A stretch of DNA of 59,876 nt, counting the filler. It is 4 parts of 4 records of this genome, joined end to end, with 100 filler letters (N's around TTAATTAATTAA, not from the genome) between each part and the next. Parts side by side here need not be neighbours in the genome. Positions count along the whole stretch, not along the records: positions 23,446 to 43,443 come from SRR22947725_2406; 3 more parts are not named here. One strand, 5' to 3'. The notes beneath the pieces were generated by a model that was not told where the DNA came from, made no database searches, and saw nothing but the letters and a program-made list of their open reading frames with translations. The position numbers and the translations under genes are program-made. Positions 1 through 59,876 of the stretch are shown in pieces. How positions within the stretch are numbered: the stretch's first letter is position 1; every line of letters starts with the position of its first letter.

Positions 1-687
1 GAAGCTTCAAGAATAGCTCTCAAATACATGACTCCTGTAATACTGCTTTCAGATAACTATGTTGCAACTGGGTCTGAACCGTGGTTGCTTCCCGACTACA
101 AGGATTTACCATCCTTAAGTAACAACTTAACAACTAAGTTAAACTCCAAAGATGGTTTTCTACCTTTTCATCGGGATATGACAACTTTTGCTCGACCTTG
201 GGCAACACCAGGTACTCCCGGACTTGAGCATCGTATAGGTGGACTCGAGAAAGAAGAAGGTACTGGTAATGTCTCATACGACAGTGACAATCACCAATAT
301 ATGACGGATATGAGAGCTTGGAAGATTGCAAATATAGCAAATGATATTGAGCCACTTGAACTAAATGGTGACGAAAAGGCTGATACATTAGTTTTAGGCT
401 GGGGGTCAACTTATGGAGGAATAACTCAAGCTGTTAACAGACTTAATGAAAAGGGAGTAAAGGTAGCTAGTGCACATCTCACCTTCATCAATCCGTTCCC
501 AGATAACTTAGGAGAGATTCTTTCAAGTTTTAAAACAGTAATAATTCCAGAATTAAACACTGGTCAATTAATCAAACTGATAAGAGAGAGATTTTTAATT
601 GATGCAAAGGGTATTAATAAAGTTGCTGGAGTTCCATTTACAGCACAAGAGTTAGCAGATAAAATAGAGGAAAAAATTAATGAGTAA
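1..687 (+). CDS. korA: 2-oxoacid:ferredoxin oxidoreductase alpha subunit, 5' partial
   Basis: Frame open from base 1; motifs RPWATPGTPGLEHRIGGLEK, LGWGSTYG and PELNTGQL; precedes the beta subunit. Confidence 0.9.
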   Translation, partial: EASRIALKYMTPVILLSDNYVATGSEPWLLPDYKDLPSLSNNLTTKLNSKDGFLPFHRDMTTFARPWATPGTPGLEHRIGGLEKEEGTGNVSYDSDNHQYMTDMRAWKIANIANDIEPLELNGDEKADTLVLGWGSTYGGITQAVNRLNEKGVKVASAHLTFINPFPDNLGEILSSFKTVIIPELNTGQLIKLIRERFLIDAKGINKVAGVPFTAQELADKIEEKINE

Positions 688-1696
688 AGTGCCTGTAAGT
701 TACAAGAGAACAGATCTTCAAAGCGATCAAGAAGTCAAGTGGTGTCCTGGTTGTGGTGATTATACTATTTTAGCTTCAGTGCAAAGCTTTATGGCTGATA
801 TGGGAATCAGTAAAGAAAAAATTGTTTTTGTTTCTGGTATTGGCTGTGCGGCGAGATTTCCTTATTACATGAATACTTATGGGCTTCATACAATTCATGG
901 TAGAGCGCCAGCTGTAGCAACAGGTGTCACTGTGTCAAACCCTGATCTATCAGTATGGGTGGTCTCTGGTGATGGTGATGCTCTGTCAATAGGGGGAAAC
1001 CACCTCATTCATGCTCTACGAAAAAATGTAAACATTAAGATTTTGATGTTTAATAATCAAATTTATGGACTAACAAAGGGTCAGTACTCCCCTACAAGTG
1101 AAGAGGGTAAAAAGACTAAATCTTCGCCATTCGGCTCTGTTGAGCTTCCATTCAACCCTATGAGCATAGCTCTTGGAGCTGAAGCATCTTTTGTTGCTAG
1201 GTCAGTTGATATGGATAGGGAATTAACAGCTCAAGTGCTGCAAGAAGCATCAACACATAATGGTTCTGCTTTTGTAGAAATATATCAAAATTGTAATGTT
1301 TTCAACGATAAAGCTTTTGAACAATTAACCTCCAAAGAAGGTAGGGTTGCAAATCGAATTAACCTAGTTCATGGAGAAAAAGTAATTTTTGGAGCAGAAG
1401 ATGAGTTTGCAGTAACTATTGAAAATGGAGAAGCCAAAGTTGTAAAAAGAACAGACATCGATGACTCAAAAATATATGTTCACGATATCACAAGAGAAAA
1501 TCCATCTGTAGCTTTTTCTCTATCTAGATTGTCACATGGTCCATATGGACCTACTCCAATGGGAGTTTTCAGGAAAGTTCAACGTGAAACTTACAATGAT
1601 GATGTAATTAACCAAATAAATTTTGCTAAAGACTCTAAAGGTGCCGGAGATGTTGATAAACTTATTAGGTCTTTGGGCACTTGGAACGTAGATTAG
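680..1696 (+). CDS. korB: 2-oxoacid:ferredoxin oxidoreductase beta subunit
   Basis: WCPGCGD, SGIGC, HGRA and TPP motif GDGD...NN; YGLTKGQYSPT. Confidence 0.92.
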   Translation: MSKVPVSYKRTDLQSDQEVKWCPGCGDYTILASVQSFMADMGISKEKIVFVSGIGCAARFPYYMNTYGLHTIHGRAPAVATGVTVSNPDLSVWVVSGDGDALSIGGNHLIHALRKNVNIKILMFNNQIYGLTKGQYSPTSEEGKKTKSSPFGSVELPFNPMSIALGAEASFVARSVDMDRELTAQVLQEASTHNGSAFVEIYQNCNVFNDKAFEQLTSKEGRVANRINLVHGEKVIFGAEDEFAVTIENGEAKVVKRTDIDDSKIYVHDITRENPSVAFSLSRLSHGPYGPTPMGVFRKVQRETYNDDVINQINFAKDSKGAGDVDKLIRSLGTWNVD

Positions 1697-1700
1697 TCTT

Positions 1701-2333
1701 TTATTCGTCTAAATAATCAATCTGATCTGTAGGCATAATTAATGCTGTGCTGGCATTAATTATATGAGATACGATTCTCTTTAAATATCTAAAAAATAAT
1801 GTAGAGGCAACTGGAAATTGTATTTCATCTTTATTTTCTAAAAGATTAGTAATTCTATTGTCTAAATCAGATGATATAGATGATCCTAGAGTAATTAAAT
1901 CCTGAACTTTTGATTCATCATCCAGGGCCAAGCAGGACTGAAGATACACAATTAATTTTCCAATATCATTTCTTAGCTCAATATAGGAGTCCAGATCATC
2001 ACCTTTTACAAAAGTATTTCCTGTTTCAGCAATTTCAAAAAGGTTCTTGCAGTAATCCCCGATTCTCTCTATATCTTTTGACATAGTCATATAAGAAAGA
2101 AGAAGAGGTATATCAAGATTTCTTGAATTTACAGCAGAATGAACAATCATCTCTCTTCTTACTTCGCGGTGTAACTCATTAATAGCTTTATCGGTACTGT
2201 ATAAATCATCTCTCACTGAATCTAGGTTGGTATCACCAAGTAGGCAGTTCATAGCTGTGTCAAAAATGTGCATGCTATTAGTGAGCATTTCACTTAGTTT
2301 TGCATCTATATTGTCTAATGATTCTTTACTCAT
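1701..2333 (-). CDS. PhoU-domain protein coupled to the Na/Pi cotransporter
   Basis: PhoU-repeat motifs DKAINELH, KDIERIGDY and LKRIVSH; directly downstream of the cotransporter. Confidence 0.8.
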   Translation of the reverse strand: MSKESLDNIDAKLSEMLTNSMHIFDTAMNCLLGDTNLDSVRDDLYSTDKAINELHREVRREMIVHSAVNSRNLDIPLLLSYMTMSKDIERIGDYCKNLFEIAETGNTFVKGDDLDSYIELRNDIGKLIVYLQSCLALDDESKVQDLITLGSSISSDLDNRITNLLENKDEIQFPVASTLFFRYLKRIVSHIINASTALIMPTDQIDYLDE

Positions 2334-2341
2334 TTTTCTCC

Positions 2342-3478
2342 TTAATTAAATATTACTACGCCCAGTAGTGGAAGTAATAAAAATGTAACCAATACATAAA
2401 GTATTGCAATATACCTTCTTTTAGCAGTTATAACACTGAGTCTTTTTGCCAAATTAATTGGAAAATTCCTTACGGCTTTTACTGGATAAACAATAATGAC
2501 ACCAATTAAGTTAAAAAATACATGATGGAGTGCAATAGTTAATCCTGCTGGATCGTCAACAGCAAAGCTAGCTAAAACAGCTGTAATTGTTGTGCCAATA
2601 TTTGCACCAAGGGTTATTGGAAAAGCATTTTCAATAGATAGGATTCCTGAACCAACAATTGGCACAAGGATTGATGTGGTGATACTTGAGCTTTGTACTG
2701 AGAAGGTAATTAAGATTCCAATTAATATTGCAAAAAGTCCCCCACCCCTTGCAAGAGCTTTGTCTAATCCAAATTCAATTTGATTGAGCATGAGAGATTT
2801 CATATTAGATACAACATTTCTTAGGCTCAAGAAAATAAATGCTATTGCAATAATAATTAAAAAAACTGCATAGACCCTATAAGAGTTTTCACTTAGATTG
2901 CCTATAAATGGGATAGAAGATAATCCGTCTAATAGATTATTTGAACCCCACTTAATTCCTGCCTTAATTGGACTATTTGGTTTAGTTGCTGTAAAACCTG
3001 TGGCGATAATAAAATCTGTTCCATTTTCAGCCATCTTTGTTATAAACCCTGTATATAAATCAAGGGGGAAAAGTATTATTACCACTAATAAATTAAAAAA
3101 GTCATGCATCGTTGAGGCTGCAAATGCTCTTTTAAATTCCTGTTCTCTTCTTACGTGACCAAAAGAGACTAAGGTATTAGTTACAGTTGTTCCAATATTT
3201 GCTCCCATAACCATCGGTATTGCATATTCCAAGCTGAGGACTCCACTTCCAACTAAACCAACAATTGTTGCAGTAGTAACGGAGGAAGATTGCACTAAAA
3301 CTGTACATAAAATTCCAACCAGTAAACCAGCAAAAGGATTCGATACTGACTCAAAAAGTGCATCTGTGTATTCTGCACCTAAAGTTTTGATTCCTTTTTC
3401 AAGAAGTTTGATTGATACAAGGAAGAAGTAGAGGAAAAATATTGCAAAGCTTAAATTTTTAAAAGATTTTAAATTCAT
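2342..3478 (-). CDS. nptA: Na+/phosphate cotransporter (NptA/SLC34 family)
   Basis: Duplicated signature motifs VQSSS...GANIGTT; hydrophobic. Confidence 0.9.
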   Translation of the reverse strand: MNLKSFKNLSFAIFFLYFFLVSIKLLEKGIKTLGAEYTDALFESVSNPFAGLLVGILCTVLVQSSSVTTATIVGLVGSGVLSLEYAIPMVMGANIGTTVTNTLVSFGHVRREQEFKRAFAASTMHDFFNLLVVIILFPLDLYTGFITKMAENGTDFIIATGFTATKPNSPIKAGIKWGSNNLLDGLSSIPFIGNLSENSYRVYAVFLIIIAIAFIFLSLRNVVSNMKSLMLNQIEFGLDKALARGGGLFAILIGILITFSVQSSSITTSILVPIVGSGILSIENAFPITLGANIGTTITAVLASFAVDDPAGLTIALHHVFFNLIGVIIVYPVKAVRNFPINLAKRLSVITAKRRYIAILYVLVTFLLLPLLGVVIFN

Positions 3479-3523
3479 ATTCCGTACAAATTATATATGA
3501 GTTTAAATTAAATTAAATTTAGA

Positions 3524-3550
3524 TTTACTACTAGTTTACTTAACGTTTAC
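3524..3550. promoter_or_regulatory. Candidate Pho-box: TTTAC x3 at 11-nt period upstream of nptA
   Basis: TTTAC at 3524, 3535 and 3546; the same unit recurs upstream of pstC and pstS. Confidence 0.55.
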
Positions 3551-4243
3551 TTTTGAAAATATTATTGAAAATGTTGAACCAAAACTAAGTTTGCTTTCTA
3601 TTTCAATTCTTGCATTATTTCTATCAATAGCATGCTTGACAATTGCTAAACCTAACCCTGTCCCCCCTAGTTTTCGAGACCTGCCTTTATCTACTCTATA
3701 AAATCTTTCAAATATCTTTTCTTGATCTGCTTTAGATATTCCAGATCCATAATCTTGAAAGGAGCAAATTATCTCAGAAGTACTTTCCTCTGTTTTAATA
3801 AATATATTTTCTTCAGGGGGTGAATATTTAAGAGCATTTTTGATTAAATTTTTAACAGCAATGGAGATATCATCATAATTTGCAAAAATCTCAGCTTTAG
3901 TTTTTTTATATCCCACTCTCTTCTTATTTTGTTTCGAAAGATATGAAATCTCATTTGAAATCACGTCATGTAAATCTATTACTTCCATGTCAATATCTGA
4001 AGTTTCCATTAAAGAAAGGTCTAGCAAATCAGAAATCAATTCGTTCATGCGATCTGAATCCCTAAGAATTTGCTCTAAAAATGATTTTGCCATTCCATCA
4101 TTTAGTTTTAAAGACCTTAGTGCGGATTCAGCAGCTAGTCTCACAGAAGCTACAGGAGTTTTTAATTCATGAGAAGCATTTGCTATAAACTCTTCTTTAA
4201 TCCTTGTAATCTCTAAGAACTCTTCTGTATTATCATTCATCAA
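3536..4243 (-). CDS. Phosphate-regulon histidine kinase (SenX3/PhoR-like), catalytic core only
   Basis: H-box ASHELKTP, N-box NLIKNALKYS, F-box IFERFYRVD, GGTGLGL; no TM or PAS region. Confidence 0.85.
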   Translation of the reverse strand: MMNDNTEEFLEITRIKEEFIANASHELKTPVASVRLAAESALRSLKLNDGMAKSFLEQILRDSDRMNELISDLLDLSLMETSDIDMEVIDLHDVISNEISYLSKQNKKRVGYKKTKAEIFANYDDISIAVKNLIKNALKYSPPEENIFIKTEESTSEIICSFQDYGSGISKADQEKIFERFYRVDKGRSRKLGGTGLGLAIVKHAIDRNNARIEIESKLSFGSTFSIIFSKVNVK

Positions 4244-4946
4244 TAAGTTTGTATCCCATACCTCTAATAGTTGTAAGTCTTTTTGGTTTTTTAGGATTTT
4301 CCTCTATTCTTTCTCTAATTCTTTGTATATGCACATCAAGTGTTTTAGAGTTTCCAACAAAACTATAACCCCAGACTTGATCAAATAATTCCTCTCTTGA
4401 AACTAAGTTACCAGCATTGTCACATAAAAAATAAAGTAATTCAAACTCTCTGGGTCTTAAGTCAATAAGCTCTCCCTTTACTTTTGCTTCGTATCTAAGT
4501 GGACTCATTTCAATATCCCCAACAATTATTTTGTCATTATCTGCAAAGTTAGTTTTTTGGCTTCCATTTGTAGGAGGTGAAAACTGCGATCTTCTCATAA
4601 CAGCCTTAACACGGCTAATTAATTCTTTAACAGAAAAAGGTTTCGTAATATAATCATCCGCACCAATTTCTAAACCTGTAATTTTATCTACTTCATCATC
4701 TCTAGCGGTCACCATTATTATTGGAACGTTTGAAGTTTTTCTTATAGATCTGCATATATCTAAACCAGAAATTTCAGGAAGCATAATATCCAGTATTACT
4801 AAATCAAAATGTTCTTCTTCAAATAGATCTAAGGCAATTGGACCTTCATCAACATGAGTTACCTTCATACCTTCATTTTTAAGATTATAAATTATCCCTT
4901 CGGCAATACTTTTTTCATCTTCTACAAGTAAGATTTTATTTGCCAT
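4233..4946 (-). CDS. OmpR-family response regulator (RegX3/PhoB-like)
   Basis: LLVEDE, LDIMLP, GADDYITKPFS, KTLDVHIQRIR; sits in the pst operon. Confidence 0.88.
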   Translation of the reverse strand: MANKILLVEDEKSIAEGIIYNLKNEGMKVTHVDEGPIALDLFEEEHFDLVILDIMLPEISGLDICRSIRKTSNVPIIMVTARDDEVDKITGLEIGADDYITKPFSVKELISRVKAVMRRSQFSPPTNGSQKTNFADNDKIIVGDIEMSPLRYEAKVKGELIDLRPREFELLYFLCDNAGNLVSREELFDQVWGYSFVGNSKTLDVHIQRIRERIEENPKKPKRLTTIRGMGYKLIDE

Positions 4947-5587
4947 TAGAACTCCTTAAACTCTCCAGTGACTAAAAATGAGGCTAGTTCGCATATATCT
5001 ACAGCGTGATCCCCACCTCTTTCTAAAGTCCTCACACATGTTATTAGTCTAAATAATCCACTGTATAAGTCTTTATTACCAGAAATATTAGGTACTTCAT
5101 TTAGCATTTTATTGTATAGGCTGTTTATAAGTTCATCTTTTCTTGCAGTTGATAGGGCTAGTTCAGCGTCTCTGTTTTTTAAACTTTCTAATGCTGAAGA
5201 AGCCATGTCGATTACCATATCACCCATTTCAATGACAATTTTATGTAAACTTTCTGGAATCGGTAAATCATGTATTTCGTGGGTTGTTTTTCCTAAATAA
5301 ACAGATAAATCGCCAAGTCTTTCCAAGTGTAAGCTTGCTTGCAGAATTGATGTTGAGAGTCTTAAATCTGAAGCTACAGGCTGTTCCGTAGCCATAAGTT
5401 CGAACCAGTCTTGATCGATCTTCATATATGCATCATCTATCTCATCATCTTTATCAATCACTACTGATGCTTTTGCAATATCTTTGTCTTCTAACGCTCT
5501 TACGGCGCTTACCAACGATTCAAGAACTAAAGTTCCCATAATGTGTAAATCAGTTTCTAGATTATTTATTTTCTGTTCTAAGCTCAT
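4946..5587 (-). CDS. phoU: Phosphate signalling protein PhoU
   Basis: [27 protein letters not shown]; downstream of pstB. Confidence 0.92.
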
Positions 5588-6390
5588 CCAAACCTCCCAC
5601 TTATATATTCTTCTGTTAAGCTTTCAGATGGATTTGTAAACATAGTTTTTGTATCGCTATATTCTACTAATTCACCAGTCCTTCTTCCGTCATCAGTTGC
5701 CTTTGTTGTAAAAAAAGCACAGTAGTTAGATACTCTTGATGCTTGCTGCATGTTATGAGTCACTATAAGTATGGAAAAGTCTTTTACTAATATCTGCATT
5801 AAATCTTCAATTTTTTTAGTTGCAACTGGGTCTAGTGCTGAACATGGTTCATCCATCAAAATTGTGTCTGGTTCGACTGCAATTGTTCTTGCAATACATA
5901 GTCTTTGTTGTTGACCTCCAGAAAGATCGAGTGCATTTTTATCTAGGTCGTTTTTAACTTCACCCCAAAGAGCTGCCTGTGTAAGTGCTTTTTCAACTCT
6001 GTCATCTAAATTGTCGGTCATATTATTAACCTTTAATCCAAAAGTTATATTTTCTCGAATTGATTTTGGAAATGGATTTGGTTTTTGAAAAACCATACCA
6101 ATTCTTCTTCGTACCTGGACTGGATCTACTTCTTTATCGTATAGGTTTATGCCTTGATAATTTATTTCACCGTTTACAGCAGCATTAGGAATCAGATCAT
6201 TCATTCTATTAAATGATCTGATAAGGGTGCTTTTACCACAACCTGATGGGCCTATGAAGGCAGTGATGTTATTTTTAAACATATCCATAGAGACATTCTT
6301 TACTGCCGTAAAATCTCCGTAACTTACCGATACATCTCTAACTGTAAAAACATAATCTAACTCTTTTTTTGTTGTTATCTTAGTTTCCAT
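5584..6390 (-). CDS. pstB: Phosphate ABC transporter ATPase
   Basis: [43 protein letters not shown]. Confidence 0.96.
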
Positions 6391-6407
6391 TTATTCCTCC
6401 CTGATTA

Positions 6408-7328
6408 TTACCAATCTTTTTCAAATCTATTTCTAATAATTAAAGCCAAAGCATTCATGCTTAAAAGCAAACCAAGCAATAGTATTATTCCCGCAGATGA
6501 TGTATCTTTCCATTCAGATTGTGGGTACCCTATCCAGTTATAAACTTGGATTGGTATGGCAGTAAATCCACTAAGAGGGGTGTCTGGATAATAATTAACA
6601 TAAGTTAGTGCACCCATAAAAATTAATGGGGCTGTTTCACCAATCGCTCTAGATAAACCAAGGACCATTCCTGTTACCATTCCAGGAATTGCTGAGGGAA
6701 CAACTTGTCTAAATATTGCCTGGAATCTTGTTGACCCCAAAGCTAATGCACCTTGTCTAATTGTGTCAGGAACCGCTTTTAAAGCTTCTCTCGAAGCAAC
6801 AATGACCACAGGAAGAATTAATAAAGTTAAAGTTAAGCCACCAGATAATACTGATCTTCCAAAGCCAGCAAGTCTAACAAAAACTGCTAGACCCATTAAT
6901 CCATAAATTACTGATGGGACTCCTGCTAAATTAGTTAAATTTAACTCAATAAACCTTGTTAATTTATTTCTTGGAGCAAATTCTTGCAGATATATCGCCG
7001 CACCTGCACCGAGTGGGAATGTAGCCACAATTACAATAACCATAAGCCAGATGGTTCCAGCAAACGCTGGTCCTATGCCCGCTTTTAGTGGGTCTCTGGA
7101 ATCTAAACTTGTTAAGAAGTCTTTTGGGTTATCAATTGTTACCTTATTAATTAGTCCTAATTCATAATCACTTAATAAACGAGAGTAACCTGTAGAGATA
7201 ACATCATAGATAAGTGTCATTAAAGTAAATATTGCTACTGTTACACAAAGATACAAAATAGTTAAAAAGGCTAATTCTTTTAACTCTCTCTCTTTTTTTG
7301 AACCCTTTAACAATTGACTATTGTTCAT
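6408..7328 (-). CDS. pstA: Phosphate ABC transporter permease PstA
   Basis: NLAGVPSVIYGL, SRAIGETAPL. Confidence 0.95.
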   Translation of the reverse strand: MNNSQLLKGSKKERELKELAFLTILYLCVTVAIFTLMTLIYDVISTGYSRLLSDYELGLINKVTIDNPKDFLTSLDSRDPLKAGIGPAFAGTIWLMVIVIVATFPLGAGAAIYLQEFAPRNKLTRFIELNLTNLAGVPSVIYGLMGLAVFVRLAGFGRSVLSGGLTLTLLILPVVIVASREALKAVPDTIRQGALALGSTRFQAIFRQVVPSAIPGMVTGMVLGLSRAIGETAPLIFMGALTYVNYYPDTPLSGFTAIPIQVYNWIGYPQSEWKDTSSAGIILLLGLLLSMNALALIIRNRFEKDW

Positions 7329-8238
7329 ATTCTTTCCTGTATTTTCTAGCTAAGTAATCAGAAAAAATATTAAGAATAAAAGTCATAATAAATAAAGTTA
7401 TTCCAAGTGCAAACAACGCATTATAGGCAGTTGTACCGTGGGGGGTATCTCCAAGTGAAACATTAACTATTGAGGATGTAATGGTGTACATAGCCTTTCG
7501 TGGATCAAGGTTAAGCTCCGGATACTGTCCTCCCGCGATTGTTACTATCATCGTTTCTCCAATTGCTCTAGAAAATCCTAAAATAAACGAAGCAATAATT
7601 CCTGACAAAGCTGCAGGGAGCATTATTTTTAGTGCTGTAATTCTCCTTGTGGATCCAAGTGCCAATGAGCCCATTCTTAAAGATTTAGGTACTGCATTAA
7701 GAGCATCATCTGAAATAGAAGCAACTGTCGGAATAATCATGATACCTACAGCTATACCTGCAGATATAGCATTAAAAACTCCTGAGCCAGGTATGAAACG
7801 TTGTACAATATTTGGAGTTATCCAATTTAATGCAAAATAACCAAAGACTACTGTTGGTACTCCTGCAAGAATCTCCATTATTGGTTTTATGATTTTACGC
7901 GTTCTTCTTGAAGCAAATTCAGATAGATATATTGCTGAAAATAAACCAAGTGGAAAAGAAATTATGCAAGCTATTAAAGCAATATATAAAGTAGAGGAAA
8001 CCAAAGGCAGCACACCATATACAGGATTTTTAAAAGTTGGAGTCCATCTTGTAGCAGTAAAATATTCCTTAAAAGTTACAGCAGGATCTCTAAAAAAGTT
8101 AATTGCTTCAGTTAGAAGAGTGAAAACTATAGCTACAGAAATTAGGATTGCTGCGAATGCGGACATTGTAATAAAAAACTTTACTATGGTCTCAACTGGT
8201 TTCGTCTTAACTTTGGATAAATTTAAATTTTTTGTCAT
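7318..8238 (-). CDS. pstC: Phosphate ABC transporter permease PstC
   Basis: EILAGVPTVVFG, SRAIGETMIV. Confidence 0.95.
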   Translation of the reverse strand: MTKNLNLSKVKTKPVETIVKFFITMSAFAAILISVAIVFTLLTEAINFFRDPAVTFKEYFTATRWTPTFKNPVYGVLPLVSSTLYIALIACIISFPLGLFSAIYLSEFASRRTRKIIKPIMEILAGVPTVVFGYFALNWITPNIVQRFIPGSGVFNAISAGIAVGIMIIPTVASISDDALNAVPKSLRMGSLALGSTRRITALKIMLPAALSGIIASFILGFSRAIGETMIVTIAGGQYPELNLDPRKAMYTITSSIVNVSLGDTPHGTTAYNALFALGITLFIMTFILNIFSDYLARKYRKEYEQ

Positions 8239-8267
8239 TTATTACTTTTATTAAATTTAATTTGGAA

Positions 8268-8289
8268 AAGTAAATAGAAAGTAAATAGA
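8268..8289. promoter_or_regulatory. Candidate Pho-box: perfect 11-nt tandem repeat AAGTAAATAGA upstream of pstC
   Basis: GTAAA at 8270 and 8281. Confidence 0.5.
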
Positions 8290-8308
8290 AATTATATTGA
8301 AATTAAAC

Positions 8309-8346
8309 AAAGACGTATCCATGTATCTCTACACAGATACGTCTTT
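8309..8346 (-). terminator. Stem-loop after pstS (terminator or mRNA-stabilising hairpin)
   Basis: AAAGACGTATC (8309-8319) / GATACGTCTTT (8336-8346) inverted repeat. Confidence 0.7.
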
Positions 8347-8352
8347 TGTTTT

Positions 8353-9351
8353 TCAGCTACTAAAGTTCTGCCAAGCAGATAGTGCATTGGCTTTTTGATC
8401 TTCAAGCATAGGTACGTATCCAACTGCAGGAACGATAATATCCATAGCTTCAAAATAGAAGTCAATAAATGCTTTAACTACTTGATCTTCTTTTACAGAC
8501 TCTGAAATATATACATATAACGGTCTTGCTAAAAAGTAATTTCCTTCAAAAGCAGCTTCTGGTGGCTGACAACTATTTCCAGCGTCAACTTGTACTGCGT
8601 TTAATTTTTCTTTATTCTCTTCATAGTAAGCTAGTCCAAAATAACCAAGGCCACCTTGAGAACCAGAAACTCCATTTACTAATACGTTATCATCTTCAGA
8701 AGCTGTGTAATCAGATCGGCTACCTGTTTCTCCAGTTATTTCCTCATTAAAAAAATCAAAAGTTCCTGAATCTGTACCAGGGCCATATAAATCTATTGGC
8801 ACATCAGGGAATGCGCTTCTAACTTCACTCCAGCTACTTACTGAGCTATCAGCAACCCATATTGAATTTAACTCATCTACTGTCAAGCATGTTGCCCAGT
8901 CATTAGAAGATGGTATTACTACTGATAATGCATCTATACCAACTTGCACCTCTAAATAGTTAGTGTTGTTCTCTTCACAAAGTGCTACTTCTTTATCTTT
9001 TATTGCCCTTGATGCATTTGATATCATAGTCTCGCCAGGACAGAATTTCTTAAAACCACCACCTGTTCCAGAAACTCCAACTGAAATTTTCACGTCAGGA
9101 TTTAAGATTGTAAATTCCTCAGCTACAGCTTGAGTAATTGGAAAAACTGTTGAAGAACCATCAATCAATATCTCACCAGTAAGTGTCTCTACTGCTGGCT
9201 CAGAAACTTCATTTGTAGATTCAACAGTTGTTTGGGTAACTAATTCTTCACTATCTGTTGAATCATCAGAACTAGTTTCATTGCTATCTCCGCATGCAAC
9301 TACTAATAAAGATAGAATCAAAAGTAATGAAGTAAATTTTAATTTAGTCAT
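8353..9351 (-). CDS. pstS: Phosphate-binding lipoprotein PstS
   Basis: Lipobox VVAC; IDGSSTVFP, SGTGGGFKKF, GTDSGTFDFF, SEDDNVLV. Confidence 0.95.
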   Translation of the reverse strand: MTKLKFTSLLLILSLLVVACGDSNETSSDDSTDSEELVTQTTVESTNEVSEPAVETLTGEILIDGSSTVFPITQAVAEEFTILNPDVKISVGVSGTGGGFKKFCPGETMISNASRAIKDKEVALCEENNTNYLEVQVGIDALSVVIPSSNDWATCLTVDELNSIWVADSSVSSWSEVRSAFPDVPIDLYGPGTDSGTFDFFNEEITGETGSRSDYTASEDDNVLVNGVSGSQGGLGYFGLAYYEENKEKLNAVQVDAGNSCQPPEAAFEGNYFLARPLYVYISESVKEDQVVKAFIDFYFEAMDIIVPAVGYVPMLEDQKANALSAWQNFSS

Positions 9352-9399
9352 TAAATTGCCTTTCTAATTTTTTTACTTAATTAAAAATATAAAATTAGT

Positions 9400-9428
9400 A
9401 AGTAAAAATGAAGTAAACCAAAGTTAAA
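9400..9428. promoter_or_regulatory. Candidate Pho-box upstream of pstS
   Basis: GTAAA at 9402 and 9413, degenerate TTAAA at 9424 (11-nt period). Confidence 0.5.
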
Positions 9429-9440
9429 AGTGATTCAAAC

Positions 9441-10271
9441 TTAAACAAGTTCAGATTCTGAAGACCAATTTCCTCTATTAAAAGCGAGAATATAGTTTTC
9501 ATATCCTAAAAAGTCCTCTTTAAATTCATCTGGGATATTAAAACCCCACCAGTCATTTTTAAACTGACTTCGATGAGCTTTCATAGAATTAATTTTATGC
9601 TCAACATATTTTCTTCCATCGACTTCAACATCTATATCATCATGCTCACTGCCAATTGGGTTAAATCTATTAAACTCTTCTTCTGAAATAATTCCAGCAT
9701 CAAACATCTGTTGTCTTCTAGATTGCATTCTTGTCTTAGACCATGCACTGTAATACAGGCGCTCTGGAATCCAGACTTCTTGATTTTCTTTAAGTGGGAA
9801 CTTGTCTAAGTCACTAGCCGCAAAATAAGCTGCAGTTCCAATTCTATGTGTCTGAATATGATCTGGATGACCATAACCACCGAAAGGATCGTATGTTATT
9901 AAAGTATCAGGTTTATATTTTCTGATTATGTCGACTAGTTTTCCAACAGGGTCAAAATAGTTCTGCCTCCAGAAACAGTCTGGATCATCATTTTCACTAG
10001 TACCCATCATTCCAGAATCTTTAAACCCCATCCATTCATACTCTTTGACACCAAGTGCTTCAAGGCTTGCCTCTAACTCTTTTCTTCTTATTTCAGCGAG
10101 TTTAGGAAAAAGTTCTTCTGGATTATCGTAGTTATGAATTTCACCAGCAGATCCATCGGTTGCGGTAGCTACAACTACTCTATGACCTTCAGCTGCGTAT
10201 TTTGCTAAAGTAACACCTGTTGATACTGATTCATCGTCTGGATGTGCATGAAAAGCCAGTATGCTTTTCAT
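9441..10271 (-). CDS. PIG-L family deacetylase (MshB/Mca-like, mycothiol metabolism)
   Basis: HAHPDDE, DSGMMG, YDPFGGYGHPDHIQ. Confidence 0.85.
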   Translation of the reverse strand: MKSILAFHAHPDDESVSTGVTLAKYAAEGHRVVVATATDGSAGEIHNYDNPEELFPKLAEIRRKELEASLEALGVKEYEWMGFKDSGMMGTSENDDPDCFWRQNYFDPVGKLVDIIRKYKPDTLITYDPFGGYGHPDHIQTHRIGTAAYFAASDLDKFPLKENQEVWIPERLYYSAWSKTRMQSRRQQMFDAGIISEEEFNRFNPIGSEHDDIDVEVDGRKYVEHKINSMKAHRSQFKNDWWGFNIPDEFKEDFLGYENYILAFNRGNWSSESELV

Positions 10272-10312
10272 TATTAAGTGTCTTGTTCTGTTAAGTCTTC
10301 TACTAATTCTTT

Positions 10313-10412
10313 NNNNNNNNNNNNNNNNNNNNNNNNNNNNNNNNNNNNNNNNNNNNTTAATTAATTAANNNNNNNNNNNNNNNNNNNNNNNNNNNNNNNN
10401 NNNNNNNNNNNN
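10313..10412. other. Artificial contig spacer
   Basis: N-run with TTAATTAATTAA (stops in six frames); gene content and composition change across it. Confidence 0.98.
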
Positions 10413-10413
10413 A

Positions 10414-10674
10414 AGATATGCTGATTATCCAGATGCATTTGCTGGTTGGAACTACATATCATCAATTGGATCTTATATATCTGTCCTTGGTCTTGTAGTG
10501 TTTTTTGCAAATCTTATTTATGCTTTTTCAAAGAAAAAAGTTGCAGCCCAAAACCCTTGGGGAGAAGGTGCTACAACATTAGAATGGACAGTTCCATCAC
10601 CACCTAATTTTCATACTTTTGAAGAATTACCAAAGTTTGAAGATGAAGAGGGTGCTGAAAAATCTACAAGTTAA
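10414..10674 (+). CDS. ctaD: Cytochrome c oxidase subunit I, 3' partial
   Basis: Own translation [21 protein letters not shown]...[23 protein letters not shown]; not in the ORF track. Confidence 0.92.
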
Positions 10675-10706
10675 TTATTTATTTAGATTTTTTAAACTGA
10701 GAATTA

Positions 10707-11618
10707 ATGATCAAGTCTAAACTAAAGAATAGAAATATAAGTCAGGAAGATGTTTTTAATTTTTCTGAGCTCTTCAAGCTAATGAAGCCAAGAGTAATGT
10801 CTTTAGTTATCTTTACTTGTGCCGTTGGCTTGTTGATGGCCCCAAATATTGTTCCAACAAAAGATGCTATTATTGCAATTATATTAGTATCTATTGGTGC
10901 TGGAGCAGCAGGTGCTTTAAATATGTGGTACGAGTCTGATCTTGATGCGTTAATGACAAGAACCTGTCTTAGACCAATACCAACAGGAAAAGTTAATAGA
11001 AACCAAGCATTAGTTTTTGGTATTTCTCTATCAATATTTTCGGTAATTGCTCTTGATTTCTTTTCAAATAGAATATCAGCGCTATTGTTATTATTTACCA
11101 TCCTATTTTATGTATTTGTTTACACAATTTGGTTAAAGAGAAAAACTCCACAAAATATAGTTATTGGAGGTGCAGCAGGTGCATTGCCACCCGTTATTGG
11201 CTGGACTATAGCTACAAATTCTCTTTCTTTAGAACCTTTAACGTTTTTTTTAATAATTTTCTTTTGGACCCCATCTCATTTTTGGGCACTAAGTTTATAT
11301 AAATCAGATGATTATAAAAAAGCAAAAATACCAATGCTTCCTTTAACAAATGGAGTTGAAAGTACAAAATTAAATATATTTATTTATTCTTTAATTATGC
11401 TCCCTGTAATTGCTTTACCTTATTTAATTGGTTTTGTTAGTTTAGTATTTTTAATTCCTTCTCTGATTTTAACCTTGTATTATAATTATTTATGTTTTGA
11501 GCTTTACAACTTTAAAAAAAATAAATTTAATGCAAAAAAAGCAAAATCTATATTTGGATATTCAATTTTATATTTATTTTTGATATTTGTTCTTTTTTTA
11601 ATAGATAAAATTTTATGA
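10707..11618 (+). CDS. ctaB: Protoheme IX farnesyltransferase (heme O synthase)
   Basis: LMKPRVMSLV, DALMTRTCLRP, LKRKTPQNIVIGG, WTPSHFWAL. Confidence 0.95.
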   Translation: MIKSKLKNRNISQEDVFNFSELFKLMKPRVMSLVIFTCAVGLLMAPNIVPTKDAIIAIILVSIGAGAAGALNMWYESDLDALMTRTCLRPIPTGKVNRNQALVFGISLSIFSVIALDFFSNRISALLLLFTILFYVFVYTIWLKRKTPQNIVIGGAAGALPPVIGWTIATNSLSLEPLTFFLIIFFWTPSHFWALSLYKSDDYKKAKIPMLPLTNGVESTKLNIFIYSLIMLPVIALPYLIGFVSLVFLIPSLILTLYYNYLCFELYNFKKNKFNAKKAKSIFGYSILYLFLIFVLFLIDKIL

Positions 11619-11740
11619 TGATACCTGACAAAAAAACTAAGAAAAAAAATATTCTAACTGCTGTAGCAATTTTGGCATTTATGGTATTTCTATTTCTGTT
11701 TACTCTTTATAATGTAGGAGTTTTCGATAGACAGATATGA
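11615..11740 (+). CDS. 41-aa single-TM protein in the cox operon (CoxF-like position)
   Basis: MMIPDKKTKKKNILTAVAILAFMVFLFLFTLYNVGVFDRQI; ATGA overlaps with both ctaB and ctaG. Confidence 0.7.
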   Translation: MMIPDKKTKKKNILTAVAILAFMVFLFLFTLYNVGVFDRQI

Positions 11741-12270
11741 TGAAGAAAAAAACTTTAACACCTGTTTTGCTAGGAGGAGTTTTTTTCTTAATGCTTGGAC
11801 TCTCTTTTGCAGCAGTTCCTCTCTATGATATGTTTTGTCGAATAACTGGATTTGGAGGAACAACACAAGTATCTAAAGAGGCCCCAAATATAGTATTGGA
11901 TAAAGTGGTAAGTGTTAGATTTGATACTAACGTAAATAATCTGGAATGGAATTTTAAAGCAAAATCAAATGTTATTGATGTTAAAGTTGGTCAAGTTAAC
12001 AAAATAGAGTTTGAGGTTGAAAATTATGGGGATGACACAAGTTATGGAGTTGCAAGTTTTAATGTTTCACCAACAAGTTTTGGTAAATATTATAGTAAAT
12101 TAGGTTGTTTTTGTTTTGAAAAACAAGCTCTAAAAGCAGGCGAGAAGGCCACATACGTTATGACATTTTATTTAGATCCTGAGCTTGTAAATGATCCAAC
12201 TACAAAAAATCTTCAAGATGTAACTTTGTCGTACACTTTTTTCTCGACAGATTACTATAAACAATCATAA
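11737..12270 (+). CDS. ctaG: Cytochrome c oxidase assembly protein CtaG/Cox11
   Basis: AAVPLYDMFCRITGFGGT, CFCF. Confidence 0.95.
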   Translation: MMKKKTLTPVLLGGVFFLMLGLSFAAVPLYDMFCRITGFGGTTQVSKEAPNIVLDKVVSVRFDTNVNNLEWNFKAKSNVIDVKVGQVNKIEFEVENYGDDTSYGVASFNVSPTSFGKYYSKLGCFCFEKQALKAGEKATYVMTFYLDPELVNDPTTKNLQDVTLSYTFFSTDYYKQS

Positions 12271-12279
12271 TCACGAAAA

Positions 12280-13068
12280 ATGTCAGCTGAAAAAAAACAT
12301 GATTACCACTTAGTAGACCCAAGTCCTTGGCCTATCTATGTGTCATTCTCTTGCTTAGTGTTAGCAATAGGATTAATTTTCTATATGCATAACGATGTTT
12401 CGTGGGGAATGTATCTTGGTTTAGCATTAGTTTTATATGGTGCTTATATGTGGTTTAGAGATGTTGTAATAGAGGCGGAGCATCAAGGTCATCACACACC
12501 TGTCGTTCAAATTCATCATAGATATGGAATGACATTATTTATTGCATCAGAGGTAATGTTCTTTGTTGCATGGTTCTGGGCGTATTTTGATATCAGCTTA
12601 TTTCCAAATGAATTTGTTGGAAACGTTTGGCCTCCTAAAGATATAGAAACTTTTGATCCTTGGGATATACCACTAATAAATACACTTGTTTTATTGCTAT
12701 CAGGAACAACAGTAACTTGGGCACACCACTCATTAATAGAGGGAGATAGAAAAGGATTTATTCAAGGTCTAACTTTAACTGTTATTTTAGGTTTCTTTTT
12801 CACTTTACTTCAAGCTTACGAATATCATCATGCTACTTTTGATTACTCGGGCCACATTTATGGAGCAGTATTTTATATGGCAACAGGTTTTCATGGGTTT
12901 CATGTTATAATTGGAACAATATTTCTAGCCGTATGTTTAGCTAGAGCTAAAAAAGGACATTTTACAAAAGATCATCATTTCGGATTTGAAGCAGCGGCTT
13001 GGTACTGGCATTTTGTTGATGTAGTTTGGCTGTTCTTATTTGCAGCAATATATGTTTGGGGAAGTTAA
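12280..13068 (+). CDS. ctaE: Cytochrome c oxidase subunit III
   Basis: HDYHLVDPSPWP, SEVMFF, TGFHGFHV, WYWHFVDVVW. Confidence 0.96.
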   Translation: MSAEKKHDYHLVDPSPWPIYVSFSCLVLAIGLIFYMHNDVSWGMYLGLALVLYGAYMWFRDVVIEAEHQGHHTPVVQIHHRYGMTLFIASEVMFFVAWFWAYFDISLFPNEFVGNVWPPKDIETFDPWDIPLINTLVLLLSGTTVTWAHHSLIEGDRKGFIQGLTLTVILGFFFTLLQAYEYHHATFDYSGHIYGAVFYMATGFHGFHVIIGTIFLAVCLARAKKGHFTKDHHFGFEAAAWYWHFVDVVWLFLFAAIYVWGS

Positions 13069-13078
13069 TAATTAACTC

Positions 13079-13732
13079 TTGAAGAATAAGTTTCTATTTT
13101 CAGTTTTTGTCTATTTTATTATTTTAGTTTTATTATCTCTTGGTTCTTGGCAGCTTTACAGATTAAATTGGAAATTGAATTTGATATCAGAAATTGAAAA
13201 TTCTTTAAAAAATGATCCAGTTGAATTATCAAAATCTGATAAAAAAAATTATTTAAGGATTAAAACTTCAGGACAAATAGATTTTGATAAACAAATTTAT
13301 CTATACAACCTAAATAAAAGTGGAAAACCAGGATTTGAAGTAATTAATCCTATTTTAATAGGAAATGAAAATTATTTAATTAATAGAGGGTGGATATCAT
13401 TTGATCAAAAAGATCAATCAGAAATCAATTTTGTAAATGAAGATAAAATAATTGGAACATTAAAATTACAAACAAAAGCTAGCACATTTAAACCAGAAAA
13501 TGATATTGAAAAGAATTATTGGTTTACATTAAATAGAGACGATGTTTTTAAGTATACCGGTAAAAATTTTTCGAATTTTATAATTTATTTAAATGGTGAT
13601 TACAAAACTCCAGAACCTAAAGTGATTACGGCTAATATTTCAAACAATCATAAAAAGTACGCAATTACTTGGTTTTCAATGGCGATTTCAATTCTTTTGA
13701 TATATTTATATTTTAGAAGGAAAAATTATTAA
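13079..13732 (+). CDS. SURF1 family protein
   Basis: LGSWQLYRLNWK, INRGWI, NNHKKYAITWF. Confidence 0.9.
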   Translation: MKNKFLFSVFVYFIILVLLSLGSWQLYRLNWKLNLISEIENSLKNDPVELSKSDKKNYLRIKTSGQIDFDKQIYLYNLNKSGKPGFEVINPILIGNENYLINRGWISFDQKDQSEINFVNEDKIIGTLKLQTKASTFKPENDIEKNYWFTLNRDDVFKYTGKNFSNFIIYLNGDYKTPEPKVITANISNNHKKYAITWFSMAISILLIYLYFRRKNY

Positions 13733-15112
13733 ATGAAATATATAAGCACTCGCAATAGTTCAAAAACTTTTAATTTCAAAGAAGTTTTTATTAAAGGGCT
13801 CGCAGATGATGGCGGTCTATTTATTCCAAAAAGTTTAAATAAATTTAGTGAAGCTGAAATAGATAGTTTTAAGAAACTTAGTTATCAAGATTTGGCAAAA
13901 AATATTATATTTTCTTTTATTGGTGATTTTATGAGTGAAAATGATTTGAGCAGAATCATTGATAAATCATATTCAGTTTTTAGGGAAAAAAATGTTGTAA
14001 AACTTATAAAAGTTGGAGACAGATCTGTGTTAGAGTTATTTCATGGCCCCACTTTAGCATTCAAAGATGTTGCAATGCAATTGTTAGGTAATTTTTATGA
14101 ATATTATTTAAATAATGAAAATGAAAAAATTAATATAGTTGTAGCAACTTCAGGAGATACTGGAGCAGCAGCAATAGATGCTATCAAGGGTAAGAAAAAT
14201 GTTAATATTTTTGTTCTTCATCCTCACAATCGTGTTTCATCAGTTCAAAGAAAGTTAATGACAACTGGAAAAGAACAAAATGTCATTAATATTGCTATTA
14301 ATGGTAATTTTGATGACTGCCAAAATTTAGTTAAATCTATGTTTGCTGATAAAATTTTTTCAAATGAAATTAGAATGTCAGGAGTTAACTCAATTAACTG
14401 GGCGAGAATTATTGCACAGAGTGTATATTATTTTTATAGCTATTTTTTAGTGGAAGATAAGGATAGACCTCTGAACTTTTCAGTTCCAACTGGAAATTTT
14501 GGAGATGTGTATGCTGGATATTTAGCAAAAAAAATGGGACTCCCTATTAACAAGTTAGTTGTTGCAACTAATCAAAACGATATCTTACATAGAGCAATTT
14601 CAAAGGGGAGTTATGAGGTAGAAAAGGTAACAGAAACTATTTCCCCAAGTATGGACATACAAATCGCAAGTAATTTTGAAAGACTTATCTATGATTTAAA
14701 TGATTGTGATGATGCTCAGACAATTAATGCGATGAATGATATAAGAGAAAAAGGCAAATATACAATTGATCAAGAAAGATTAAATAAAATCAATACTGAT
14801 TTTTTATCATCAAAAATGAGTGAAGAGGAAGTTTTAGAAACTATTAAAAAAGTTTATGAGAAATTTGATATTGTTTTAGATCCTCACAGCGCAATAGGCT
14901 ATGGAGCTTTTGATAAAGTTAACCTAAGTGGAAATAATATAGTTTTAGCTACTGCTCACCCTTGTAAGTTTCCTGATGCAATAAAAAATGCTATAAACTT
15001 AAAAGCTGAATTACCAAAAGAACTAATGTATATTTTGAATGAAAAAGAAAATTTTGATATTATTGATAATAATATCGATAAAGTAAAACAACACATAAAA
15101 GAGAGAATTTAA
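13733..15112 (+). CDS. thrC: Threonine synthase
   Basis: MKYISTR, ELFHGPTLAFKD, ATSGDTG, NSINWARI, VPTGNFG. Confidence 0.96.
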   Translation: MKYISTRNSSKTFNFKEVFIKGLADDGGLFIPKSLNKFSEAEIDSFKKLSYQDLAKNIIFSFIGDFMSENDLSRIIDKSYSVFREKNVVKLIKVGDRSVLELFHGPTLAFKDVAMQLLGNFYEYYLNNENEKINIVVATSGDTGAAAIDAIKGKKNVNIFVLHPHNRVSSVQRKLMTTGKEQNVINIAINGNFDDCQNLVKSMFADKIFSNEIRMSGVNSINWARIIAQSVYYFYSYFLVEDKDRPLNFSVPTGNFGDVYAGYLAKKMGLPINKLVVATNQNDILHRAISKGSYEVEKVTETISPSMDIQIASNFERLIYDLNDCDDAQTINAMNDIREKGKYTIDQERLNKINTDFLSSKMSEEEVLETIKKVYEKFDIVLDPHSAIGYGAFDKVNLSGNNIVLATAHPCKFPDAIKNAINLKAELPKELMYILNEKENFDIIDNNIDKVKQHIKERI

Positions 15113-15597
15113 TGAATTTAAAAGAAAATGATAACTTACCAAATTCTGAAGTCTTTGTTCTTGCAGAGGGAGAACCAGTTAAAAAAAATATCGAAGATTT
15201 AATTAAAAATAAAAAAGTTGTAATATTTGGTCTTCCAGGTGCTTATACCTCGGTATGTTCTGCAAAGCATTTACCTGGCTATGTGAATATGAGTGAAAAA
15301 TATAAAGAAAAAGGAATTGATCAAATTATCTGTGTTTCAGTAAATGATCCATTTGTGATGAATGCATGGGGAAAAGAGAATAATGTAGGTGATAAAATTT
15401 TAATGATGGGTGATCCTTTTTTAAATTTTACTAAAGCGATAGGTGCTGATGTGGATAAAAGTGATAGAGGTCTTGGCATAAGATCAAACAGATACACAAT
15501 GTTGGTTGATGACATGAAGGTTATAAAGTTACAGGAAGAAAAAGACACAGGTTCTTGCGAAATTTCAGCTGCTGAAAATTTTTTAGAATTAGTTTAG
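15112..15597 (+). CDS. Peroxiredoxin (Prx5 type)
   Basis: PGAYTSVCSAKHLP, SVNDPFVMNAW. Confidence 0.92.
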   Translation: MNLKENDNLPNSEVFVLAEGEPVKKNIEDLIKNKKVVIFGLPGAYTSVCSAKHLPGYVNMSEKYKEKGIDQIICVSVNDPFVMNAWGKENNVGDKILMMGDPFLNFTKAIGADVDKSDRGLGIRSNRYTMLVDDMKVIKLQEEKDTGSCEISAAENFLELV

Positions 15598-16014
15598 ATT
15601 TGCAGCTCTTTTAGCTAGTAAATCAACTTTCTCATTCATTACATTGCCAGCATGAGCTTTAACCCAATTCCATTTAACATTTAAAGATTTATTTAAATCA
15701 TATAACTCAACCCACAAATCTTTATTTTTTACATCTTCTTTTTTTGATGTTTTCCAATTGTTTACTACCCAAGTATTAATCCACTCAGTTATCCCAAGTT
15801 TCACGTATTGAGAGTCTGTATAAATTTCAATTTGGTCGCTTTGCTTCATTTCTTTTAGTGCTCTAATGGGTGCCAATAGTTCCATTCTATTATTTGTAGT
15901 ATTTTTTTCACTACCACTTATTTCTTTAATTTCACCATTTATACTTATGATTGCTGCCCACCCTCCATCACCAGGATTTGATAAACATGATCCGTCTGTA
16001 TAAATCTTAATCAT
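15589..16014 (-). CDS. rnhA: Ribonuclease HI
   Basis: IYTDGSC, TTNNRMEL, TDSQYV, WVKAHAG. Confidence 0.96.
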   Translation of the reverse strand: MIKIYTDGSCLSNPGDGGWAAIISINGEIKEISGSEKNTTNNRMELLAPIRALKEMKQSDQIEIYTDSQYVKLGITEWINTWVVNNWKTSKKEDVKNKDLWVELYDLNKSLNVKWNWVKAHAGNVMNEKVDLLAKRAANLN

Positions 16015-16979
16015 TAAATTAAATAATTTTTATAAGAGATTAAGTTATTATGTGTAATAAGCTTTTGATAATATTCATTTGGATCTTTTATTTGTATTAA
16101 AGCAGTTTTGGGAGTATTTGAATAATCGTAAAGTCTAGTAAGCAAATATCTCATTGCAGCACCTCGACATAAAATATTTAATGATTTTTTTTCTTTAAGT
16201 GAAATTTTCTTAATACTCTCGTACCCTTTAATTAAATCTTTTATTTTTTTTTTATTAATTTTAAATTTTGATTTTTTATTATCAAAACACAATGCATTGA
16301 TACAAATAGCTATTTCATACATAAAATAATCATTTGCAGCAAAATAAAAATCAATAATCCCAGATAATTTATTATTTTTAAAAAAAATATTATCAATAAA
16401 TAAATCACCATGAATAATTCCTGAAGGTAATTTTTTTGGCCACCTTTTCTTAATATCTTTTAAATTGTTTATTAAAAATTTTTCTAAATTATTAAATTTT
16501 TTTGATTTAAACTTAATACTTTTTAGCAAAGGATCTAAATATTTAATACCCATTGAGTTTTTTCTAGTTATTTTAATATTTTTAGTTACAGAATGCATTT
16601 GGGCAATTATTTTGCCAACTTCAAAACAATTTTTTGAGTTGAGTTTACTCTTATCTTTTCCTTCTAAGAAAGAGACAATACAAGCTGTTTTGCTTTTTAG
16701 TTTTATCAAATAGTTCCCATTATTATTTTTTAAAGGTTTTGGACAACTAATATTAGAATGATTTAATTCATCCATTAACTTCATGAAAAAAGGAATTTCT
16801 TTATTAGAAACTCTTTTTTCAAAAATAGTTAATATAAATTTTTTATTTTTCGATTTTAGTAAGTAATTAGTATTTTCAATTCCTTTTTTGATACCTTGAA
16901 AACTAACAATCTTTTCAATATCAAATTTATTATTAATGATAGAAATATCTTTTTTATTTATTTTTGTATAAACAGCCAT
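16014..16979 (-). CDS. thrB: Homoserine kinase type II
   Basis: MAVYT, GIENTNY, IHGDLFIDN, LLTRLYD. Confidence 0.93.
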   Translation of the reverse strand: MAVYTKINKKDISIINNKFDIEKIVSFQGIKKGIENTNYLLKSKNKKFILTIFEKRVSNKEIPFFMKLMDELNHSNISCPKPLKNNNGNYLIKLKSKTACIVSFLEGKDKSKLNSKNCFEVGKIIAQMHSVTKNIKITRKNSMGIKYLDPLLKSIKFKSKKFNNLEKFLINNLKDIKKRWPKKLPSGIIHGDLFIDNIFFKNNKLSGIIDFYFAANDYFMYEIAICINALCFDNKKSKFKINKKKIKDLIKGYESIKKISLKEKKSLNILCRGAAMRYLLTRLYDYSNTPKTALIQIKDPNEYYQKLITHNNLISYKNYLI

Positions 16980-17924
16980 TTAATTTAATTTTTTTGGGAT
17001 TTTAAATACTACGTCTTCTTTGATTATTTCTACTTCTTCTATAGTTATAGTAAATCTATTTTTTAAATCATTAATAAAATTATCTACTAAAATTTCTGGT
17101 GCAGAAGCTCCAGATGAAATTCCAATTATTTTTGAATCTTCAATGTGATCATATGGTATTTCACTTTCGGAATGAATTAAGTACGAATCTAAACATCCTG
17201 ATTTTTTAGCAACTTCAACAAGTCTCACAGAGTTTGACGAATTTCTGCTACCAATTATAAAAAACATATCACATTTTTTTGCAATATTTTTAACAGCCAT
17301 TTGTCTATTTGTTGTTGCATAACAAATATCTTCTTTTAAAGGTTCGCGTATATTTGGAAATCTATTTTTTAAAATATTTATTATTTCTTTGGTGTCATCT
17401 ATAGATAAAGTTGTTTGCGTTACAAAAGCAATTTTTTTATCTTCATTAATTTTATAATTTTTTGCCTCATCTTCATTTTGAATGAGATGAATACTACCAG
17501 CAGGTAATTGACCCATTGTTCCTATAACTTCAGGGTGATTTTTGTGACCTATTAAAATTATATGATAACCAGCTTTATTAAGATTTTCAGCTTCTCTATG
17601 TACTTTAGACACTAGAGGACAAGTGGCATCAACATAAGTCATATTATAATTAGCTGCATCAAGAGGTATCTGTTTAGGTACCCCATGAGCTGAAAAAATT
17701 ACAGGTCTTGTTTTATCCTCAATTTCCTCCAGTTCTTCAACAAATACCGCTCCTTTCATTTTTAAATCGTCAACAACATATTTGTTGTGAACAATTTCAT
17801 GACGAACATAAACAGGAGCCCCATATTTTTGTATAGATTTTTCAACAATTTCAATAGCTCTCTCAACCCCAGCACAAAAACCTCTTGGGGCAGATAATAA
17901 AATTTTTAATTCTTTATTTTTCAT
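16980..17924 (-). CDS. ispH: 4-hydroxy-3-methylbut-2-enyl diphosphate reductase
   Basis: PRGFCAGV, DATCPLV, DICYATTNRQ, NSSNS. Confidence 0.96.
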   Translation of the reverse strand: MKNKELKILLSAPRGFCAGVERAIEIVEKSIQKYGAPVYVRHEIVHNKYVVDDLKMKGAVFVEELEEIEDKTRPVIFSAHGVPKQIPLDAANYNMTYVDATCPLVSKVHREAENLNKAGYHIILIGHKNHPEVIGTMGQLPAGSIHLIQNEDEAKNYKINEDKKIAFVTQTTLSIDDTKEIINILKNRFPNIREPLKEDICYATTNRQMAVKNIAKKCDMFFIIGSRNSSNSVRLVEVAKKSGCLDSYLIHSESEIPYDHIEDSKIIGISSGASAPEILVDNFINDLKNRFTITIEEVEIIKEDVVFKIPKKLN

Positions 17925-18849
17925 TTTTTTCTAAAAAATATTCCAGCAATATATGTGGAAAGGTTAAAGACGCCAAACCTATAAATATTATTTTTAAAAT
18001 AGAACTATTAAAACTATAGCTGTCATTTAATAAATAAAAGCCAATTAAGCAAAAAAAAGCTGTCAAAACTGTTAGAGGTAAAGCTTTTTTGCTAAATACT
18101 TTTAGTCCATTTATAAAATCGTTTTTATCTAATTCATTAACAAGTGTAATGCTATGTCTGATAGAGTGCAAAAAGCAAAAGTAAATTGTAAACGCAACCA
18201 AAGGAGATAGATAATAATTTAATATCAAAATTGAAAAGTAGTCTAAAAAAATAGTAAATTTTTTTATTTCAAATTTTCTTACAAATAAATAAACGCTAGA
18301 TAAAGTGCTTAAAACAATTCCTATTGGTAATATCTTATTAATTTCTATAAATTCTAAAGTTGAATAAAACATTTCGTTATCAACCAGTAAAAATTTGAAT
18401 ATAGCTATTGTTTCATTAAAGTGAAAATAAATTGGTGCTAGAATTATCAACAAACCTTTAAAGAAAAAAAGAAATTGATTTAACTTAGAATTTTCATTGA
18501 TCAAAAATTGCGTATCTTCTTTGCCGAAATGAAAAGAGGCAACAAGCAAAAAAATAATCAATGAAATAGATGGTGCTAAAATCCATATTATGATTACTGA
18601 AATAGCTATTAAAATGTATAAAAAATAAAAGATAGAAATTTTTTCAATATTAAGAATATTAAAAAGTCTTTTACCTTTAACATGGTCTAAAGATCCATGA
18701 GATACTCCAATAGTTAGGATTAATAACAAACAAATTAATGGTGAAATATTAAAATTATTAAATCTAAAAATTATTAATGAAAAAATATTAGAAAATATAA
18801 AAAAAACAAAAGAGTGATTTAGATTTATTTTTTTGATTTCATTACTCAT
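17914..18849 (-). CDS. blh: Beta-carotene 15,15'-dioxygenase (Blh/Brp family)
   Basis: GVSHGSLDH, FHFG, YFCFLHSIRH, LTFPH; start placed at the ATG just after crtY. Confidence 0.9.
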   Translation of the reverse strand: MSNEIKKINLNHSFVFFIFSNIFSLIIFRFNNFNISPLICLLLILTIGVSHGSLDHVKGKRLFNILNIEKISIFYFLYILIAISVIIIWILAPSISLIIFLLVASFHFGKEDTQFLINENSKLNQFLFFFKGLLIILAPIYFHFNETIAIFKFLLVDNEMFYSTLEFIEINKILPIGIVLSTLSSVYLFVRKFEIKKFTIFLDYFSILILNYYLSPLVAFTIYFCFLHSIRHSITLVNELDKNDFINGLKVFSKKALPLTVLTAFFCLIGFYLLNDSYSFNSSILKIIFIGLASLTFPHILLEYFLEKNEK

Positions 18850-18851
18850 AC

Positions 18852-19916
18852 TTAAATTAGTTGTTTTAAAAAAATCCATTTTGGCATTTTAGAAATTATG
18901 GATACATCTTCTAAAATATTACTTTTATTAGATAAAAAATTTATAACTGTATTAGGCGAACAATTAAACATTTTATAAAATATTTTTGCCATTTTATCTG
19001 GGTTATTTTTTAAAACTTTTAGAAAAATATTGTCTAAAAATTGATATTTTTTTTCTATTGAGAAAATTTTTGTATTTTTTATATTTTCTATATTCTTTCT
19101 AATATATCTGCTTTGCGCTTGAATATTTAAGAATGTATATCCAGTGCTTAACCTTGTCATTCCACCAGCAGTTCCAATTTCAATTTGATTTAATTTTTTA
19201 ATATTAGTTGGATGAAATAAAGGAATAGCACCAGTCTCTTGGAAATTAATTTTATAATTTTTAATCTTTAGTTTGTTTTCAATATAATCTTTTAATTGAA
19301 TATCATAATCTTTTAATGATGCATTATTAAAGTCAGAAATCCACGTAGTTTCTATGAGTGCATTTTTTTTGGAATAGGGTAGCGTATAAAAAAAATGAAC
19401 ACTATTTTTTTGATCACAATCAAAGTCCATCAAGTTAAATATCGTTTCATCAAAAAGATCTTTGCTTGTTTCAATTTCTAAACCCGAAAAGTGCTGCCAT
19501 AAATTACTTTTATTATCCGATGTCTCACTTACACTATTAAAGATGAAAGAATTTTCAGTATTTACTTCATTTATGTTTTTGAAAAAATGAACATTATTGT
19601 TTTGTTTTAACCTACCAATTATCTTGTGATAAAATAAACCGCTATCAATTGATTGATAAGGCATATTTTTACATTCAATATGCTTTAAATGATTTGGGAT
19701 ATTAATTGTAAAGTTATCCCAGCTTTTTTTAACACAGTCATCAAAATTATGAGATGCTACCTTCCAAAAAGACCACGTTTTATCTTTTTTGTATTCATTC
19801 CTAGGTTCAATAATTGCCAAAGATTTATCTTTTAATTTTGAGTGGGTATCTAATTCAAAAGCAAGAGATAGCCCAGCACAACCACCACCAATTATTATAT
19901 AATCAAAGTCTTTCAT
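18852..19916 (-). CDS. crtY: Lycopene beta-cyclase
   Basis: GGGCAGLSLA, DKTWSFW, LMDF, GTAGGMTRLSTGYTF; in the crt-blh cluster. Confidence 0.88.
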   Translation of the reverse strand: MKDFDYIIIGGGCAGLSLAFELDTHSKLKDKSLAIIEPRNEYKKDKTWSFWKVASHNFDDCVKKSWDNFTINIPNHLKHIECKNMPYQSIDSGLFYHKIIGRLKQNNNVHFFKNINEVNTENSFIFNSVSETSDNKSNLWQHFSGLEIETSKDLFDETIFNLMDFDCDQKNSVHFFYTLPYSKKNALIETTWISDFNNASLKDYDIQLKDYIENKLKIKNYKINFQETGAIPLFHPTNIKKLNQIEIGTAGGMTRLSTGYTFLNIQAQSRYIRKNIENIKNTKIFSIEKKYQFLDNIFLKVLKNNPDKMAKIFYKMFNCSPNTVINFLSNKSNILEDVSIISKMPKWIFLKQLI

Positions 19917-20754
19917 CTAAATTTAATTCTTCGTTAATTAATAAATGATCATGTTCAATATTTTCATCATTTTTATTTATTAATAGTAATTTAATTAGGT
20001 CAAAAACAGAAAGAAAAGTTTCTATAATTTTCTCAATATTTGAAACATAAATTTTTCCAGATTTTCTATAATTTTCTAAGGTTTTCTTTTTTAAAATTTT
20101 ATACCCAATTTTTCTATAAACTCTTCTAGCTACTAAGATTGAAAATCGAAAGCTTATCGGTATTTCGTTAATTGAGTGAAACGAGTTTTCATAAAATTTT
20201 TCTGCAAGCATTAAAGTAGAATGAATTTCTTCAAAATTTTCATTTATATATGATCTATTATTATTTAAATCTTCAATCACGTCTCTTGATATATTTGTTA
20301 GCTGCATTGCTATTCCTAAATCAATTGCAGACTTTAATGAGCTCTTTTTACTTACATTTAAAATTTTTGCCATTAATAAGCCAACAGTTCCAGCAACCTT
20401 GTAAGAATAAACTAATAACTCTTTTTTTGAGTTTAATTTTACTTTTTCTTTAATATCAGATTTAATGCCTTCAAATAAATCATGAATAATTTTTAAAGAA
20501 ATATTAAATTCATTTATAAGATCCCACATATTTTTTATAATAGGATCATCAAAATTTTTATTATTAAAATTATTTTCAAAGTTTTTAAATTTATTTTCCT
20601 TTAATTCAACTGAACCCTTATCATCAGCTATGTTGTCTATAACTCTACAAAAATCGTATAATGTGGAACACTTTTGATAAGTTTGTTTTGGTAAAAAAAA
20701 ACCCGCCCAATTAAAAGATTTGGCATAAAGTGACAAGTAATTTTGTTTTGTCAT
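19903..20754 (-). CDS. crtB: Phytoene synthase
   Basis: KSFNWA, LYDFCRVIDNIAD, VAGTVG, AMQLTNISRDVIED. Confidence 0.92.
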   Translation of the reverse strand: MTKQNYLSLYAKSFNWAGFFLPKQTYQKCSTLYDFCRVIDNIADDKGSVELKENKFKNFENNFNNKNFDDPIIKNMWDLINEFNISLKIIHDLFEGIKSDIKEKVKLNSKKELLVYSYKVAGTVGLLMAKILNVSKKSSLKSAIDLGIAMQLTNISRDVIEDLNNNRSYINENFEEIHSTLMLAEKFYENSFHSINEIPISFRFSILVARRVYRKIGYKILKKKTLENYRKSGKIYVSNIEKIIETFLSVFDLIKLLLINKNDENIEHDHLLINEELNLDERL

Positions 20755-22214
20755 TATAAAATTTTATCTAAAACCTTTGCGGATGATAAAACTCCTGGAA
20801 CACCAGCTCCTGGATGTGTACCAGCGCCAACAAAATAAAGACCATCATAAATCTCTGACTTATTATGAAATCTGAAATAAGCAGACTGAGTAAATTTTGG
20901 CTGAATAGAAAATCCTGAACCAAATTTTGTATTCAGGTCTTTTTCAAAATAATCTGGAGTTAAGTAAAAATCTTCAACAATATTTTCTTTAAGATTTGCC
21001 ATTAGATCTTTTTCCATTTTATTTATAATTAAACTTTTCATCTTTTCTCCTTCGGTATTCCAATCAATTCCAGATTGGTTATTAGGAACAGGAACCAAAA
21101 CATAAAAACAGTCATTTCCTTCTGGAGCCATAGATTTGTCTGTAGCTGATGGTCTATGCAGATAATAACTAATGTCTTCGTTTAGTTTTTTCTTATCAAA
21201 TATATCATCAAGATGTTCTTTGTACTTATTGCCAAATTTTATTGTGTGATGCTCTACATTTTCATAAATTTTTTTTGTTCCAAAATAATATACGAATAAT
21301 CCCATTGAATACTCCATTCTCTTTTTTTTCCAGTTAAATAAGAATGAATTATTGTTATTTCCGTCTAATAACTTTTCATATACTGCTGGAGGATCAGCGT
21401 TACAAATTACAATATCTGCATTTATAGTGTTATCGTTGTTTAACTGAACCCCTGTGATTTTAGTATTTTTTGAAATAATTTTTTTTACCTCATTACCTTT
21501 AATTACTTTTATGCCAACTTCATTCATTAATTTTTCAAAACCTTTAATTATATTTCCGGTTCCACCCATTGAATAATGAATTCCCCATTTTTTTTCTAAA
21601 TACAGGATTAATCCATAAATTGAAGTTGTGGTAAAAGGATTACCCCCAACTAAAAGTGGGTGCATACTTAACATTCTTCTTAATTTTTCATTTTTTATAT
21701 ATGAAGATACTAAAGAGTAGACAGATTTGTAGCTTTTTAGTTTTAAAAGAGCGGGTAATTGTTGCAACATCACAAATGGTTTATCAAAAGGAACATCTGC
21801 AAGTTCTGTAAAACCTTTATCAAAAATTTTTTTTGTAAAATTTACTAATTTTTCATAACCCTGAACATCTTCTTGACTTAATTCTCTAATTTGAGCTTTC
21901 ATTTCATTTTCGTTGCCTGAATAATTAAATTTAGATCTATCTTCAAAAATAAATTGATACCAAATTTTTAAAGGAGATAGCTCAATGTAATCTTTTGGAT
22001 TTTTCTTAAATAATTCAAATAATTCATTAATAAGATATGGCGCAGTAATTACAGTTGGACCCCCATCAAAAGTAAAACCATTTCTTTTAAACACTCTAGC
22101 TCTACCTCCAAGATCTTGATGTTTTTCAATTAATGTAACATCGTGACCTTTGGCTCTAAGTCTCAGGGCCGCAGCAATTCCACCAAATCCAGAACCAATA
22201 ACTATAGAATTCAT
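20754..22214 (-). CDS. crtI: Phytoene desaturase
   Basis: GSGFGG, FDGGPTVIT, VGAGTHPGAGVPGV. Confidence 0.95.
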   Translation of the reverse strand: MNSIVIGSGFGGIAAALRLRAKGHDVTLIEKHQDLGGRARVFKRNGFTFDGGPTVITAPYLINELFELFKKNPKDYIELSPLKIWYQFIFEDRSKFNYSGNENEMKAQIRELSQEDVQGYEKLVNFTKKIFDKGFTELADVPFDKPFVMLQQLPALLKLKSYKSVYSLVSSYIKNEKLRRMLSMHPLLVGGNPFTTTSIYGLILYLEKKWGIHYSMGGTGNIIKGFEKLMNEVGIKVIKGNEVKKIISKNTKITGVQLNNDNTINADIVICNADPPAVYEKLLDGNNNNSFLFNWKKKRMEYSMGLFVYYFGTKKIYENVEHHTIKFGNKYKEHLDDIFDKKKLNEDISYYLHRPSATDKSMAPEGNDCFYVLVPVPNNQSGIDWNTEGEKMKSLIINKMEKDLMANLKENIVEDFYLTPDYFEKDLNTKFGSGFSIQPKFTQSAYFRFHNKSEIYDGLYFVGAGTHPGAGVPGVLSSAKVLDKIL

Positions 22215-22253
22215 TTTAACAATTTATAGTTTTTTTGAAAAATTGTAAGGATA

Positions 22254-22751
22254 TTATGAGTTAATCTTCTTCAACTCTTCTTTTGTTTCATTTAAATTTT
22301 TTTGAAACACAGCATCAAGTTTTGTTTTATCAACTGATGTAGTAATGATCTTTTTAACAGAATCCACAGCTATTTTAATTGAAGCATCTTTTATTTCTTT
22401 TATAGCAGCCTCTTTCATTTGGCTTATCTTATTTTCAGCTAAGTTCTTTTTAATCTCTGAAGATTTATGAAATTTGTCATTTAATTCTATCATTAACTTA
22501 TCTGAGTCTTTTTTAGCCTCATTAAGAATTTCATTGCTGACTGACTGTGCGGTGTCTAATTTATTCTGAGCATTATCAAGTAAAGTTTTTGCTTCAGTTC
22601 TTAATTTTTCGCTTTCATCAATTTCATTTTTAATGTCAGAAATCATTTTATCTAACATTTCAGTAATTTTTTGTGGGATCTTTAGATAGATTAAGCCACC
22701 AAAAAAAATTACGAATGATACTGCTACCCAAAATGTTGCATCAATTGCCAT
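22254..22751 (-). CDS. atpF: ATP synthase F0 subunit b
   Basis: MAIDATFWVAVSF N-terminal TM followed by coiled coil; start moved to ATG 22751. Confidence 0.9.
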   Translation of the reverse strand: MAIDATFWVAVSFVIFFGGLIYLKIPQKITEMLDKMISDIKNEIDESEKLRTEAKTLLDNAQNKLDTAQSVSNEILNEAKKDSDKLMIELNDKFHKSSEIKKNLAENKISQMKEAAIKEIKDASIKIAVDSVKKIITTSVDKTKLDAVFQKNLNETKEELKKINS

Positions 22752-23331
22752 AGTATTTATCTCCACTTCTTCTAGATAAATCATCAACAATTGCAGATAT
22801 GCTGCTATTATTTACTTCAGCACCAATAAGCTTTTGTATTAGTTCTGATGAAGTTTCGATAGCTATTTTGTTGATTTTATCAGGTGCACCGTTACGCAGG
22901 CTCTTTATTTCTTCCTCTGCTTTACTTATTTCTTCATCAATTTGACCGTCTAACACTTCTTTTTTAGCATTAATGTCTTTTAAAGCTTTTTCTCTAGCTT
23001 GATTGAAGATAGTTTTTGCCTCAAGTTTGCTTTTGGAAATAATTTCCTCATACTCTTTTAGCTTCATTTCACTATCTTCTCTCTGTTTCTCTGCAGCCTC
23101 AATATTTTCTAATATCTGTGATTTACGTGTTTCTAAGTTTGCACTTATTTTTGGTAGTATTAGTTTTGACAAAACTAAGTACAAAATACCAAAAGTAAGT
23201 GTTAACCAAAAAATCTGTGAAATCCAAAATTCAGGGTTTAATTGAGGCATACCTCCGCTTTCAGCTGCAAAAGCTTCCATCGAAAATAGGAAACTAAAAA
23301 ATATAGACTGAAAATATATTTTTTTAATCAT
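22741..23331 (-). CDS. ATP synthase F0 subunit b'
   Basis: GGMPQLNP...SQIFWL, LPKIS; alphaproteobacterial b' type. Confidence 0.88.
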   Translation of the reverse strand: MIKKIYFQSIFFSFLFSMEAFAAESGGMPQLNPEFWISQIFWLTLTFGILYLVLSKLILPKISANLETRKSQILENIEAAEKQREDSEMKLKEYEEIISKSKLEAKTIFNQAREKALKDINAKKEVLDGQIDEEISKAEEEIKSLRNGAPDKINKIAIETSSELIQKLIGAEVNNSSISAIVDDLSRRSGDKYYGN

Positions 23332-23345
23332 TAAATTTAAAATGC

Positions 23346-23445
23346 NNNNNNNNNNNNNNNNNNNNNNNNNNNNNNNNNNNNNNNNNNNNTTAATTAATTA
23401 ANNNNNNNNNNNNNNNNNNNNNNNNNNNNNNNNNNNNNNNNNNNN
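23346..23445. other. Artificial contig spacer
   Basis: N-run with TTAATTAATTAA. Confidence 0.98.
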
Positions 23446-23627
23446 TAAAAGTATAACCGTTTTATCATTATAAGTTGCTCCCCCTATTAGGTTTGAACCA
23501 AATGATTTCCTATAGGGAGAAAAAATTAACTCCGATATAAAAACCACTCCGATTAGGGTTTAAGGGAAAAGTATTTTCTCGGTTACAAGAAACCTCATCT
23601 TTGAAATACTGATATACTAATCAATTC

Positions 23628-23659
23628 AGAAGATTTGAAGAGAGTCTATCAAATCTTCT
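23628..23659. terminator. Hairpin downstream of the HTH gene
   Basis: AGAAGATTTGA / TCAAATCTTCT inverted repeat. Confidence 0.6.
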
Positions 23660-23666
23660 TATTCCT

Positions 23667-23879
23667 TCATTCTGATACACTTTGATTATTTAACCTCTTA
23701 ACTGAAGAATTCCCTTTCAAACTATTCTCCCACTCTAATAAATCCTTTTCTGTGATGTATTTTGAATGAGTTGATACTTCTATCATCTTCAATCCTCTAT
23801 TTTTTCTCCAATCTTCTATGGTTACTCTATCTACTCCGTAGAGTTCCATTAAATCCTTTTTACTCAATCTTCTTTCCAT
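23667..23879 (-). CDS. Excisionase-like helix-turn-helix protein
   Basis: LSKKDLMELYGVDRVTIEDWRKNRGL...YITEKDLLEW fits the MerR/HTH_17-type Xis pattern. Confidence 0.7.
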   Translation of the reverse strand: MERRLSKKDLMELYGVDRVTIEDWRKNRGLKMIEVSTHSKYITEKDLLEWENSLKGNSSVKRLNNQSVSE

Positions 23880-24054
23880 ATACTTTTATCTCTTCTTTCT
23901 CTAATAGTTCTCTAAGTTTTCTTTTATAGGTTTGTTTATCTCCTGATAATCTATACTTCTCTATTCTATGGTAGAAATTCTTAATCAGTTCTGATTTCTT
24001 CTTTAACATATCTACCATATGTCTTGCTTGTTCATCTGTTATCTTTTCTTTCAT
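23860..24054 (-). CDS. Hypothetical 64-aa basic protein
   Basis: ATG ORF overlapping the next gene; same composition as the rest of the element. Confidence 0.55.
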   Translation of the reverse strand: MKEKITDEQARHMVDMLKKKSELIKNFYHRIEKYRLSGDKQTYKRKLRELLEKEEIKVYGKKIE

Positions 24055-24537
24055 ATTATTTCCATTCAGATTTAATTAAAAATGTAATAACCTCGTACTT
24101 GAAATACTTTATCAGTTCGAGGTTGATACTCTTTATTTTAAACTTTTCAGTTGATTTAAGTTAAGTAGTTATTAGATACAGTAATCCCCTTTGAGGGTTT
24201 TTACTCCTTCAGAATAGTGAGTTTTAAATTTCCTCTGACCAGTTAGTTTTCATCCCCCATATCAGATTTATAGTAAAACCATTTTTGTAACTATCGGTGA
24301 AACCTTTTCTGTTATGTTTAGATGTTATTTCAATCCCACAGAATACTAACCAACTTCTAACCCTAATCCTTTCCCCATCTTCGTTTCCTCATCTATGGTT
24401 GTTGGATAAAGGGTGGTCTACTCTGAACCCCTATGATGGAGAGTAGGTTACATCTATAAATATTAGAAACTTTAGAAAACGTAAAGAAAATGAGTAAAAA
24501 AGAAGAAATAACTTCTGCCAAATCTAACAGAGGTTGT

Positions 24538-24612
24538 TAGTACCCTATATTTAGTACCCATAAGATTTTGATAGTACCCTATAGGTACTTAATTTAGTAC
24601 CCAAGGGCACTA
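24538..24612. repeat. TAGTACCC repeats (candidate integrase arm sites, family A)
   Basis: Direct copies at 24538, 24552, 24572 and 24595; degenerate inverted copy GGGCACTA at 24605. Confidence 0.75.
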
Positions 24613-24663
24613 TTATTTTATATAACTAATTGCATATCAGTATATAAAAATATGGTATTGGTA

Positions 24664-24675
24664 CTGGAGGTACCA
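24664..24675 (+). other. Candidate att core resembling the 3' end of a Bacteroidota tRNA-Phe
   Basis: CTGGAGGTACCA followed by a terminator and the integrase; the tRNA-Phe match is from recall and unverified; no full tRNA present. Confidence 0.5.
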
Positions 24676-24682
24676 CTTTAAT

Positions 24683-24726
24683 AACTCTCTAATAAACTGA
24701 ATATTAGTTAATTAGAGAGTTTTTTA
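24683..24726 (+). terminator. Rho-independent terminator after the att core
   Basis: AACTCTCTAAT / ATTAGAGAGTT stem followed by a T-run. Confidence 0.7.
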
Positions 24727-24808
24727 TTGTTCTTAATTCAAAAAAGAACAATATAAAGAACAACTTAACGGTTCATTTTGTAACTTTATAGGGTGTAAAT
24801 AAGAACAA
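24727..24808. repeat. AAGAACAA repeats (candidate integrase arm sites, family B)
   Basis: Inverted copy at 24727; direct copies at 24744, 24756 (12-nt spacing) and 24801. Confidence 0.65.
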
Positions 24809-24811
24809 CCT

Positions 24812-26392
24812 ATGAGTATTTTCTACAAACTTAATTACCTTAAAAAGAAGGAGTTGTACTCACAAGAGGATTCCCTTACAATTCAAGTTGTTTATTACCA
24901 TAGAAAGAAACGAGTTCCATTCACCACCAATGTAGAAGTTAAAATAAAAGATTGGGATGAAAATTGGAGAACTAAAAGAACCAACGAACCTATCTTACCA
25001 TCCGATAGTAATCACAAAACCAAAAACATCTTGTTGTTCCAAAAATGGAAAGAACTGAAAGATGTAATCTTTGAGATTAGAAAGAATGATATGATACCCA
25101 CCACTGATTTGGTTAAATCATACATGAGAAGAGGATTGGTTCAGAAATTAGATGATTCCAATAAAGAGATTCTCTTTGAGATGTATTTAGAGAAGTATTT
25201 AAGTTGGATAAAATCTCCTCAATACTTAATTGAAACGAGAAACTCTCCATCCTATGTAAGAAGTGTTATAGGAAGTGTAAATGATATAATCAGATTCACA
25301 AAAGAATACCAAATCAAAAACTCTATCAAACTCCTACCATCTGATATAAATAAGGATTATACCAACGGACTGATAATTTACTCAGATAAGAGAGGATTAC
25401 AACCCTCAACAATAAAGAAGAGAATAAAAGTTCTTGTAATGTTTAGTAAGTGGTTAGAAGAAAACCATAGGGTTAAAATGGTAGTTTCTAAACCAAAAAG
25501 AGATAAGGATAAAGAAAGGGATATTATTTTCTTTAAGGATGAAGAAATTGTTCTTCTTCATGACTTCAAAGGGTTTGAGTATGAAAGAAATAAGTTTTCT
25601 AAATTCTATCCAAAGGATGTAAAGAAGATTGAATTCTTTTACGATTCACTCAAAAACAATAAAGTAAAAAAATACACTAACTATGAAGTTTATAAAGATT
25701 TACTATTGATGTTATGTGGGTTGGGATTGAGGTTTGTTGATGGAGTAAATCTAAAACTTATCCACTTCAAAGAATTAGATAAGAGAACTAAAAACGAACG
25801 AAGAGATTCTTTCGTTAGGGGTGAGTTTGTTTTAACACCTCAAAAAACCAATGTGATAGTTAGGATTCCCAATACACCCTTAACATGGGAGATATATAAA
25901 AAGTATTCAAGTGGAAAAAACGTAGATGATTATTTATTCCCACGAACATCAAAGGGTAATCCTATATCAAATCAGAAATTCAATAAACACATTAAAGAGA
26001 TTGGAAAAATAGTTGGATTAAATAGAGTAATTCTTAAACCCAAATACGATTGGAATAATCAAGTAGTTAGTGGTTCAGATGAGGTTCAGAGATTACATCA
26101 ACTTATCACATCACACATTGGTAGAAAAACTATGATTAGAACCTATGTTGATGTTGGTTACGATAGAAAAACTATTATGAATATATGTGGTATACAGAAT
26201 TACAAAACACTTGATGTTTATTATGAAACATCCGAGAAGGATAGATTTAAGTTTAACAACCTACTTCATCAAAATATTGATACAAATCTGAAATCTAATG
26301 AAGATGTAATGGATGAGAAGGATAAGTTATTCCAAATGTATAAGAATGGAGATTTAACATGGAACCAATTGGGTAAATTGTTAAATGATTAG
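24812..26392 (+). CDS. Tyrosine recombinase/integrase (Bacteroidota type), alanine-free
   Basis: N-terminal arm-binding-like region; catalytic GLRFVD, QKT, ISNQKFNKHIKEIG, SHIGRKT and terminal Y (LDVYY); zero Ala in 526 aa. Confidence 0.9.
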   Translation: MSIFYKLNYLKKKELYSQEDSLTIQVVYYHRKKRVPFTTNVEVKIKDWDENWRTKRTNEPILPSDSNHKTKNILLFQKWKELKDVIFEIRKNDMIPTTDLVKSYMRRGLVQKLDDSNKEILFEMYLEKYLSWIKSPQYLIETRNSPSYVRSVIGSVNDIIRFTKEYQIKNSIKLLPSDINKDYTNGLIIYSDKRGLQPSTIKKRIKVLVMFSKWLEENHRVKMVVSKPKRDKDKERDIIFFKDEEIVLLHDFKGFEYERNKFSKFYPKDVKKIEFFYDSLKNNKVKKYTNYEVYKDLLLMLCGLGLRFVDGVNLKLIHFKELDKRTKNERRDSFVRGEFVLTPQKTNVIVRIPNTPLTWEIYKKYSSGKNVDDYLFPRTSKGNPISNQKFNKHIKEIGKIVGLNRVILKPKYDWNNQVVSGSDEVQRLHQLITSHIGRKTMIRTYVDVGYDRKTIMNICGIQNYKTLDVYYETSEKDRFKFNNLLHQNIDTNLKSNEDVMDEKDKLFQMYKNGDLTWNQLGKLLND

Positions 26393-26401
26393 ATACAAAT
26401 C

Positions 26402-26506
26402 GGAAGGGGTTGATGTATGTATCATTATAGGTAAATGAACAGTTCCCCTTCCTCATTGTACCTCCCCAATTATTGAAGTTACTGATATGAGATGGTGTAA
26501 TTGGGG
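26402..26506. terminator. Two adjacent long-loop inverted repeats between convergent genes
   Basis: GGAAGGGG/CCCCTTCC (26402-26452) and CCCCAATTA/TAATTGGGG (26464-26506). Confidence 0.5.
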
Positions 26507-26509
26507 TTC

Positions 26510-26803
26510 TTATCTAAATAGTTCGTTCCCCATTTTTGAGAACTTTTCTACTTCTATTTCTTTTCTGATATCGTTGTTCTTAACTGAGTTGAGTTCTACT
26601 ACTCTTTTCTGAAGGAGGAATCCAATAACGGAAACTGAATCAATGATTCTTCGGTTCTTCCACTTTGAGGATTTGAAGAATCCATTCTTTATATATTGGA
26701 ACACAGTTCTTCTACTAACCCCTAACTTTTCAGAACAATCATCTACCGTTATCCATCGGTAAACCTCCAAACCTTCTATTTTTTCTTCAAAGGGATTTTC
26801 CAT
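26510..26803 (-). CDS. Helix-turn-helix DNA-binding protein (excisionase-like)
   Basis: WITVDDCSEKLGVSRRTVFQYIKNG; ATG overlaps the upstream stop. Confidence 0.75.
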   Translation of the reverse strand: MENPFEEKIEGLEVYRWITVDDCSEKLGVSRRTVFQYIKNGFFKSSKWKNRRIIDSVSVIGFLLQKRVVELNSVKNNDIRKEIEVEKFSKMGNELFR

Positions 26804-27321
26804 TACCAAATCTTTCCTTTAAGGTTCTTTACCTCATCAACTATATATCTTCGTTGAGGTGATGTTAGTTGAACATACTCACCCCAATTGATGGAGTAGT
26901 TTTCATCTACTCCACATATTTTAATTAGGTGATTACCACTCCCATCAAAAACAGAAGTTCCATTCTCATCCTTTACAAATCCAATAAGTTTCTTATCACC
27001 TCCTTCACCTATCCATCTGAAAGGAACGATTGAGTTGTAACTTTTATTTACAGAATCCAACTTTTGATTTAATCCCAATGAATAGGATGGTAAGTATTGT
27101 TTCCATTCATTGTATCGTTGGAGGAGGTTTGTAATATCCTTAAAATCCATATCTGTGTTTTCCTTTAGGGTTTTAATGATTCCATCTCTATCTGAGGGAA
27201 TCCAACCTCTTTCACACATATGGTTTAACACCAATACATCGGTGTATTTCATAATTCCTTTGATTCCACTTTCCCTTAGTGTTTGAATCAAACCATCAAT
27301 TTCGTATTCGTTTATTTCCAT
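26803..27321 (-). CDS. Hypothetical protein of the GpC-free element
   Basis: 172-aa ORF with no Ala and no recognised family. Confidence 0.7.
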   Translation of the reverse strand: MEINEYEIDGLIQTLRESGIKGIMKYTDVLVLNHMCERGWIPSDRDGIIKTLKENTDMDFKDITNLLQRYNEWKQYLPSYSLGLNQKLDSVNKSYNSIVPFRWIGEGGDKKLIGFVKDENGTSVFDGSGNHLIKICGVDENYSINWGEYVQLTSPQRRYIVDEVKNLKGKIW

Positions 27322-27415
27322 ATTTCTAATTCTTATTTGTTCATTGAGTGTAATATCATTTCACACTTATAAGTATTAGAGAGTGATTTTTTTTATATTT
27401 TTAAAAAAATTATAG

Positions 27416-28060
27416 ATGTTTAAAAATGTATTTCTGATTGTTCTACTGGCATTTTCAATTACAAATTATGCCCAAAAAACAAATCTACCTGGTAAACTAC
27501 TATGGGTAAATGGAAACCTTCCTGAAAACTCAAGTTATTTTAATTATAAAGTTGTCCAAGGAGATGGAGAAAGTCTAAAAAAATCTCAGGACAACGCTGT
27601 CTCATCTCTATTATTTGAACTAGCAAGTGAACAAAAAATTAATATCACATACGAAGCTATTTCATCAACTCAAGAATTAATCAGAAACAATAATGAAAGT
27701 TCTTACTCAATAGATTTCAAAGACAAATCAAAAATAAACAGTTCCTTTACCGCTATATTTTCAAAAGTTGACGAATATTTTGAAATCTTGGATGATTTAA
27801 GTGGTGAGAAAATATACAGAACTTGGCAATTGTATGTTGTTGGAGAAGAAGCAAAACGTATAATCCCAAAATTAAACTACACAAATAAATATTCTTTCTC
27901 AGAAGCTGGATACAAATCGTTATTAGTACCAGGATGGGGTCAATTTCACAAAAAACAAAACACAAAAGGATTTTTGTTTTTAGTTGCAGGAATTGGTTCA
28001 AACTCCCTCATCTGTTTCTACATTAAGAGCATTACCATAAGTTGTACCAATTTGATTTGA
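27416..28060 (+). CDS. Exported hypothetical protein (DUF5683-like motif), probably truncated near 27995
   Basis: Signal peptide; SLLVPGWGQF motif; C-terminal tail overlaps an antisense FN3 remnant. Confidence 0.6.
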   Translation: MFKNVFLIVLLAFSITNYAQKTNLPGKLLWVNGNLPENSSYFNYKVVQGDGESLKKSQDNAVSSLLFELASEQKINITYEAISSTQELIRNNNESSYSIDFKDKSKINSSFTAIFSKVDEYFEILDDLSGEKIYRTWQLYVVGEEAKRIIPKLNYTNKYSFSEAGYKSLLVPGWGQFHKKQNTKGFLFLVAGIGSNSLICFYIKSITISCTNLI

Positions 28061-28099
28061 GGCGTATGCCCTTATAGAATAACTTGTTGAGGGTTGTAA
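27998..28099 (-). pseudogene. Fibronectin type III domain C-terminal remnant
   Basis: Own translation LQPSTSYSIRAYASNQIGTTYGNALNVETDEGV-stop; no start codon before the upstream in-frame stop. Confidence 0.6.
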
Positions 28100-28153
28100 G
28101 AAGCCACCTTTATCGAAAATGCCATCATGATTGTGATGGCTGCTAGCTTGCTA

Positions 28154-28681
28154 CTATAATTGCTTAAGGAATATTTCCAAGGCTTCATTAAAAGCAGCAA
28201 TATGCGTTGCTTCAGTAATTCCCTTTTCCTCATCAAAGGTTTCCTTGTATGAAGGCAGTGCAAAGCATGGAATATTGGGCATATCTCTGGAGAGGCGTAA
28301 ATGCGCAAGCGCTAGAACGGTTTTCCCGCCACGTATCCCCGTTGAGGTAGACAGCAAAAACATGGGTTTACCACACCAAATGGGTTTGTCGAGTCTTGAA
28401 ATCCAATCGAAGATGTTTTTAAAAGCGGTTGTGTAAGCACCGTTGTGTTCGGCAAAAGAAATGACAATACCATCACTAGCTTGCAGTGCAGCCTTAAAGG
28501 CATGTGCCTTTTCTGGAATGCCTTCTTTTTCACGATCGGTGCTGTAGAGTGGCATTTCATAATCGTTTAAATCCAACAAATTAATATGGGCATAGGGCAC
28601 TTGCTGGGCAGCAAAGTGCGCCAGTTTTCGATTAATGGAGTTTTGGCTCGAACTCGCACCAAAGGCGACTATATTAGGCAT
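28154..28681 (-). CDS. NADPH-dependent FMN reductase
   Basis: GASSSQNSINRKL, AEHNGAYTTAFKNIFDW, STSTGIRGG. Confidence 0.9.
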   Translation of the reverse strand: MPNIVAFGASSSQNSINRKLAHFAAQQVPYAHINLLDLNDYEMPLYSTDREKEGIPEKAHAFKAALQASDGIVISFAEHNGAYTTAFKNIFDWISRLDKPIWCGKPMFLLSTSTGIRGGKTVLALAHLRLSRDMPNIPCFALPSYKETFDEEKGITEATHIAAFNEALEIFLKQL

Positions 28682-28736
28682 AGCTTATTTTTTGGCTAAG
28701 ATAGGCAACTGTAAAAGGGAACCGAAATAGTTTACT

Positions 28737-29582
28737 TTATTGAACTCTAATTTTAGCCAAGAAAGCATTGTAAGTTGTTGTTTCTTCGGATGTAATCCAA
28801 AAGGTTTTGGCATCTATAATGCTTATTGCTTCAATTTGTGCCCCATTAAAATCAAGGTCATATTGAGAGATATTTGCATCCGCTACGGCAGACAGCGAGA
28901 AGTTGTCGATCACATATAAATACTGGTTATCGTCTCTTCTATAGCCTGTCAGTGCCAAGGTTTTACTCTCTTGGTGGTAATCAGCTCCTGTTATCAGCGA
29001 CCCTACAGCCAAAGACCCCATTTTTGTTGCAGGCCCTCCTGAAGGCGAAATCACATAAACCTCGGAAGTAAGCGTACTTCGATTTTTGGTAAAAACCACC
29101 ATTTTATTTTCGACAACGACAATGCCTTCCGCATCAAAGTGAGTGTACTGTTGAAAGTCAAAATTATCTTGCTCTGGATAATGAAAGGGAATGGAATCTA
29201 AAGTGGTAGCACCTCCATTAATTAAGTCTATTTCTAGCAGGTGTAGGTTTTTTCGGGTTCCGAAATTATTTCCCATATCAGCAACAAGCATATTGCCGTT
29301 GACAATTGTCATGTCTTCCCAGTCAATGTTTGTTTTGGTGGTGTATCTTTTATCTAGGAGTGCTCCTTTAGTGCTTATGGCGTAAAGCGCAGCTTCGTTT
29401 CCAGAATCGTTTAGGGTCCATAGTGTATCATTGAGTTTAGCAAGTCCTGAGGTTTCTTCGAGGATATCAGGCAGGGTGTATTTTTCTACAGTCTTAACGA
29501 TACGTTCTTCGTTACTAGAATTGTTTGCTGATTGGCAGCCAATGAGTGTGCTAAAGACTAAAAAAACAAAAAGTATTCTCAT
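28737..29582 (-). CDS. Beta-propeller-like lipoprotein in the phytase operon
   Basis: Lipobox LIGC; ETSGL, LNDSGN, DWEDM, DMGNN, FDAEG; ATG overlaps the phytase stop. Confidence 0.7.
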   Translation of the reverse strand: MRILFVFLVFSTLIGCQSANNSSNEERIVKTVEKYTLPDILEETSGLAKLNDTLWTLNDSGNEAALYAISTKGALLDKRYTTKTNIDWEDMTIVNGNMLVADMGNNFGTRKNLHLLEIDLINGGATTLDSIPFHYPEQDNFDFQQYTHFDAEGIVVVENKMVVFTKNRSTLTSEVYVISPSGGPATKMGSLAVGSLITGADYHQESKTLALTGYRRDDNQYLYVIDNFSLSAVADANISQYDLDFNGAQIEAISIIDAKTFWITSEETTTYNAFLAKIRVQ

Positions 29583-30601
29583 GGAATTAAGTGCGGTTGA
29601 ATATGAGTCCAATTTACGTATTTAAAATTTTGTGGGAGGTCGCCATTATCTCCATCTTGTACGATAAGTAATCCGTCAGGGAAAGCTTCCGTTGCTAATG
29701 CGGTTACATCTAGTCCGTCGGTTTCTTGCACGCCGTCCACAACACTATCTTTGATTTGAATAATAGTTACGAGTTCTAGCGTTACCCGATCAATAAATGC
29801 ATAGGCATTTGATCCTTGTACAGACATAACAATCCATCCGCTGCCGCCTTTGTTTTCACGAAGGGCAAGCCCTTCAAAGTCAGCTTTTAGTTTATCGTTA
29901 TCTACCTTTAAAATCATGGTTTTTTCAGCCGCTTGCCAAGGCAATGCATTTAACTGCCACAGTCCGCGTTCTTCCTCAGCGACATATAATTTTTTATTGG
30001 TTGGGTCAACCACAAGTCCTTCGACGGTTTTGCCAAATTTTAGCTTACGGACCAATGCAATTTGCGCCTTATTTTCTTTAAGCCCAACTTGATACTGCCA
30101 TACCTTTCCCTTCTTTGTACTGATAATAATATAAGGCTGTTCGCCAAGATAGGTGGTAATGCCATAGACTTCTTTCAAAGGCACTTTAATGTCTTGAATG
30201 TGTGTCAGTGTTCCATCTGGGTTGAGAAATGCAAAAGTTATGGTCTCTCTTGTGCGATTAGATGCACAAATCAGAGGCAGGTCATTTTTGAGCATGTTGT
30301 TTGGCAAAAAAAGCGCCACATTATTGGGCCTTCCCACTGGATATTGGTGTAGTTTTTTTCCTTGCAGATTGTAGGTGATAAGTCCATATTTTTTATCTGT
30401 AGCCACCACAATAGATGCTGCAGCGTTGTTGGGGTTTTCCCAAATACAGATGTCGTCAGCGGCATCGTCATGAGACACAACGGCTTCGGTTTCTAGGGTG
30501 GCTTCAACTTGGGGAAAAGCAAAAGAGCGAACCGAAGTCCGCTCTTGTGCCATTACCGCGAAACCCAAAAAAAGCGTGAAGATTCCAGAGATGTAATTCA
30601 T
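29579..30601 (-). CDS. Beta-propeller phytase (3-phytase)
   Basis: DAADDICIW, VEGLVVD, YVAEE, ADFEGLAL, ETDGLDV, FPDGLLIVQDG, QNFKYV. Confidence 0.9.
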   Translation of the reverse strand: MNYISGIFTLFLGFAVMAQERTSVRSFAFPQVEATLETEAVVSHDDAADDICIWENPNNAAASIVVATDKKYGLITYNLQGKKLHQYPVGRPNNVALFLPNNMLKNDLPLICASNRTRETITFAFLNPDGTLTHIQDIKVPLKEVYGITTYLGEQPYIIISTKKGKVWQYQVGLKENKAQIALVRKLKFGKTVEGLVVDPTNKKLYVAEEERGLWQLNALPWQAAEKTMILKVDNDKLKADFEGLALRENKGGSGWIVMSVQGSNAYAFIDRVTLELVTIIQIKDSVVDGVQETDGLDVTALATEAFPDGLLIVQDGDNGDLPQNFKYVNWTHIQPHLIP

Positions 30602-33120
30602 TATAAATCTATTTTAAGACCTAAGTTCCAGCTCATTTGGTAGTACTCAAGTTGCATCGTTTTTTCTTTGCTTCCTTGGTAGTAACGCAAGGGTTGATTT
30701 GTTAAGTTTTTAGCTTCAGCAAATAAACGAATTTTATCCGTTAGATTGTATGATGCGTTAAGGTCTAAGAACTTTTGCTCGTCATAGTAACGATCTTCCC
30801 AAGCGTCTCCACCTAGCTCATCAAGCTGCTCGCCAGCGTAGTTATACGACGCTCTCACAAAAAATTTGTCTGTCTCATAAGCCAACGAAACATTGTACAT
30901 GTTCTCAACGGCACCGGCAAGGGGTACATCATTTCTGCCTTCAACGCTATCCGTTTCAGAATCTGTGAACGTGTAGTTAGCTGCTACATTAAGGTTATCG
31001 ATTAGCTCTTTTTGAATAGCCAATTCAATCCCAAAAACGCTTGCGCTTTTACCATTTCTTTTTTGTGTAAACTCATAGTCTGTATTACCCGCATAAGTGT
31101 ACCCATCAGTGGAGTAGGTGTAAATCCAGTTGTCAATGGACTTGTAAAATAAACCACCCGAAATAATCCCCGTATTTCCGATATATTTTTCAGCCATAAG
31201 ATCGAAGCTGTTTGCTAGCGTGGCTTCAAGTTCAGAATTTCCAAATTCAACTTCCGAATCATCAGAATTTGAATATTGGTATGGTACCAAGTCATAGTAA
31301 TCAGGTCTAGCTAAAGATCGTGAGTAAGCGATTGTCACGTTTAAATCGTTAGAGAAATCGTATCTAATATTTATACTTGGTAAGAAATTAGTATAATCTT
31401 TACCACCTGAAGTTTCTGAAATATCAGCAGGGGTTTCACCGGTTTCTTCGTCAAAAATTTGACCTATGTAGCTCAGGTCTGTTTTTTCGATACGAACACC
31501 TGCCACTATTGTAGTGTTATCACCAATTTTATTCGTTGTCATGACATATCCAGCCGTAATGGTTTCATCTGCTGAATAATTTGCACCTGCAAATTCGTCC
31601 ATTACATAGCTGTCAAAATTAGCTCCATCTGCACCACCCAGTGTAAGACCACCTAAGTAACGTGCATCCATGAAGTTACCCATCACGTATTTACTTCCTG
31701 GCTCGTAGCTATCAACATTAGCATTAAATAAAGGAACCGTATTTAAGTTCCCAAGACCCATATCGTGCTCATACCAAACGTCGTCACGCATTTTAGACTG
31801 GTCTTTGTATGCAGCACCAAACTTAAGTGTAGAAGCTTCCGCGTAAGGCAATTCAAAGTTGATTTTGAATTGATTGTTTTTTTCATCTGTGTACTTCTGT
31901 GCCTCTTCTGTTTTTTTGTATTCAAAACTGCTGTCTGTGTTCCAAGAATCATCTGCGAAGTTTAAGTATGGACGGTCAAGGTTAGAAATATCCCAAGGAG
32001 TTCCGTTTGCATTTGCAGTATAAGGTACTGGATCATATTGGTAACGTGTGTAACGCTCATCAGGACGGTGTTCGCTTGCTTTGGCTGTAGAAACTTTCCA
32101 ATCGATAGCTAAGTTTCCGGCTTGGTGCTCACCTCCTAAAGTATATTTTTCTAATCGTTGATCTTCTAAGCGACGCGCGTTATTTTCATCGTTGTCTATA
32201 CCTCCTTTTGTTTGTTTGCGAATCGTAAGTTCTTCGTCTTCATAAATTGCTCTCCAACGGAAACGATTTTCCCAATCGTCACGGTGGTTATATATTGATT
32301 TAAAATACAAATAATTGTTTTCGTCAATGTTGTAATCAAGATTTAATGAAGCAGAGCGTCGTGTACGCTTTACATCATACCTGCGTATGTCCATTTCTTC
32401 TATTTCACCTTTGTTAACATCAGTCCAATCTGCTGGGTCGTTCCAAGCAAACTCAACATTGTCTGAACCGTAGTCACGTGTTTGGACAGTAGAACTAAAG
32501 GTGTAGCTAAATTTGTCAGATAGTTTATCTGCAACAACAACGGCAAAGTTTGAACTGCTTCCTCCGCTACGAATTGGGTTTCCACCACCACCAACAGTAA
32601 GTGATGCACGAAACTCGTTAGGGTTAGAACGTGTAATTAAATTTACAGAGCCACCAATAGCGTCTCCTTCCATATCAGGTGTTAATGATTTTTTCACAAC
32701 AATCGCCTCAATCATATTTGTTGGTATAAGGTCAAGTTGAACGTTTCTATTGTCACCCTCGGCAGAAGGCAAACGATCGCCATTTAAAGTTACAGAGTTC
32801 AACTGCGTACCAAATCCACGCATTACGATATTACGCGCTTCACCTTGGTCATTTTGAACACTTATACCAGAGATTCTGCGAAGTGCTTCGCCGACATTGT
32901 CGTCTGGGTATTTACCTGCTTGGTCAGCGGTAACAACATTTGTTATGTTTAAGTTTTTCTTTTGCTGTTTTAGCGCTTTGGATAAACTCCCAAAATAGCC
33001 ATCAACGACAACTTCCTCTAACGATGTAACTACAATAGAGTCTTTTTTTTGTTCTTTTTCTTGTGCTTGCAGCATGATTCCGCCAAGCAAAAATGTAAGT
33101 AGTAATTTATTGATTTTCAT
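30601..33120 (-). CDS. TonB-dependent receptor (phytase-associated)
   Basis: Plug motifs PDDNVGEALRRISG and MEGDAIGGSVNL; barrel; NLTNQPLRYYQG. Confidence 0.92.
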   Translation of the reverse strand: MKINKLLLTFLLGGIMLQAQEKEQKKDSIVVTSLEEVVVDGYFGSLSKALKQQKKNLNITNVVTADQAGKYPDDNVGEALRRISGISVQNDQGEARNIVMRGFGTQLNSVTLNGDRLPSAEGDNRNVQLDLIPTNMIEAIVVKKSLTPDMEGDAIGGSVNLITRSNPNEFRASLTVGGGGNPIRSGGSSSNFAVVVADKLSDKFSYTFSSTVQTRDYGSDNVEFAWNDPADWTDVNKGEIEEMDIRRYDVKRTRRSASLNLDYNIDENNYLYFKSIYNHRDDWENRFRWRAIYEDEELTIRKQTKGGIDNDENNARRLEDQRLEKYTLGGEHQAGNLAIDWKVSTAKASEHRPDERYTRYQYDPVPYTANANGTPWDISNLDRPYLNFADDSWNTDSSFEYKKTEEAQKYTDEKNNQFKINFELPYAEASTLKFGAAYKDQSKMRDDVWYEHDMGLGNLNTVPLFNANVDSYEPGSKYVMGNFMDARYLGGLTLGGADGANFDSYVMDEFAGANYSADETITAGYVMTTNKIGDNTTIVAGVRIEKTDLSYIGQIFDEETGETPADISETSGGKDYTNFLPSINIRYDFSNDLNVTIAYSRSLARPDYYDLVPYQYSNSDDSEVEFGNSELEATLANSFDLMAEKYIGNTGIISGGLFYKSIDNWIYTYSTDGYTYAGNTDYEFTQKRNGKSASVFGIELAIQKELIDNLNVAANYTFTDSETDSVEGRNDVPLAGAVENMYNVSLAYETDKFFVRASYNYAGEQLDELGGDAWEDRYYDEQKFLDLNASYNLTDKIRLFAEAKNLTNQPLRYYQGSKEKTMQLEYYQMSWNLGLKIDL

Positions 33121-33271
33121 TATAATTATAGTTTTAGCAAATAACTACTTCATGTATTAATTGAAATTAATGTGAAGTTTAATTCTATTTAAACAGTTTG
33201 TTAGTTAAACCACACTGAAACTTTAAGGCATTGTTAATTGACATTTCACAATTACCCCCTATCTTTAACAC

Positions 33272-33502
33272 ATGGGGCAACAGGTGGTTTTAAGTTTTTT
33301 TTCTTACGATAAAAACAAGTTTTGGGCATTCACCCAAATGCAACGCGCCATCCCACAATTACAACAACAACCTGGTATACAGTTTTTCAGAACCCTTGGT
33401 ACAGGTGCCGGTTTGGGCTTTAGCCTATGGCCTGACTTTTCGACCTATGCACTGCTTACCATTTTTAGTGGATTTAAGACCTCTTCACCAGTTATTCAAT
33501 GA
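33272..33502 (+). pseudogene. N-terminal fragment of a CrtA/spheroidene-monooxygenase-like protein, interrupted near 33460
   Basis: WAFTQMQ...PGIQFFRTLGTGAGLGFSLWPDFSTYALL, then unrelated sequence and a stop. Confidence 0.6.
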
Positions 33503-33658
33503 TTGAACCGTTACATTTAATACCTTAGAGACTTCATTTCGGGTTAAATATTCGGTGTCCTCACCAGTAATTGTCAACCTGTTTAATGGTTTTCCAATTG
33601 ATCGTTGACGATTCAGTTCCAATTTAACACCTTCTTTGATTATGCCGACCAAGGATAA
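33458..33658 (-). pseudogene. Decayed excisionase-like HTH gene
   Basis: Own translation ...EYLTRNEVSKVLNVTVQSLNNW-stop, continuing VLNPLK after a frameshift. Confidence 0.65.
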
Positions 33659-33997
33659 TATATGGCGAGAATACTGGTTGCTCGAGAGGTTGCTCCACAG
33701 GTTTAAATCCTTGTTATTTCGTTTGATTTCTATTTACTATCCCCGCTGGCGCGCGTCTGCCTATCGGTAGACAGCGTGCTAAACCTATAAAAGCCTGGTG
33801 TTATTAATAAATCGAGTATGAAATTGAAAGGTTTCATAAGCAGGTATTGGGTTACCTAAAGACACAATTTTTTTGAGTTGTGCTTGTCGCTTATTAGTTG
33901 GCAGGTCTGTATTAGCAGAGTTTTTGCGCTTTACCCCTAATACCAACAAATACAGTCAGTTGTTATCCAATTGTTTCGCTAACCATTTGTAAGACAC

Positions 33998-34005
33998 TAT
34001 ATTTG
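33998..34005 (+). promoter_or_regulatory. Bacteroidota -7 promoter element TAnnTTTG
   Basis: TATATTTG upstream of the glycosyltransferase; same motif on the minus strand at 36301-36308, 39220-39227 and 41221-41228 ahead of gene starts. Confidence 0.65.
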
Positions 34006-34037
34006 CAAAAATTATTTTTTTAATAATTTAAACAACA

Positions 34038-35558
34038 ATGCATATGTCATTTGAATGGGTCGATGTTTTAGCCCCGCTTTCTATTGTTCTGATGATCGTA
34101 TATGCTTTATGCTTGATTCTTATCTTCTTTTACGCACTGAGTCAGTTGAGCTTGCTGCTCAATTACCTAAAGCAAAAAAATAAAACCCAGCAAGAATCTG
34201 TTTTTGATCTTGCAAACAGCGACGAAACACCATTTATTACGATTCAATTGCCTGTTTATAACGAGTTGTATGTCATCGAACGCTTGCTCGATTGTGTGTC
34301 TAAAATTGAATACCCCAAAGAAAAATTAGAAGTTCAGGTTCTTGACGACTCCACAGATGAGTCGGTAGAAATCACCTCAAAAAAAGTTGCTGAATTAAAT
34401 GCGCAGGGACACAACATTATTCATGTGCGAAGAACTACCCGCAAGGGGTTTAAGGCAGGTGCGCTCAAAGAAGGGCTGAAGACTGCCAAAGGAGAGTACA
34501 TTGCTATTTTCGATGCCGATTTTACGCCAAAAAAAGATTGGTTACTGCAAACCATCCCCTACTTTAAAAATCAAAAAATAGGCGTTGTACAAACCCGTTG
34601 GGGACACATCAACCGCGACTTTTCCATACTGACCAAAGTTCAAGCCTTTGCGCTTGATATGCATTTTACATTAGAACAAGTAGGGAGAAACTACGGCGGG
34701 CATTTTATGAATTTTAACGGAACAGCGGGGGTTTGGCGTAAGGCCTGTATCGAAGATGCCGGAAATTGGGAGGGAGACACCCTAACGGAAGACCTCGACC
34801 TAAGCTACCGTGCACAACTCAAAGGCTGGAAATTTAAGTATTTGGAGGATGTGGTCACCCCTGCGGAGCTTCCTGTAGTAATGAGTGCGATTCGATCCCA
34901 ACAGTTTCGATGGAACAAAGGAGGCGCCGAGAACTTTCAGAAAATGATTCGCAAGGTGTGTATTGAACCAAATCTTGGACTAAAAACACGGCTGCATGCC
35001 ATCATGCATTTGCTTAACAGTAGCATGTTTTTATCGGTTTTGATGGTTGCGATTTTGAGCATTCCCATGCTGTACATCAAAAATGTGGGCGGACAGCACG
35101 CTTGGTTTTTCAACGTAACAAGTTTGTTTATTATCAGTACAGTAATCTTTTTTATCTGTTATTGGTATACCTACAAACGTATTCATGGGGGCGGCTTTTT
35201 TAATTTTATAGAGTTTATCAAAAGCTTTGTGACTTTTTATGCCATAGCCATGGGGTTTTCAGTCCATAACGCAGCGGCAGTTATTGAAGGACACCGTGGG
35301 AAACGCAGTGAATTTGTTCGGACGCCAAAATTCAATATAGCCAAGTTTAAAGACAACTTGAAAAAGAATAAATATTTGCAGAAAAATATTTCTAAAAACA
35401 CCCTTTTGGAGGGGTTTTTAATGTTGTATTTCCTCTTTGGAATGACAAGTGCTTTCTTTGTGGGACAAACAGGCGACTTTGGCCTATTCCCTTTTCACTT
35501 GCTCTTATTTATTGGGTTTGGTGTTGTTACCTACAGTTCTGTTAAAAACCGTATTTAA
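34038..35558 (+). CDS. Glycosyltransferase family 2 (cellulose-synthase-like)
   Basis: IQLPVYNE, LDDSTD, FDADF, TEDLDL, QQFRW. Confidence 0.9.
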   Translation: MHMSFEWVDVLAPLSIVLMIVYALCLILIFFYALSQLSLLLNYLKQKNKTQQESVFDLANSDETPFITIQLPVYNELYVIERLLDCVSKIEYPKEKLEVQVLDDSTDESVEITSKKVAELNAQGHNIIHVRRTTRKGFKAGALKEGLKTAKGEYIAIFDADFTPKKDWLLQTIPYFKNQKIGVVQTRWGHINRDFSILTKVQAFALDMHFTLEQVGRNYGGHFMNFNGTAGVWRKACIEDAGNWEGDTLTEDLDLSYRAQLKGWKFKYLEDVVTPAELPVVMSAIRSQQFRWNKGGAENFQKMIRKVCIEPNLGLKTRLHAIMHLLNSSMFLSVLMVAILSIPMLYIKNVGGQHAWFFNVTSLFIISTVIFFICYWYTYKRIHGGGFFNFIEFIKSFVTFYAIAMGFSVHNAAAVIEGHRGKRSEFVRTPKFNIAKFKDNLKKNKYLQKNISKNTLLEGFLMLYFLFGMTSAFFVGQTGDFGLFPFHLLLFIGFGVVTYSSVKNRI

Positions 35559-36296
35559 CTACAGCATTTTTAACTGCTGTACTTCCGTTTGCGTTAAGTG
35601 ACGCCAATGGCCTCGAGGGAGGTCTTTTTTGGTTAAGCCAGCAAACATCACACGGTCTAGTGCAACAATTTCATAGCCCAAATGTTCAAATAATTTTCTT
35701 GCTACACGGTTTCTACTCGATTGTAGCGCAACGCCTATTTCGCGTTTTGATGCCCCATGAACATAGCTAATTTCTTCAGATTTTATCACACTGCCGTCTA
35801 CAGAAACGCCATCGCGAATTTGTTGTAAATCCCCAGTTTTAACCACTTTGTCCAATACCACATGGTACAGGGTTTTCGCGCCACTGCTAGGGTTTGTTAA
35901 TTTCTTCGCTAGATCACCATCATTCGTAAAAAAAAGCAGGCCTGTAGTGGGGCGTTCAAGCCTTCCTACGGGTACGATACGGGCTTTAGTCGCATTGGCA
36001 ACCAACTCCATTACGGTTTTCCGTCCTTTCTCATCTCGAGTGTTTGTAATAAAGCCTTTGGGCTTATTTAATAGTACGTAGGTAGGCTTTTCGGATTGTA
36101 ATTTGCGCCCATCAAAATGCACAACGTCACTAGGCTTGACTTTATAGCCCATCTCGGTCATAACTTTATTGTTCACCTTTACCATGCCCAATTGAATGTG
36201 CATATCGGCTTCTCTACGAGAGCAGATGCCCGCGTGAGCGATAAATTTATTTAGTCGAATTCCTGTTGTTTCCTTTTGAGGTTGGCCTTTTTTCAT
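35559..36296 (-). CDS. rRNA pseudouridine synthase (RluB/RsuA family)
   Basis: S4 domain RLNKFIAHAGICSRREAD, LNKPKG, PVGRLE (E at the usual catalytic D). Confidence 0.85.
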   Translation of the reverse strand: MKKGQPQKETTGIRLNKFIAHAGICSRREADMHIQLGMVKVNNKVMTEMGYKVKPSDVVHFDGRKLQSEKPTYVLLNKPKGFITNTRDEKGRKTVMELVANATKARIVPVGRLERPTTGLLFFTNDGDLAKKLTNPSSGAKTLYHVVLDKVVKTGDLQQIRDGVSVDGSVIKSEEISYVHGASKREIGVALQSSRNRVARKLFEHLGYEIVALDRVMFAGLTKKDLPRGHWRHLTQTEVQQLKML

Positions 36297-36314
36297 GCTG
36301 CAAAAATAAGAAGG

Positions 36315-37199
36315 CTATTCGGTTACACGTAGTAAAGGCAAACATATTATTCCTAATACTAAAATAAATCGAACGAATTGAAGAAGCATACCCATATTTC
36401 GAGTGGTTGAAGTACGCCATAACAACACCACAAAAACTGCAAGCATCACAAAGGCTAGGGCAAAATAGTAACGCATGGCATTTAGCTCAAAAAATGTGTT
36501 CAATACCACAATAACGAGCAACGCACAGCTAACAAGTATGCTAATAAACCGTTTTGTTTTTAGCTCACCCCAAACCACAGGATAGGTTTGATAATTCTGT
36601 ACAAGATCTCCTTTAATATTATAGAGGTCCTTCACAAATTCGCGGATGCTTATCAAAGTATATAGGTATGCTGCATGCACAAAAATTTCAACAGAAAAGT
36701 TCGTGTAATAGACTGTAATAGCAAAAAAAGGGAGAATTGTAAGTAGCGTGCTGGTTAGGGTGCCAAACCATAAGTTGCGTTTTAAAAACGATGAGTATAA
36801 AAACATAGCAACCATATAGGCTGTGAAAAATAGTACTGTTCGAAACGATACATACGAAGCTACCAATAGTGCCAATACAGAACAAGCAAAGTATACTCCC
36901 AGCTTTGTTTTAGCAGAAATATGACGTTCTAATAGCGTTTTTTCAGGACGATTAATCAGATCCTTCTCCTCATCAAAAAAGGCATTAAAAATATACCCGC
37001 CCGAAACGCTAAATCCAGTAGCCAACACGATAAGCCAAAGGTTTATGTCTAAAAGAGTTGGGAGGATGTCATGCGATGAAAAAATAAAAAGTGAGGTTAA
37101 GATTTGAGCCAACATTAGGACGGCAATATTTACACCACGCACCAAAGAAAACAGTCCAATTGCTTTTAAAAACAACTGCGTTTTTGGTGTTTTGCTCAT
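36315..37199 (-). CDS. UbiA-family prenyltransferase (geranylgeranylglycerol-phosphate geranylgeranyltransferase-like)
   Basis: GGYIFNAFFDEEKDLINRP, REFVKDL..IKGD; multi-TM. Confidence 0.8.
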   Translation of the reverse strand: MSKTPKTQLFLKAIGLFSLVRGVNIAVLMLAQILTSLFIFSSHDILPTLLDINLWLIVLATGFSVSGGYIFNAFFDEEKDLINRPEKTLLERHISAKTKLGVYFACSVLALLVASYVSFRTVLFFTAYMVAMFLYSSFLKRNLWFGTLTSTLLTILPFFAITVYYTNFSVEIFVHAAYLYTLISIREFVKDLYNIKGDLVQNYQTYPVVWGELKTKRFISILVSCALLVIVVLNTFFELNAMRYYFALAFVMLAVFVVLLWRTSTTRNMGMLLQFVRFILVLGIICLPLLRVTE

Positions 37200-37200
37200 C

Positions 37201-38130
37201 TTAGAAAGTATAAACAACCTCTATCTGGTGATCGGCCAGTAGGGTTTTTGCGTGTGTCAAGTCTTGTGTGAATCCAAGAATATAGCCACCACCTCCAGAG
37301 CCACAAAGCTTTAGGTAATAGGCGTTGGTTTCTAATCCTTTTTTCCAAAGTCCAAGAAAGCGCTTTGGAATCATCGGAGAAAAGTTATGTAAAACTACAG
37401 ATGAAAGTGTTTTTACATCTGAAAAAAGTGCTTTTACATCACCGCTTAAAAAGTGCTCAATGCAACGGTCTGAAGTAGCAATAAATTCATCTTTCATCAT
37501 TTTTCGAAACGCAGGCGCTTCAAAATTGTCTAAAAATACAGAGACAAGCGGAGCCGTTTCGCTGGTCATACCGCTATCGAGTAAAAAAACAGCAGCTTTA
37601 CCATGTTGGGATTGCGATGGAATTCCCGTAGGCTCTATGTCTGACGTTGATTTTATAAGTATCGGTAAACTCAAAAAACTGTTTAGGGGATCTAGACCCG
37701 AAGATTTCCCATGGAAAAAAGATTCCATAGCAGCAAAAATAGTCTTGAGTTTCGTGAGTTTTGTGCGAGTAAGGTTTTCTAAAACAGTAATTTTATTTAG
37801 TGCGTAGCGGTCGTAAATAGCCGCAACTAAAGCGCCACTACTTCCGACACCGTATCCTTGTGGAATACTGCTGTCAAAATACATGCCTTTGGCCAAATCG
37901 GATTCTAGACGCTGAAGTTCGAACGTTACTAATTCGCTATCAATACTTTTTAGATGTTGCGTGAACGCTTGAAGCTTTTGATTGGAGGAAACCGCAGCTT
38001 CAGTAGTGTTGTTGTCCAAACGGAGTGCCCCTTTGTAAAAGTTGTAAGGAATAGAAAGACCCTTAGAGTCTTTAATAATTCCATACTCACCAAAGAGTAA
38101 AATTTTCGCGTAAAACAAAGGTCCTTTCAC
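37201..38130 (-). CDS. mvk: Mevalonate kinase
   Basis: KILLFGEY, PQGYGVGSSGA, KLCGSGGGG. Confidence 0.88.
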   Translation of the reverse strand: MKGPLFYAKILLFGEYGIIKDSKGLSIPYNFYKGALRLDNNTTEAAVSSNQKLQAFTQHLKSIDSELVTFELQRLESDLAKGMYFDSSIPQGYGVGSSGALVAAIYDRYALNKITVLENLTRTKLTKLKTIFAAMESFFHGKSSGLDPLNSFLSLPILIKSTSDIEPTGIPSQSQHGKAAVFLLDSGMTSETAPLVSVFLDNFEAPAFRKMMKDEFIATSDRCIEHFLSGDVKALFSDVKTLSSVVLHNFSPMIPKRFLGLWKKGLETNAYYLKLCGSGGGGYILGFTQDLTHAKTLLADHQIEVVYTF

Positions 38131-38140
38131 ATCAACAAAC

Positions 38141-39214
38141 TTAGTATTTTTTTATTCCCATGCCAACTATATCGTGAACACATTGTTGCTCTTGGCAAAG
38201 CGAGCGTAGTTCTTCGTCAATAAATGTTTTTACTTGCGTCGATACGTTGCTTGGATAAAGCACGTGTAAATTGGCACCTGCATCGAGAGTAAAACATACA
38301 GATATTCCTGTCTTTTTTCGAAATGCCCAGATAGACTCAATTGCTTCAAGCGTATTGGCATGCATTAAAATAAAATAGGGTTCAGAAGTCATCATCATAG
38401 CGTGCAAATGCAGTGCCTCTTTTTCAACGATATTAATGAACCCTTCCAGGTTTCCCTGCTTTAATACTACAAGTAATTCTGCCAAATGCTTATTGGCTTG
38501 ATCAAATCGTTGCTGCGCATACGGATGGTTGTGCATGAGTTGATGACCAAGGCTGCTACTTACTTGTTTTTCCCCTTTATCAATCAGCAAAATGGTGTCG
38601 CAATAGTCCTTAAATACAGGGTCAATTTCCGTAACGGGCACAGCTATTTGGTCTGAGGAATCCGCTATTTCTTTATGAGTTCCCCACGCCATCATAGGTC
38701 CTTGAATACTTCGGCAAGCACTCCCCGAGCCCAAGCGGGCTAAAAATGATATTTTCTCTTCACGGATCGCATCATCAAGTTCAGAAATAGTTGCTTCAAA
38801 GTCTACCAAACAAGCTGACAAAGCTGCCATGGAAGATGCTGAAGAGGCAATTCCGCTACTGTGTGGAAAGGTGTTTTGAGAAATAATTTCCAGCTTATAA
38901 TCTGTTAAAAACGATTGATAAGGAAGAATTCGCGCAAAAAAAGCTTCGAGCTTTGGTCGAAAGCTAGGCTTTTCTTCACCTTCAAATAGTATGGAAAATT
39001 GAACTGTTTCAGTAGGAGTCTCAAGGGGAACAAAACGAACCTCGGTTTGCGTTACTGCGCTTGACAAGGTAAAACTAATAGAAGCATTTTTAGGCAATTG
39101 CGGCTCAGTTTTACCCCAATATTTGACTAAGGCGATGTTACTGGGCGCTTGCCAGCGGCAATGGAAAACATCTTTTGTGGTGCTGGTGTTTTTTGCAAAA
39201 AAACGCTGATTCAT
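38141..39214 (-). CDS. mvaD: Diphosphomevalonate decarboxylase
   Basis: PSNIALVKYWGK, GIASSAS, GSGSACRS, FTLDAGAN. Confidence 0.92.
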   Translation of the reverse strand: MNQRFFAKNTSTTKDVFHCRWQAPSNIALVKYWGKTEPQLPKNASISFTLSSAVTQTEVRFVPLETPTETVQFSILFEGEEKPSFRPKLEAFFARILPYQSFLTDYKLEIISQNTFPHSSGIASSASSMAALSACLVDFEATISELDDAIREEKISFLARLGSGSACRSIQGPMMAWGTHKEIADSSDQIAVPVTEIDPVFKDYCDTILLIDKGEKQVSSSLGHQLMHNHPYAQQRFDQANKHLAELLVVLKQGNLEGFINIVEKEALHLHAMMMTSEPYFILMHANTLEAIESIWAFRKKTGISVCFTLDAGANLHVLYPSNVSTQVKTFIDEELRSLCQEQQCVHDIVGMGIKKY

Positions 39215-39314
39215 AGCTACAAATATACGTAGTAAAGCAACTATAAGCCCGCTGAAGATAAAGGCTATGCCGTTTTTTTAATATATTTAAAGTCTTAACC
39301 TTAAATCAATACTT

Positions 39315-39722
39315 ATGTTTTCTAAATCCATAGTCTGGTCTACACTTGCAGTTTTTTTGTTTTTTTATTTTGCTCCTTGGGGGTTTTATGAAGTAACATC
39401 TGATTGCTTTCAAGAGCATACGCTTATCGAAACCATGCGCACTAATCACTTTCTAGGTATTTTAGCCCTTGGTGTGTTGTTATTATCCTATGCTTTTGTG
39501 CATATTTTCCACAAATGGTCTGGAGGCATTTTTAGCAATAAAAATGGTTTTATTTTTGGCCTTTGGATTGCCTTACTAGAAACCGTTTCTATAAGCTTTA
39601 TCCGGTATTCAACATCTGATGCATTTGAAGCAGAATTTTATATTTTAGACGCTACCTACTGGGTTGCCATGTATGCAATTGCTGGAGTTTTAGTAGCCCT
39701 TATTTCGAGAAAAACAAGCTAA
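39315..39722 (+). CDS. Hypothetical membrane protein (about 4 TM)
   Basis: 135-aa hydrophobic ORF followed by a terminator. Confidence 0.7.
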   Translation: MFSKSIVWSTLAVFLFFYFAPWGFYEVTSDCFQEHTLIETMRTNHFLGILALGVLLLSYAFVHIFHKWSGGIFSNKNGFIFGLWIALLETVSISFIRYSTSDAFEAEFYILDATYWVAMYAIAGVLVALISRKTS

Positions 39723-39737
39723 AATGCTATCTCTCAT

Positions 39738-39771
39738 AAAAAAAAAGCCTACACAGTTGTAGGCTTTTTTT
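39738..39771. terminator. Bidirectional rho-independent terminator
   Basis: A-run GCCTACA cagt TGTAGGC T-run between convergent genes. Confidence 0.85.
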
Positions 39772-39825
39772 ATTCAGATAAATGCGACAGGCATTCTATA
39801 AAAGTATCTTTTAGTTACGTTGGAC

Positions 39826-40059
39826 TTATTCAACATTCACCACTTCCTTAATTTCGGGAGCGTGTTTTTTGATGGTTAGCTCAACGCCTTGCTTTAGGGT
39901 CATCTGGTTTACCGAGCAACCCACGCAGGCTCCAAGTAATTGCACCTTTACAATATTGTTTTCAATACTGTTAAGTGCTATATCACCTCCGTCAGATTTT
40001 AGAAACGGACGGATTTCGTCAAGGGCTAATTCTACACGTTGCTTTAAATCAGACATCAC
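39826..40059 (-). CDS. NifU/NfuA-like Fe-S carrier
   Basis: IRPFLKSDGGDI, GACVGC. Confidence 0.9.
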   Translation of the reverse strand: MMSDLKQRVELALDEIRPFLKSDGGDIALNSIENNIVKVQLLGACVGCSVNQMTLKQGVELTIKKHAPEIKEVVNVE

Positions 40060-41202
40060 TTATTTTTTAGTTACAGCAGAACATCCTGCCATTGTTGTTA
40101 TTTTAATTGCCTCGGTTGGAGGCAATTGCTCGTTACGAGCAACTACTTCACGTACTACGGCACGTGTTACTTCAGTTAGCGCATCAGCAACGGCTGTTTC
40201 CGATTGCATGGCTGCAGGGCGTCCTACATCCCCTGCCTCACGAATACTTTGCACCAATGGTAATTCACCCAAAAAGGGAACATCTAAATCTGTTGCTAAA
40301 TATTTAGCCCCCGATTTACCAAAAATATAATACTTGTTCTCGGGGAGTTCATCTGGTGTAAAGTAGGCCATGTTTTCAATAACGCCCAATACTGGGACTT
40401 GAATATTTTCTTGTTGGAACATCGCTACGCCTTTTTTGGCATCTGCCAAAGCAACCGTCTGTGGCGTACTTACTACTACAGCACCCGTTATAGGGAGTGA
40501 TTGCATAATACTCAAATGAATATCGCCTGTTCCAGGTGGAAGGTCAATAAGTAAAAAGTCCAGCTCGCCCCAAGCGGCGTCAAAAATCATCTGATTTAGC
40601 GCCTTGGCAGCCATTGGTCCTCGCCAGATTACCGCCTGATCGGGTTTGGTGAAAAAACCAATAGACAATAACTTTACTCCAAAATTCTCAACAGGAACCA
40701 TTTTGGATACGCCATCAATATTCTTGGCACGTGGTTTTTCATTTGTTACATCAAACATTAAGGGCATCGAAGGTCCGTAAATATCAGCATCCAATACACC
40801 AACCTTAAAACCCATATTGGCTAAGGAGACTGCTAAATTTGCCGTTACAGTAGATTTTCCAACGCCGCCTTTGCCAGAAGCAACGGCAACAATGTTTAGT
40901 ATTCCAGGGATGGGCTTCCCCTTAATTAATGAAGCATTTTCTTGTTTTTTTGGCGCATTCACTTCAATATTAACTTTGACTTTCGCCTTTTCATACACCA
41001 AGTCATGAATAACTTTCATTACTGACACCTCTGTCTTTTTTTTAGCTTGAAGCGCAGGGTTAGCTGTCACAAGATCAACAATTACCTCATCGCCAAAAAT
41101 ATTGATGTTTTTTACCGCCTCAGTTTCCATAAGATTCCTTCCTTCTCCAGGAAGGCTAATGGTACGTAGCGCATTTTCAATTGCTGTGCGGGTAATCTTC
41201 AT
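40060..41202 (-). CDS. mrp: Mrp/ApbC Fe-S cluster carrier ATPase
   Basis: SGKGGVGKST, DADIYGPS, WRGPM, DLPPGTGD. Confidence 0.93.
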   Translation of the reverse strand: MKITRTAIENALRTISLPGEGRNLMETEAVKNINIFGDEVIVDLVTANPALQAKKKTEVSVMKVIHDLVYEKAKVKVNIEVNAPKKQENASLIKGKPIPGILNIVAVASGKGGVGKSTVTANLAVSLANMGFKVGVLDADIYGPSMPLMFDVTNEKPRAKNIDGVSKMVPVENFGVKLLSIGFFTKPDQAVIWRGPMAAKALNQMIFDAAWGELDFLLIDLPPGTGDIHLSIMQSLPITGAVVVSTPQTVALADAKKGVAMFQQENIQVPVLGVIENMAYFTPDELPENKYYIFGKSGAKYLATDLDVPFLGELPLVQSIREAGDVGRPAAMQSETAVADALTEVTRAVVREVVARNEQLPPTEAIKITTMAGCSAVTKK

Positions 41203-41250
41203 TCAGTCTAAATAAGAATACAAATATACCACATCGTGCTAAAAAAACCC

Positions 41251-41574
41251 CTATTCGTTTGGGCTCCATAACACAGCTTCAAATCCTTGGATTTGGTCGT
41301 TGATAATCGTGTGCCCTTCGGATTCTAAAAGCTGCTGCATGGTATTGATTCCTCCAAAGTGGTGCTTCCCCGTTAGCAGTCCTATTCTATTTACTACACG
41401 GTGTGCAGGAACATCCTCAAGATTATGGGCTGCATTCATAGCGTAACCTACAGTTCTTGCGCTCTTTGCAGCACCTAAAAATCGGGCAACAGCTCCATAA
41501 GTCGTTACTCGGCCATAAGGCACCTGCCTTACAACGTTATAAACGCGTTCAAAAAAATCATTCTTTTGGGACAT
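41251..41574 (-). CDS. MGMT-family alkyltransferase-like protein
   Basis: PYGRVTTYG, ARTVG, PAHRV (Ala in place of the catalytic Cys). Confidence 0.88.
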   Translation of the reverse strand: MSQKNDFFERVYNVVRQVPYGRVTTYGAVARFLGAAKSARTVGYAMNAAHNLEDVPAHRVVNRIGLLTGKHHFGGINTMQQLLESEGHTIINDQIQGFEAVLWSPNE

Positions 41575-42247
41575 TGTCAGAAAATGAAAATTTAATGTAG
41601 GTAATCGGAATCCCTTGTTCTCGATATTGTTGCTCGTAAAAAGTTTGAATACTTATAACATCTTCAGGCGCATGCACGTATTGATAAATATCGTGGTGTG
41701 CCATTTCGGGTTTGATTTGCCATCCGTCTAGAAGCCCTAGCGTATAGCCATGTAAAAAAGCAGAATCAGTTTTTAGGTGCAAAAAACCCGCTGGTTTTAA
41801 AACCCTTTGGTAGCGACGCAAAAACTGGGGGTTGGTTAGGCGGTGGTGTTTCCGCTTATACTTGTATTGCGGATCGGGGAAGGTGATCCAAATGGCTGAA
41901 ACCTCATCCGGTGCAAAAACGTGTTCAATGAGTTCAATTTGCGTACGAATAAAAGCTGCATTTTTCAGGTCTTCTTCAACTGCTGTTTTTGCTCCGCGCC
42001 AAAATCGTGCGCCTTTGATATCAATTCCAATATAATTTAGATCGGGATTTTTACGTGCTAGGCCCACAGTATATTCTCCTTTTCCACATCCCAACTCCAC
42101 TACTATTGGGTTGTCGTTTCCAAAAAAAGCTGCCCAAGCGCCACGATGCTCAAATTGATTGTCAAGCAGCTGCTCACGAGTTGGCTGCACAACATTTGAA
42201 AACGATTCGTTTTCCTTAAAGCGCTTTAATTTATTCTTACTTCCCAA
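41558..42247 (-). CDS. trmB: tRNA (guanine-N7)-methyltransferase
   Basis: ELGCGKGE, ITFPDP, HLKTD. Confidence 0.93.
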   Translation of the reverse strand: MGSKNKLKRFKENESFSNVVQPTREQLLDNQFEHRGAWAAFFGNDNPIVVELGCGKGEYTVGLARKNPDLNYIGIDIKGARFWRGAKTAVEEDLKNAAFIRTQIELIEHVFAPDEVSAIWITFPDPQYKYKRKHHRLTNPQFLRRYQRVLKPAGFLHLKTDSAFLHGYTLGLLDGWQIKPEMAHHDIYQYVHAPEDVISIQTFYEQQYREQGIPITYIKFSFSDNVPKE

Positions 42248-42257
42248 AATAGTTATG

Positions 42258-43334
42258 TTACGTCAATAATGAGGGATTTCCGTTTTCTAAAGTGAACGAA
42301 AATTCAGATCCGATTTCTGGTTGGCTCTCAACAAAAATTTGTTCCCCATGAGCCTCTATAATGTGTTTTACAATGGATAGTCCTAAACCCGAACCGCCCA
42401 TCCTACGGTTTCCACTTTTATCTACACGATAAAAACGCTCAAACAATCGTGGAAGTTGTTCTTTTTCAATTCCTTCTCCATTATCACGAATTCGAACAAT
42501 CCATTTGGTTTCATAAATGGTTTGAATGCTGACCTCAGTTGTTCCATTTTGCCTCCCATATTTTATGGAGTTCATTAGGAGATTTGTCAACACTTGTTGT
42601 ATCCGTTCTCGATCAGCATAGACCTGTACGGCCTCTTCATATTTTTTATCAAACTCGAGTCGAATATTCGACTTTCCGGCCTGCATTTCTAACATGTCGA
42701 AAACGCTCTGAACCAATTCAATGATATCAAAATTGCCTATCTCCAATTCAATATTTCCCTTATCCAAATTGGTTAGCAAATCGAGATCCTTAACGATATA
42801 GATAAGGCGCTCCACGCCTTTGCTTGCGCGTGTCAAGTATTTTTTATTGACCGAAGCATCCTTAAAAGCACCGTCTAATAAGGTTAATACATATCCTTGA
42901 ACCGTAAATAGTGGTGTTTTTAGCTCGTGTGCGATGTTTCCTAAAAACTCTCGACGAAACACAGCCTGATCTTTAAGACTATCTATTTCTACACTGCGTT
43001 TTAAAGATGCTTGTTTTACGTTATTAATGAGTGAATCCATATCGTTTGTGATAAGAATGTCATTAAATTCCTCATTAAAACTAGGATCCAGATCGTTGTA
43101 GAGTTCCTTTACTTGTTTGTATGCATAAGCCTCAATACGGTAATAAAAAATAATAAAACATACAGGAAAAATGATACTTACAGAAAGCAAAAAGGGGATC
43201 AGCTTGTCTTTAGAAAAAAGCTCTTCCTCTGTGAAAAAGATCAATAATAGCGCATTTAAAAAAACAACAAATGCTGTTACTAGCAATGATAGTGTAAATG
43301 AAACCCTGTAAGCTTTAAGCGGTTTTATAGCCAT
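42258..43334 (-). CDS. Sensor histidine kinase (PhoR-like)
   Basis: Two TM; AHELKTP, RLFERFYRVDKS, GGSGLGL. Confidence 0.88.
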   Translation of the reverse strand: MAIKPLKAYRVSFTLSLLVTAFVVFLNALLLIFFTEEELFSKDKLIPFLLSVSIIFPVCFIIFYYRIEAYAYKQVKELYNDLDPSFNEEFNDILITNDMDSLINNVKQASLKRSVEIDSLKDQAVFRREFLGNIAHELKTPLFTVQGYVLTLLDGAFKDASVNKKYLTRASKGVERLIYIVKDLDLLTNLDKGNIELEIGNFDIIELVQSVFDMLEMQAGKSNIRLEFDKKYEEAVQVYADRERIQQVLTNLLMNSIKYGRQNGTTEVSIQTIYETKWIVRIRDNGEGIEKEQLPRLFERFYRVDKSGNRRMGGSGLGLSIVKHIIEAHGEQIFVESQPEIGSEFSFTLENGNPSLLT

Positions 43335-43335
43335 A

Positions 43336-43443
43336 CTAAATCACGTATTTATAGCCTACCCCTTTTACAGTTTTGAAATGTTGATCGCCAATTTTCTCGC
43401 GTAACTTTCTAATGTGAACGTCTATAGTTCTACCACCTACAAT
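43336..43443 (-). CDS. OmpR-family response regulator (PhoP/PhoB-like), 3' end only
   Basis: Own translation IVGGRTIDVHIRKLREKIGDQHFKTVKGVGYKYVI-stop. Confidence 0.85.
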   Translation of the reverse strand: MVGGRTIDVHIRKLREKIGDQHFKTVKGVGYKYVI

Positions 43444-43543
43444 NNNNNNNNNNNNNNNNNNNNNNNNNNNNNNNNNNNNNNNNNNNNTTAATTAATTAAN
43501 NNNNNNNNNNNNNNNNNNNNNNNNNNNNNNNNNNNNNNNNNNN
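43444..43543. other. Artificial contig spacer
   Basis: N-run with TTAATTAATTAA. Confidence 0.98.
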
Positions 43544-43936
43544 TGAAATAAGCAGCGCAAGTGGTTTGGAGAGTTTTTTATCATTGATACGGGAAGCCAA
43601 GGCGAGCATGGAAGCCAAAAATCCCTTCATATCTGTTGTGCCGCGACCATAATATCGATCGCCCGCAGTGGTTAATTTAAAAGGTGGATATGTCCACTTT
43701 TGACCCTCAACTGTTACAACATCTGAGTGTGCTGAAAGAAGTAAGCCGCCTTCAATCGCTGGCCCAATCTCGGCGTAAATTCCAGCCTTTGTACCGCAAG
43801 GCGCATGCAAACGGGTCACACGAAATTCAAACTGAACAAGAAATTTTTTAACGAAATCAATTAGCTCTAAGTTACTCTTAGTGTTGGTGGTTTCAAACGA
43901 AACCAAAGTATCGAGGATTTCTAATGTTTTTGTCAC
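43544..43936 (-). CDS. argE: ArgE-like M20 deacylase (HinG-like), copy 1, 3' partial
   Basis: LSAHSDVV, YGRGTTDMKGF; paralog of 55549-56700. Confidence 0.8.
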
Positions 43937-44832
43937 TTCATTTCCTCACGGCATAGGTCTAAAAAAGCTGAGTAGATGCGGCGGGTTGTCAACCCTTTGA
44001 GTGAGAGTAATCCGACTGGTAAAGGTGGCACTTCACTTTCCAGTGGTACAAATATCAATGGTTTGCCATCTGGAGCATGTGTGCCTATGGGCCTGTAATT
44101 AATTACTGAATAGCCAAATCCATTTGCAACAAGACTTCTCGCCACAGCAAGATCTTTTGTACGTTCTGCTATTATAGGCCTTGGCCCCGTTCGACTAAAA
44201 AATGATAAAAAATAGTCAGAGCTAAGGGGTAAATCCAGAAGAACCATTGCGTGAACAGTGAGCTGTTCTACCGTTAATATTTTATTGTTTGCAAGGGGGT
44301 GGTCAGGTGCAAGCATAACAAATGGGGGTAGAGATTTTATTGCTTGAAACTCTAAGTCTTTGGGTAAATCTATTGCATAACTTATAGCCAGATCGATATC
44401 ACCTTGACGTAAAGCAGTAAAAATTTCTGATTGCGTTAACTCGCTTTGACTCAATTTTACTGCAGGATGTGCGGCCTCAAAGCTACGCCGCAGTTTTGGG
44501 ACAACAATTTGTGCAAAAGAAACCAAACACCCAAGTTGCAGATGGCCTTGAATAGAATGGGAAACCATACCAGCCATACGCGTAAGTTCGGACGCATCGT
44601 TTAAAACTATCTCGGCTTGAGTTGACAGGGTGCGACCAGCTTCAGTCAAAGATAACCCTTGTGGGCGTCTGCGAACAAACAAAGCAGCACCAAGATCTTT
44701 TTCAAGTTGAGAAAGTGCTGTCGAAATTGAAGGTGAGGACACGTTTAAAATACGACTTGTGGCTGCGATGCTACCTGTTTGAGCAGTTACAGTAAAATAT
44801 TCAAGCTGACGTAAGGTAAATCGTAGTTGTAT
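43933..44832 (-). CDS. LysR regulator (HinK-like), copy 1
   Basis: Frame extends upstream of the ORF call to (ATA)QLRFTLRQLEYF..., completing the HTH; paralog of 52418-53344. Confidence 0.85.
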   Translation of the reverse strand: MQLRFTLRQLEYFTVTAQTGSIAATSRILNVSSPSISTALSQLEKDLGAALFVRRRPQGLSLTEAGRTLSTQAEIVLNDASELTRMAGMVSHSIQGHLQLGCLVSFAQIVVPKLRRSFEAAHPAVKLSQSELTQSEIFTALRQGDIDLAISYAIDLPKDLEFQAIKSLPPFVMLAPDHPLANNKILTVEQLTVHAMVLLDLPLSSDYFLSFFSRTGPRPIIAERTKDLAVARSLVANGFGYSVINYRPIGTHAPDGKPLIFVPLESEVPPLPVGLLSLKGLTTRRIYSAFLDLCREEMK

Positions 44833-44863
44833 TTAGGTATGTTGACGCAGATGGAAATGTCTG

Positions 44864-45538
44864 TCAATCGTCACCAGGAACACCATAAGATGGGGCCTCT
44901 CGTGGGTCAATTGCACGTTGGACATAGGCGTCAAGTTGAGGTTTGTAAATATCCCATGCATTTGCTACCTCTTCGATCGGGCAATTTTTAGTCCAGTCAC
45001 ACCGTAAATCAGCAATAGGCCAAGTCATCTTATCTACAATCTTCATACCTGCCGAATGAACTGGCCCCGCTTCGCCACCGGCAGCTAAACCTGACCGCAT
45101 AGCTGCAATTAGCCTATCTCCAATATGCCCATCAGATGAAATGAATCCATCAACGATTGCTTGGGGGACTCTATCATTGGCCAAAAGGTTTCCGCCCGCA
45201 GCAACGTCTTTTCCCTCAGCTTGCGTCCAAATGCCGAGTGAGTTTGGTCCAGAATGAATGGATGTTAAGCCTTCATTATCAATTACTAGAACTTGTCTAT
45301 ATTCAATGAATTTTCCGATTGATTTAATATCTTGTATGGTTTGCGCAGCAGATAATCCCGTTTGCATTAAATCAAGTGCAAGAGGCCCAAGCGTTGGATC
45401 TGTAACGTTTTGTGATGCGACCGCACCAACTTTTGCACGGGCATACGAACATCGAGCCGCAACAGCGGGTGAAGAAGATGAAATGGCGATGCCAAACATA
45501 CCAGTTTTAGCGCAACGAGCAACGAGTGAAAATGTCAT
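44864..45538 (-). CDS. DUF1028 / Ntn-hydrolase-like protein (HinH-like), copy 1
   Basis: MTFSLVARC..TGMFG, GAVASQ, GNLLAN, DLRCDW. Confidence 0.85.
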   Translation of the reverse strand: MTFSLVARCAKTGMFGIAISSSSPAVAARCSYARAKVGAVASQNVTDPTLGPLALDLMQTGLSAAQTIQDIKSIGKFIEYRQVLVIDNEGLTSIHSGPNSLGIWTQAEGKDVAAGGNLLANDRVPQAIVDGFISSDGHIGDRLIAAMRSGLAAGGEAGPVHSAGMKIVDKMTWPIADLRCDWTKNCPIEEVANAWDIYKPQLDAYVQRAIDPREAPSYGVPGDD

Positions 45539-45954
45539 GCTGGTATTACCGCTGTACCATCAATTTCAACAAGCCATTCAGGTCGTGCGAGCGCCTGCAC
45601 AACGAGACCTGTTGATACAGGGTAAACTCCCTTAATGTATTCTCCCATCGTGCGATAGACCGCCTCACGATGGCGTACATCTGTGATGTATACAACAACT
45701 TTAACAAGATGACTCATATCACCTCCGGTTTCCTCAATAAGTTGTTTAATGTTTTGCATAACTTTGTGTGTTTGTTCGATTGGGTCATGACTTCTTATGT
45801 TAATCGCATTATCTAGATTTTGGGGACATTGACCTCTCAACCAGACGATCTTATCAGAAGCATTAGTCACTACTGCCTGACATAGATCATTATCAAGATT
45901 TTGCTCTGGGTAAGTTTCAGCGGTATTGAATTTGCGGATACGCGTATGTATCAT
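45535..45954 (-). CDS. RidA-family protein (HinL-like), copy 1
   Basis: HTRIRKFNT, LARPEWLVEIDGTA; start moved to ATG 45954 by alignment with copy 2. Confidence 0.85.
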   Translation of the reverse strand: MIHTRIRKFNTAETYPEQNLDNDLCQAVVTNASDKIVWLRGQCPQNLDNAINIRSHDPIEQTHKVMQNIKQLIEETGGDMSHLVKVVVYITDVRHREAVYRTMGEYIKGVYPVSTGLVVQALARPEWLVEIDGTAVIPA

Positions 45955-45962
45955 TTCTATTC

Positions 45963-47060
45963 CTATGTTTGGTAGTGAGCGGCAAGCCAAAGTTGAAAAT
46001 CACGAATTGTTCCCTCATAGTCGTCTTCTGCCAAAGGCCCTGAACCTGCATGATAAGAGCTGAGTGAAACTTGTAACCGTTCAAGTTTTTCACGATCTTC
46101 TTGGTTCACTTTTTGCCAAAGAGCAACCCGATCAGCAATCGTGCTTTCATCAAGGTCATTGCTGTAGGTTGAAAGTGTCCACTTCACTTTGATCTGTCCT
46201 GCATTGAGAGGGAATATGCTTAATGAGACTAAAAGGCTAGCTGCTTGGCTTACGACCTGAGTTGGGAAAATCGAAAACAATGTTGAGCGTAGGCGCTCAT
46301 CTTCTGTCAGATTTGGTCCGCCAAGTCCGCGTTGCGGAGTATTTTTTGGGTAATTTGCTGCATAAGAAGTAAATCCATACCCAGTCAAAAGTTTGCGAGC
46401 GAGACCTGTAGGTGTGTAATCATGAAGAGTTTCAGGATGTACGACTGAAAGATGATATCCTTCCATAAAGTTCTCAACAAGGCATTTCCAATTAGTATTC
46501 CAGATCTCCTCTTCGACATGGGCAAGTTTGAATTTTTCAGTCTCGTAATTTGAAAGCAAATCAGTGAGGCTAGGGTGCTCAAACGGTTTGACTTCTGCGC
46601 TTAAGTTTACATAAATGAAACCATTCCAAATGTGGCTATTGTGCCTATACAGACCACAATTTTTAGATTCAAAGCCAGCATTTTTCATCCTTGGTGCGCG
46701 TAAAAGTATGCCATCAAGATCGTATGTCCAAGCATGGTAAGAACAAATGAAACGTTTTGTACTACCTGTACCCTCAGCAAGTGGCATCCCGCGATGGCGG
46801 CATACATTAGCTAGAACTACTATTTCAGCATCGCTTTGACGCACAATAAGCAAAGGTTCATTTAAAAGCTGAGCAGTGAAGAAATCTCCTGAATTAGGGA
46901 TTTCATCAACACGTCCAAGGCTATGCCATCCGCGGCGCAAGATTGTTTCTACTTCCTCATGAAAATATTCTTCATCCGTATAAAACGCTCCTGGAATACC
47001 CATTGCGCGATCGGATGGTAAAGATGCAATATCTTGAAGAATGGTTGAAAGTGATGACAT
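45963..47060 (-). CDS. Rieske non-heme iron oxygenase alpha subunit
   Basis: CRHRG...CSYHAW; NWKCLVENFMEGYHLSVVH; QED. Confidence 0.9.
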   Translation of the reverse strand: MSSLSTILQDIASLPSDRAMGIPGAFYTDEEYFHEEVETILRRGWHSLGRVDEIPNSGDFFTAQLLNEPLLIVRQSDAEIVVLANVCRHRGMPLAEGTGSTKRFICSYHAWTYDLDGILLRAPRMKNAGFESKNCGLYRHNSHIWNGFIYVNLSAEVKPFEHPSLTDLLSNYETEKFKLAHVEEEIWNTNWKCLVENFMEGYHLSVVHPETLHDYTPTGLARKLLTGYGFTSYAANYPKNTPQRGLGGPNLTEDERLRSTLFSIFPTQVVSQAASLLVSLSIFPLNAGQIKVKWTLSTYSNDLDESTIADRVALWQKVNQEDREKLERLQVSLSSYHAGSGPLAEDDYEGTIRDFQLWLAAHYQT

Positions 47061-47062
47061 TG

Positions 47063-48229
47063 CTAATCCTCCATAATAAAATTTGGTTTAAATGAAGAAT
47101 CCATTCGGCTCATTAAATATTGTGCAAAATCAAAATTTGGGCGTTCAAGATGAGATAAATGGCCTGGTTTAGCACCATCTGATGAAAGGCCACGAAAGAC
47201 TTTTTCTGTACACCCCTTGTCTTCAATATTCACTTGATCAAGTAAAGATTTTAGGTCGCTTAAATTTTTTTGAGCTTCTTTGTCGTCTTTATAATCATTA
47301 GACATCCCACCGCCAAAGCGGATGTGAACCTTAGAGGGTCCCTTTGGGTGGAGGCTCAGATACCAAAAATACCCAGGTGTGAGCGTAATAAGTAAACTAG
47401 GATATATTGCTAAAAGATAAGTTGTACGCCGCTCTTCACCCTTGAGACGGTTATTATCTTGATGTGCCATTGCAATTCGTAAAGACTTGTCTTTTAAGAT
47501 CGTATGATAATTAAATGCCTTACGTCCCGGTGGACAAATCATCTCATCAAGCTTGGATAAGCCTCCAATTGTGCCAGCATGGCAAACCGGTAAATGATAA
47601 CTCTCCATAAAATTCTCGGCTAAAATTTTCCAATTGGTATCCCATAAATGTTCTTCAAAAAAGGTTTCAGAATAGTTACTCATGTCGTAACCCTTAACCA
47701 ATTGTTCTACCTCAACGAGTTCTTTGGAAACTGGCTTTGCATCCGGATTAAGATTAATAAACACCCAGCCAAGCCATTCTTCGCAAGCAATTGTAGGTAA
47801 TCTGTATTGATTTTTACAAAAGGCCTTGTTTGCGTTCATGGCGGGTGCTCCGCGCAAACTTCCATCCAAATTATAGGTCCAGGCATGGTATGGGCAGACT
47901 ATAACTTTAGCCGATCCACGCCCACTTAGTAAGGTGGACATTCGATGTCGACATACATTTGACATTGCACGAAGATTGTTATCGTGATCGCGAAGTATAA
48001 TCACTGGCTGTTCTGCAAGATCACAAGTTACATAATCACCAGGCTTTGCTAAAGCGCTCGCTCTACCTACGCAAAACCAATCTTTTTTGAAGATTTGTTC
48101 AAGCTCTGCTTTGTTAAATTCTTGCGAGGTGTAAACTTGAGGTGGCATAGCTCGAGATTCTTCAAATGATGTAGATACATTCGCACGCAAAGCGTCAATT
48201 TGAACTTGTGCTGGATGGTCAATGTTCAT
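47063..48229 (-). CDS. Rieske non-heme iron oxygenase alpha subunit
   Basis: CRHRM...CPYHAW; NWKILAENFMESYHLPVCH; IED. Confidence 0.9.
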   Translation of the reverse strand: MNIDHPAQVQIDALRANVSTSFEESRAMPPQVYTSQEFNKAELEQIFKKDWFCVGRASALAKPGDYVTCDLAEQPVIILRDHDNNLRAMSNVCRHRMSTLLSGRGSAKVIVCPYHAWTYNLDGSLRGAPAMNANKAFCKNQYRLPTIACEEWLGWVFINLNPDAKPVSKELVEVEQLVKGYDMSNYSETFFEEHLWDTNWKILAENFMESYHLPVCHAGTIGGLSKLDEMICPPGRKAFNYHTILKDKSLRIAMAHQDNNRLKGEERRTTYLLAIYPSLLITLTPGYFWYLSLHPKGPSKVHIRFGGGMSNDYKDDKEAQKNLSDLKSLLDQVNIEDKGCTEKVFRGLSSDGAKPGHLSHLERPNFDFAQYLMSRMDSSFKPNFIMED

Positions 48230-48243
48230 TTATTACTCCTTTG

Positions 48244-48294
48244 TCACAAAGCTACCGGACGGTAATCACGATAATTATGCTGAATTTCTATTTG
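48244..48294 (-). pseudogene. 3' remnant of a second flavin monooxygenase paralog
   Basis: QIEIQHNYRDYRPVAL-stop parallels the C-terminus QIAIQHTYRSYKP of the adjacent gene. Confidence 0.6.
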
Positions 48295-49537
48295 GCTTAT
48301 ATGATCGGTAGGTGTGTTGGATTGCAATCTGGTCGCAAATGAACTTTGCGTCATGCCAAACACCCCAGATAAAGGATGAACCTCGGCGTGATTGCCAAGG
48401 CAACCCAAGAAAATATATTCCTGGTTCTTGGGACACCCCACGCTGATGAAGTGGTTTGCCGAGTTCATCGAAAGTATTTACGTCAAGCCAGTTATAATCA
48501 ACTTTATAGCCTGTGGCCCACAAAACTGTTGTGATCCCTGCTTTTGACAAATTAAGCTTTCGTGTTGGACTAGTCAAACAGTCAGGATCAGGCCAGCGTT
48601 TTCGCTCTTCGAGATCTATTGGTAAATTAAGATTGTGACTTTTGACATAGGCGTCAGCCTCATCAAGTAACCCCAAATGATTTATGTCTCCTTTTTTTAT
48701 ATTCTTTTCCAGGTCATCAGCAAAATAAAAAGTATTTTTTTCATATTTTTCTGCCATTCCAACAAGATGGATTCCACCAAATGCAAAACGTCTGAAATCA
48801 ACAGTTTTACCACCATCCGCACCACTGACAGCAATTGTAACATGTTCTGAGCCTAGGGGAGGAGTTTGCATATCCCATTTACCAAGAACACCCAACCACC
48901 ACACAAAGTCACGTCCGCGGTATCTGCGAGGGGGGCGATCATGTGCGCCAACTGAAAGATACACCTTGCGTCCAGAATTCATTAGCTCCTCAGAAATTTG
49001 CGCTCCTGAAGATCCTGCGCCAATCACCAAAACTGCGCCCTCAGGTAGCTGTTCAGGGTTTCGATATTCATTTGAGTGCATTTGATTAATAGGTGCACAT
49101 TTAGGAATTAGTGGTGGAATAACTGGGTCCTGAAAAGCTCCTGTTGCAGCTATAATATGACATGCTTCAAAGTTACCTGCGCTCGTTGTAACATGAAACC
49201 CGGTCCCACCAGGTATTCTTGTCACGTGCTCAACATTGATGCCACAGCGTACTGGTGCTTTGATTTGACCCACATAGTCAACAAAGTAACTTGCAACATC
49301 CTCTTTTGAAATAAACGCATCATGGTTGGGATCGTCAAAATTGCGACTTGGAAAGCGATCATGCCATGCAGGTCCGTTAGAAACTAGCGAGTCCCATCGA
49401 GCTGATCGCCATTTTTCAGCGATACGATCACGTTCAAGTACGACATGTTGAATTCCATGGTTGGTCAGGTGCTCACTTGCTGCGATTCCAGCCTGGCCAG
49501 CTCCGACCACAAGCGTGTCTACCTTTTCAACTACCAT
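48275..49537 (-). CDS. Flavin-containing monooxygenase (HinF-like, imidazole-acetate ring oxidation)
   Basis: GAGQAG, MHSNEYRNP, IGAGSSG, WATGY; neighbours RidA, DUF1028 and ArgE. Confidence 0.8.
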   Translation of the reverse strand: MVVEKVDTLVVGAGQAGIAASEHLTNHGIQHVVLERDRIAEKWRSARWDSLVSNGPAWHDRFPSRNFDDPNHDAFISKEDVASYFVDYVGQIKAPVRCGINVEHVTRIPGGTGFHVTTSAGNFEACHIIAATGAFQDPVIPPLIPKCAPINQMHSNEYRNPEQLPEGAVLVIGAGSSGAQISEELMNSGRKVYLSVGAHDRPPRRYRGRDFVWWLGVLGKWDMQTPPLGSEHVTIAVSGADGGKTVDFRRFAFGGIHLVGMAEKYEKNTFYFADDLEKNIKKGDINHLGLLDEADAYVKSHNLNLPIDLEERKRWPDPDCLTSPTRKLNLSKAGITTVLWATGYKVDYNWLDVNTFDELGKPLHQRGVSQEPGIYFLGLPWQSRRGSSFIWGVWHDAKFICDQIAIQHTYRSYKPNRNSA

Positions 49538-49622
49538 GATCTTACCCTTTTCAAGCTTTATGGTTTGAGTAAGAATAGGTGATGAATTTTATAAGCGAAA
49601 ACAGTAATTCATTCAGCACTGC

Positions 49623-49637
49623 TTAGGCTGAACCTAA
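49623..49637. promoter_or_regulatory. LysR-type operator TTAGG-N5-CCTAA
   Basis: TTAGGctgaaCCTAA in the divergent promoter; T-N11-A core. Confidence 0.7.
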
Positions 49638-49669
49638 AGTGACCATTAAAGCCTAATAATTCAAAGCAC

Positions 49670-49684
49670 TTAGGTAAATCCTAA
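49670..49684. promoter_or_regulatory. LysR-type operator TTAGG-N5-CCTAA
   Basis: TTAGGtaaatCCTAA. Confidence 0.7.
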
Positions 49685-49801
49685 TTAGAAGTGAGGAAGT
49701 CAATTCTTTTTGAATGCTCAATTTCTAATATGCATGTTTGAAAGGTTTTTCACAGTAGCAAAAAAATCTGCGCTGTTTCATCATCGCACAAAGGAATTAG
49801 C

Positions 49802-50218
49802 ATGGTCCATACCCGCATTCGCAAATTCAATACATCAGATACATATCCTGAGCAAATGCTCGACAACGATCTTTGTCAAGCTGTAGTGACATCTGGAGGC
49901 AAAACCGTTTGGCTGCGGGGTCAATGTCCCCAGAACCTTGACGATGCAGTGAATTTGGCCAGTCATGATCCTGTTGAACAAACACACAAGGTTATGCAAA
50001 ATATTAGGCAATTGATTGAAGAGGCCGGTGGTGAGATGAAGCATTTGGTCAAGATTGTAGTTTACATTACCGATGTGCGGCACCGCGAAGCTGTTTACCG
50101 AACTATGGGAGAATATATAAAAGGAGTATATCCTGTGTCGACTGGCCTTGTTGTGCAAGCATTAGCACGTCCCGAGTGGCTTGTCGAAATTGATGGTACT
50201 GCGGTGATACCAGAATGA
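49802..50218 (+). CDS. RidA-family protein (HinL-like), copy 2
   Basis: Close paralog of 45535-45954. Confidence 0.87.
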   Translation: MVHTRIRKFNTSDTYPEQMLDNDLCQAVVTSGGKTVWLRGQCPQNLDDAVNLASHDPVEQTHKVMQNIRQLIEEAGGEMKHLVKIVVYITDVRHREAVYRTMGEYIKGVYPVSTGLVVQALARPEWLVEIDGTAVIPE

Positions 50219-50892
50219 CCTTTTCACTTGTTTCCCGTTGCCCAGATACTGGAATGTTTGGTGTAGCGATTTCGTCGTCTTCTCCAGCAGTGGCAGCACG
50301 TTGTTCTTATACTCGTGCAGGAGTTGGCGCTGTTGCTTCACAGAATATTACTGACCCAACTTTGGGACCACTTGCGCTCGATTTTATGGCACAAGGTTTG
50401 AACGCCGAAAAAGCCATCATGCTTGTTCGTGAGCAAGGAAAATTTATCGAGTACAGACAGGTGCTTGTGGTTGATTACGAAGGCCGAACTGCAATTCATT
50501 CAGGACCAAATTCGCTGGGTATTTGGACACAGGCTCAGGCCAAAAACGTGGCAGCGGGTGGCAATCTTTTGGCAAATGACACTGTTCCACAAGCCATCAT
50601 TGATGGCTATGAAACAGCCAAAGGTCATATTGGTGATCGTTTGATAGCAGCTATGCGTGCAGGACTTGCCGCAGGAGGTGAAGCGGGCCCGCTGCATTCT
50701 GCAGGCATGCAGATTGCAGATAAAGATAGCTGGCCTATTGCTGATTTGCGCTGTGATTGGACAGAGGATTGCCCGATTGAAAATATTGCAACGGCTTGGA
50801 AAATCTATAAGCCGCAACTGGAGGCCTATATCCAACGTGCACATGATCCACGCGAGGCGCCGTCTTATGGTGTACCCGGTGACGAAGATTGA
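50215..50892 (+). CDS. DUF1028 / Ntn-hydrolase-like protein (HinH-like), copy 2
   Basis: Close paralog of 44864-45538. Confidence 0.87.
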   Translation: MTFSLVSRCPDTGMFGVAISSSSPAVAARCSYTRAGVGAVASQNITDPTLGPLALDFMAQGLNAEKAIMLVREQGKFIEYRQVLVVDYEGRTAIHSGPNSLGIWTQAQAKNVAAGGNLLANDTVPQAIIDGYETAKGHIGDRLIAAMRAGLAAGGEAGPLHSAGMQIADKDSWPIADLRCDWTEDCPIENIATAWKIYKPQLEAYIQRAHDPREAPSYGVPGDED

Positions 50893-50903
50893 AAGGAGAT
50901 ACT

Positions 50904-52400
50904 ATGCTCGATAATACACATCAGGACTGGAAAGCTCGTGCAGATGGCTTGATCCTACGCAACCAGGCATTTATTGATGGCAGATTTGTTGATGCGATCT
51001 CTGGTAAGACATTTGACAGCATCAACCCTGCGAATGGTGCAGTGCTTACTTCAGTTGCTGAATGTGACACTGAAGACGTAAACCTAGCTGTGGCTGCAGG
51101 CAGACGCGCATTTAATGCGGGCTATTGGTCGCGGATGGCACCTGGCGATCGTAAAGTTATCATGCTAAAGTTAGCTGATCTTATCCGGGCTAATCTTGAA
51201 GAAATGGCGCTTCTCGATAGTCTTGATATGGGAAAATTGATAACAGACGCGGTTACTGTTGACGCACCGGGATCTGCACATTTTTTCCAGTGGTATGCAG
51301 AATGTATTGATAAAATTTATGATGAAGTCGCTCCCACTGGCCCTGGGGACCTTGCCCTTGTAAGGCGTGTACCGCTAGGTGTTGTTGGTGCTGTAACACC
51401 ATGGAATTTCCCTCTTGATATGGCTACATGGAAAGCTGCTGCCGCCCTTGCAGCAGGAAATTCTGTGGTATTGAAGCCTGCTGAACAATCACCACTTTCC
51501 GCACTTCGACTTGCTGAGCTCACCGCTGAGGCGGGCATACCAGCTGGGGTATTTAACGTTGTGCCAGGGTATGGTCAGACGGCAGGACGTGCACTTGGAT
51601 TGAATATGGATGTGGACTGTCTTGCATTTACGGGATCGACTGCCATTGGTAAGATGTTCATGCAATACTCAGGCCAATCCAACCTTAAGCAAATCTGGCC
51701 TGAAACTGGTGGCAAGAGCCCTAATATCGTCTTTGCAGATAGTGAGAATTTAGAGGAAGCAGCTGATATGGCAGCATTTGGCATCTTCTTTAACCAAGGA
51801 GAAGTTTGTTCTGCAAACTCACGCCTTTATGTGGAGAGATCTATCAAACAAGAGTTTGTTGCCCTCCTTAAGGCGCGTGCCGAAGTAATGCAACCTGGTG
51901 ACCCACTTGATCCCAAATCAAAAATGGGTGCTATCGTTGATGAAAAACAAACAAACGGCATAATGCGGTTTGTAGAGGCTGGTAAGCAAACAGCAAATCT
52001 TGTGACAGGTGGACAAAGAACTTTTGTGAATGGCAAAGGGTGCTTTGTTCAACCGACAATTTTTGATGATGTCACGCAGGAAAACCCACTGGCACGTGAT
52101 GAAATATTTGGCCCTGTATTGTCAGTAATTTCTTTTGATACTGAAGAAGAAGCAGTGCGTATGGCAAACGATTCTATTTATGGCCTTGCCGCTTCTGTCT
52201 GGACCGATAATTTAAGTCGGGCATGCCGTGTTGCGGATAATTTGAATGTGGGTACTGTTTCAGTCAATACCGTGGATGCACTTTCAGCCCAGACACCCTT
52301 TGGTGGAATGAAGCAGTCGGGTTTTGGCCGTGACCTGTCACTCCATTCACTTGACAAATACACAGCGTTAAAGACTACTTGGATTAAGTATCAATCCTGA
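50904..52400 (+). CDS. Aldehyde dehydrogenase (PuuC-like; candidate imidazole-acetaldehyde dehydrogenase)
   Basis: PWNFP, KPAEQSP, FTGST, ETGGKSP, GEVCSA, EIFGPV; start at the ATG after AAGGAG. Confidence 0.88.
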   Translation: MLDNTHQDWKARADGLILRNQAFIDGRFVDAISGKTFDSINPANGAVLTSVAECDTEDVNLAVAAGRRAFNAGYWSRMAPGDRKVIMLKLADLIRANLEEMALLDSLDMGKLITDAVTVDAPGSAHFFQWYAECIDKIYDEVAPTGPGDLALVRRVPLGVVGAVTPWNFPLDMATWKAAAALAAGNSVVLKPAEQSPLSALRLAELTAEAGIPAGVFNVVPGYGQTAGRALGLNMDVDCLAFTGSTAIGKMFMQYSGQSNLKQIWPETGGKSPNIVFADSENLEEAADMAAFGIFFNQGEVCSANSRLYVERSIKQEFVALLKARAEVMQPGDPLDPKSKMGAIVDEKQTNGIMRFVEAGKQTANLVTGGQRTFVNGKGCFVQPTIFDDVTQENPLARDEIFGPVLSVISFDTEEEAVRMANDSIYGLAASVWTDNLSRACRVADNLNVGTVSVNTVDALSAQTPFGGMKQSGFGRDLSLHSLDKYTALKTTWIKYQS

Positions 52401-52417
52401 TCTAAAGGACAGCTGCC

Positions 52418-53344
52418 ATGTTAAGATTTACACTGCGCCAATTGGAATACTTTATTGCCGTTGGCGAAATGGGCAGCATTGCTCTAGCTGCTGAGAAGGT
52501 AAATGTTTCATCTCCATCAATTTCAGCTGCGATAACCCAGCTGGAACAGGAATATGGTCTACCCCTTTTTGTGCGTCAACATGCTCAAGGATTATCACTA
52601 ACACTAGCTGGGCGCGAGATGTTCAAGCAGGCTAAAATTGCTTTAGGTGAAGCTGTTAGACTTGTAGATCTTGCTGGTGATATATCTGGTAATGTGCAGG
52701 GGCCATTGTCAATTGGTGGGCTGCTTACATTTGCTCAGGTCGTTCTACCGGCATTAAGAGCAAGTTTTGAAAAACTTTTCCCTGATGTCAGAGTAACCCA
52801 GCATGAATTAGATCAGGCACAGATTTTCAGCAAATTGCGACGCAGCGAAATTGATGTCGCTATTACATATGATCTTGATGTGCCGAATGATTTGAGCTTC
52901 GAACCGATCGCTTCCCTTCCACCATATGCAATGTTCTGTGATAATCATCCCCTTGCAAACCGTGCGAGCGTAACAGTCAAGGATCTTTTGCCTCACCGGA
53001 TGGTCTTGCTTGATTTGCCATTCAGTTCAGAGTATTTTTTGTCGTTTTTTGGATCAACAGGAGAAAAACCAAATATTGCAGAGCGCACTCGTGATGTGGC
53101 CGTTATGCGCAGTCTTGTTGCAAATGGTTTTGGATTTTCAATAGCTAATATACGACCTTTAAACGACTTATCTCCTGACGGAAAGCCGTTGCATTTTGTT
53201 CCCTTGGATGGAAACGCAAGACCAATGAAAATAGGACTTTTATCGTCGCGTGATGCAGGCAACGTCAATACTATTAGGACATTCATTGGGCATTGCAAGG
53301 CGGAACACCAAAGTGGACTTATCCCTGGGCTGAACCTTGATTGA
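52418..53344 (+). CDS. LysR regulator (HinK-like), copy 2
   Basis: MLRFTLRQLEYF HTH plus substrate-binding domain. Confidence 0.9.
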   Translation: MLRFTLRQLEYFIAVGEMGSIALAAEKVNVSSPSISAAITQLEQEYGLPLFVRQHAQGLSLTLAGREMFKQAKIALGEAVRLVDLAGDISGNVQGPLSIGGLLTFAQVVLPALRASFEKLFPDVRVTQHELDQAQIFSKLRRSEIDVAITYDLDVPNDLSFEPIASLPPYAMFCDNHPLANRASVTVKDLLPHRMVLLDLPFSSEYFLSFFGSTGEKPNIAERTRDVAVMRSLVANGFGFSIANIRPLNDLSPDGKPLHFVPLDGNARPMKIGLLSSRDAGNVNTIRTFIGHCKAEHQSGLIPGLNLD

Positions 53345-53365
53345 TCTTTAGATCCTATATTTACC

Positions 53366-53380
53366 TTAGCCGTTTCCTAA
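53366..53380. promoter_or_regulatory. LysR-type operator variant TTAGC-N5-CCTAA
   Basis: TTAGCcgtttCCTAA upstream of the dehydrogenase. Confidence 0.65.
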
Positions 53381-53462
53381 TCAGCGGTTTTGCATCATTG
53401 TCTGTTGGTTACACTATGTTCGCGTTATCTTTGTTTAAACTCAATGACTAGGAGATGCACTG

Positions 53463-55544
53463 ATGCGCGATTTGATACGTGACCCACGATATGATGTATT
53501 GTTTGAGCCTATGGACATTGGTCCTGTCACATCGAAAAATCGGTTCTATCAGGTGCCACATTGCAACGGGGGTGGGTACCGCGATCCGTCGGCAGCTGCT
53601 GAGATGCGTGGGGTAAAGGCACAAGGTGGCTGGGGGGTCATTTTCACTGAACAATGTGAGATACACCATACTTCTGAGATTACGCCCTTCATAGAACTTC
53701 GTCTTTGGGAAGATAAAGACATCCCAATGTTGCGCAAAATGTCAGATAAAATGAAAGAGTACGGAGCCTTGGCTGGAATTCAACTGGCTTATTCGGGAAT
53801 CAACGGTCCAAACCTCTATTCTAAAGAAGTGCCAATGGCTGTTTCAGCTGCACCTATTCGTACGTTTACAAACGATCCCTTACAGGCACGTGCGCTTGAT
53901 AAGACTGATATTCGTGATTTACGTCGATGGTTTATAAATGCCGCCAAGCGTTCTAAAGAGGCTGGGTTTGATCTGATCTGTCTTTATGGGGCACACGGTT
54001 TTGGAATTTTTCAACACTTCCTTAGCCGTGCAACGAATCATCGCACTGATGAATATGGTGGTAGCCTCGAGAACCGTGCGCGTTTTGTTAATGAAGTGAT
54101 TTCTGATATGAAGGACGCCGTTGGCGACAATATGGGCATCACTTTGCGGGTGTCACTAGATGAAACCATTGGAGAACTAGGATTTTCCAACTCAGAAGTG
54201 CGCGACTTCATTGAGATGAACCGCGATCTACCTGACCTTTGGGATTTGGCGCAAGGTACATGGGAAGATTGTTCAGGCCCATCGCGCTTCAAAGAAGAGG
54301 GAGCTCAAGAACAGTTAGTGCGTGGTATCCATGAGTTGACTGATAAACCCATTGTTGGCGTGGGGCGTTTCACCTCGCCTGATGTGATGACTAAAATGAT
54401 CCGCTCTGGCACACTTGATTTTATCGGTTGCGCGAGACCTTCCATTGCCGATCCATTCTTACCCAAGAAAATTGAAGAAGGGCGGATTGAGGACATCCGC
54501 GAATGCATTGGCTGTAATATTTGTATTACGGGCGACATGACTATGTCCATAAGTCGATGCACGCAAAATCCGACTTTCATGGAGGAGTGGCGCAAAGGCT
54601 GGCACCCAGAGCAGATGAACGTGAAAGGTAAAAGCGAAAACGTTCTTGTTGTTGGTTCTGGTCCTGCGGGACTTGAAGCAGCACGTGCATTGTCTGAGCG
54701 TGGATACGATGTAGCAATAGCCGAAGCGGACACTGTGATTGGTGGGCGTGTAACACATGAGCGTAAATTGCCTGGCCTGTCTGCATGGGGCCGAGTTATT
54801 GATTATCGAGAATACCAGATCAGCCAAAAGCCTAATGTCGAGACTTACTTTGATAGTGAACTGGACTCAGATAATATCCTTGAATTTGGGTTTCAAAATA
54901 TTTGTATTGCCACTGGTGCAAAGTGGCGAGTGGATGGTGTGAGCCGGCAACATGTTGTCCCGATGCCAATGGATAGTGCGATGCCAATCTATACACCTGA
55001 TGATATTATGTCTGGTAAAAAGTTATCGGGAAAAGTGGTGATTTATGATGACGACCATTACTATATGGGCGGTGTTATGGTCGAACTACTTATTTCGGAA
55101 GGTTGTGACGTTACGATAATAACACCCTCGGCTTATTTGTCTGATTGGACTGTGAATACGTTAGAGCAACATGCGATTCATAAAAAATTGGCTGAGATGG
55201 GTGCAAAAATCGTTCTCAACCGTGGTGTTACACAAATCGCTGTGGGCAATGTCGTGTCTGATTGTGTTTATACAGGCATGATACAGAACTTTGAGTGTGA
55301 CGCAGTTGTGGTAGTTGCCTCCAAATTGGAAAATAATAGTGTCTTCAATATGCTCAAAGAACGTGAGATGGAATGGGCCGATGCAGGTATAAAATCAGTC
55401 AAATTGATTGGTGATGCAAATGCACCTGGTCCAATTGCTTGGGCAACTTATGCGGGACATCGTTATGCACGTGAGCTGGATGGTGAGGATATTGCTGACA
55501 ACTTGCCATTCCGTAGAGAGATTACACAACTGGCAGTGGATTGA
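53463..55544 (+). CDS. Histamine dehydrogenase-like iron-sulfur flavoprotein (TMADH family)
   Basis: KNRFYQVPHCNG.GYRDPSA (flavinylated Cys), PFIELRLW, YGAHG, CIGCNIC-x11-C; closer to recalled Nocardioides histamine dehydrogenase than to TMADH. Confidence 0.85.
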   Translation: MRDLIRDPRYDVLFEPMDIGPVTSKNRFYQVPHCNGGGYRDPSAAAEMRGVKAQGGWGVIFTEQCEIHHTSEITPFIELRLWEDKDIPMLRKMSDKMKEYGALAGIQLAYSGINGPNLYSKEVPMAVSAAPIRTFTNDPLQARALDKTDIRDLRRWFINAAKRSKEAGFDLICLYGAHGFGIFQHFLSRATNHRTDEYGGSLENRARFVNEVISDMKDAVGDNMGITLRVSLDETIGELGFSNSEVRDFIEMNRDLPDLWDLAQGTWEDCSGPSRFKEEGAQEQLVRGIHELTDKPIVGVGRFTSPDVMTKMIRSGTLDFIGCARPSIADPFLPKKIEEGRIEDIRECIGCNICITGDMTMSISRCTQNPTFMEEWRKGWHPEQMNVKGKSENVLVVGSGPAGLEAARALSERGYDVAIAEADTVIGGRVTHERKLPGLSAWGRVIDYREYQISQKPNVETYFDSELDSDNILEFGFQNICIATGAKWRVDGVSRQHVVPMPMDSAMPIYTPDDIMSGKKLSGKVVIYDDDHYYMGGVMVELLISEGCDVTIITPSAYLSDWTVNTLEQHAIHKKLAEMGAKIVLNRGVTQIAVGNVVSDCVYTGMIQNFECDAVVVVASKLENNSVFNMLKEREMEWADAGIKSVKLIGDANAPGPIAWATYAGHRYARELDGEDIADNLPFRREITQLAVD

Positions 55545-55548
55545 GCCT

Positions 55549-56700
55549 ATGAAGCTGACACTTGAGGTTTTGGAGAGATTGGTTGGGTTTGATACAGTAA
55601 GTGGCAAACCAAATGTAGAGATAATAGCATTTATTCAGAACTTTCTGGAAACTCGTGGTGCTCGATGTACACCCTTGCCATCCAAGCAAACTGGAAAGCT
55701 TGGACTATATGCAGAGATTGGGCCGCAATCGTCTGGTGGTATTTTGCTCTCTGGTCATACCGATGTTGTTTCCGTAAAAGGGCAAGACTGGACCCAAAAT
55801 CCTTTTTCTCTAACCCATAAATCGGATCGGCTCTATGGGCGTGGTACTACGGACATGAAGGGCTATGTCGCTTGCATGTTGCGATCAGCTGATATTGCAA
55901 GTCGGAGGCAAATGAAAGAACCGCTCAAGTTAGTTTTTTCTTATGATGAAGAAATTGGTTGTGTAGGTATTCAGGAAATGATGGGCAGTTTGGCTCAAAT
56001 TATTGGAACCCCAAGGGCTTGCTTTGTTGGAGAGCCGACAGAGATGCAGGTGGCTATTGGTCACAAGGGAAAAGTAGAACTTGAAGCGGTATGTTTTGGT
56101 CAGGCTGGACATTCGGCGCTTGCGCCCAATTTTGTCAGTGCATTGCATATAGCTGCCGACTTGATCACAGGCTTGAAGGATATGCAGCGATGGTTTGTAG
56201 ATTATGGTGCGCAGGATATTGCCTATGATATTCCTTATAATACGTTGCATGTTGGTAAGATGTGGGGTGGTGCTGCCCTGAACATGATTCCAGAACGTGC
56301 AATGATGAACTTTGAATACCGCCACCTTGCTGTGGATGCCCCAGCATTAATAATGGATCGGCTACGAGTTATGTCGGAAAAAATTCTGTTACCCTACCGC
56401 GCCGTCTTTGCAGATTCCAAGATAGAGATTAATCAAATCAACGCCTATCCGGGTCTTGATGTTTCAGCCTCTTCTGATGCATCAAAGCTGGCACAGAAAC
56501 TCCTTAAGGTCAAAAAAACAATCAAAGTTACTTTTGGAACTGAAGCTGGTTTTTTTGACGAGCTTGGCATTCCTACCGTTGTTTGTGGTCCTGGTTCCAT
56601 GGCAAGGCAGGGGCACAAAGCAGACGAATACATTAATCATAGTCAGCTTATTTCATGTAACCGGATGTTGGCTGGAATAATTGAAGAGCTGAGTGCATAA
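55549..56700 (+). CDS. argE: ArgE-like M20 deacylase (HinG-like), copy 2
   Basis: LSGHTDVV, GRGTTDMKG, YDEEIGC, GEPT, HKG, GTEAG, GHKADE; start moved to ATG 55549. Confidence 0.85.
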   Translation: MKLTLEVLERLVGFDTVSGKPNVEIIAFIQNFLETRGARCTPLPSKQTGKLGLYAEIGPQSSGGILLSGHTDVVSVKGQDWTQNPFSLTHKSDRLYGRGTTDMKGYVACMLRSADIASRRQMKEPLKLVFSYDEEIGCVGIQEMMGSLAQIIGTPRACFVGEPTEMQVAIGHKGKVELEAVCFGQAGHSALAPNFVSALHIAADLITGLKDMQRWFVDYGAQDIAYDIPYNTLHVGKMWGGAALNMIPERAMMNFEYRHLAVDAPALIMDRLRVMSEKILLPYRAVFADSKIEINQINAYPGLDVSASSDASKLAQKLLKVKKTIKVTFGTEAGFFDELGIPTVVCGPGSMARQGHKADEYINHSQLISCNRMLAGIIEELSA

Positions 56701-56971
56701 TGTTTGATCTACGTGGACTGGATCAAGAGGTGCTTGTTGTTAATCGAATTCATTGATTTGTGTCACACGGCAAAATCTTATGGCAGCTTAATTTAGCATA
56801 AGATGAGTTCATCGTCGATTTAATACAATAAATTTTATCCTTAGAAGTCCTTAGAATACGGAAAGATAAGGTTTTTGTGGATGATCTTGGGCTTTAGGTA
56901 AGTCAATGAAGGCATGATACAACTATATAGAAAATAAACCATAAAGTTCCGTATGCAGGCAAGATTTAATC

Positions 56972-56986
56972 TTAGCTTTTGCCTAA
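56972..56986. promoter_or_regulatory. LysR-type operator variant TTAGC-N5-CCTAA
   Basis: TTAGCttttgCCTAA upstream of the ABC transporter. Confidence 0.65.
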
Positions 56987-57106
56987 TATAGGCTGAGGGA
57001 AACAATGCTTAACCCAATTACGTAGTAATCTTATGATATTAAGATTAGAGTTATTAATAGATATTTTTGATGATGCTCTATTAGCTGTGAAGGAACAAAG
57101 TACGAG

Positions 57107-58177
57107 ATGAACAACAACATCGCAGTTGATATCCAGAATGTTACCAAAATGTACGGTGCATTCGCCGCCTTAAAAGATGTGAATCTTGATATTCGAGACA
57201 ATGAATTCTTCACGCTGCTTGGGCCATCAGGCTGTGGTAAAACCACTTTGTTACGTACAATTGCTGGTTTCGAAGATATTAACAATGGCGCGATTGTTCT
57301 TTATGGACAAAATATTGCTGATTTGCTGCCAAACGAGCGACCAGTCAACACAGTTTTCCAGCAATACGCCTTATTTCCCCACATGAATGTTACACAAAAT
57401 ATCATGTTTGGATTGCTCCGTTTAGGTCATGATAAAGCCACTGCGAAAATCCGTGTGGGTGAAGTGCTCGAACTTGTTCAGCTCTCAGATTTTGCAGACC
57501 GAATGCCAAATCAGCTATCTGGTGGTCAACAACAACGTGTCGCTCTTGCACGTGCTCTTGCACCTAGCCCAAAGGTACTGTTACTTGATGAACCTTTGTC
57601 GGCACTAGATCTAAAGCTGCGACAAGCGGTGCGGTTAGAATTGCAACAAATACAACACCAAACTGGGATCACGTTTATTTTCGTCACCCACGATCAAGAG
57701 GAAGCACTGACCATGTCAGATCGCATTGCAGTGATTGAAGGTGGGCAAGTGCAACAAGTAGGAACTGCGCGTGACATATATGAAGCACCAAAAAACAAGT
57801 TCGTGGCTGATTTCATAGGTGAAACCAATTTACTTGAAGTGAACGTCACAGATCTTGCAGGAGGTAAGGGCTCATGCATTCTGCCTGGTGGTGTGCAGAT
57901 TACTTGCCCCGCCGCAGATGGAGCACATGCAGGCCCAGGCCATTTGTCCGTGCGTCCTGAACGCATTGCAATAAATACAACAGACCGCGGCCTTGTTCAG
58001 GGTCATGCAACACGGCACATTTATCTTGGTACAGATGTGCACGTAGAAGTGACCTTGACCCGTGGTGAAAAAGTTACCGTTCGCATGCAAAACTCTGCAC
58101 AAATTCAGATACCCGAAGTTGGTCAAGCTGTTGGCCTAGAATTCGAAGCAGACGCTGCTCGTCTGTTGGTGGACTGA
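57107..58177 (+). CDS. potA: Polyamine-family ABC transporter ATPase
   Basis: [36 protein letters not shown] tail. Confidence 0.88.
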   Translation: MNNNIAVDIQNVTKMYGAFAALKDVNLDIRDNEFFTLLGPSGCGKTTLLRTIAGFEDINNGAIVLYGQNIADLLPNERPVNTVFQQYALFPHMNVTQNIMFGLLRLGHDKATAKIRVGEVLELVQLSDFADRMPNQLSGGQQQRVALARALAPSPKVLLLDEPLSALDLKLRQAVRLELQQIQHQTGITFIFVTHDQEEALTMSDRIAVIEGGQVQQVGTARDIYEAPKNKFVADFIGETNLLEVNVTDLAGGKGSCILPGGVQITCPAADGAHAGPGHLSVRPERIAINTTDRGLVQGHATRHIYLGTDVHVEVTLTRGEKVTVRMQNSAQIQIPEVGQAVGLEFEADAARLLVD

Positions 58178-59097
58178 TGGCAGCAAGTCCACAGCACACA
58201 CCAACCTCAAGCACCAGCACCTATGCTGGCTTTGGAATACCACTGATCCTACCCGCTTGGATCATAATTGGATTTTTTCTGGTGCTGCCAGTTGGGATAA
58301 TGATGATTTATTCTTTCCTGACCAAAGAATTTCGTGGCGGTGTGATTTGGGAATTTTCACTGAGTGCCTATGACCAGTTTTTCTTTTACCGTGGTCTTTT
58401 TGGGGACGAAGCGCCGAAAATTGAATGGACCTATATAATCATCTTCTGGCGTTCGATTTGGCAAGCGGCGGTTGCTACAGTGTTCTGCCTTATCATCGGC
58501 TTCCCTACAGCATGGTTCATTGCTACCCGCACGGGTCGCAACCGTTCCATCTGGTTATTTTTAATTACCATCCCCTATTGGGTGAACCTACTGATCCGGA
58601 CAATTTCGATGAAATTTCTAATTCGCGACAATGGCCCAATGAATGAACTCTTAATCAACAGTGGTCTGATCTCTGAACCAATTCACATCATCAATACTAA
58701 TCTGGCTGTCCAACTTGGCCTATTCTATTCCTACTTGCCGTTCATGGTGTTGCCAATTTATGCTGCTGTTGAACGCTATAATTTTGCGCTGTCAGAGGCC
58801 GCTGCTGACCTTTACGCCTCGCGAACTATAATCTTGACACAAATTATTCTTCCTACTGTGAAGCCAGGGATCATTGCAGGATGCATTCTTGTATTTGTAC
58901 CAAGTCTTGGGGCTTTCCTTGCACCGGACCTATTGGGTGGAGCAAAGAACTTCATGATTGGCTCTCTGATCGAAGAGCAATTCAAAGGTGCTGCTGGCAA
59001 TTGGCCCTTTGGTGCGGCTGCCTCGATGATCCTTTTATCGATGGTACTAGTGGTTCTCACACTTTACGCTCGCCAACAAACAAGGGAGCAGGGATAA
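58177..59097 (+). CDS. potB: Polyamine-family ABC transporter permease (PotB-like)
   Basis: [32 protein letters not shown]. Confidence 0.85.
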
Positions 59098-59876
59098 TGG
59101 TTTCTAAAACCCTTGACTTGCGCCGCTTTCCTGGTTTCTTACCACTGACATTTTTGTGTCTATTTCTGCTTTATACGCCGTTAATTATTGTTATGATTTA
59201 TTCCTTCAATGACAGTGCTTCAATCACCCGATGGGACAGCTTATCCCTGCGGTGGTATCAAGAAGTATTTTTTGGGGTCGAAGCTCCCAAATTCAGAACA
59301 GCCACTTACAATTCGGTCACAATTGCTCTGCTCGCTGCAACATCTGCCACTATTATCGCGACGATGGCCGCCACCGCTATGCTTCGCTCTGGAAAGTTTC
59401 GTGGAAAATCTGCCAGTTTTGCGCTGATCAATCTGCCTCTAATGGTGCCAGAAATTGTGACTGCCGTCGCCACGCTCATCTTTTTCTCGGCTATTGGTTT
59501 TACCGCTGGCTACCTTACTATTGTGCTGGCACATATTGTTTTTTGTATCCCTTTTGCCTATTTGCCTATCGCGGCGAGGATGCAAGGGATTGAAGAAACA
59601 TTCGAACAAGCCGCTCAAGATCTATATGCCACGCGATTTCAAACCTTCCGTCTAATACTTCTCCCTCTCATGACACCAGGAATCATGTCTGGATTCTTAC
59701 TGGCATTTATCATTTCTCTTGATGACTTTATCATCACCAATTTTGTCAAAGGTGCAGGTGTCGAAACTCTGCCTACTGCAATTTATGGTGCCGTGAGACA
59801 AGGCATCAAACCCAATATTATGGCAATTTCTACACTACTACTCGTAGTATCCGTGGTCTTTGTCACCCTGTCCTAT
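59097..59876 (+). CDS. potC: Polyamine-family ABC transporter permease (PotC-like), 3' partial
   Basis: Own translation [14 protein letters not shown]...[14 protein letters not shown]...SLRWY...SLDDF; runs off the window, so absent from the ORF track. Confidence 0.85.

Follow-up and report, generated by a model that had tools for sequence, protein, structure and literature searches.

The DNA analyzed here carries part of a mobile island whose family almost wholly lacks the dinucleotide 5'-GC-3' (hereafter GC) and, with it, the amino acid alanine. The whole stretch, referred to as the window, is 59,876 nucleotides long and consists of four contigs with N44-TTAATTAATTAA-N44 linkers between them, one contig starting at position 23446. 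Within that contig lies the tRNA-proximal module of a large island family: an att core, a tyrosine integrase, an AlpA- or excisionase-like helix-turn-helix (HTH) protein, and a 172-aa protein. The islands occur in marine Flavobacteriaceae and a few other Bacteroidota, inserted at the 3' ends of tRNA-Phe, tRNA-Met, or tRNA-Asp genes, and measure 4 to ~17 kb, with arrays of up to 26 kb. We think that the loss of GC is best explained as evasion of a DNA-directed attack that recognizes GpC, a reading to which we give a probability of about one-half and in which the agent is hypothetical.

The GC-free stretch and its boundaries

When every GC dinucleotide was listed along the window, none was found in 24633 to 27448, and between 23345 and 27448 there were only five, at 23477, 24026, 24517, 24607, and 24632; the first GC beyond the purged stretch is at 27449. 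The first-pass annotation, which had located the stretch and the same five survivors by eye, was exact. The 2815 bp from 24634 to 27448 are 30.9% G+C, for which 67 GC would be expected from base composition and 87 at the odds ratio of the left flank (1.26 to 1.3); the estimate by eye had been about 60. Other dinucleotides were kept (28 CG, 96 GG, and 105 CC). The longest GC-free gap of the window is 2817 bp, the second and third longest (549 and 491 bp) are also in the GC-poor region, and elsewhere no gap exceeds 325 bp. In 1-kb sliding windows from 24001, 25001, and 26001, the GC odds ratio is 0.17, 0.00, and 0.00, far from 1, as the claimed loss implied; the remaining ones give 0.91 to 1.98, apart from those from 23001 (0.74) and 27001 (0.44), which extend across the edges of the GC-poor region. 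As had been observed, each of the five survivors is TGC when read on one of the strands, with no RGCY among them; this bias is largely explained by recurrent, regulatory-looking motifs that contain TTGC or TGCA.

Judged by similarity to other loci, positions 23446 to 24663 are the right end of a neighboring tandem element, and 24664 to 27391 belong to a second element, as its integrase module (Table 1). A single mobile element had been proposed for 23446 to 27448; its mobile nature, tyrosine integrase, and tRNA-Phe att core stand, but there are two tandem elements and not one. Both ORFs of the left fragment belong to clusters seen at the right ends of other elements (L004, L020, L022, and L027). 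In L027, a conserved noncoding motif precedes an internal att core by 147 nt, the same arrangement as in the window, and 24516 to 24676 is spanned by a contig of sequencing run X7. The 70-aa protein matches PF12728 with an E value of 5.9e-6 and 26.9 bits, just below the 27-bit cutoff, and a PHROG excisionase/regulator family with an E value of 8.9e-6 (cluster 1, in 13 loci); a Pfam scan of the 64-aa protein matched no family. The two repeats upstream of the core (24529 to 24549 and 24563 to 24583, 86% alike), of which the sequence holds more TAGTACCC copies, may be arm-type binding sites.

The att core CTGGAGGTACCAC has one exact match in the whole window, where no attR core was found. It aligns to the 3' end of tRNA-Phe in L001 to L003, the same 13-mer is the direct repeat bounding a 7846-bp element in L005, and contigs of runs X4 and X13 extend left of 24664 into the remainder of the tRNA. 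The leader that follows is nearly invariant between the window and L001 to L003. The 99-aa protein belongs to cluster 7, found in seven loci, with the 172-aa gene as its neighbor every time. For the 172-aa protein, Pfam and PHROG scans gave no family and the protein atlas gave no usable match; its structural model (pLDDT 72) had no Foldseek match at an E value of ≤0.001, and its best VIA-align score (Z 7.0), to a designed protein, was within background. Low-depth contigs from RNA run X14 cover the integrase and the two downstream genes, for which DNA carryover is possible.

On the right side, locus L095 is 98.6% identical to the window over 24664 to 27391 and then diverges, and the X4 and X13 contigs have dissimilar sequence past 27411. 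The observation that GC returns in the next gene was correct in that the first GC is inside that ORF, but element similarity already ends at 27391 to 27411, before the ORF start at 27416, so the ORF is not itself the cause of the return. An ApbC gene farther along that contig shows 88 to 90% identity to proteins named Flavobacteriaceae. The right junction (~27391 to 27411) falls in a low-complexity A/T run. Positions 27430 to 28093 were covered by none of the four runs mapped, and two possible source runs hold 98 to 99% of the sampled words.

Table 1. Features of the GC-poor region and its right flank
Position	Strand	Feature	Remarks
23446..24663	.	GC-depleted right-end fragment of neighboring element, same family	5 GC; truncated by contig start
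23667..23879	-	70-aa HTH_17 protein (excisionase/AlpA-like), no alanine	PF12728, PHROG
23860..24054	-	64-aa protein, one alanine (GC at 24026)	Cluster 9, in 5 loci
24529..24583	+	Two 21-nt direct repeats with TAGTACCC, upstream of att core	Family D8
24664..24676	+	att core CTGGAGGTACCAC, last 13 nt of tRNA-Phe	Left end of integrase-bearing element
24677..24811	+	Conserved leader: hairpin and T-run after tRNA end, integrase upstream region	No GC
24812..26392	+	Tyrosine integrase, 526 aa	0 alanine, 0 GC; PF00589, PHROG integrase
26510..26809	-	99-aa HTH_17 protein (excisionase/AlpA-like), no alanine	PF12728 E 1.3e-5, PHROG excisionase E 5.9e-6
26803..27321	-	172-aa conserved protein, no alanine	Cluster 8, in 6 loci; copies 52-64% identical
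27322..27411	.	Conserved region upstream of 172-aa gene	TATAAGTATTA.AGAG block; other copies stop matching here
27416..28060	+	Flanking ORF, 214 aa, outside element	41% G+C Flavobacteriaceae DNA; first GC 27449

The island family and its alanine-free genes

The trait was seen again in another 117 genome and metagenome loci, with four cultured isolates and one complete chromosome among them; its sources include isolates, SAGs, and MAGs from both short and long reads. Of the sequencing runs, 13 contained at least half of the sampled words, and all 19 runs with such words came from 13 studies from 2014 to 2025. An artifactual, engineered, or chimeric sequence might be suspected from a finding that begins at a contig end and from a right junction in an A/T run that no mapped run covers. 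Against the further loci, the isolates, the complete chromosome, and runs of many studies, that suspicion can be dismissed for practical purposes. It is refuted for the trait itself, which is natural, and doubt remains for the right junction of this contig only.

Repeats of 13 to 24 nt from tRNA 3' ends flank the elements in L005, L014, L045, L013, L027, and G002. Between the att direct repeats there is no GC at all in L014 (6546 bp), L005 (7846 bp), and L045 (5732 bp), and the GC-free stretch extends over 15,876 bp in G001 and over 26,498 bp in G004. In G004, the trait persists in apparently fragmented genes. A single GC is tolerated in the att core of L014, L045, and G002; the cores of tRNA-Phe and most tRNA-Met sites have none. 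The smallest elements have no genes beyond the integrase, HTH proteins, and a small ORF or two, and complete elements of 4.0 to 5.7 kb, like the 2.7-kb module of the window, are GC-free without any nuclease gene.

The window integrase matches PF00589 over residues 292 to 474 (27.9 bits, cutoff 27.1) and a PHROG integrase family (E value of 9e-17). Residues R307, K345, H435, R438, and Y470 are invariant across 21 integrase sequences, down to 32% identity, and probably form the Arg, Lys, His-x-x-Arg, Tyr catalytic set. Among the 120 integrase matches listed, down to 33% identity, 90 have no alanine, 29 have one to five, and one has 13; alanine-free relatives extend to ~27 to 29% identity. The integrase gene is without GC in 68 of 78 metagenome loci and in 14 of 39 genome loci, cultured isolates included. 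Many homologs carry a precomputed PF17293 or PF13102 domain, neither of which was detected in the window's own integrase. A search for homologs in GpC-free DNA, which had been put forward earlier, thus found the property to be a lineage trait common to close and distant homologs, and ordinary phage integrase loci have a normal GC odds ratio (0.97 to 1.24).

The cargo is likewise recoded without alanine and, by its sequence matches, appears to belong to known antiphage defense families. It includes Type I restriction-modification (R-M) proteins HsdM, HsdS, and HsdR, methylases, AbiH (abortive infection; E value of 5e-28), HNH and PDC-S18 proteins, a MotA/ExbB-like, OmpA-like, and HNH_4 set (Zorya II-like), and, in some elements, a ParB-fused DNA methylase. 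Among the 120 HsdM matches listed, 113 have no alanine and 7 have one or two; the alanine-free HsdM proteins are 80 to 100% identical among themselves, and normal relatives are found at 45 to 52%. Pfam scanning of island proteins gave no relaxase or mobilization gene, alanine-free proteins scoring low on such profiles and many small ORFs matching no family. Candidates for replication are a DUF5906 match in L005 (E value of 1.5e-4) and a weak REP_ORF2-G2P match (0.0016 to 0.005), both below the cutoff, and a PHROG scan of ten further island proteins gave one family only, of unknown function.

A phage with the same bias, which the first-pass annotation had thought worth seeking, was not found through homolog searches of IMG/VR and phage collections. 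The integrase profile gave only relatives at 25 to 30% identity with normal GC in IMG/VR, the ParB-methylase search gave no match, and HsdM gave 23 loci, none GC-free, with L175, L177, and L178 partly depleted. Phage and plasmid collections gave matches of ≤31% identity only, and neither IMG/VR nor the phage collection contained a close relative. The literature searched gave no description of an element family lacking a dinucleotide, consistent with the statement that no such family was known.

Possible causes of the GC loss

Counts over 579 kb of depleted zones were compared with those in the flanks. GC in alanine codons, in NGC codons, and across codon junctions numbered 140, 59, and 57 in the zones and 10,543, 4,110, and 4,452 in the flanks, which leaves every codon-phase class at ~1.3 to 1.4% of its flank count. 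Noncoding DNA has 1.44 GC per kb versus 33 per kb in the flanks, a 23-fold depletion, and in many elements it is wholly GC-free right up to the att repeats. All codon phases and noncoding DNA being purged alike, the loss acts on the nucleic acid, as had been argued from the window. Residual GC is 2.8 times denser in noncoding than in coding DNA (0.51 to 0.61 per kb), and in noncoding DNA it falls in recurrent, regulatory-looking motifs containing TTGC or TGCA that are presumably promoter- or operator-like. Island proteins are without alanine because GCN is the sole alanine codon family; 222 island ORFs (45,731 aa) contain 48 alanines, or 0.10%, versus 7.15% in flanking ORFs. Avoidance of alanine or of tRNA-Ala was rejected as the cause, NGC codons and codon junctions being purged equally to GCN.

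At nine columns with a conserved alanine in normal HsdM homologs, the alanine-free HsdM proteins have five serines and one each of cysteine, glycine, valine, and isoleucine. Over all alanine cells of that comparison, serine makes up 27% and valine plus threonine 11.5%; valine and threonine stand at 0.90 and 0.95 of flank levels in the island proteome, and GT and AC show no greater rise than GA, GG, TC, and CC. A deamination signature was sought and not seen, its expected products not being enriched. Conserved alanines turned mainly into serine and not into valine or threonine, which points to selection and not to deamination. We infer, with good support, that the purge is kept by purifying selection on the DNA itself and not by codon or amino acid preference or mutational bias. 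Among the population variants listed, 0 of 36 create a GC against 2.4 expected, too few for significance.

Longer words are avoided as well. GATC, CTAG, CCGG, and CATG occur at 0.12, 0.33, 0.40, and 0.50 of the Markov expectation in the elements versus 0.80, 0.74, 0.79, and 0.83 in the flanks, and such depletion, a classical sign of restriction pressure, is much more pronounced in the islands than in their hosts. GC-core palindromes are not avoided in host flanks (AGCT, 0.94; GGCC, 0.85; TGCA, 0.95; GCGC, 1.13; CGCG, 0.93), and in leaky relatives AGCT and GGCC are no more depleted than nonpalindromic GC contexts. Restriction at RGCY or at 4-bp GC-core palindromes, once listed among the candidates, therefore does not suffice alone. 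CG is only halved in the elements (0.48 versus 0.77). Elements with the ParB-methylase are leakier, with 1.69 versus 0.44 GC per kb (the gene excluded and shared ancestry not corrected for). A C5 cytosine methylase was found in only two of five host genomes, so current hosts do not all protect GpC that way.

Were the loss purely mutational, a GpC-preferring cytosine deaminase or a similar activity would erase GC in each cycle, for example, on a single-stranded intermediate, with no selection. DNA deaminases that prefer 5'-GC are known from bacteria, and such a sink would explain the uniform loss across codon phases and noncoding DNA and its persistence in the apparently fragmented G004 genes. 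It is nonetheless quite unlikely: the replacement of alanine mostly by serine needs a G>T change, valine and threonine took few of the replaced positions and stand below flank levels, GT and AC are not specially raised (142 and 148 in the window's GC-free stretch, without strand asymmetry), and functional GC survives in att cores and conserved motifs. Selection might instead act on RNA, an endoribonuclease that cuts at GC (whether a toxin, an effector of abortive infection, or a phage shutoff function) sparing only GC-free island transcripts; GC is its own reverse complement, so both DNA strands would end up GC-free. Short-motif mRNA interferases exist, such as the GCU-specific MqsR, and the fuller purge of coding DNA, the survival of noncoding GC in motifs resembling promoters or operators, which would lie outside transcripts, and abortive-infection cargo such as AbiH all fit. 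We still hold this unlikely, given that noncoding DNA is itself so strongly depleted and fully GC-free in many elements, that avoidance of GATC, CTAG, CCGG, and CATG is a DNA-level signature, and that no RNase is universal in the elements, the smallest of which have so few genes.

Without any GC-specific agent, a very promiscuous island could have removed the dinucleotide that more ordinary restriction sites share than any other, along with GATC, CTAG, CCGG, and CATG. The strong avoidance of several palindromes agrees with this, and restriction-site avoidance is a virus strategy according to parts of PMC6286503 and PMC4687349. We give the idea little credence, however: nonpalindromic contexts have been lost as completely as AGCT or GGCC, and CG, removable at no cost in amino acids, is only halved, so general site avoidance cannot explain the abolition of GC. 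A price of every alanine implies a large benefit per site. Nor does it seem at all probable that the island pool itself encodes a GC-directed weapon, such as an HNH nuclease or a restriction system, from which islands are exempt by being target-free. Alanine-free nucleases and restriction genes are indeed common in the cargo (Type I R-M, HNH, and Zorya-like), but no candidate gene is universal, the nuclease-free elements and the window's module are GC-free all the same, and such a weapon would first strike the host chromosome, rich as it is in GC targets.

Evasion of a DNA-directed attack on GpC is the reading we prefer. An island would meet the attack in its own life cycle, when excised, when transferred, or in a phage-infected cell, and the attack could come from a restriction-like nuclease in recipient cells or from a phage nuclease that degrades host DNA. 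With every GC a target, copies with fewer GC would survive better, and the end state would be a GC-free, alanine-free gene pool exchanging modules internally, with a few GC tolerated where function demands them, as in a tRNA-dictated att core or promoter- or operator-like motifs. Several results count for this: the GC-free tract coincides with the element from att to att, all sequence classes are purged uniformly, distant alanine-free homologs mark an old, maintained trait, the serine-type replacements indicate selection, palindromes are strongly avoided, ParB-methylase elements are leakier, and the trait occurs widely in real sequence while ordinary phage integrase loci have normal GC. Against it, we know of no GpC-specific nuclease in bacteria or their phages, none turned up in this analysis, and common host restriction would be expected to leave a trace in the GC-core palindromes of hosts, where there is none. 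The denser residual noncoding GC argues against a pure DNA-level model unless those sites are functional, and the single GC tolerated in some att cores indicates that one site is not lethal. Somewhat more tentatively, marine Bacteroidota or their phages may harbor an undescribed DNA-attacking activity with 2-bp (GpC) specificity, in response to which a whole mobile gene pool has come to be written with a natural alphabet of 19 amino acids, so that it offers no target. The pool spans recombination genes (integrases, excisionases, and resolvases), Type I restriction systems, genes of the abortive-infection and Zorya-like kinds, and methylases. On this view, the islands would carry defense genes, remaining whole and still expressed as the ordinary DNA of the cell is broken down.

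Comparison with known systems

The islands resemble phages and plasmids that avoid restriction sites in that short words are far underrepresented (0.12 to 0.50 for GATC, CTAG, CCGG, and CATG), and the logic is the same, each site being a target and fewer sites meaning better survival. Known cases drop 4- to 8-bp sites synonymously, whereas the islands abolish a 2-bp word everywhere, over up to 26 kb and at the cost of one amino acid, in hosts without matching avoidance; to our knowledge, the avoided word has no cognate enzyme. In their tRNA-proximal tyrosine integrase, tRNA 3'-end insertion, and 13- to 24-nt repeat, the islands are like the NBU-type islands of Bacteroidota with IntDOT/IntN1-type integrases, and many homologs, the window's own integrase not among them by Pfam scan, carry the Bacteroidota-type N-terminal domains PF17293 or PF13102. 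They differ in having only ~23% identity to Bacteroides and Parabacteroides integrases and no recognized relaxase or mobilization gene in the proteins scanned; the composition of NBU-type elements is, as far as we know, normal. A section of PMC2817482 describes a conserved GC dinucleotide in the CTnDOT overlap region, where identity between sites matters and not sequence. That GC, as described there, has no counterpart here, most att cores being GC-free, and a CTnDOT-like requirement for GC at the integrase crossover was set aside on both these grounds.

The islands are similar to phage satellites (PICMI, PICI, and P4-like) in being small (4 to 17 kb) and marine, with an integrase, an AlpA-like HTH protein, a few small genes, and variable antiphage cargo. 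PICMIs rely on virulent phages and protect their hosts, according to part of PMC10803314. They are found in Vibrionaceae adjoining fis, whereas the present islands lie in tRNA genes. For the islands, a helper phage and a packaging signal are hypothetical, and the candidates for replication amount to one DUF5906 and one weak Rep-like match. We know of no satellite family reported to lack a dinucleotide. With defense islands they share the cargo of Type I R-M, AbiH, HNH nuclease, PDC-S18, Zorya II-like MotA/OmpA/HNH, and ParB-methylase genes; unlike in defense islands, all of it is alanine-free and forms a separate gene pool. We know of no earlier natural example of a whole working protein set without one of the twenty amino acids. 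Among these proteins are a methylase of 570 aa, a helicase-nuclease of 790 aa, and recombinases; the constraint lies on the DNA and not on the proteins. The hundreds of natural alanine-free versions of well-known enzymes, with their normal relatives, are a ready experiment in reduced-alphabet protein evolution. The finding also predicts a GpC-directed activity, whether a nuclease, a modification-dependent system, or a deaminase, that would be of interest for microbial immunity and as a tool, and the presence of the islands in culturable strains makes this directly testable.

GC absence and element structure in the window

A full listing of the window's GC dinucleotides (5'-GC-3', as distinct from G+C, the base composition) placed only five between 23345 and 27448, at positions 23477, 24026, 24517, 24607, and 24632. 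None occurs from 24633 to 27448, and the first one afterwards is at 27449. The first-pass annotation had read the same absence and the same five survivors from the sequence alone, and the listing agrees with it. In the 2815-bp core, which has a G+C content of 30.9%, 67 GC would be expected from base composition and 87 if the left-flank odds ratio applied; CG (28), GG (96), and CC (105) all occur. The longest GC-free gap of the window is 2817 bp, against a maximum of 325 bp outside this region. The window consists of four contigs joined by three identical linkers (N44-TTAATTAATTAA-N44, at 10313-10412, 23346-23445, and 43444-43543), so adjacency across a linker is meaningless and the GC-poor stretch begins at a contig end. 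Two compositional populations were also observed, at 1-23345 and 27449-59876. The first two contigs are at ~30% G+C, with CpG at an odds ratio of 0.46, and encode housekeeping functions (oxoacid:ferredoxin oxidoreductase, threonine synthase, and crtI/crtY); for the remainder these values are 41-47% and 0.88. Both populations look flavobacterial, and two organisms may be present in one bin.

Genes and sites in the GC-poor stretch
Feature	Position	Strand	Remarks
HTH_17 protein, 70 aa	left of integrase module	-	no alanine
64-aa protein	left of integrase module	-	one Ala, from the GC at 24026
Four closely spaced TAGTACCC copies	24537-24600		just left of att core, in the neighboring element's end
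tRNA-Phe att core, 13 nt	24664-24676		one occurrence in window
Tyrosine integrase, 526 aa	24812-26392	+	PF00589, 27.9 bits; PHROG integrase, E 9e-17; no alanine
HTH_17 protein, 99 aa	26510-26809	-	no alanine
172-aa protein	26803-27321	-	no family assigned; no alanine
Right junction	about 27391-27411		in low-complexity A/T run

The first-pass annotation had also proposed one mobile element at 23446-27448. Its mobile nature is borne out by the integrase and the tRNA-Phe core (the window contains no tRNA gene), but its unity is not. Positions 24664-27391 are 98.6% identical to a metagenome locus, L095, with divergence on both sides, and the two integrases are 100% identical at the protein level. 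Contigs from two sequencing runs, X4 and X13, continue leftward from 24664 into the complete tRNA-Phe end and are unlike the window beyond 27411, and a contig from a third run, X7, spans 24516-24676 in the same arrangement as the window. The ORFs and a conserved noncoding motif at 23446-24663 resemble the right end of elements of the L027 type, with 147 nt to the core in both. On these matches we read the stretch as two tandem elements, with the end of a neighbor at 23446-24663 and the integrase module of a second element at 24664-27391. The TAGTACCC copies may be integrase or excisionase binding sites. At its right junction the second element abuts Flavobacteriaceae DNA of 41% G+C, and no attR core was found there. 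Positions 27430-28093 are uncovered in the four sequencing runs compared. Two candidate source runs contain 98-99% of the sampled words. The junction may reflect either a deletion or a mis-join within the A/T run.

Relatives, complete elements, and cargo

Whether close homologs also lie in GC-free DNA had been raised at the outset, and many do. In DNA fetched for 40 genome and 80 metagenome loci, 39 and 78 integrase matches, respectively, were ≥900 nt long. GC was absent from 14 of the 39 and 68 of the 78; 1-3 GC were present in 3 and 6, 4-10 in 21 and 4, and 29 in one and none. At the protein level, the best 120 of 181 homologs with an E value of ≤0.001 are 99% to 33% identical to the window integrase; 90 of these contain no alanine, 29 contain 1-5, and one contains 13. 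An exhaustive profile-free search extended the alanine-free relatives to about 27-29% identity. In ordinary integrases, which are about 400 aa long, 6-34 alanines are present. By way of control, 19 ordinary phage integrase loci from IMG/VR gave GC odds ratios of 0.97-1.24 and GC-free stretches of at most 264 bp. Among the carriers are four cultured strains (Maribacter sp. Asnod1-A12, Flagellimonas iocasae KCTC 62196, Lentiprolixibacter aurantiacus M415, and Draconibacterium sediminis JN14CK-3), together with single-cell genomes, MAGs, and one complete chromosome, from Arcticimaribacter; such an integrase was present in 4 of 301 sampled Flavobacteriaceae species genomes.

In these elements, a gene for tRNA-Phe, tRNA-Met, or tRNA-Asp lies ~190 bp upstream of the integrase, and the far end carries a direct repeat of the last 13-24 nt of that tRNA. 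Between the repeats, no GC occurs in L014 (6546 bp), L005 (7846 bp, a spacing that recurs in three metagenome contigs), or L045 (5732 bp), and four occur in the 16,896 bp of G002. Leaky relatives are L013 (5536 bp, 20 GC), L027 (7480 bp, 19 GC), and L017 (6012 bp, 62 GC), the first two being tandem arrays with three cores. The smallest complete element noted, L126, measures 4.0 kb. Where the tRNA end itself contains GC (L014, L045, and G002), the GC is retained in the core. Among four loci that were extended, GC-free stretches reached 15,876 bp (G001) and 26,498 bp (G004). In G001, a Maribacter isolate, the 15.9-kb island is followed by ~10 kb of GC-containing DNA with a second recombinase gene, all inside one tRNA-Met repeat pair (L024 9841 to L041 about 4346, then as far as the repeat at joined position 35805); this site seems to be occupied by two unlike elements. 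In G004 (L032 plus L044 5141-19881), the 26.5 kb lack GC, yet the genes are broken: the integrase is split, and hsdM, hsdS, and hsdR are present in pieces. The breakage stems either from indel errors of long-read sequencing in the MAG or from the decay of tandem copies that have stayed GC-free.

For the first loci, the depleted zones comprise 222 ORFs (45,731 aa) with 48 alanines, or 0.10%, against 7.15% in flanking ORFs. The integrase recurs in 22 loci, a small HTH_17 protein in 13, a resolvase in 10, and the HTH_17 and 172-aa pair of the window in 6-7. Cargo of defense type matches Type I R-M HsdM/S/R, AbiH, an HNH nuclease, and PDC-S18, and a set of MotA/ExbB-like, OmpA-like, and HNH_4 genes is similar to Zorya type II; a ParB-fused N6/N4 methylase, a DUF5906 protein, and a large serine recombinase were matched as well. 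The alanine-free HsdM is very common, its best 120 homologs (80-100% identity) all having 0-2 alanines and 113 having none, while normal relatives in Flavobacteriaceae genomes show 45-52% identity and 21-54 alanines. An intermediate HsdM at L070 (G210:C1:2649871-2654568; 69% identity) has 7 Ala and 31 GC, compared with 0 of each in the GC-free form and 21-31 Ala and about 50-85 GC in normal homologs; the gene is either entering the GC-free pool or has departed from it. L178, an IMG/VR contig classed as viral, is GC-depleted end to end over 15,296 bp (roughly 0-11 GC per 500 bp), and its HsdM is 61% identical to the alanine-free form. Together with L175 and L177, which are also partly depleted, it may represent a second, partly depleted lineage. 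In L095, the ParB-methylase and Zorya-like MotA/OmpA-like genes at 2793-6944 keep ~35 GC in 4.1 kb and the next 4.8 kb has none; these genes may be cargo midway through the purge.

Level and possible cause of the purge

Pooling 100 depleted zones (579 kb) gave 140 alanine codons (GCN), 59 NGC codons, and 57 GC at codon junctions, against 10,543, 4,110, and 4,452 in the flanks, so that each class stands at ~1.3-1.4% of its flank count; noncoding GC fell to 1.4 per kb from 33 per kb. An earlier pool, drawn more strictly and totaling 175 kb, gave a GC odds ratio of 0.04, compared with 1.14 in flanks. The purge acts on the nucleic acid and not on the amino acid, and the earlier view that all codon phases and noncoding DNA are affected holds, the three coding classes being purged alike.

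One rival explanation is a mutational sink created by a deaminase with GpC context. Where C is changed to T at GC, Val or Thr would result, and the replacements in aligned proteins look instead to be chosen by function. At nine HsdM columns with Ala in at least 60% of 15 normal homologs, the alanine-free proteins have Ser at five and Cys, Gly, Val, and Ile at one each; over all Ala cells, Ser accounts for 27%, Cys for 9%, and Val plus Thr for 11.5%. The island proteome is not enriched in Val or Thr, GT and AC increase no more than the remaining steps of the G-N and N-C types, and the two strands show no asymmetry. Together, these observations argue for selection rather than mutation bias.

Generalist site avoidance is another rival. 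Observed-to-expected ratios under a second-order Markov model were lower in islands than in host flanks for GATC (0.12 and 0.80), CTAG (0.33 and 0.74), CCGG (0.40 and 0.79), CATG (0.50 and 0.83), ACGT (0.62 and 0.78), and TCGA (0.68 and 0.97), with no avoidance of AT-only palindromes. This avoidance indicates strong pressure on the islands from site-specific DNA cleavage. Ordinary 4-6-bp restriction sites nevertheless do not account for the abolition of GC, since host flanks show no avoidance of GC-core palindromes (0.85-1.13), AGCT and GGCC are no rarer than nonpalindromic contexts in leaky islands, and CG is only halved in islands (0.48 versus 0.77) though removable at no amino acid cost. 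An agent that reads GC itself and leaves the host chromosome unshaped is implied. The GATC depletion in pooled island DNA is nearly as striking as that of GC; GTAC, which forms part of the att core and of repeated GTACC motifs close by, is not avoided.

TGCA makes up 30% of the 149 residual GC of the 175-kb pool and 10% in flanks, and residual GC is 2.8 times as dense in noncoding as in coding DNA. Several motifs recur among the noncoding survivors: upstream of the methylase gene, a TTGC box paired with a TCGCTAC box at a distance of 19 nt; CTTGCACAAGAATATAT; and two palindromes, TGCTGATTATCAGCA and AGTTGCAACT. The motifs are putative promoters and operators and, with the att cores, show tolerance of a few GC at sites needed for protein binding.

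The best-supported reading, to which we assign a probability of about one-half, is purifying selection on DNA against every GpC, exerted by a DNA-directed attack in the life cycle of the island. The attacker would be either a nuclease of recipients, similar to restriction enzymes, or one with which phages degrade host DNA. With a phage nuclease, the infected cell would be lost anyway, and small defense-carrying islands would gain from staying intact, which would account for both the traceless host chromosomes and the benefit to the islands. Further rivals to selection by DNA attack are a GC-cutting RNase and a GC-directed weapon encoded by the island gene pool itself. GC density outside the methylase gene is 1.69 per kb in islands with the ParB-methylase and 0.44 in those without, a correlation uncorrected for shared descent.

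A full-text search of literature available without subscription found no description of elements that lack GC dinucleotides or, in the sense meant here, of alanine-free proteins. Elements of this type are familiar; their GC-free and alanine-free property is not. The islands, small and defense-carrying, resemble minimal phage satellites (PMC10803314).

Follow-up and report, generated by a model that had tools for sequence, protein, structure and literature searches.

The window, a stretch of 59,876 nucleotides, consists of four contigs joined by N44-TTAATTAATTAA-N44 linkers. The contig with the alanine-free open reading frames begins at position 23446. This region comprises the end of one tRNA-integrating element and the integrase module of a second one, from pelagic Flavobacteriaceae (Table 1). 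A Pfam search with the 64-aa ORF returned no match. The 99-aa protein is likely an excision or regulatory factor.

Table 1. Position of the features in the window.
Feature	Position	Strand	Remarks
Right-hand end of the upstream GC-poor element	23446-24663		5 GC in 1.2 kb
Conserved non-coding repeat, about 90-110 nt	23502-23612	+	marks module borders in GC-free tracts
HTH_17-like protein, 70 aa, 0 Ala	23667-23879	-	Pfam HTH_17 26.9 bits, cut-off 27
Putative ORF, 64 aa, single Ala, orphan	23860-24054	-	singleton in clustering
Run without GC dinucleotide, 2,816 bp	24633-27448		GC position scan
Integrase module (integrase, HTH_17-like protein, 172-aa protein)	24664-27391		recurs as a unit in other assemblies
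12-bp att core CTGGAGGTACCA	24664-24675	+	identical to the tRNA-Phe(GAA) 3' end
Tyrosine integrase, 526 aa, 0 Ala	24812-26392	+	Pfam PF00589 27.9 bits, cut-off 27.1
HTH_17-like protein, 99 aa, 0 Ala	26510-26809	-	Pfam HTH_17 25.8 bits, cut-off 27
Protein without assigned function, 172 aa, 0 Ala	26803-27321	-	always beside the 99-aa gene

The contig starts inside the upstream GC-poor element, which stops at the att core. This core is present as a single exact copy in the window. In four related loci (L001, L003, L005 and L030) the tRNA gene adjoining the element terminates in these 12 bp, and the complete elements L046, L049 and L060 carry the core at both ends as direct repeats. The left flanks of the same four loci contain the tRNA and no homology to 23446-24663; likewise, contigs of the runs X3, X13 and X14 extend left of 24664 into tRNA sequence. 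One contig of run X5 spans 24516-24676. Thus, the element junction is no assembly artefact of the window. The integrase module aligned to L030:52-2787 with 98.6% identity over 2,736 bp, with unrelated flanks on both sides, and to L003:9852-12557 with 73% identity. The family consists of small integrative elements of approximately 2.7 to 9 kb each, with arrays of up to 18.6 kb. They are inserted at the 3' end of tRNA-Phe, in some relatives of tRNA-Met, and their hosts are pelagic small-genome Flavobacteriaceae. The non-coding repeat occurs 54 times, in 41 of 83 sources, always within the GC-free tracts and often directly after the integrase gene or after the trio of integrase, HTH and 172-aa genes; a consensus RNA structure was sought for this repeat family and not found. 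Relaxase, capsid or packaging genes were not recognised among the element genes.

The DNA of the module lacks the dinucleotide GC. Positions 24632 and 27449 flank a GC-free gap of 2,817 bp, in which about 80 GC would be expected. Upstream of it, from 23446 to 24632, only five GC occur (23477, 24026, 24517, 24607 and 24632). In the rest of the window GC-free gaps reach at most 325 bp; among the other dinucleotides CG shows the longest gap, at 631 bp. The observed/expected ratio of GC is 0.05 in the island, compared with 1.15-1.36 for the window's remaining contigs. The module also contains no GATC, CTAG, CCGG or TCGA.

Alanine is encoded by GCN codons. The five ORFs together contain 1 Ala in 931 residues, a consequence of the missing GC dinucleotide; with the Ala share of host ORFs flanking related loci (6.69%) about 62 would be expected. 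The only alanine, in the 64-aa ORF, results from the GC at 24026. The original prediction, according to which the 526-, 172-, 99- and 70-aa ORFs lack alanine and the 64-aa ORF contains one, was therefore correct. The alanine-free feature is far larger than reported there.

For comparison 81 related loci were collected. Many of them are close relatives and, consequently, the following locus counts are not counts of independent events. The integrase gene has no GC in 73 of the 81 loci. The longest GC-free run reaches at least 2 kb in 65 loci, at least 5 kb in 26, at least 8 kb in 10 and at least 11 kb in 4. The GC-free state extends over 2-12 kb from the tRNA 3' end, where the tracts start 150-190 bp upstream of the integrase. 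The tract cores contain 259 GC in 454,311 bp (0.57/kb) compared with 6,390 GC in 192,839 bp of the flanks (33.1/kb). Along 432 kb of a host contig (G002:C4), GC falls to 8 or fewer per kb solely in the island at 244.8-263.4 kb. The 617 tract ORFs encode 100 Ala in 136,897 residues. Among the partner proteins the 70-aa HTH cluster (24 members, 24 loci) has 1 Ala in 1,438 residues, and the clusters of the 99-aa HTH protein (36 members, 35 loci) and the 172-aa protein (34 members, 33 loci) have none in 3,377 and 6,117 residues, respectively. Relatives down to 33% identity share the trait, with 90 of 120 integrase cluster representatives lacking alanine. This family of small mobile elements of marine Flavobacteriaceae is purged of GC and, therefore, its proteins are built from 19 amino acids, nearly without alanine.

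The ban does not concern alanine codons only. In 127,945 element codons GC was counted 83, 40 and 34 times at codon positions 1-2, 2-3 and 3-1, compared with 2,939, 782 and 892 times in 43,905 host codons. The intergenic DNA of the tracts is likewise depleted, as are all 10 of 10 NGCN contexts. Since the loss extends to all three codon phases and to the DNA between genes, it is the nucleic acid and not alanine that is constrained. The original prediction had its view on the proteins; the ban in all codon phases, in intergenic DNA, over elements of up to 18.6 kb and on other palindromic words lay outside it.

A constraint on nucleic acid could also act on RNA. GC-free transcripts might resist an endoribonuclease toxin cutting GC-containing triplets, so that element genes stay expressed while the mRNAs of host and phage are degraded. 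Because GC reads the same on both strands, an RNA-level ban would look strand-symmetric. Moreover, surviving GCs are by our estimate about 3.5 times denser outside ORFs than inside (about 102 GC in about 70 kb versus 157 GC in about 384 kb). However, the non-coding DNA of the tracts is depleted more than 20-fold, up to the att core, and an RNase does not explain the avoidance of GC-free DNA palindromes described below. We regard such an escape at the RNA level as very unlikely.

The element genes look functional, judging from dN/dS values of about 0.05-0.17, the catalytic residues and a tyrosine recombinase model. For the integrase, 311 pairs gave a median dN/dS of 0.097; the corresponding medians are 0.154 (99-aa protein), 0.167 (172-aa protein) and 0.095 (a co-resident resolvase). 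Between the integrase of the window and its relatives of 79-86% identity dN/dS is about 0.05 at a dS of 1.5-2.3. Synonymous sites are thus saturated, and GC is still absent. The integrase residues R307, K345, H435, R438 and Y470 are conserved, and the catalytic residues are kept in 117-118 of 118 sequences; the clade of the window carries Ile at the second-His position 461. An AlphaFold2 model of the integrase (pLDDT 87.1) showed the tyrosine-recombinase fold, in line with the structure check proposed earlier, and Foldseek matched it with a probability of 1.00 to XerA, Tn1549 Int, Cre, XerH and lambda Int. For the 172-aa protein (model pLDDT 86.2) no convincing structure match was obtained (Foldseek E >= 0.1, VIA-align Z <= 6.5). 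The integrase is presumably active and a predicted natural 19-amino-acid enzyme. The GC ban is kept while the proteins are under strong purifying selection. Selection keeping function under a hard GC ban, as originally proposed, is supported in its core by the integrase dN/dS, the conserved catalytic residues, the fold and the sharing of the trait among relatives.

The residues at former alanine positions bear on how GC was lost. These positions carry a wide range of residues, among them K (12%), E (9%), S (8%) and I, V and R (7% each). The proposed replacement by Gly, Ser or Cys holds at tightly constrained columns, namely H-I-G-R in the integrase, C/S at the HTH_17 positions, and YARVS to YSRVS and TDKASGS to ..CSGS in the resolvase. 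It holds only in part: overall, G+S+C amount to 16.6% against a background of 11.8%, and in the 70-aa HTH family the two positions are L and K/M/Q/C. Val and Thr, expected after deamination, are not enriched (11.7% versus 12.2%), and no single residue or codon aligns with the Ala columns. Thus, neither deamination nor recoding is favoured. On the whole the original interpretation is partly supported.

Mutational erosion would be another route to GC-free DNA. A GpC-specific cytosine methyltransferase combined with later deamination, or alternatively a DNA deaminase active in GC context, perhaps on a single-stranded transfer intermediate, might outpace GC gain, with selection only preserving protein function afterwards. 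The context-independent depletion at the dinucleotide level fits this idea. Cassettes with an intermediate density of GC dinucleotides (about 10 per kb in L030:4000-7000, and similarly in the G139 and G221 elements) could represent stages of such a process. More distant full-length integrase relatives contain 7-19 Ala, a further point in its favour. However, at homologous positions the counterparts of surviving GCs are GT 28, AC 22, TC 22, GA 21, AT 11, CC 8 and GG 4. GT/AC is thus not the main counterpart (50 transition versus 55 single-step transversion states), and with a tract/flank ratio of 1.11 it shows the least rise among the compensating dinucleotides (GA/TC 1.31, CC/GG 1.24). Eleven Ala positions of gamma-delta resolvase, taken from a printed alignment, carry S, N, F, C, I, E, T, S, F, R and S in the element protein. 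Both the spectrum and the replacement residues do not fit deamination. Furthermore, zero GC over 11 kb at saturated dS would need about 60-100 times the background rate, palindrome avoidance is left unexplained, and PF00145 (C5-cytosine methyltransferase), the restriction-modification family searched, was found in none of 3 host MAGs, all of them incomplete. Erosion by mutation therefore appears quite improbable.

An assembly or sequencing error, a misread modified base or a codon reassigned for alanine was considered as well. We found no point in favour of such an artefact. The same state is seen in independent JGI, ENA, Logan, NCBI and TARA assemblies, 13 runs from about 8 studies hold half or more of the words of the module, no stand-in for alanine exists in the alignments, and with translation table 11 the reading frames stay open and the proteins conserved. 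This explanation was rejected as extremely improbable.

The ban on GC is accompanied by the avoidance of further words. The lowest Markov observed/expected values of 4-mers in the tracts were obtained for GATC (0.09), CTAG (0.27), CCGG (0.41), CATG (0.41), ACGT (0.46), TCGA (0.51) and GTAC (0.53), compared with 0.69-0.99 for the same seven words in the flanks. AT-only palindromes are not avoided (0.88-1.0). This is a classic restriction-avoidance signature. Our preferred reading, with a probability of roughly 0.55, is that DNA-cutting defences have long selected against GC-containing target sites and that alanine was lost as a by-product. The elements would often enter new cells as unprotected DNA, where any GC-containing site recognised by such a sequence-specific defence would be fatal to them. 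The candidate defence is a restriction-modification system or another nuclease with a recognition reducing to G-C. Elements without this word would survive, and long-standing selection would keep their DNA free of GC. Every other G/C-containing 4-bp palindrome is strongly depleted in it as well. The disappearance of alanine (GCN), together with the codons AGC, GGC, TGC and CGC, would be a by-product. The proteins appear to have adapted, with Ser, Cys, Gly or Thr where former Ala positions are tightly packed and varied residues elsewhere, and to have remained functional.

Several observations argue against this selection by DNA-cutting defences. Neither the hosts nor the elements yielded a nuclease or methyltransferase specific for GC. 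The few surviving GCs are tolerated best within the palindrome TGCA, and palindrome avoidance in the host flanks is only mild (0.68-1.12). In its ordinary form restriction avoidance concerns specific 4-8-bp sites and leaves unexplained the equal loss of the non-palindromic AGCA/TGCT as well as the enrichment of GG/CC in the tracts (observed/expected 1.45).

The nuclease might instead belong to the elements. Some phages shield their own DNA through base modification; here the elements or a helper phage would deploy an endonuclease cutting host and competitor DNA at G-C, and the siteless element would be spared. Such a weapon would account for a bare dinucleotide banned in all contexts and coinciding exactly with mobile DNA. 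HNH cargo is recurrent (HNH_2 in 4 loci, an HNH_repeat protein in 3 and a 361-aa HNH/homing-endonuclease-like family in 6), and the integrase, the small HTH proteins and a DUF5906 primase/helicase-like protein resemble phage satellites. However, no nuclease is universal among the elements, the minimal module of integrase, HTH and 172-aa proteins is GC-free although the 172-aa protein shows no nuclease-like fold, the co-avoidance of GATC, CTAG, CCGG and other words needs a second explanation, and neither a family member nor a helper was found in IMG/VR or among GenBank phages. We consider this variant unlikely.

Phages, plasmids and other mobile DNA avoid short palindromic restriction sites. 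Sharp in 1986, Gelfand and Koonin in 1997 and Rocha, Danchin and Viari in 2001 reportedly described such avoidance, and staphylococcal phage K is said to lack GATC. The elements resemble these cases in their depletion of short G/C palindromes relative to Markov expectation and to the host, and in the sharp borders at their ends. In contrast, they lose a whole dinucleotide whatever its context, with a reduction of about 58-fold and frequently no GC left over 8-12 kb. This loss strips one amino acid and four further codons from their coding repertoire. We know of no case of site avoidance removing an amino acid, and a literature search returned no report of this or of GC-free or alanine-free elements. 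CpG is depleted in vertebrate genomes and in viruses sensed via CpG by the host protein ZAP, a bias that is likewise dinucleotide-level and tied to a factor recognising just two bases. That depletion is partial and leaves a surplus of transition products, and no amino acid requires CpG, whereas the elements show a near-total loss, no transition excess and no means of encoding alanine. Two chlorovirus enzymes, the GpC methyltransferase M.CviPI and the RGCY endonuclease R.CviJI, recognise very short sequences centred on GC. Proteins can thus recognise G-C with little or no flanking specificity, as the element ban implies, but the contexts of the surviving GCs follow no RGCY rule.

By description only, the elements can also be compared with VEIMEs, phage satellites of marine bacterioplankton including Flavobacteria (bioRxiv 10.1101/2022.07.26.501625). 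As far as that description goes, VEIMEs and PICI-like islands share with them the small integrative form, the integrase, small DNA-binding proteins and a primase/helicase-like gene; unlike these, the elements have no recognised packaging or capsid gene and no member in viral contig collections. The passages of the VEIME description considered here mention neither dinucleotide bias nor alanine, and the two sets of elements may overlap. In catalytic residues, fold, integration into the 3' end of a tRNA and the flanking 12-bp direct repeats the elements match tRNA-integrating islands of Bacteroidota with tyrosine integrases carrying an arm-binding N-terminus (PF17293, PF13102, PF00589; domain assignments were precomputed for many integrase relatives). 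The integrase of the window is about 100 residues longer than ordinary relatives, which have about 410 aa and match its catalytic half only. The alanine content also differs, with 0-3 Ala in 118 of 120 family representatives compared with a median of 4.6% Ala in ordinary relatives and 2.7-8.3% in viral outgroups.

The proteins deduced from the five ORFs under study (526, 172, 99, 70 and 64 aa) contain one alanine in a total of 931 residues, as the original prediction had claimed. Alanine is normally among the commonest residues, and at the alanine content of host ORFs flanking related loci (6.69%) approximately 62 would be expected. The near-absence of alanine results from the absence of the dinucleotide GC from the DNA (GC denotes the dinucleotide, G+C the base composition). 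Between positions 24632 and 27449 of the window there is not a single GC, a gap of 2,817 bp, where about 80 would be expected in 2,816 bp of the island. The adjoining stretch 23446-24632 contains only five. For comparison, the longest gap for any other dinucleotide in the whole window is 631 bp and the longest GC gap outside the island 325 bp. In the four ORFs free of alanine, GC is missing from every codon phase. The four contigs of the window are joined by artificial N44-TTAATTAATTAA-N44 linkers. Contigs 1 and 2 have 27–34% G+C and a CpG observed/expected ratio of ~0.45, contig 4 and the right part of contig 3 have 40–45% G+C and a ratio of ~0.85–0.95; they may belong to different organisms of one bin.

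The same property was found throughout the integrase family. Among the 120 integrase cluster representatives listed, of 181 with E ≤ 0.001, 90 contain no alanine and 118 at most three, at identities from 99% down to 33%. Clustering at 50% yielded 96 representatives at E ≤ 1e-30. Most full-length family members have 0–3 alanines and some distant ones 7–19; ordinary integrases of ~410 aa have a median of 4.6% alanine, and viral outgroup integrases 2.7–8.3% even at 28–32% G+C. Of 83 related loci fetched from other assemblies 81 were counted, leaving out L031 (a second record of L003) and L002 (analyzed as L005). The integrase gene is devoid of GC in 73 of these 81; the exceptions include L042 and L043 with 10 and 4 GC, respectively. 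The longest GC-free run measures at least 2 kb in 65 loci, at least 5 kb in 26, at least 8 kb in 10 and at least 11 kb in 4. Many loci are close relatives, so that these counts are not independent events, and the depth of the family is shown by the spread of integrase identity (37–100%). Among 301 sampled genomes of the host family the integrase was present in four, all of 1.8–2.2 Mb, and in two of them (G139 and G221) the depletion is only partial. The depleted array of the metagenome-assembled genome (MAG) G002 is ~18.6 kb long. Its first 13.2 kb contain a single GC, and nowhere else in the 432 kb read of this host contig does the density fall to ≤8 GC per kb. A scan for long GC-free runs thus detects these elements with sharp borders. 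Some cassettes of intermediate GC density (~10–30 per kb; hosts 33–45) adjoin GC-free ones. These could be cargo acquired recently and now being purged, or old immobile remnants that regain GC.

The GC density was 0.57 per kb in the cores of the tracts, i.e. the depleted element DNA of related loci, versus 33.1 per kb in the flanking host DNA. In 617 non-overlapping tract ORFs 100 alanines were counted in 136,897 residues. For ORFs of at least 80 aa in the tracts of 82 related loci and the window (127,945 codons), codon positions 1-2 accounted for 83 GCs, positions 2-3 for 40 and codon borders for 34; the corresponding numbers for flanking host ORFs were 2,939, 782 and 892 in 43,905 codons. 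The codons AGC, GGC, TGC and CGC are almost unused in tract ORFs. The depletion extends to intergenic tract DNA and concerns every one of the ten NGCN contexts. No context rule such as RGCY was seen for the surviving GCs. The postulated hard ban on GC was thereby borne out, extending to all codon phases and to intergenic DNA. The constraint acts on the nucleic acid and not on alanine. An escape operating at the level of RNA appears very improbable.

The proposed comparison of dN/dS (Nei-Gojobori method, own script, pairs with 0.05 < dS < 1.2) revealed strong purifying selection and not neutral evolution. The integrase gave a median of 0.097 over 311 pairs and the resolvase one of 0.095 over 83 pairs; the medians of the 99-aa and 172-aa proteins were 0.154 (90 pairs) and 0.167 (60 pairs), respectively. 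Between the integrase of the window and relatives of 79–86% identity, dN/dS was ~0.05 at a dS of 1.5–2.3. Consequently, synonymous sites have fully turned over without any GC arising.

A mutational erosion of GC seems improbable. At the homologues of surviving GCs the counterpart states were GT (28), AC (22), TC (22), GA (21), AT (11), CC (8) and GG (4). The tract/flank ratio of GT/AC (1.11) was the lowest among the compensating dinucleotides (GA/TC 1.31, CC/GG 1.24). Opposite the 118 alanines of alanine-bearing relatives we found K (12%), E (9%), S (8%), I, V and R (7% each), Q and L (6% each), G and H (5% each), and T, M and C (4% each). Valine plus threonine made up 11.7% at these positions versus a background of 12.2%, so that the excess predicted for deamination is absent. 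CpG-like decay by methylation and deamination would give an excess of transition products and of Ala-to-Val/Thr replacements, neither of which is seen. The further claim that alanine is replaced by small residues is partly right: it holds at tightly constrained columns, and overall the replacements are mixed. The integrase reads H-I-G-R in all members, one HTH position of the 99-aa family is occupied by C (18) or L (9) and the next by S (27), and the resolvase reads YSRVS for YARVS and CSGS for ASGS. These alanine columns were read from alanine-bearing full-length relatives and from resolvase/PDB alignments; an analysis with viral integrases of 25% identity was discarded as too noisy, only two columns having qualified.

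Seven words had the lowest Markov observed/expected ratios in the tracts, namely GATC (0.09), CTAG (0.27), CCGG (0.41), CATG (0.41), ACGT (0.46), TCGA (0.51) and GTAC (0.53). These seven are all the G/C-containing 4-bp palindromes without GC, and their ratios in the flanks were 0.69–0.99. AT-only palindromes are not avoided. The module of the window contains no GATC, CTAG, CCGG or TCGA. These short palindromes are thus low in the tracts against both the Markov expectation and host DNA. Such avoidance is a textbook mark of mobile DNA that arrives in cells unprotected and is selected to lose its restriction sites. From this signature we read the GC ban as an extreme outcome of such selection. 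Two observations are not accounted for in this way: non-palindromic GC contexts are lost just as fully, and GG/CC is enriched in the tracts. They point to one agent whose specificity would come close to a dinucleotide. Of candidates for it, the family PF00145 was searched for and was present in none of three host MAGs, which are incomplete. A bolder reading, with a probability of roughly 40%, is that pelagic Flavobacteriaceae or their phages harbour an undescribed DNA-targeting agent recognizing bare G-C, to which the element lineage would have responded by evolving a functional proteome made entirely of 19 amino acids. More than 200 gene clusters belong to this proteome, including integrases, serine recombinases, GNAT acetyltransferases, HNH nucleases and a primase/helicase-like protein. 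That the elements instead maintain immunity to a GC-cutting nuclease, encoded by themselves or by a helper, is unlikely.

If a mere dinucleotide is banned, whatever selects against it in these abundant marine bacteria should have an unusually short specificity, and its identification would bring to light a defence or weapon of a new kind. With this family, nature provides hundreds of conserved proteins under selection that lack alanine, among them well-understood enzymes such as tyrosine and serine recombinases, GNAT and HNH proteins. By position-by-position comparison with solved relatives it can be tested on natural sequences which residues replace alanine, and where. If the 19-amino-acid reading is true, the elements represent a long-running natural experiment in which alanine proved dispensable for many folds. 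GC-free, palindrome-poor DNA is furthermore a recipe for genetic tools that evade restriction in Bacteroidota which are hard to transform.

The 526-aa protein is a tyrosine integrase. It passes the cut-off of Pfam PF00589 marginally (27.9 versus 27.1 bits), and the same family is precomputed for most of its relatives. All 118 family sequences retain R307, K345, H435 and Y470, and all but one retain R438; the window protein possesses all five. In the PDB alignment its H-x-x-R and Tyr fall on those of a XerC-like protein and XerA. The second catalytic His position before the Tyr, residue 461, is His in 110 of the 118 sequences and Ile in the window protein and its seven closest cluster representatives, where the usual second His or Trp is thus lacking. 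This Ile-461 clade still evolves at a dN/dS of ~0.05. The structure prediction proposed earlier gave a recombinase fold: the AlphaFold2 model (pLDDT 87.1) matched XerA, Tn1549 Int, Cre, XerH, IntI and lambda Int in Foldseek with a probability of 1.00, E values of 6e-8 to 3e-5 and TM-scores, by target, of up to 0.64. Indirect signs of the predicted site-specific recombination are att direct repeats in relatives and the recurrence of one module in different surroundings.

The 99-aa and 70-aa proteins scored 25.8 and 26.9 bits against HTH_17 (Pfam PF12728), both under the cut-off of 27; these scores may be lowered by the alanines missing at two consensus positions. For the 172-aa protein AlphaFold2 gave a confident model (pLDDT 86.2). 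It had no match in Pfam or PHROG, its model matched nothing convincing in the PDB (best Foldseek E value 0.11), and the best Z of 6.5 in VIA-align over 48,161 chains lies inside the stated noise of the tool.

The module reappears elsewhere as a whole: the metagenome contig L030 contains it at 98.6% identity over 2,736 bp between unrelated flanks, and the Flavobacteriaceae MAG locus L003 at 73% identity. In L001, L003, L005 and L030 tRNA-Phe(GAA) directly borders it on the left, the junction being the last 12 bp of the tRNA. The same 12-bp core is present at both ends of the complete relatives L046, L049 and L060. More distant relatives reside at tRNA-Met. Two loci at 38–41% integrase identity that adjoin tRNA-Met(CAT) and not tRNA-Phe, L085 and L107, are just as devoid of GC (none in 8.3 and 8.8 kb). 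Coordinates are compiled in the table.

Coordinates of features in the window and in related loci
Feature	Location	Remark
Non-coding repeat, ~90 nt	window 23502-23612; L005:2619-2707, 12547-12652, 16328-16422, 19433-19519	module borders
Module (integrase, 99-aa and 172-aa proteins)	window 24664-27391	
12-bp core	window 24664-24675	single copy, no tRNA gene in window
Integrase residue 461	window 26192-26194	Ile
214-aa ORF	window 27416-28060	right of module
Region of moderate GC count	window 27392-28060	13 GC in 700 bp
Putative cassette relic	window 33452-33740	6 kb right of island
Artificial linkers	window 10313-10412, 23346-23445, 43444-43543	
tRNA-Met(CAT)	L085:9793-9867; L107:9792-9868	
ParB_N + N6_N4 methyltransferase gene	L049:8176-9540	just outside att-bounded element
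47-nt match to repeat	L179:133-178	89% identity
Intermediate GC density	L030:4000-7000; G139:C1:863000-868500; G221:C4:73500-78000	

To the left of the module the window contains the GC-poor end of another element. The window thus contains a tandem array whose contig starts within the upstream member, which explains the missing tRNA gene. A contig of one independent run bridges this junction, and in three other runs the module lies directly at the tRNA; two small joints in run contigs with sides of <30 letters were left out. None of the four runs examined covers 27502-28008. Contigs of RNA libraries span parts of all three genes of the module, for which DNA carry-over is possible. To the right of the module follows the 214-aa ORF with a signal-peptide-like start and a weak DUF5683 match. 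At ~28,060 the G+C content steps from 30% to 41%, which could mark an island border or an assembly join. An assembly chimera was first suspected here; as the G002 host contig itself has 40% G+C, the step may just reflect the border of the island. That the GC-free DNA as such is an artefact is hardly credible. The putative relic farther right is 88–91% identical to DNA between the tRNA and the element in five loci (L066, L067, L071, L072 and L081) and resembles, on the minus strand, the final part of an HTH_17-type gene; a related cassette may have left it behind.

The ~90-nt repeat is 75–90% conserved between elements whose integrases are only ~40% identical and holds two direct ACTCCGAT-like copies. 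Possibly the integrase binds it as an arm-type site. A function as RNA was rejected, as neither an Rfam match nor a consensus structure was obtained. A 15-mer from the repeat matched 120 viral stretches, none of them GC-free. The match in L179, an IMG/VR contig of 74.5 kb with normal GC content, could point to a helper phage or be due to chance.

Searches of IMG/VR with the integrase profile retrieved only outgroups of 25–38% identity with normal alanine and GC content and no family member; the 172-aa profile and the DUF5906 protein found nothing there. Among GenBank phages the integrase and the resolvase had no close relative (identity ≤37%). No capsid or packaging family was recognized among 36 proteins scanned, although alanine-free proteins may score poorly against profiles. 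The preprint on VEIMEs, which are marine satellites (bioRxiv 10.1101/2022.07.26.501625), mentions neither a GC nor an alanine bias in the part of its text available. A full-text literature search, reaching neither subscription journals nor supplements, yielded no paper describing elements free of GC or of alanine. That mobile DNA avoids motifs is an established kind of process; apparently new, as far as we found, is that a conserved proteome of many genes has lost a whole dinucleotide and hence one amino acid.

The commonest genes of the elements encode the integrase (90 members), the 99-aa HTH protein (36) and the 172-aa protein (34), followed by a serine recombinase/invertase (31 loci), a 57–70-aa HTH_17-like protein (24) and a 133-aa protein (19). 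Recognizable cargo comprises a GNAT acetyltransferase, HNH endonucleases, a DUF5906 primase/helicase-like protein, DUF285, MORN repeats and DUF6150. For the ten largest ORFs of the G002 array no significant Pfam or PHROG match was obtained. A ParB-N6/N4 DNA methyltransferase at array edges is only partly depleted; its gene occurs in L049 and 13 other loci, and the 14 members contain 28 alanines in 5,601 residues. The serine recombinase belongs to a large alanine-free family. At E ≤ 1e-10 it has 1,634 homologues, and among the best 120 of these (≥70% identity) 90 contain no alanine, 27 one and 3 two. P0296, known as a protein only, is an alanine-free serine recombinase 71% identical to that of the element, and its NCBI name refers to a Gracilimonas isolate with a 2.2-Mb contig. 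The elements may therefore extend beyond the Flavobacteriaceae into a cultured strain.

Follow-up and report, generated by a model that had tools for sequence, protein, structure and literature searches.

The locus described here raises the question of why two Rieske oxygenase genes stand inside an operon for the breakdown of histamine and imidazole-acetate, and on which substrates their products might act. The window, i.e., the whole stretch of DNA that was analysed (59,876 nucleotides), consists of four contigs with N/TTAATTAATTAA linkers between them (N runs at 10313-10412, 23346-23445 and 43444-43543), and the Rieske pair lies on a contig of 16.3 kb (43544-59876), to which any statement on what is in view is limited. 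On its minus strand, a HinF-like FAD/NAD(P) monooxygenase (FMO, P0003, 420 aa, 48275..49537; Pfam Pyr_redox_3, E 8.5e-25) is the first gene of the operon, followed by the core member of the pair, RieA (P0002, 388 aa, 47063..48229), the accessory and divergent second member, RieB (P0001, 365 aa, 45963..47060), the HinL-like enamine/imine deaminase RidA1 (45535..45990; Pfam Ribonuc_L-PSP), and the HinH-like amidohydrolase DUF1028_1 (44864..45538; Pfam DUF1028, E 2.3e-59). These five genes form one tight operon with gaps of at most 46 nt or overlaps, and the true start of RidA1 is likely the Met at 45954. On the same strand lie a HinK-like regulator, LysR1 (43933..44835; Pfam LysR_substrate and a partial HTH_1), and a HinG-like deformylase, M20a (43546..43936; Pfam Peptidase_M20 over the first 146 aa). 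The latter is incomplete, and since the N-linker comes directly after it, the gene is cut by the contig end and not decayed. LysR1 lacks a canonical start codon at the expected beginning of its HTH (read-through translation ...*IQLRFTLRQLEYF).

A divergent operon on the plus strand is led by RidA2 (49802..50218; Pfam) and continues with DUF1028_2 (50215..50892; Pfam, E 1.4e-61), a HinD-like aldehyde dehydrogenase (ALDH, 50889..52400; Pfam Aldedh, E 1.2e-161), a second HinK-like regulator, LysR2 (52418..53344; Pfam HTH_1 and LysR_substrate), and a 693-aa iron-sulfur flavoprotein of the TMADH family (HADH, 53463..55544). The HADH scores 1234 bits against PDB 6de6 and 816 bits against 3k30, both named histamine dehydrogenase. 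Downstream, on the same strand, are the HinG-like M20b (longest ORF 55408..56700; NF005710, 450 bits, over the cut-off), whose real start is probably near 55.55 kb as the NF005710 matches begin at residue 50, and an ABC importer with a PotA-like ATPase (57107-58177; Pfam ABC_tran and TOBE_2) and two permeases (58177-59097 and 58881-59876, open at the window end; Pfam BPD_transp_1). The duplicated genes have diverged to different degrees: RidA1 and RidA2 are 86% identical (alignment beginning at residue 13), the two DUF1028 proteins 78%, and the two LysR regulators 52%. The matches of the FMO to TIGR04046 (365 bits, cut-off 498) and of the ALDH to NCBIfam PuuC (590 bits) stay under the respective cut-offs. 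Scans of the sequence for promoters and terminators were at chance level (14 found versus 13.7 expected, and 6 versus 5.9).

In Pseudomonas putida U and P. aeruginosa, HinF, L, H, G, D and K are reported as a FAD monooxygenase, a RidA-type deaminase, an amidase, an M20 deformylase, an ALDH, and a LysR regulator that responds to imidazole-4-acetate (ImAA) (PMC8231116, PMC6467879). The FMO, RidA, DUF1028, M20, ALDH and LysR proteins of the window match these by role, and the order of hinFLHG/hinDAC/hinK is kept as well; we infer the equivalence of HinH and the DUF1028 protein from gene order and the "amidase" label, and no Pseudomonas match for DUF1028 was found in the 14 control genomes. Given that these genes are colocated and that a true histamine dehydrogenase is found in the divergent operon, the label "hin-like" used in the preliminary description is correct. 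The two systems differ in that histamine is oxidized by the dehydrogenase in the window and by the HinC aminotransferase in Pseudomonas, and in that the window has duplicated L, H, K and G genes and two inserted Rieske oxygenases. In agreement with that description, no Rieske enzyme is named in the Hin protein lists of PMC8231116 and PMC6467879. Moreover, the literature searched gave no account of a Rieske enzyme that acts in the catabolism of histamine or imidazole-acetate.

Both proteins carry a Rieske domain (Pfam, E 2e-21 for RieA and 1.5e-19 for RieB) followed by Ring_hydroxyl_A (E 6e-22 and 2.5e-22), and they are 31% identical to each other across 348 columns. Two divergent alpha subunits are thus encoded between the monooxygenase and RidA, as had been claimed, and the contig holds no ORF for a beta subunit, ferredoxin or reductase, which also agrees with the earlier reading. 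Both contain the CxH...CxxH cluster motif, as do 92 of 93 homologues, and the iron ligands (H212, H217 and D337 in RieA; H203, H208 and D322 in RieB) are invariant in the family alignments. In the RieA clade, all 37 members have ENFMESYHLP.CH, and in the RieB clade all nine have ENFME[GS]YHLSVVH. By sequence, the best PDB match of RieA is the carnitine enzyme CntA (132.6 bits), and the family profile gives 213 bits to CntA, 199 to 3n0q and 197 to Stc2, versus at most 164 for classical dioxygenases. The AF2 models (pLDDT 93.7 for RieA, 94.4 for RieB) agree with this: the Foldseek top match of RieA is CntA (TMq 0.79), then Stc2, and those of RieB are Stc2 (3vca), 3n0q and CntA (TMq 0.83-0.87), Stc2 being the best. 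In fold, profile score and bridging Glu, RieA and RieB resemble the group V enzymes CntA and Stc2. They are alpha-only Rieske non-heme-iron monooxygenases, probably of that type and probably assembled as alpha3. Database names are all generic, and an ESM Atlas search returned generic Rieske clusters only.

Within group V, a bridging Glu replaces the Asp of classical dioxygenases, and the roles of CntA E205 (bridging) and Y203 (an aromatic that binds the substrate by pi-cation interaction) are documented (PMC7948474). The Glu that had been noticed in MESYH (RieA) and MEGYH (RieB) is real and aligns with Glu205 of CntA (DNYMECYH), the CntA-type bridging residue. It had further been taken as typical of N-methyl or quaternary-amine enzymes, and here only the first part of the argument stands: the residue is of CntA type, but it is common to most distant, unlinked homologues as well, so that Glu alone is no pointer to N-methyl substrates. 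According to PMC7948474, subgroup Va (CntA, choline monooxygenase, OxyBAC) cleaves C-N bonds or oxidizes chains and has an aromatic residue at position 203, and the Va enzymes named there all produce aldehydes beside a cationic nitrogen, whereas the Vb demethylases GbcA/BmoA and Stc2 have Asn at that position and bind the substrate carboxylate to iron. Phe occupies the position in all 37 RieA and all nine RieB clade members, in which Glu at E205 is likewise invariant, while the alignments of Stc2 and 3n0q show ENNRECYH. By the criterion of that source, the Phe marks the C-N-cleaving subgroup Va and not the known demethylases.

CntA of Acinetobacter baumannii (PDB 6y8j and others) is thus the closest match to RieA in sequence, profile and fold, and shares with it the alpha-only Rieske and catalytic domains, the bridging Glu, and an aromatic residue at 203, yet identity is only 25-27%. 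CntA is also known to work by a peroxide shunt. The Cys-x-x-Cys pair near the iron site (C206/C209 in CntA), described for "some" group V enzymes (PMC10952381) and present in CntA and Stc2, is absent from RieA (ESYHL) and RieB (EGYHL). They also lack a CntB-type reductase as neighbour, and their genomic context is one of histamine and ImAA genes, unlike the carnitine genes around CntA. An identity with GbcA was ruled out, since RieA and RieB score 151.2 and 154.9 bits against the GbcA equivalog (NCBIfam NF058607), far under its cut-off of 670, and match its N-terminal half only. A search for the GbcA family in five carrier genomes yielded nothing above the cut-off and no lead to a shared reductase.

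In a sample of 201 Roseobacteraceae genomes, 52 carry RieA, 68 the FMO, 71 the DUF1028 protein, and 15 RieB. RieA co-occurs with the FMO in 47 of its 52 genomes (Fisher p 1e-23) and with DUF1028 in 50, both being absent from two; the distance to RieA is at most 5 kb for the FMO in 25/47 cases and for DUF1028 in 27/52 (counted by hand from the tables). The relation is asymmetric, with 21 FMO genomes without RieA versus five RieA genomes without FMO, and RieB is nested wholly within the RieA and FMO sets. Such nesting and asymmetry are the pattern expected of successive peripheral steps, which fits the earlier proposal of enzymes acting in sequence to feed the pathway. Gene order is also informative. 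Elsewhere, RieA-RidA-DUF1028-RieB occur in one operon, and on chromids of Caballeronia and Paraburkholderia we found the arrangement argE<-DUF1028<-RidA<-FAD-oxidoreductase | LysR->RieA(57%)->ABC importer, in which amine oxidase and ALDH are both absent. The window FMO is 61% identical to the oxidoreductase that heads the Caballeronia FMO-RidA-DUF1028-argE operons. Cultured carriers include Defluviimonas aestuarii JCM 18630 with both RieA and RieB, Seohaeicola zhoushanensis KCTC 42650 with RieA only, and Caballeronia sp. NK8. The preliminary description had named a lack of conserved linkage to hin genes as grounds for giving up its reading; the linkage is conserved, in Roseobacteraceae as well as in Burkholderiaceae.

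Linkage is not uniform within the RieA clade. Among 37 full-length RieA loci (at least 56% identity), FMO, RidA or DUF1028 lie in the fetched flanks of 17, while for 22 of the 37 RieA-clade rows of the tree no hin gene is found within 6 kb and the neighbours look random; around 20 such unlinked loci there was no recurrent partner and no reductase. No annotated locus has a reductase next to RieA. In Paraburkholderia, there is an FNR-type reductase at a distance of 4.5 kb, but its partner is a VanA-type oxygenase. Genes for formaldehyde or folate metabolism do not recur nearby either, the single case being an aminomethyltransferase 4 kb from RieB (L105). Directly upstream of RieA, some genomes have importers of carboxylate type, namely a TAXI-TRAP receptor with DctQM (L014) and an SBF transporter (L002), which favours the demethylation reading given below. 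In genomes with two sets (G001, G074, G193, G104 and the window), the Rieske set has its own hydroxylase, RidA, DUF1028 and regulator, and in G001 a second RidA/DUF1028 set lies 11 kb from the FMO. The idea that DUF1028 of the Rieske sets forms its own lineage was not borne out, given that these copies and those of Rieske-free histamine sets do not fall into separate clades (label shuffles were as low in 162/500) and that the two copies of G193 are nearly identical. Both kinds of set thus probably converge on the same intermediates before the DUF1028 step.

Considering the observed fold, motifs, operon structure, conserved nested linkage and HADH neighbour, we infer the reaction type, the substrates, the order of RieB then RieA, and the electron donor as follows. 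Tentatively, and at somewhat less than even chances, we favour RieA and RieB as sequential oxidative N-demethylases that feed ImAA to the pathway, with methyl-imidazole-acetate or zooanemonin as putative substrates. The two enzymes would have been recruited into histamine/ImAA catabolism as feeders. An unlinked reductase would deliver electrons to the Rieske cluster, and through the conserved Glu they would reach the mononuclear iron of the adjacent subunit. The N-methyl carbon of a cationic imidazole ring, against which the conserved Phe may stack, would be hydroxylated by an iron-oxo species, and the resulting carbinolamine would collapse into formaldehyde and the demethylated imidazole. RieA would thereby turn mono-N-methyl imidazole-acetate into ImAA, and the substrate of RieB would be another methyl isomer or the 1,3-dimethyl imidazolium. 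The route from ImAA to aspartate would comprise the flavin monooxygenase (HinF-like, or HpaB-type in some genomes) and then RidA, DUF1028 and the M20 deformylase, in this order. The unit of Caballeronia and Paraburkholderia, without amine oxidase and ALDH, would be self-sufficient if ImAA is formed in a single step.

Several observations count against demethylation. Besides the Va-type Phe in place of the Asn and iron-bound carboxylate of known group V demethylases, these are the missing CxxC pair, the lack of an adjacent reductase and of recurrent formaldehyde or folate genes nearby, the RieA-clade rows without hin genes, and the two RieA genomes that have neither FMO nor DUF1028. Two-set genomes with a self-contained Rieske set can be read as evidence of a parallel pathway too. 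A literature search gave no report that methylated imidazole-acetates occur in seawater; the matches listed were biomedical, and zooanemonin was in none. Of the original proposal of candidate N-methylimidazole demethylases, the CntA-type Glu, the hin-like nature of the cluster and the conserved linkage to it are upheld, whereas the Phe at the Tyr203 position and the low GbcA scores do not fit the known demethylases.

The Phe is a point in favour of a serious rival reading, which we nevertheless regard as unlikely. In it, RieA (and RieB) would attack histamine, or its N-alpha-methylated or quaternary forms, by hydroxylating the carbon beside the nitrogen of the side chain, in the way that CntA acts on carnitine. 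The products would be ammonia or methylamines and imidazole-acetaldehyde, which ALDH would convert to ImAA; alternatively, the side-chain nitrogen would be demethylated before histamine dehydrogenase acts. The aldehydes formed by the named Va enzymes (PMC7948474) are consistent with it, as are PotA/PotD-type ABC importers, which share an operon with RieA in Caballeronia and Paraburkholderia and lie nearby in Pseudosulfitobacter, and a RieA directly after a class-III aminotransferase (L032). In addition, RieA and HADH tend to replace each other among the 68 FMO genomes (both in 22, RieA only in 25, HADH only in 15, neither in six), although the trend is weak (Fisher p 0.07) and ignores the relatedness of the genomes. 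On the other hand, the two are found together in those 22 genomes and are adjacent in L003, L005, L018, L031 and L103. RieA also adjoins FMO or HpaB, RidA and DUF1028 far more often than ALDH, homologues of the window ALDH being present at only three of the first 79 loci and all at 38% identity or less, and the TRAP and SBF importers adjoining RieA suggest that acids are carried. If amino acids were the source, hercynine or N-pi- or N-tau-methylhistidine (from anserine or balenine) could be demethylated and then decarboxylated to histamine, which would enter the cluster. A PLP-dependent decarboxylase adjoins RieA or HADH in L005 and L009, a polar-amino-acid ABC importer adjoins RieA-RieB in Parasedimentitalea, L031 has urocanase at a distance of 1.4 kb from RieA, and Stc2-like chemistry on amino-acid betaines is known (PMC7948474). 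Nevertheless, these two annotated loci are the only ones with the decarboxylase, and most clusters, including those of Burkholderiaceae, are without one, and we hold this route to be very unlikely. Free histidine, moreover, normally enters the Hut pathway.

A distinctly unlikely role is that of a ring-carbon hydroxylase in a parallel pathway. RieA would then act on an imidazole acid outside the range of the flavin enzyme (e.g., an N-substituted one) and, with no demethylation beforehand, directly form the intermediate for ring opening and deimination by RidA and DUF1028. In its favour, RidA-RieA'-DUF1028 sandwiches occur also in a sister clade at 38-43% identity (L037, L040, L044 and also L042), and in several genomes a separate RidA, DUF1028 and M20 accompany the Rieske genes at a distance from the FMO set (0.43 Mb versus 2.93 Mb in G001). 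Against it, the FMO is kept in 47 of the 52 RieA genomes, and of the five without it, G018 and G130 have an HpaB-type monooxygenase beside RidA-DUF1028, no hin-type DUF1028 was found in G100 and G166, and the fifth is G076. Wherever the DUF1028 region of a RieA genome was inspected, a flavin hydroxylase was thus found. The DUF1028 copies of Rieske sets, as shown above, are no separate lineage, and the solved close relatives all oxidize sp3 carbons beside a cationic nitrogen and not ring carbons. Finally, RieA and RieB might have no imidazole role and act on an unrelated betaine or aromatic, merely sharing regulation or genomic islands with hin genes. The unlinked RieA-clade rows, Parasedimentitalea with RieA and RieB and no hin genes within 9 kb, and the generic database names would be compatible with this, but it is hard to reconcile with the co-occurrence in 47/52 and 50/52 genomes, adjacency in both Alpha- and Betaproteobacteria, and interleaving inside single operons (RieA-RidA-DUF1028-RieB and FMO-RieA-RieB-RidA), and we hold it to be highly improbable.

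The favoured reading, sequential N-demethylation, has parallels in known systems. Stc2 and GbcA/BmoA belong to the reaction class proposed for RieA and RieB, oxidative N-demethylation at a cationic nitrogen. NdmA and NdmB of Pseudomonas putida CBB5 are a paralogous alpha-only Rieske pair of caffeine demethylases that act on different ring nitrogens. Their substrate is an imidazole-containing heterocycle and the logic of the pair is the same as proposed here, yet they are only distantly similar (54 and 40 bits for NdmA, 40 bits for NdmB), belong to a different Rieske subfamily, and have a dedicated reductase, NdmD. The homarine operon (homABCDER), found in Roseobacters, likewise serves the marine catabolism of an N-methylated heteroaromatic (PMC13236597), and no other marine pathway for a betaine of this kind is known to us. 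A comparison with it had been suggested, and the two differ: the hom operon has no Rieske enzyme (the word does not occur in that paper), the gene families are unlike those of the window, and the N-methyl group is kept through ring opening to N-methylglutamate, which counts against demethylation by analogy.

To our knowledge, the substrates of group V Rieske monooxygenases are aliphatic quaternary amines only (carnitine, choline, betaines, benzalkonium), and ring-nitrogen demethylation, if true, would extend this chemistry to aromatic N-methyl cations. It is possible, though doubtful, that the pair represents the first enzymes to demethylate the ring nitrogens of imidazoles, as group V members with regiospecificity for N-tau versus N-pi, or for the mono- versus the di-methyl imidazolium. 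Some Burkholderiaceae and roughly one in four Roseobacteraceae would then use methylated metabolites of histamine, or imidazolium betaines (e.g., zooanemonin), by turning them into imidazole-acetate and, from there, into aspartate. Dealkylation of methylated imidazoles by the RieA family would represent a new substrate class for group V enzymes and a new entry route for animal- or plankton-derived imidazole nitrogen into marine bacterial metabolism. Even with another substrate, a conserved, unnamed Rieske family is tied to histamine/imidazole-acetate genes in two proteobacterial classes (the Pseudomonas pathway of histamine catabolism has been described without such an enzyme), and the nested linkage narrows the candidates to a short list of compounds on which the family is directly testable. 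Contigs from four RNA runs (metatranscriptomes) span DUF1028-RidA-RieB-RieA contiguously, which proves the presence of the sequence and neither its transcription nor a single transcript. Near-identical copies of the RieA family are also found in seawater metagenomes of many studies.

All sizeable open reading frames on the last contig of the window (43544-59876) could be assigned. The minus strand encodes a flavin monooxygenase of 420 aa (FMO, 48275-49537), the two Rieske oxygenases RieA (47063-48229) and RieB (45963-47060), a RidA protein (RidA1, 45535-45990, with its start probably at 45954), a DUF1028 protein (DUF1028_1, 44864-45538), a LysR regulator (LysR1, whose frame includes 44742-44862) and, from 43546, an M20 hydrolase truncated by the contig end. 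Divergent from FMO, the plus strand carries RidA2 (from 49802) followed by DUF1028_2, an aldehyde dehydrogenase (ALDH), LysR2 and an iron-sulfur flavoprotein of 693 aa, a complete M20 hydrolase (M20b, longest frame 55408-56700) and a PotA-type ABC importer. The nearest relatives of these genes are from Rhodobacterales. The G+C content of this contig is 41-48%, versus 23-42% in the other three, and the four contigs, joined by linkers (10313-10412, 23346-23445 and 43444-43543) made of pairs of 44-N runs around TTAATTAATTAA, may derive from more than one organism, e.g., through a mixed bin.

RieA and RieB, identified as alpha subunits of Rieske oxygenases by the PFAM domains Rieske and Ring_hydroxyl_A (E-values of 1e-19 to 1e-22), share 31% identity, and each has the His-His-Asp triad along with the cluster motif. 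Since ENFMESYH of RieA aligns with DNYMECYH of the carnitine monooxygenase CntA, its Glu corresponds to the bridging Glu205. The preliminary description of two alpha subunits with such Glu motifs is thus borne out by PFAM and by the alignment to CntA, as is the lack of a partner: no beta subunit, ferredoxin or reductase was found in the 16.3 kb up to the contig edge. The top solved relative of RieA is CntA (132.6 bits), and a family profile built from 44 members and scored against PDB targets ranked CntA (213 bits), the Ruegeria protein 3n0q (199 bits) and the stachydrine demethylase Stc2 (197 bits) above classical dioxygenases (at most 164 bits). The AlphaFold models (pLDDT 93.7 for RieA and 94.4 for RieB) have as top structural matches CntA for RieA (TMq 0.79) and Stc2, 3n0q and CntA for RieB (TMq 0.80-0.87), all of them alpha-only group V enzymes. 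Both proteins also come out as group V in the motif tests and are predicted to function like enzymes of this group. According to PMC7948474, group V is defined by quaternary-ammonium substrates and comprises two subgroups, Va with a Tyr/Phe at position 203 that makes a pi-cation contact (CntA, choline monooxygenase, OxyBAC) and Vb with an Asn at that position (the demethylases GbcA, BmoA and Stc2). In RieA and RieB, position 203 is a Phe, invariant in 37/37 members of the RieA clade and 9/9 of the RieB clade; by this published residue criterion, they would fall with the C-N-cleaving subgroup and not with the known demethylases. Neither protein is an orthologue of GbcA or CntA; the GbcA model scores (151 and 155 bits) are below the cut-off of 670, and the Cys-x-x-Cys pair studied in PMC10952381 is absent from both. 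All 120 RieA homologues among the matches listed have only generic names.

The "hin-like" context proposed earlier was confirmed by the 693-aa protein, which scores 1234 bits to the solved histamine dehydrogenase 6de6 (816 bits to 3k30), and by the gene families, as FMO, RidA, DUF1028, M20, ALDH and LysR match the Hin roles of Pseudomonas. There, the relevant passages of PMC8231116 and PMC6467879 describe an aminotransferase (HinC), an aldehyde dehydrogenase (HinD), an FAD monooxygenase (HinF, EC 1.14.13.5), an enamine deaminase (HinL), two amidases (HinH, and HinG with EC 3.5.1.8) and a LysR regulator responding to imidazole-4-acetate (HinK), with no Rieske enzyme in their protein lists. Orthology to these genes is suggested by family, gene order and the histamine dehydrogenase; the annotated order oxidoreductase-RidA-DUF1028-argE in Caballeronia sp. 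NK8 and Paraburkholderia largidicola is that of hinF-L-H-G. The L, H, K and G genes occur on the contig as two paralogous sets (43546-45990 and 49802-56700), with protein identities of 86% for RidA, 78% for DUF1028, 52% for LysR and 50% for M20, and 74% DNA identity across the RidA-DUF1028 stretch. Set 1 lies with FMO, RieA and RieB, and set 2 with ALDH, histamine dehydrogenase and the ABC importer, while the flavin monooxygenase is present in a single copy. Four other genomes (G001, G074, G104 and G193) also have two sets.

Two gene starts deserve mention. The longest frame of M20b opens with a TTG and lies for 137 nt (55408-55544) within the histamine dehydrogenase gene; with family matches beginning at residue 50, the true start is probably just past the dehydrogenase stop. 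LysR1 has no ATG, GTG or TTG at the expected helix-turn-helix start (44742-44862), its frame reading stop-IQLRFTLRQLEYF where LysR2 has MLRFTLRQLEYF, and the first canonical start, a GTG at 44742, would shorten the DNA-binding domain by about 29 residues. This could reflect a sequencing error, decay of the regulator or use of a non-canonical start.

In a scan with one genome per species (79 loci), 37 full-length RieA homologues reached at least 56% identity. The fetched flanks contained FMO, RidA or DUF1028 for 17 of them and M20 as sole hin-type neighbor for another four, and RieB accompanied RieA in eight loci. The RidA-Rieske-DUF1028 sandwich recurs at 39-43% identity (L037, L040 and L044) and also at L042. 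In a rapidly built maximum-likelihood tree (91 rows), the RieA clade (37 rows, SH-aLRT 100) has 15 linked and 22 unlinked members interspersed, its sister clade eight rows (four linked) and the separate RieB clade nine rows (seven linked). In the neighborhoods examined, unlinked RieA genes have unrelated housekeeping neighbors, with no recurring partner and no reductase. On plasmid pW43C of Parasedimentitalea marina (L105), RieA (73%) and RieB (65%) are adjacent with hin genes absent within 9 kb, near a polar-amino-acid ABC importer, a TetR regulator, two amine-oxidase-like flavoproteins, an aminomethyltransferase-family protein, an aminotransferase and a GNAT protein. One alphaproteobacterial contig (L047) has, in about 13 kb and without hin genes, four paralogues that belong to the sister group of RieB (41-43% identical to RieB).

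Among 201 genomes from the family to which the L014 genome belongs (Roseobacteraceae per tree labels), RieA (at least 55% identity) was present in 52, FMO in 68, hin-type DUF1028 in 71 and RieB (at least 56% identity) in 15. FMO was found in 47/52 and DUF1028 in 50/52 RieA genomes, all 15 RieB genomes fall within both the RieA and FMO sets, and 21 genomes have FMO without RieA (co-occurrence Fisher p 1e-8 to 1e-28, a test that ignores genome relatedness). Distances counted by hand from the tables put FMO within 5 kb of RieA in 25/47 genomes, DUF1028 within 5 kb of RieA in 27/52, and RieB within 3 kb of RieA in 11/15. Conserved linkage to hin genes, whose lack would have counted against the preliminary description, is thus clearly present and reaches a second proteobacterial class. 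On chromids of Caballeronia sp. NK8 (L104) and P. largidicola (L106), a hinFLHG-like unit (argE-like, DUF1028, RidA and FAD oxidoreductase) is divergent from LysR, a RieA orthologue (57% identical) and a four-gene ABC importer; RieA matches at 56-58% identity include ten Paraburkholderia, five Caballeronia and one Burkholderia record.

Five RieA genomes lack FMO. In the two whose DUF1028 region was inspected (G018, L100; G130, L101), an HpaB-type two-component monooxygenase adjoins RidA-DUF1028 as the sole candidate ring hydroxylase. Such an enzyme, often with a flavin reductase, also stands beside RidA-DUF1028 at L036, L040, L044, L103, L114 and L115; HpaB and flavin reductase are next to RieA at L036, L040, L044, L103 (G074) and L115 (G193), and in G193 (L114, L115) HpaB and FMO are adjacent in one operon. 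The HpaB-type enzyme may be a non-orthologous substitute for, or a partner of, the imidazole-acetate monooxygenase.

The genes show a nested, asymmetric distribution, in which RieB requires RieA, RieA nearly always comes with the lower pathway, and this pathway often occurs without either. Such a pattern would be expected of successive peripheral feeder steps. A substrate one step from imidazole-acetate is favored by the Burkholderiaceae unit (importer, RieA, hinFLHG and one regulator), which has no amine oxidase and no ALDH, by importers at L014, where a TAXI-TRAP system leads straight into RieA-RidA-DUF1028-M20, and L002, with a bile-acid/sodium-symporter-family gene upstream, and by the DUF1028 proteins. 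Those of Rieske sets and Rieske-free histamine sets are not separate lineages (the G193 pair is nearly identical), which suggests that both types of set converge ahead of the DUF1028 step. Given these observations and the group V fold, the simplest reading is oxidative N-demethylation of ring-methylated imidazole-acetates, which we put forward tentatively, as somewhat less than an even chance. Sequential N-demethylation would feed HinF; it is the best-supported single reading but a candidate only, and the substrates named in the preliminary description are guesses.

Several points count against N-demethylation: no formaldehyde-handling genes recur near the Rieske loci, no electron donor was identified, and homarine, the one N-methyl heteroaromatic betaine with a described marine pathway, is processed without a Rieske enzyme, its methyl group being retained as far as N-methylglutamate (PMC13236597). 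Further points against it are the Va chemistry indicated by the Phe/Asn criterion, the PotD-type importers that accompany RieA in several clusters, and a weak mutual substitution of RieA and histamine dehydrogenase among the 68 FMO genomes (22/25/15/6, p 0.07), which would fit side-chain amines being cleaved as by CntA. In several genomes, a complete Rieske-free histamine set coexists with a Rieske set that has its own hydroxylase, RidA/DUF1028 and regulator and, in G074, also a second histamine dehydrogenase paralogue; the Rieske set could then serve a parallel route that takes a substituted histamine, with the Rieske step placed later. The system is a variation on two known things, the hin pathway and the group V Rieske monooxygenases, and it is widespread and directly testable. 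In the full-text literature searched, which leaves most subscription journals outside its coverage, we found no paper assigning a Rieske oxygenase to the catabolism of histamine or imidazole-acetate, nor any description of microbial demethylation of methyl-imidazole-acetates.

The stretch 44800-49600 occurs near word-for-word (0.94-0.95 of sampled words) in 13 marine or seawater DNA runs and to 58-81% in six metatranscriptome runs, from 17 studies together. Contigs from four RNA runs are unbroken over DUF1028, RidA, RieB and RieA, which indicates presence and proves neither transcription nor a single transcript. In three metatranscriptome runs, 18 other letters replace 48296-48350, and their contigs diverge strongly past 48351 and are unlike the window after 48448 (FMO 3' end); as they depart from the window past 48295, related strains differ upstream of RieA. 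Finally, at L005 (15445-16779) the genes for histamine dehydrogenase and M20 are separated by one for a PLP-dependent (group II) decarboxylase, and another such gene adjoins RieA at L009 (8175-9566); they may encode histidine decarboxylases, which would join histidine to the pathway.
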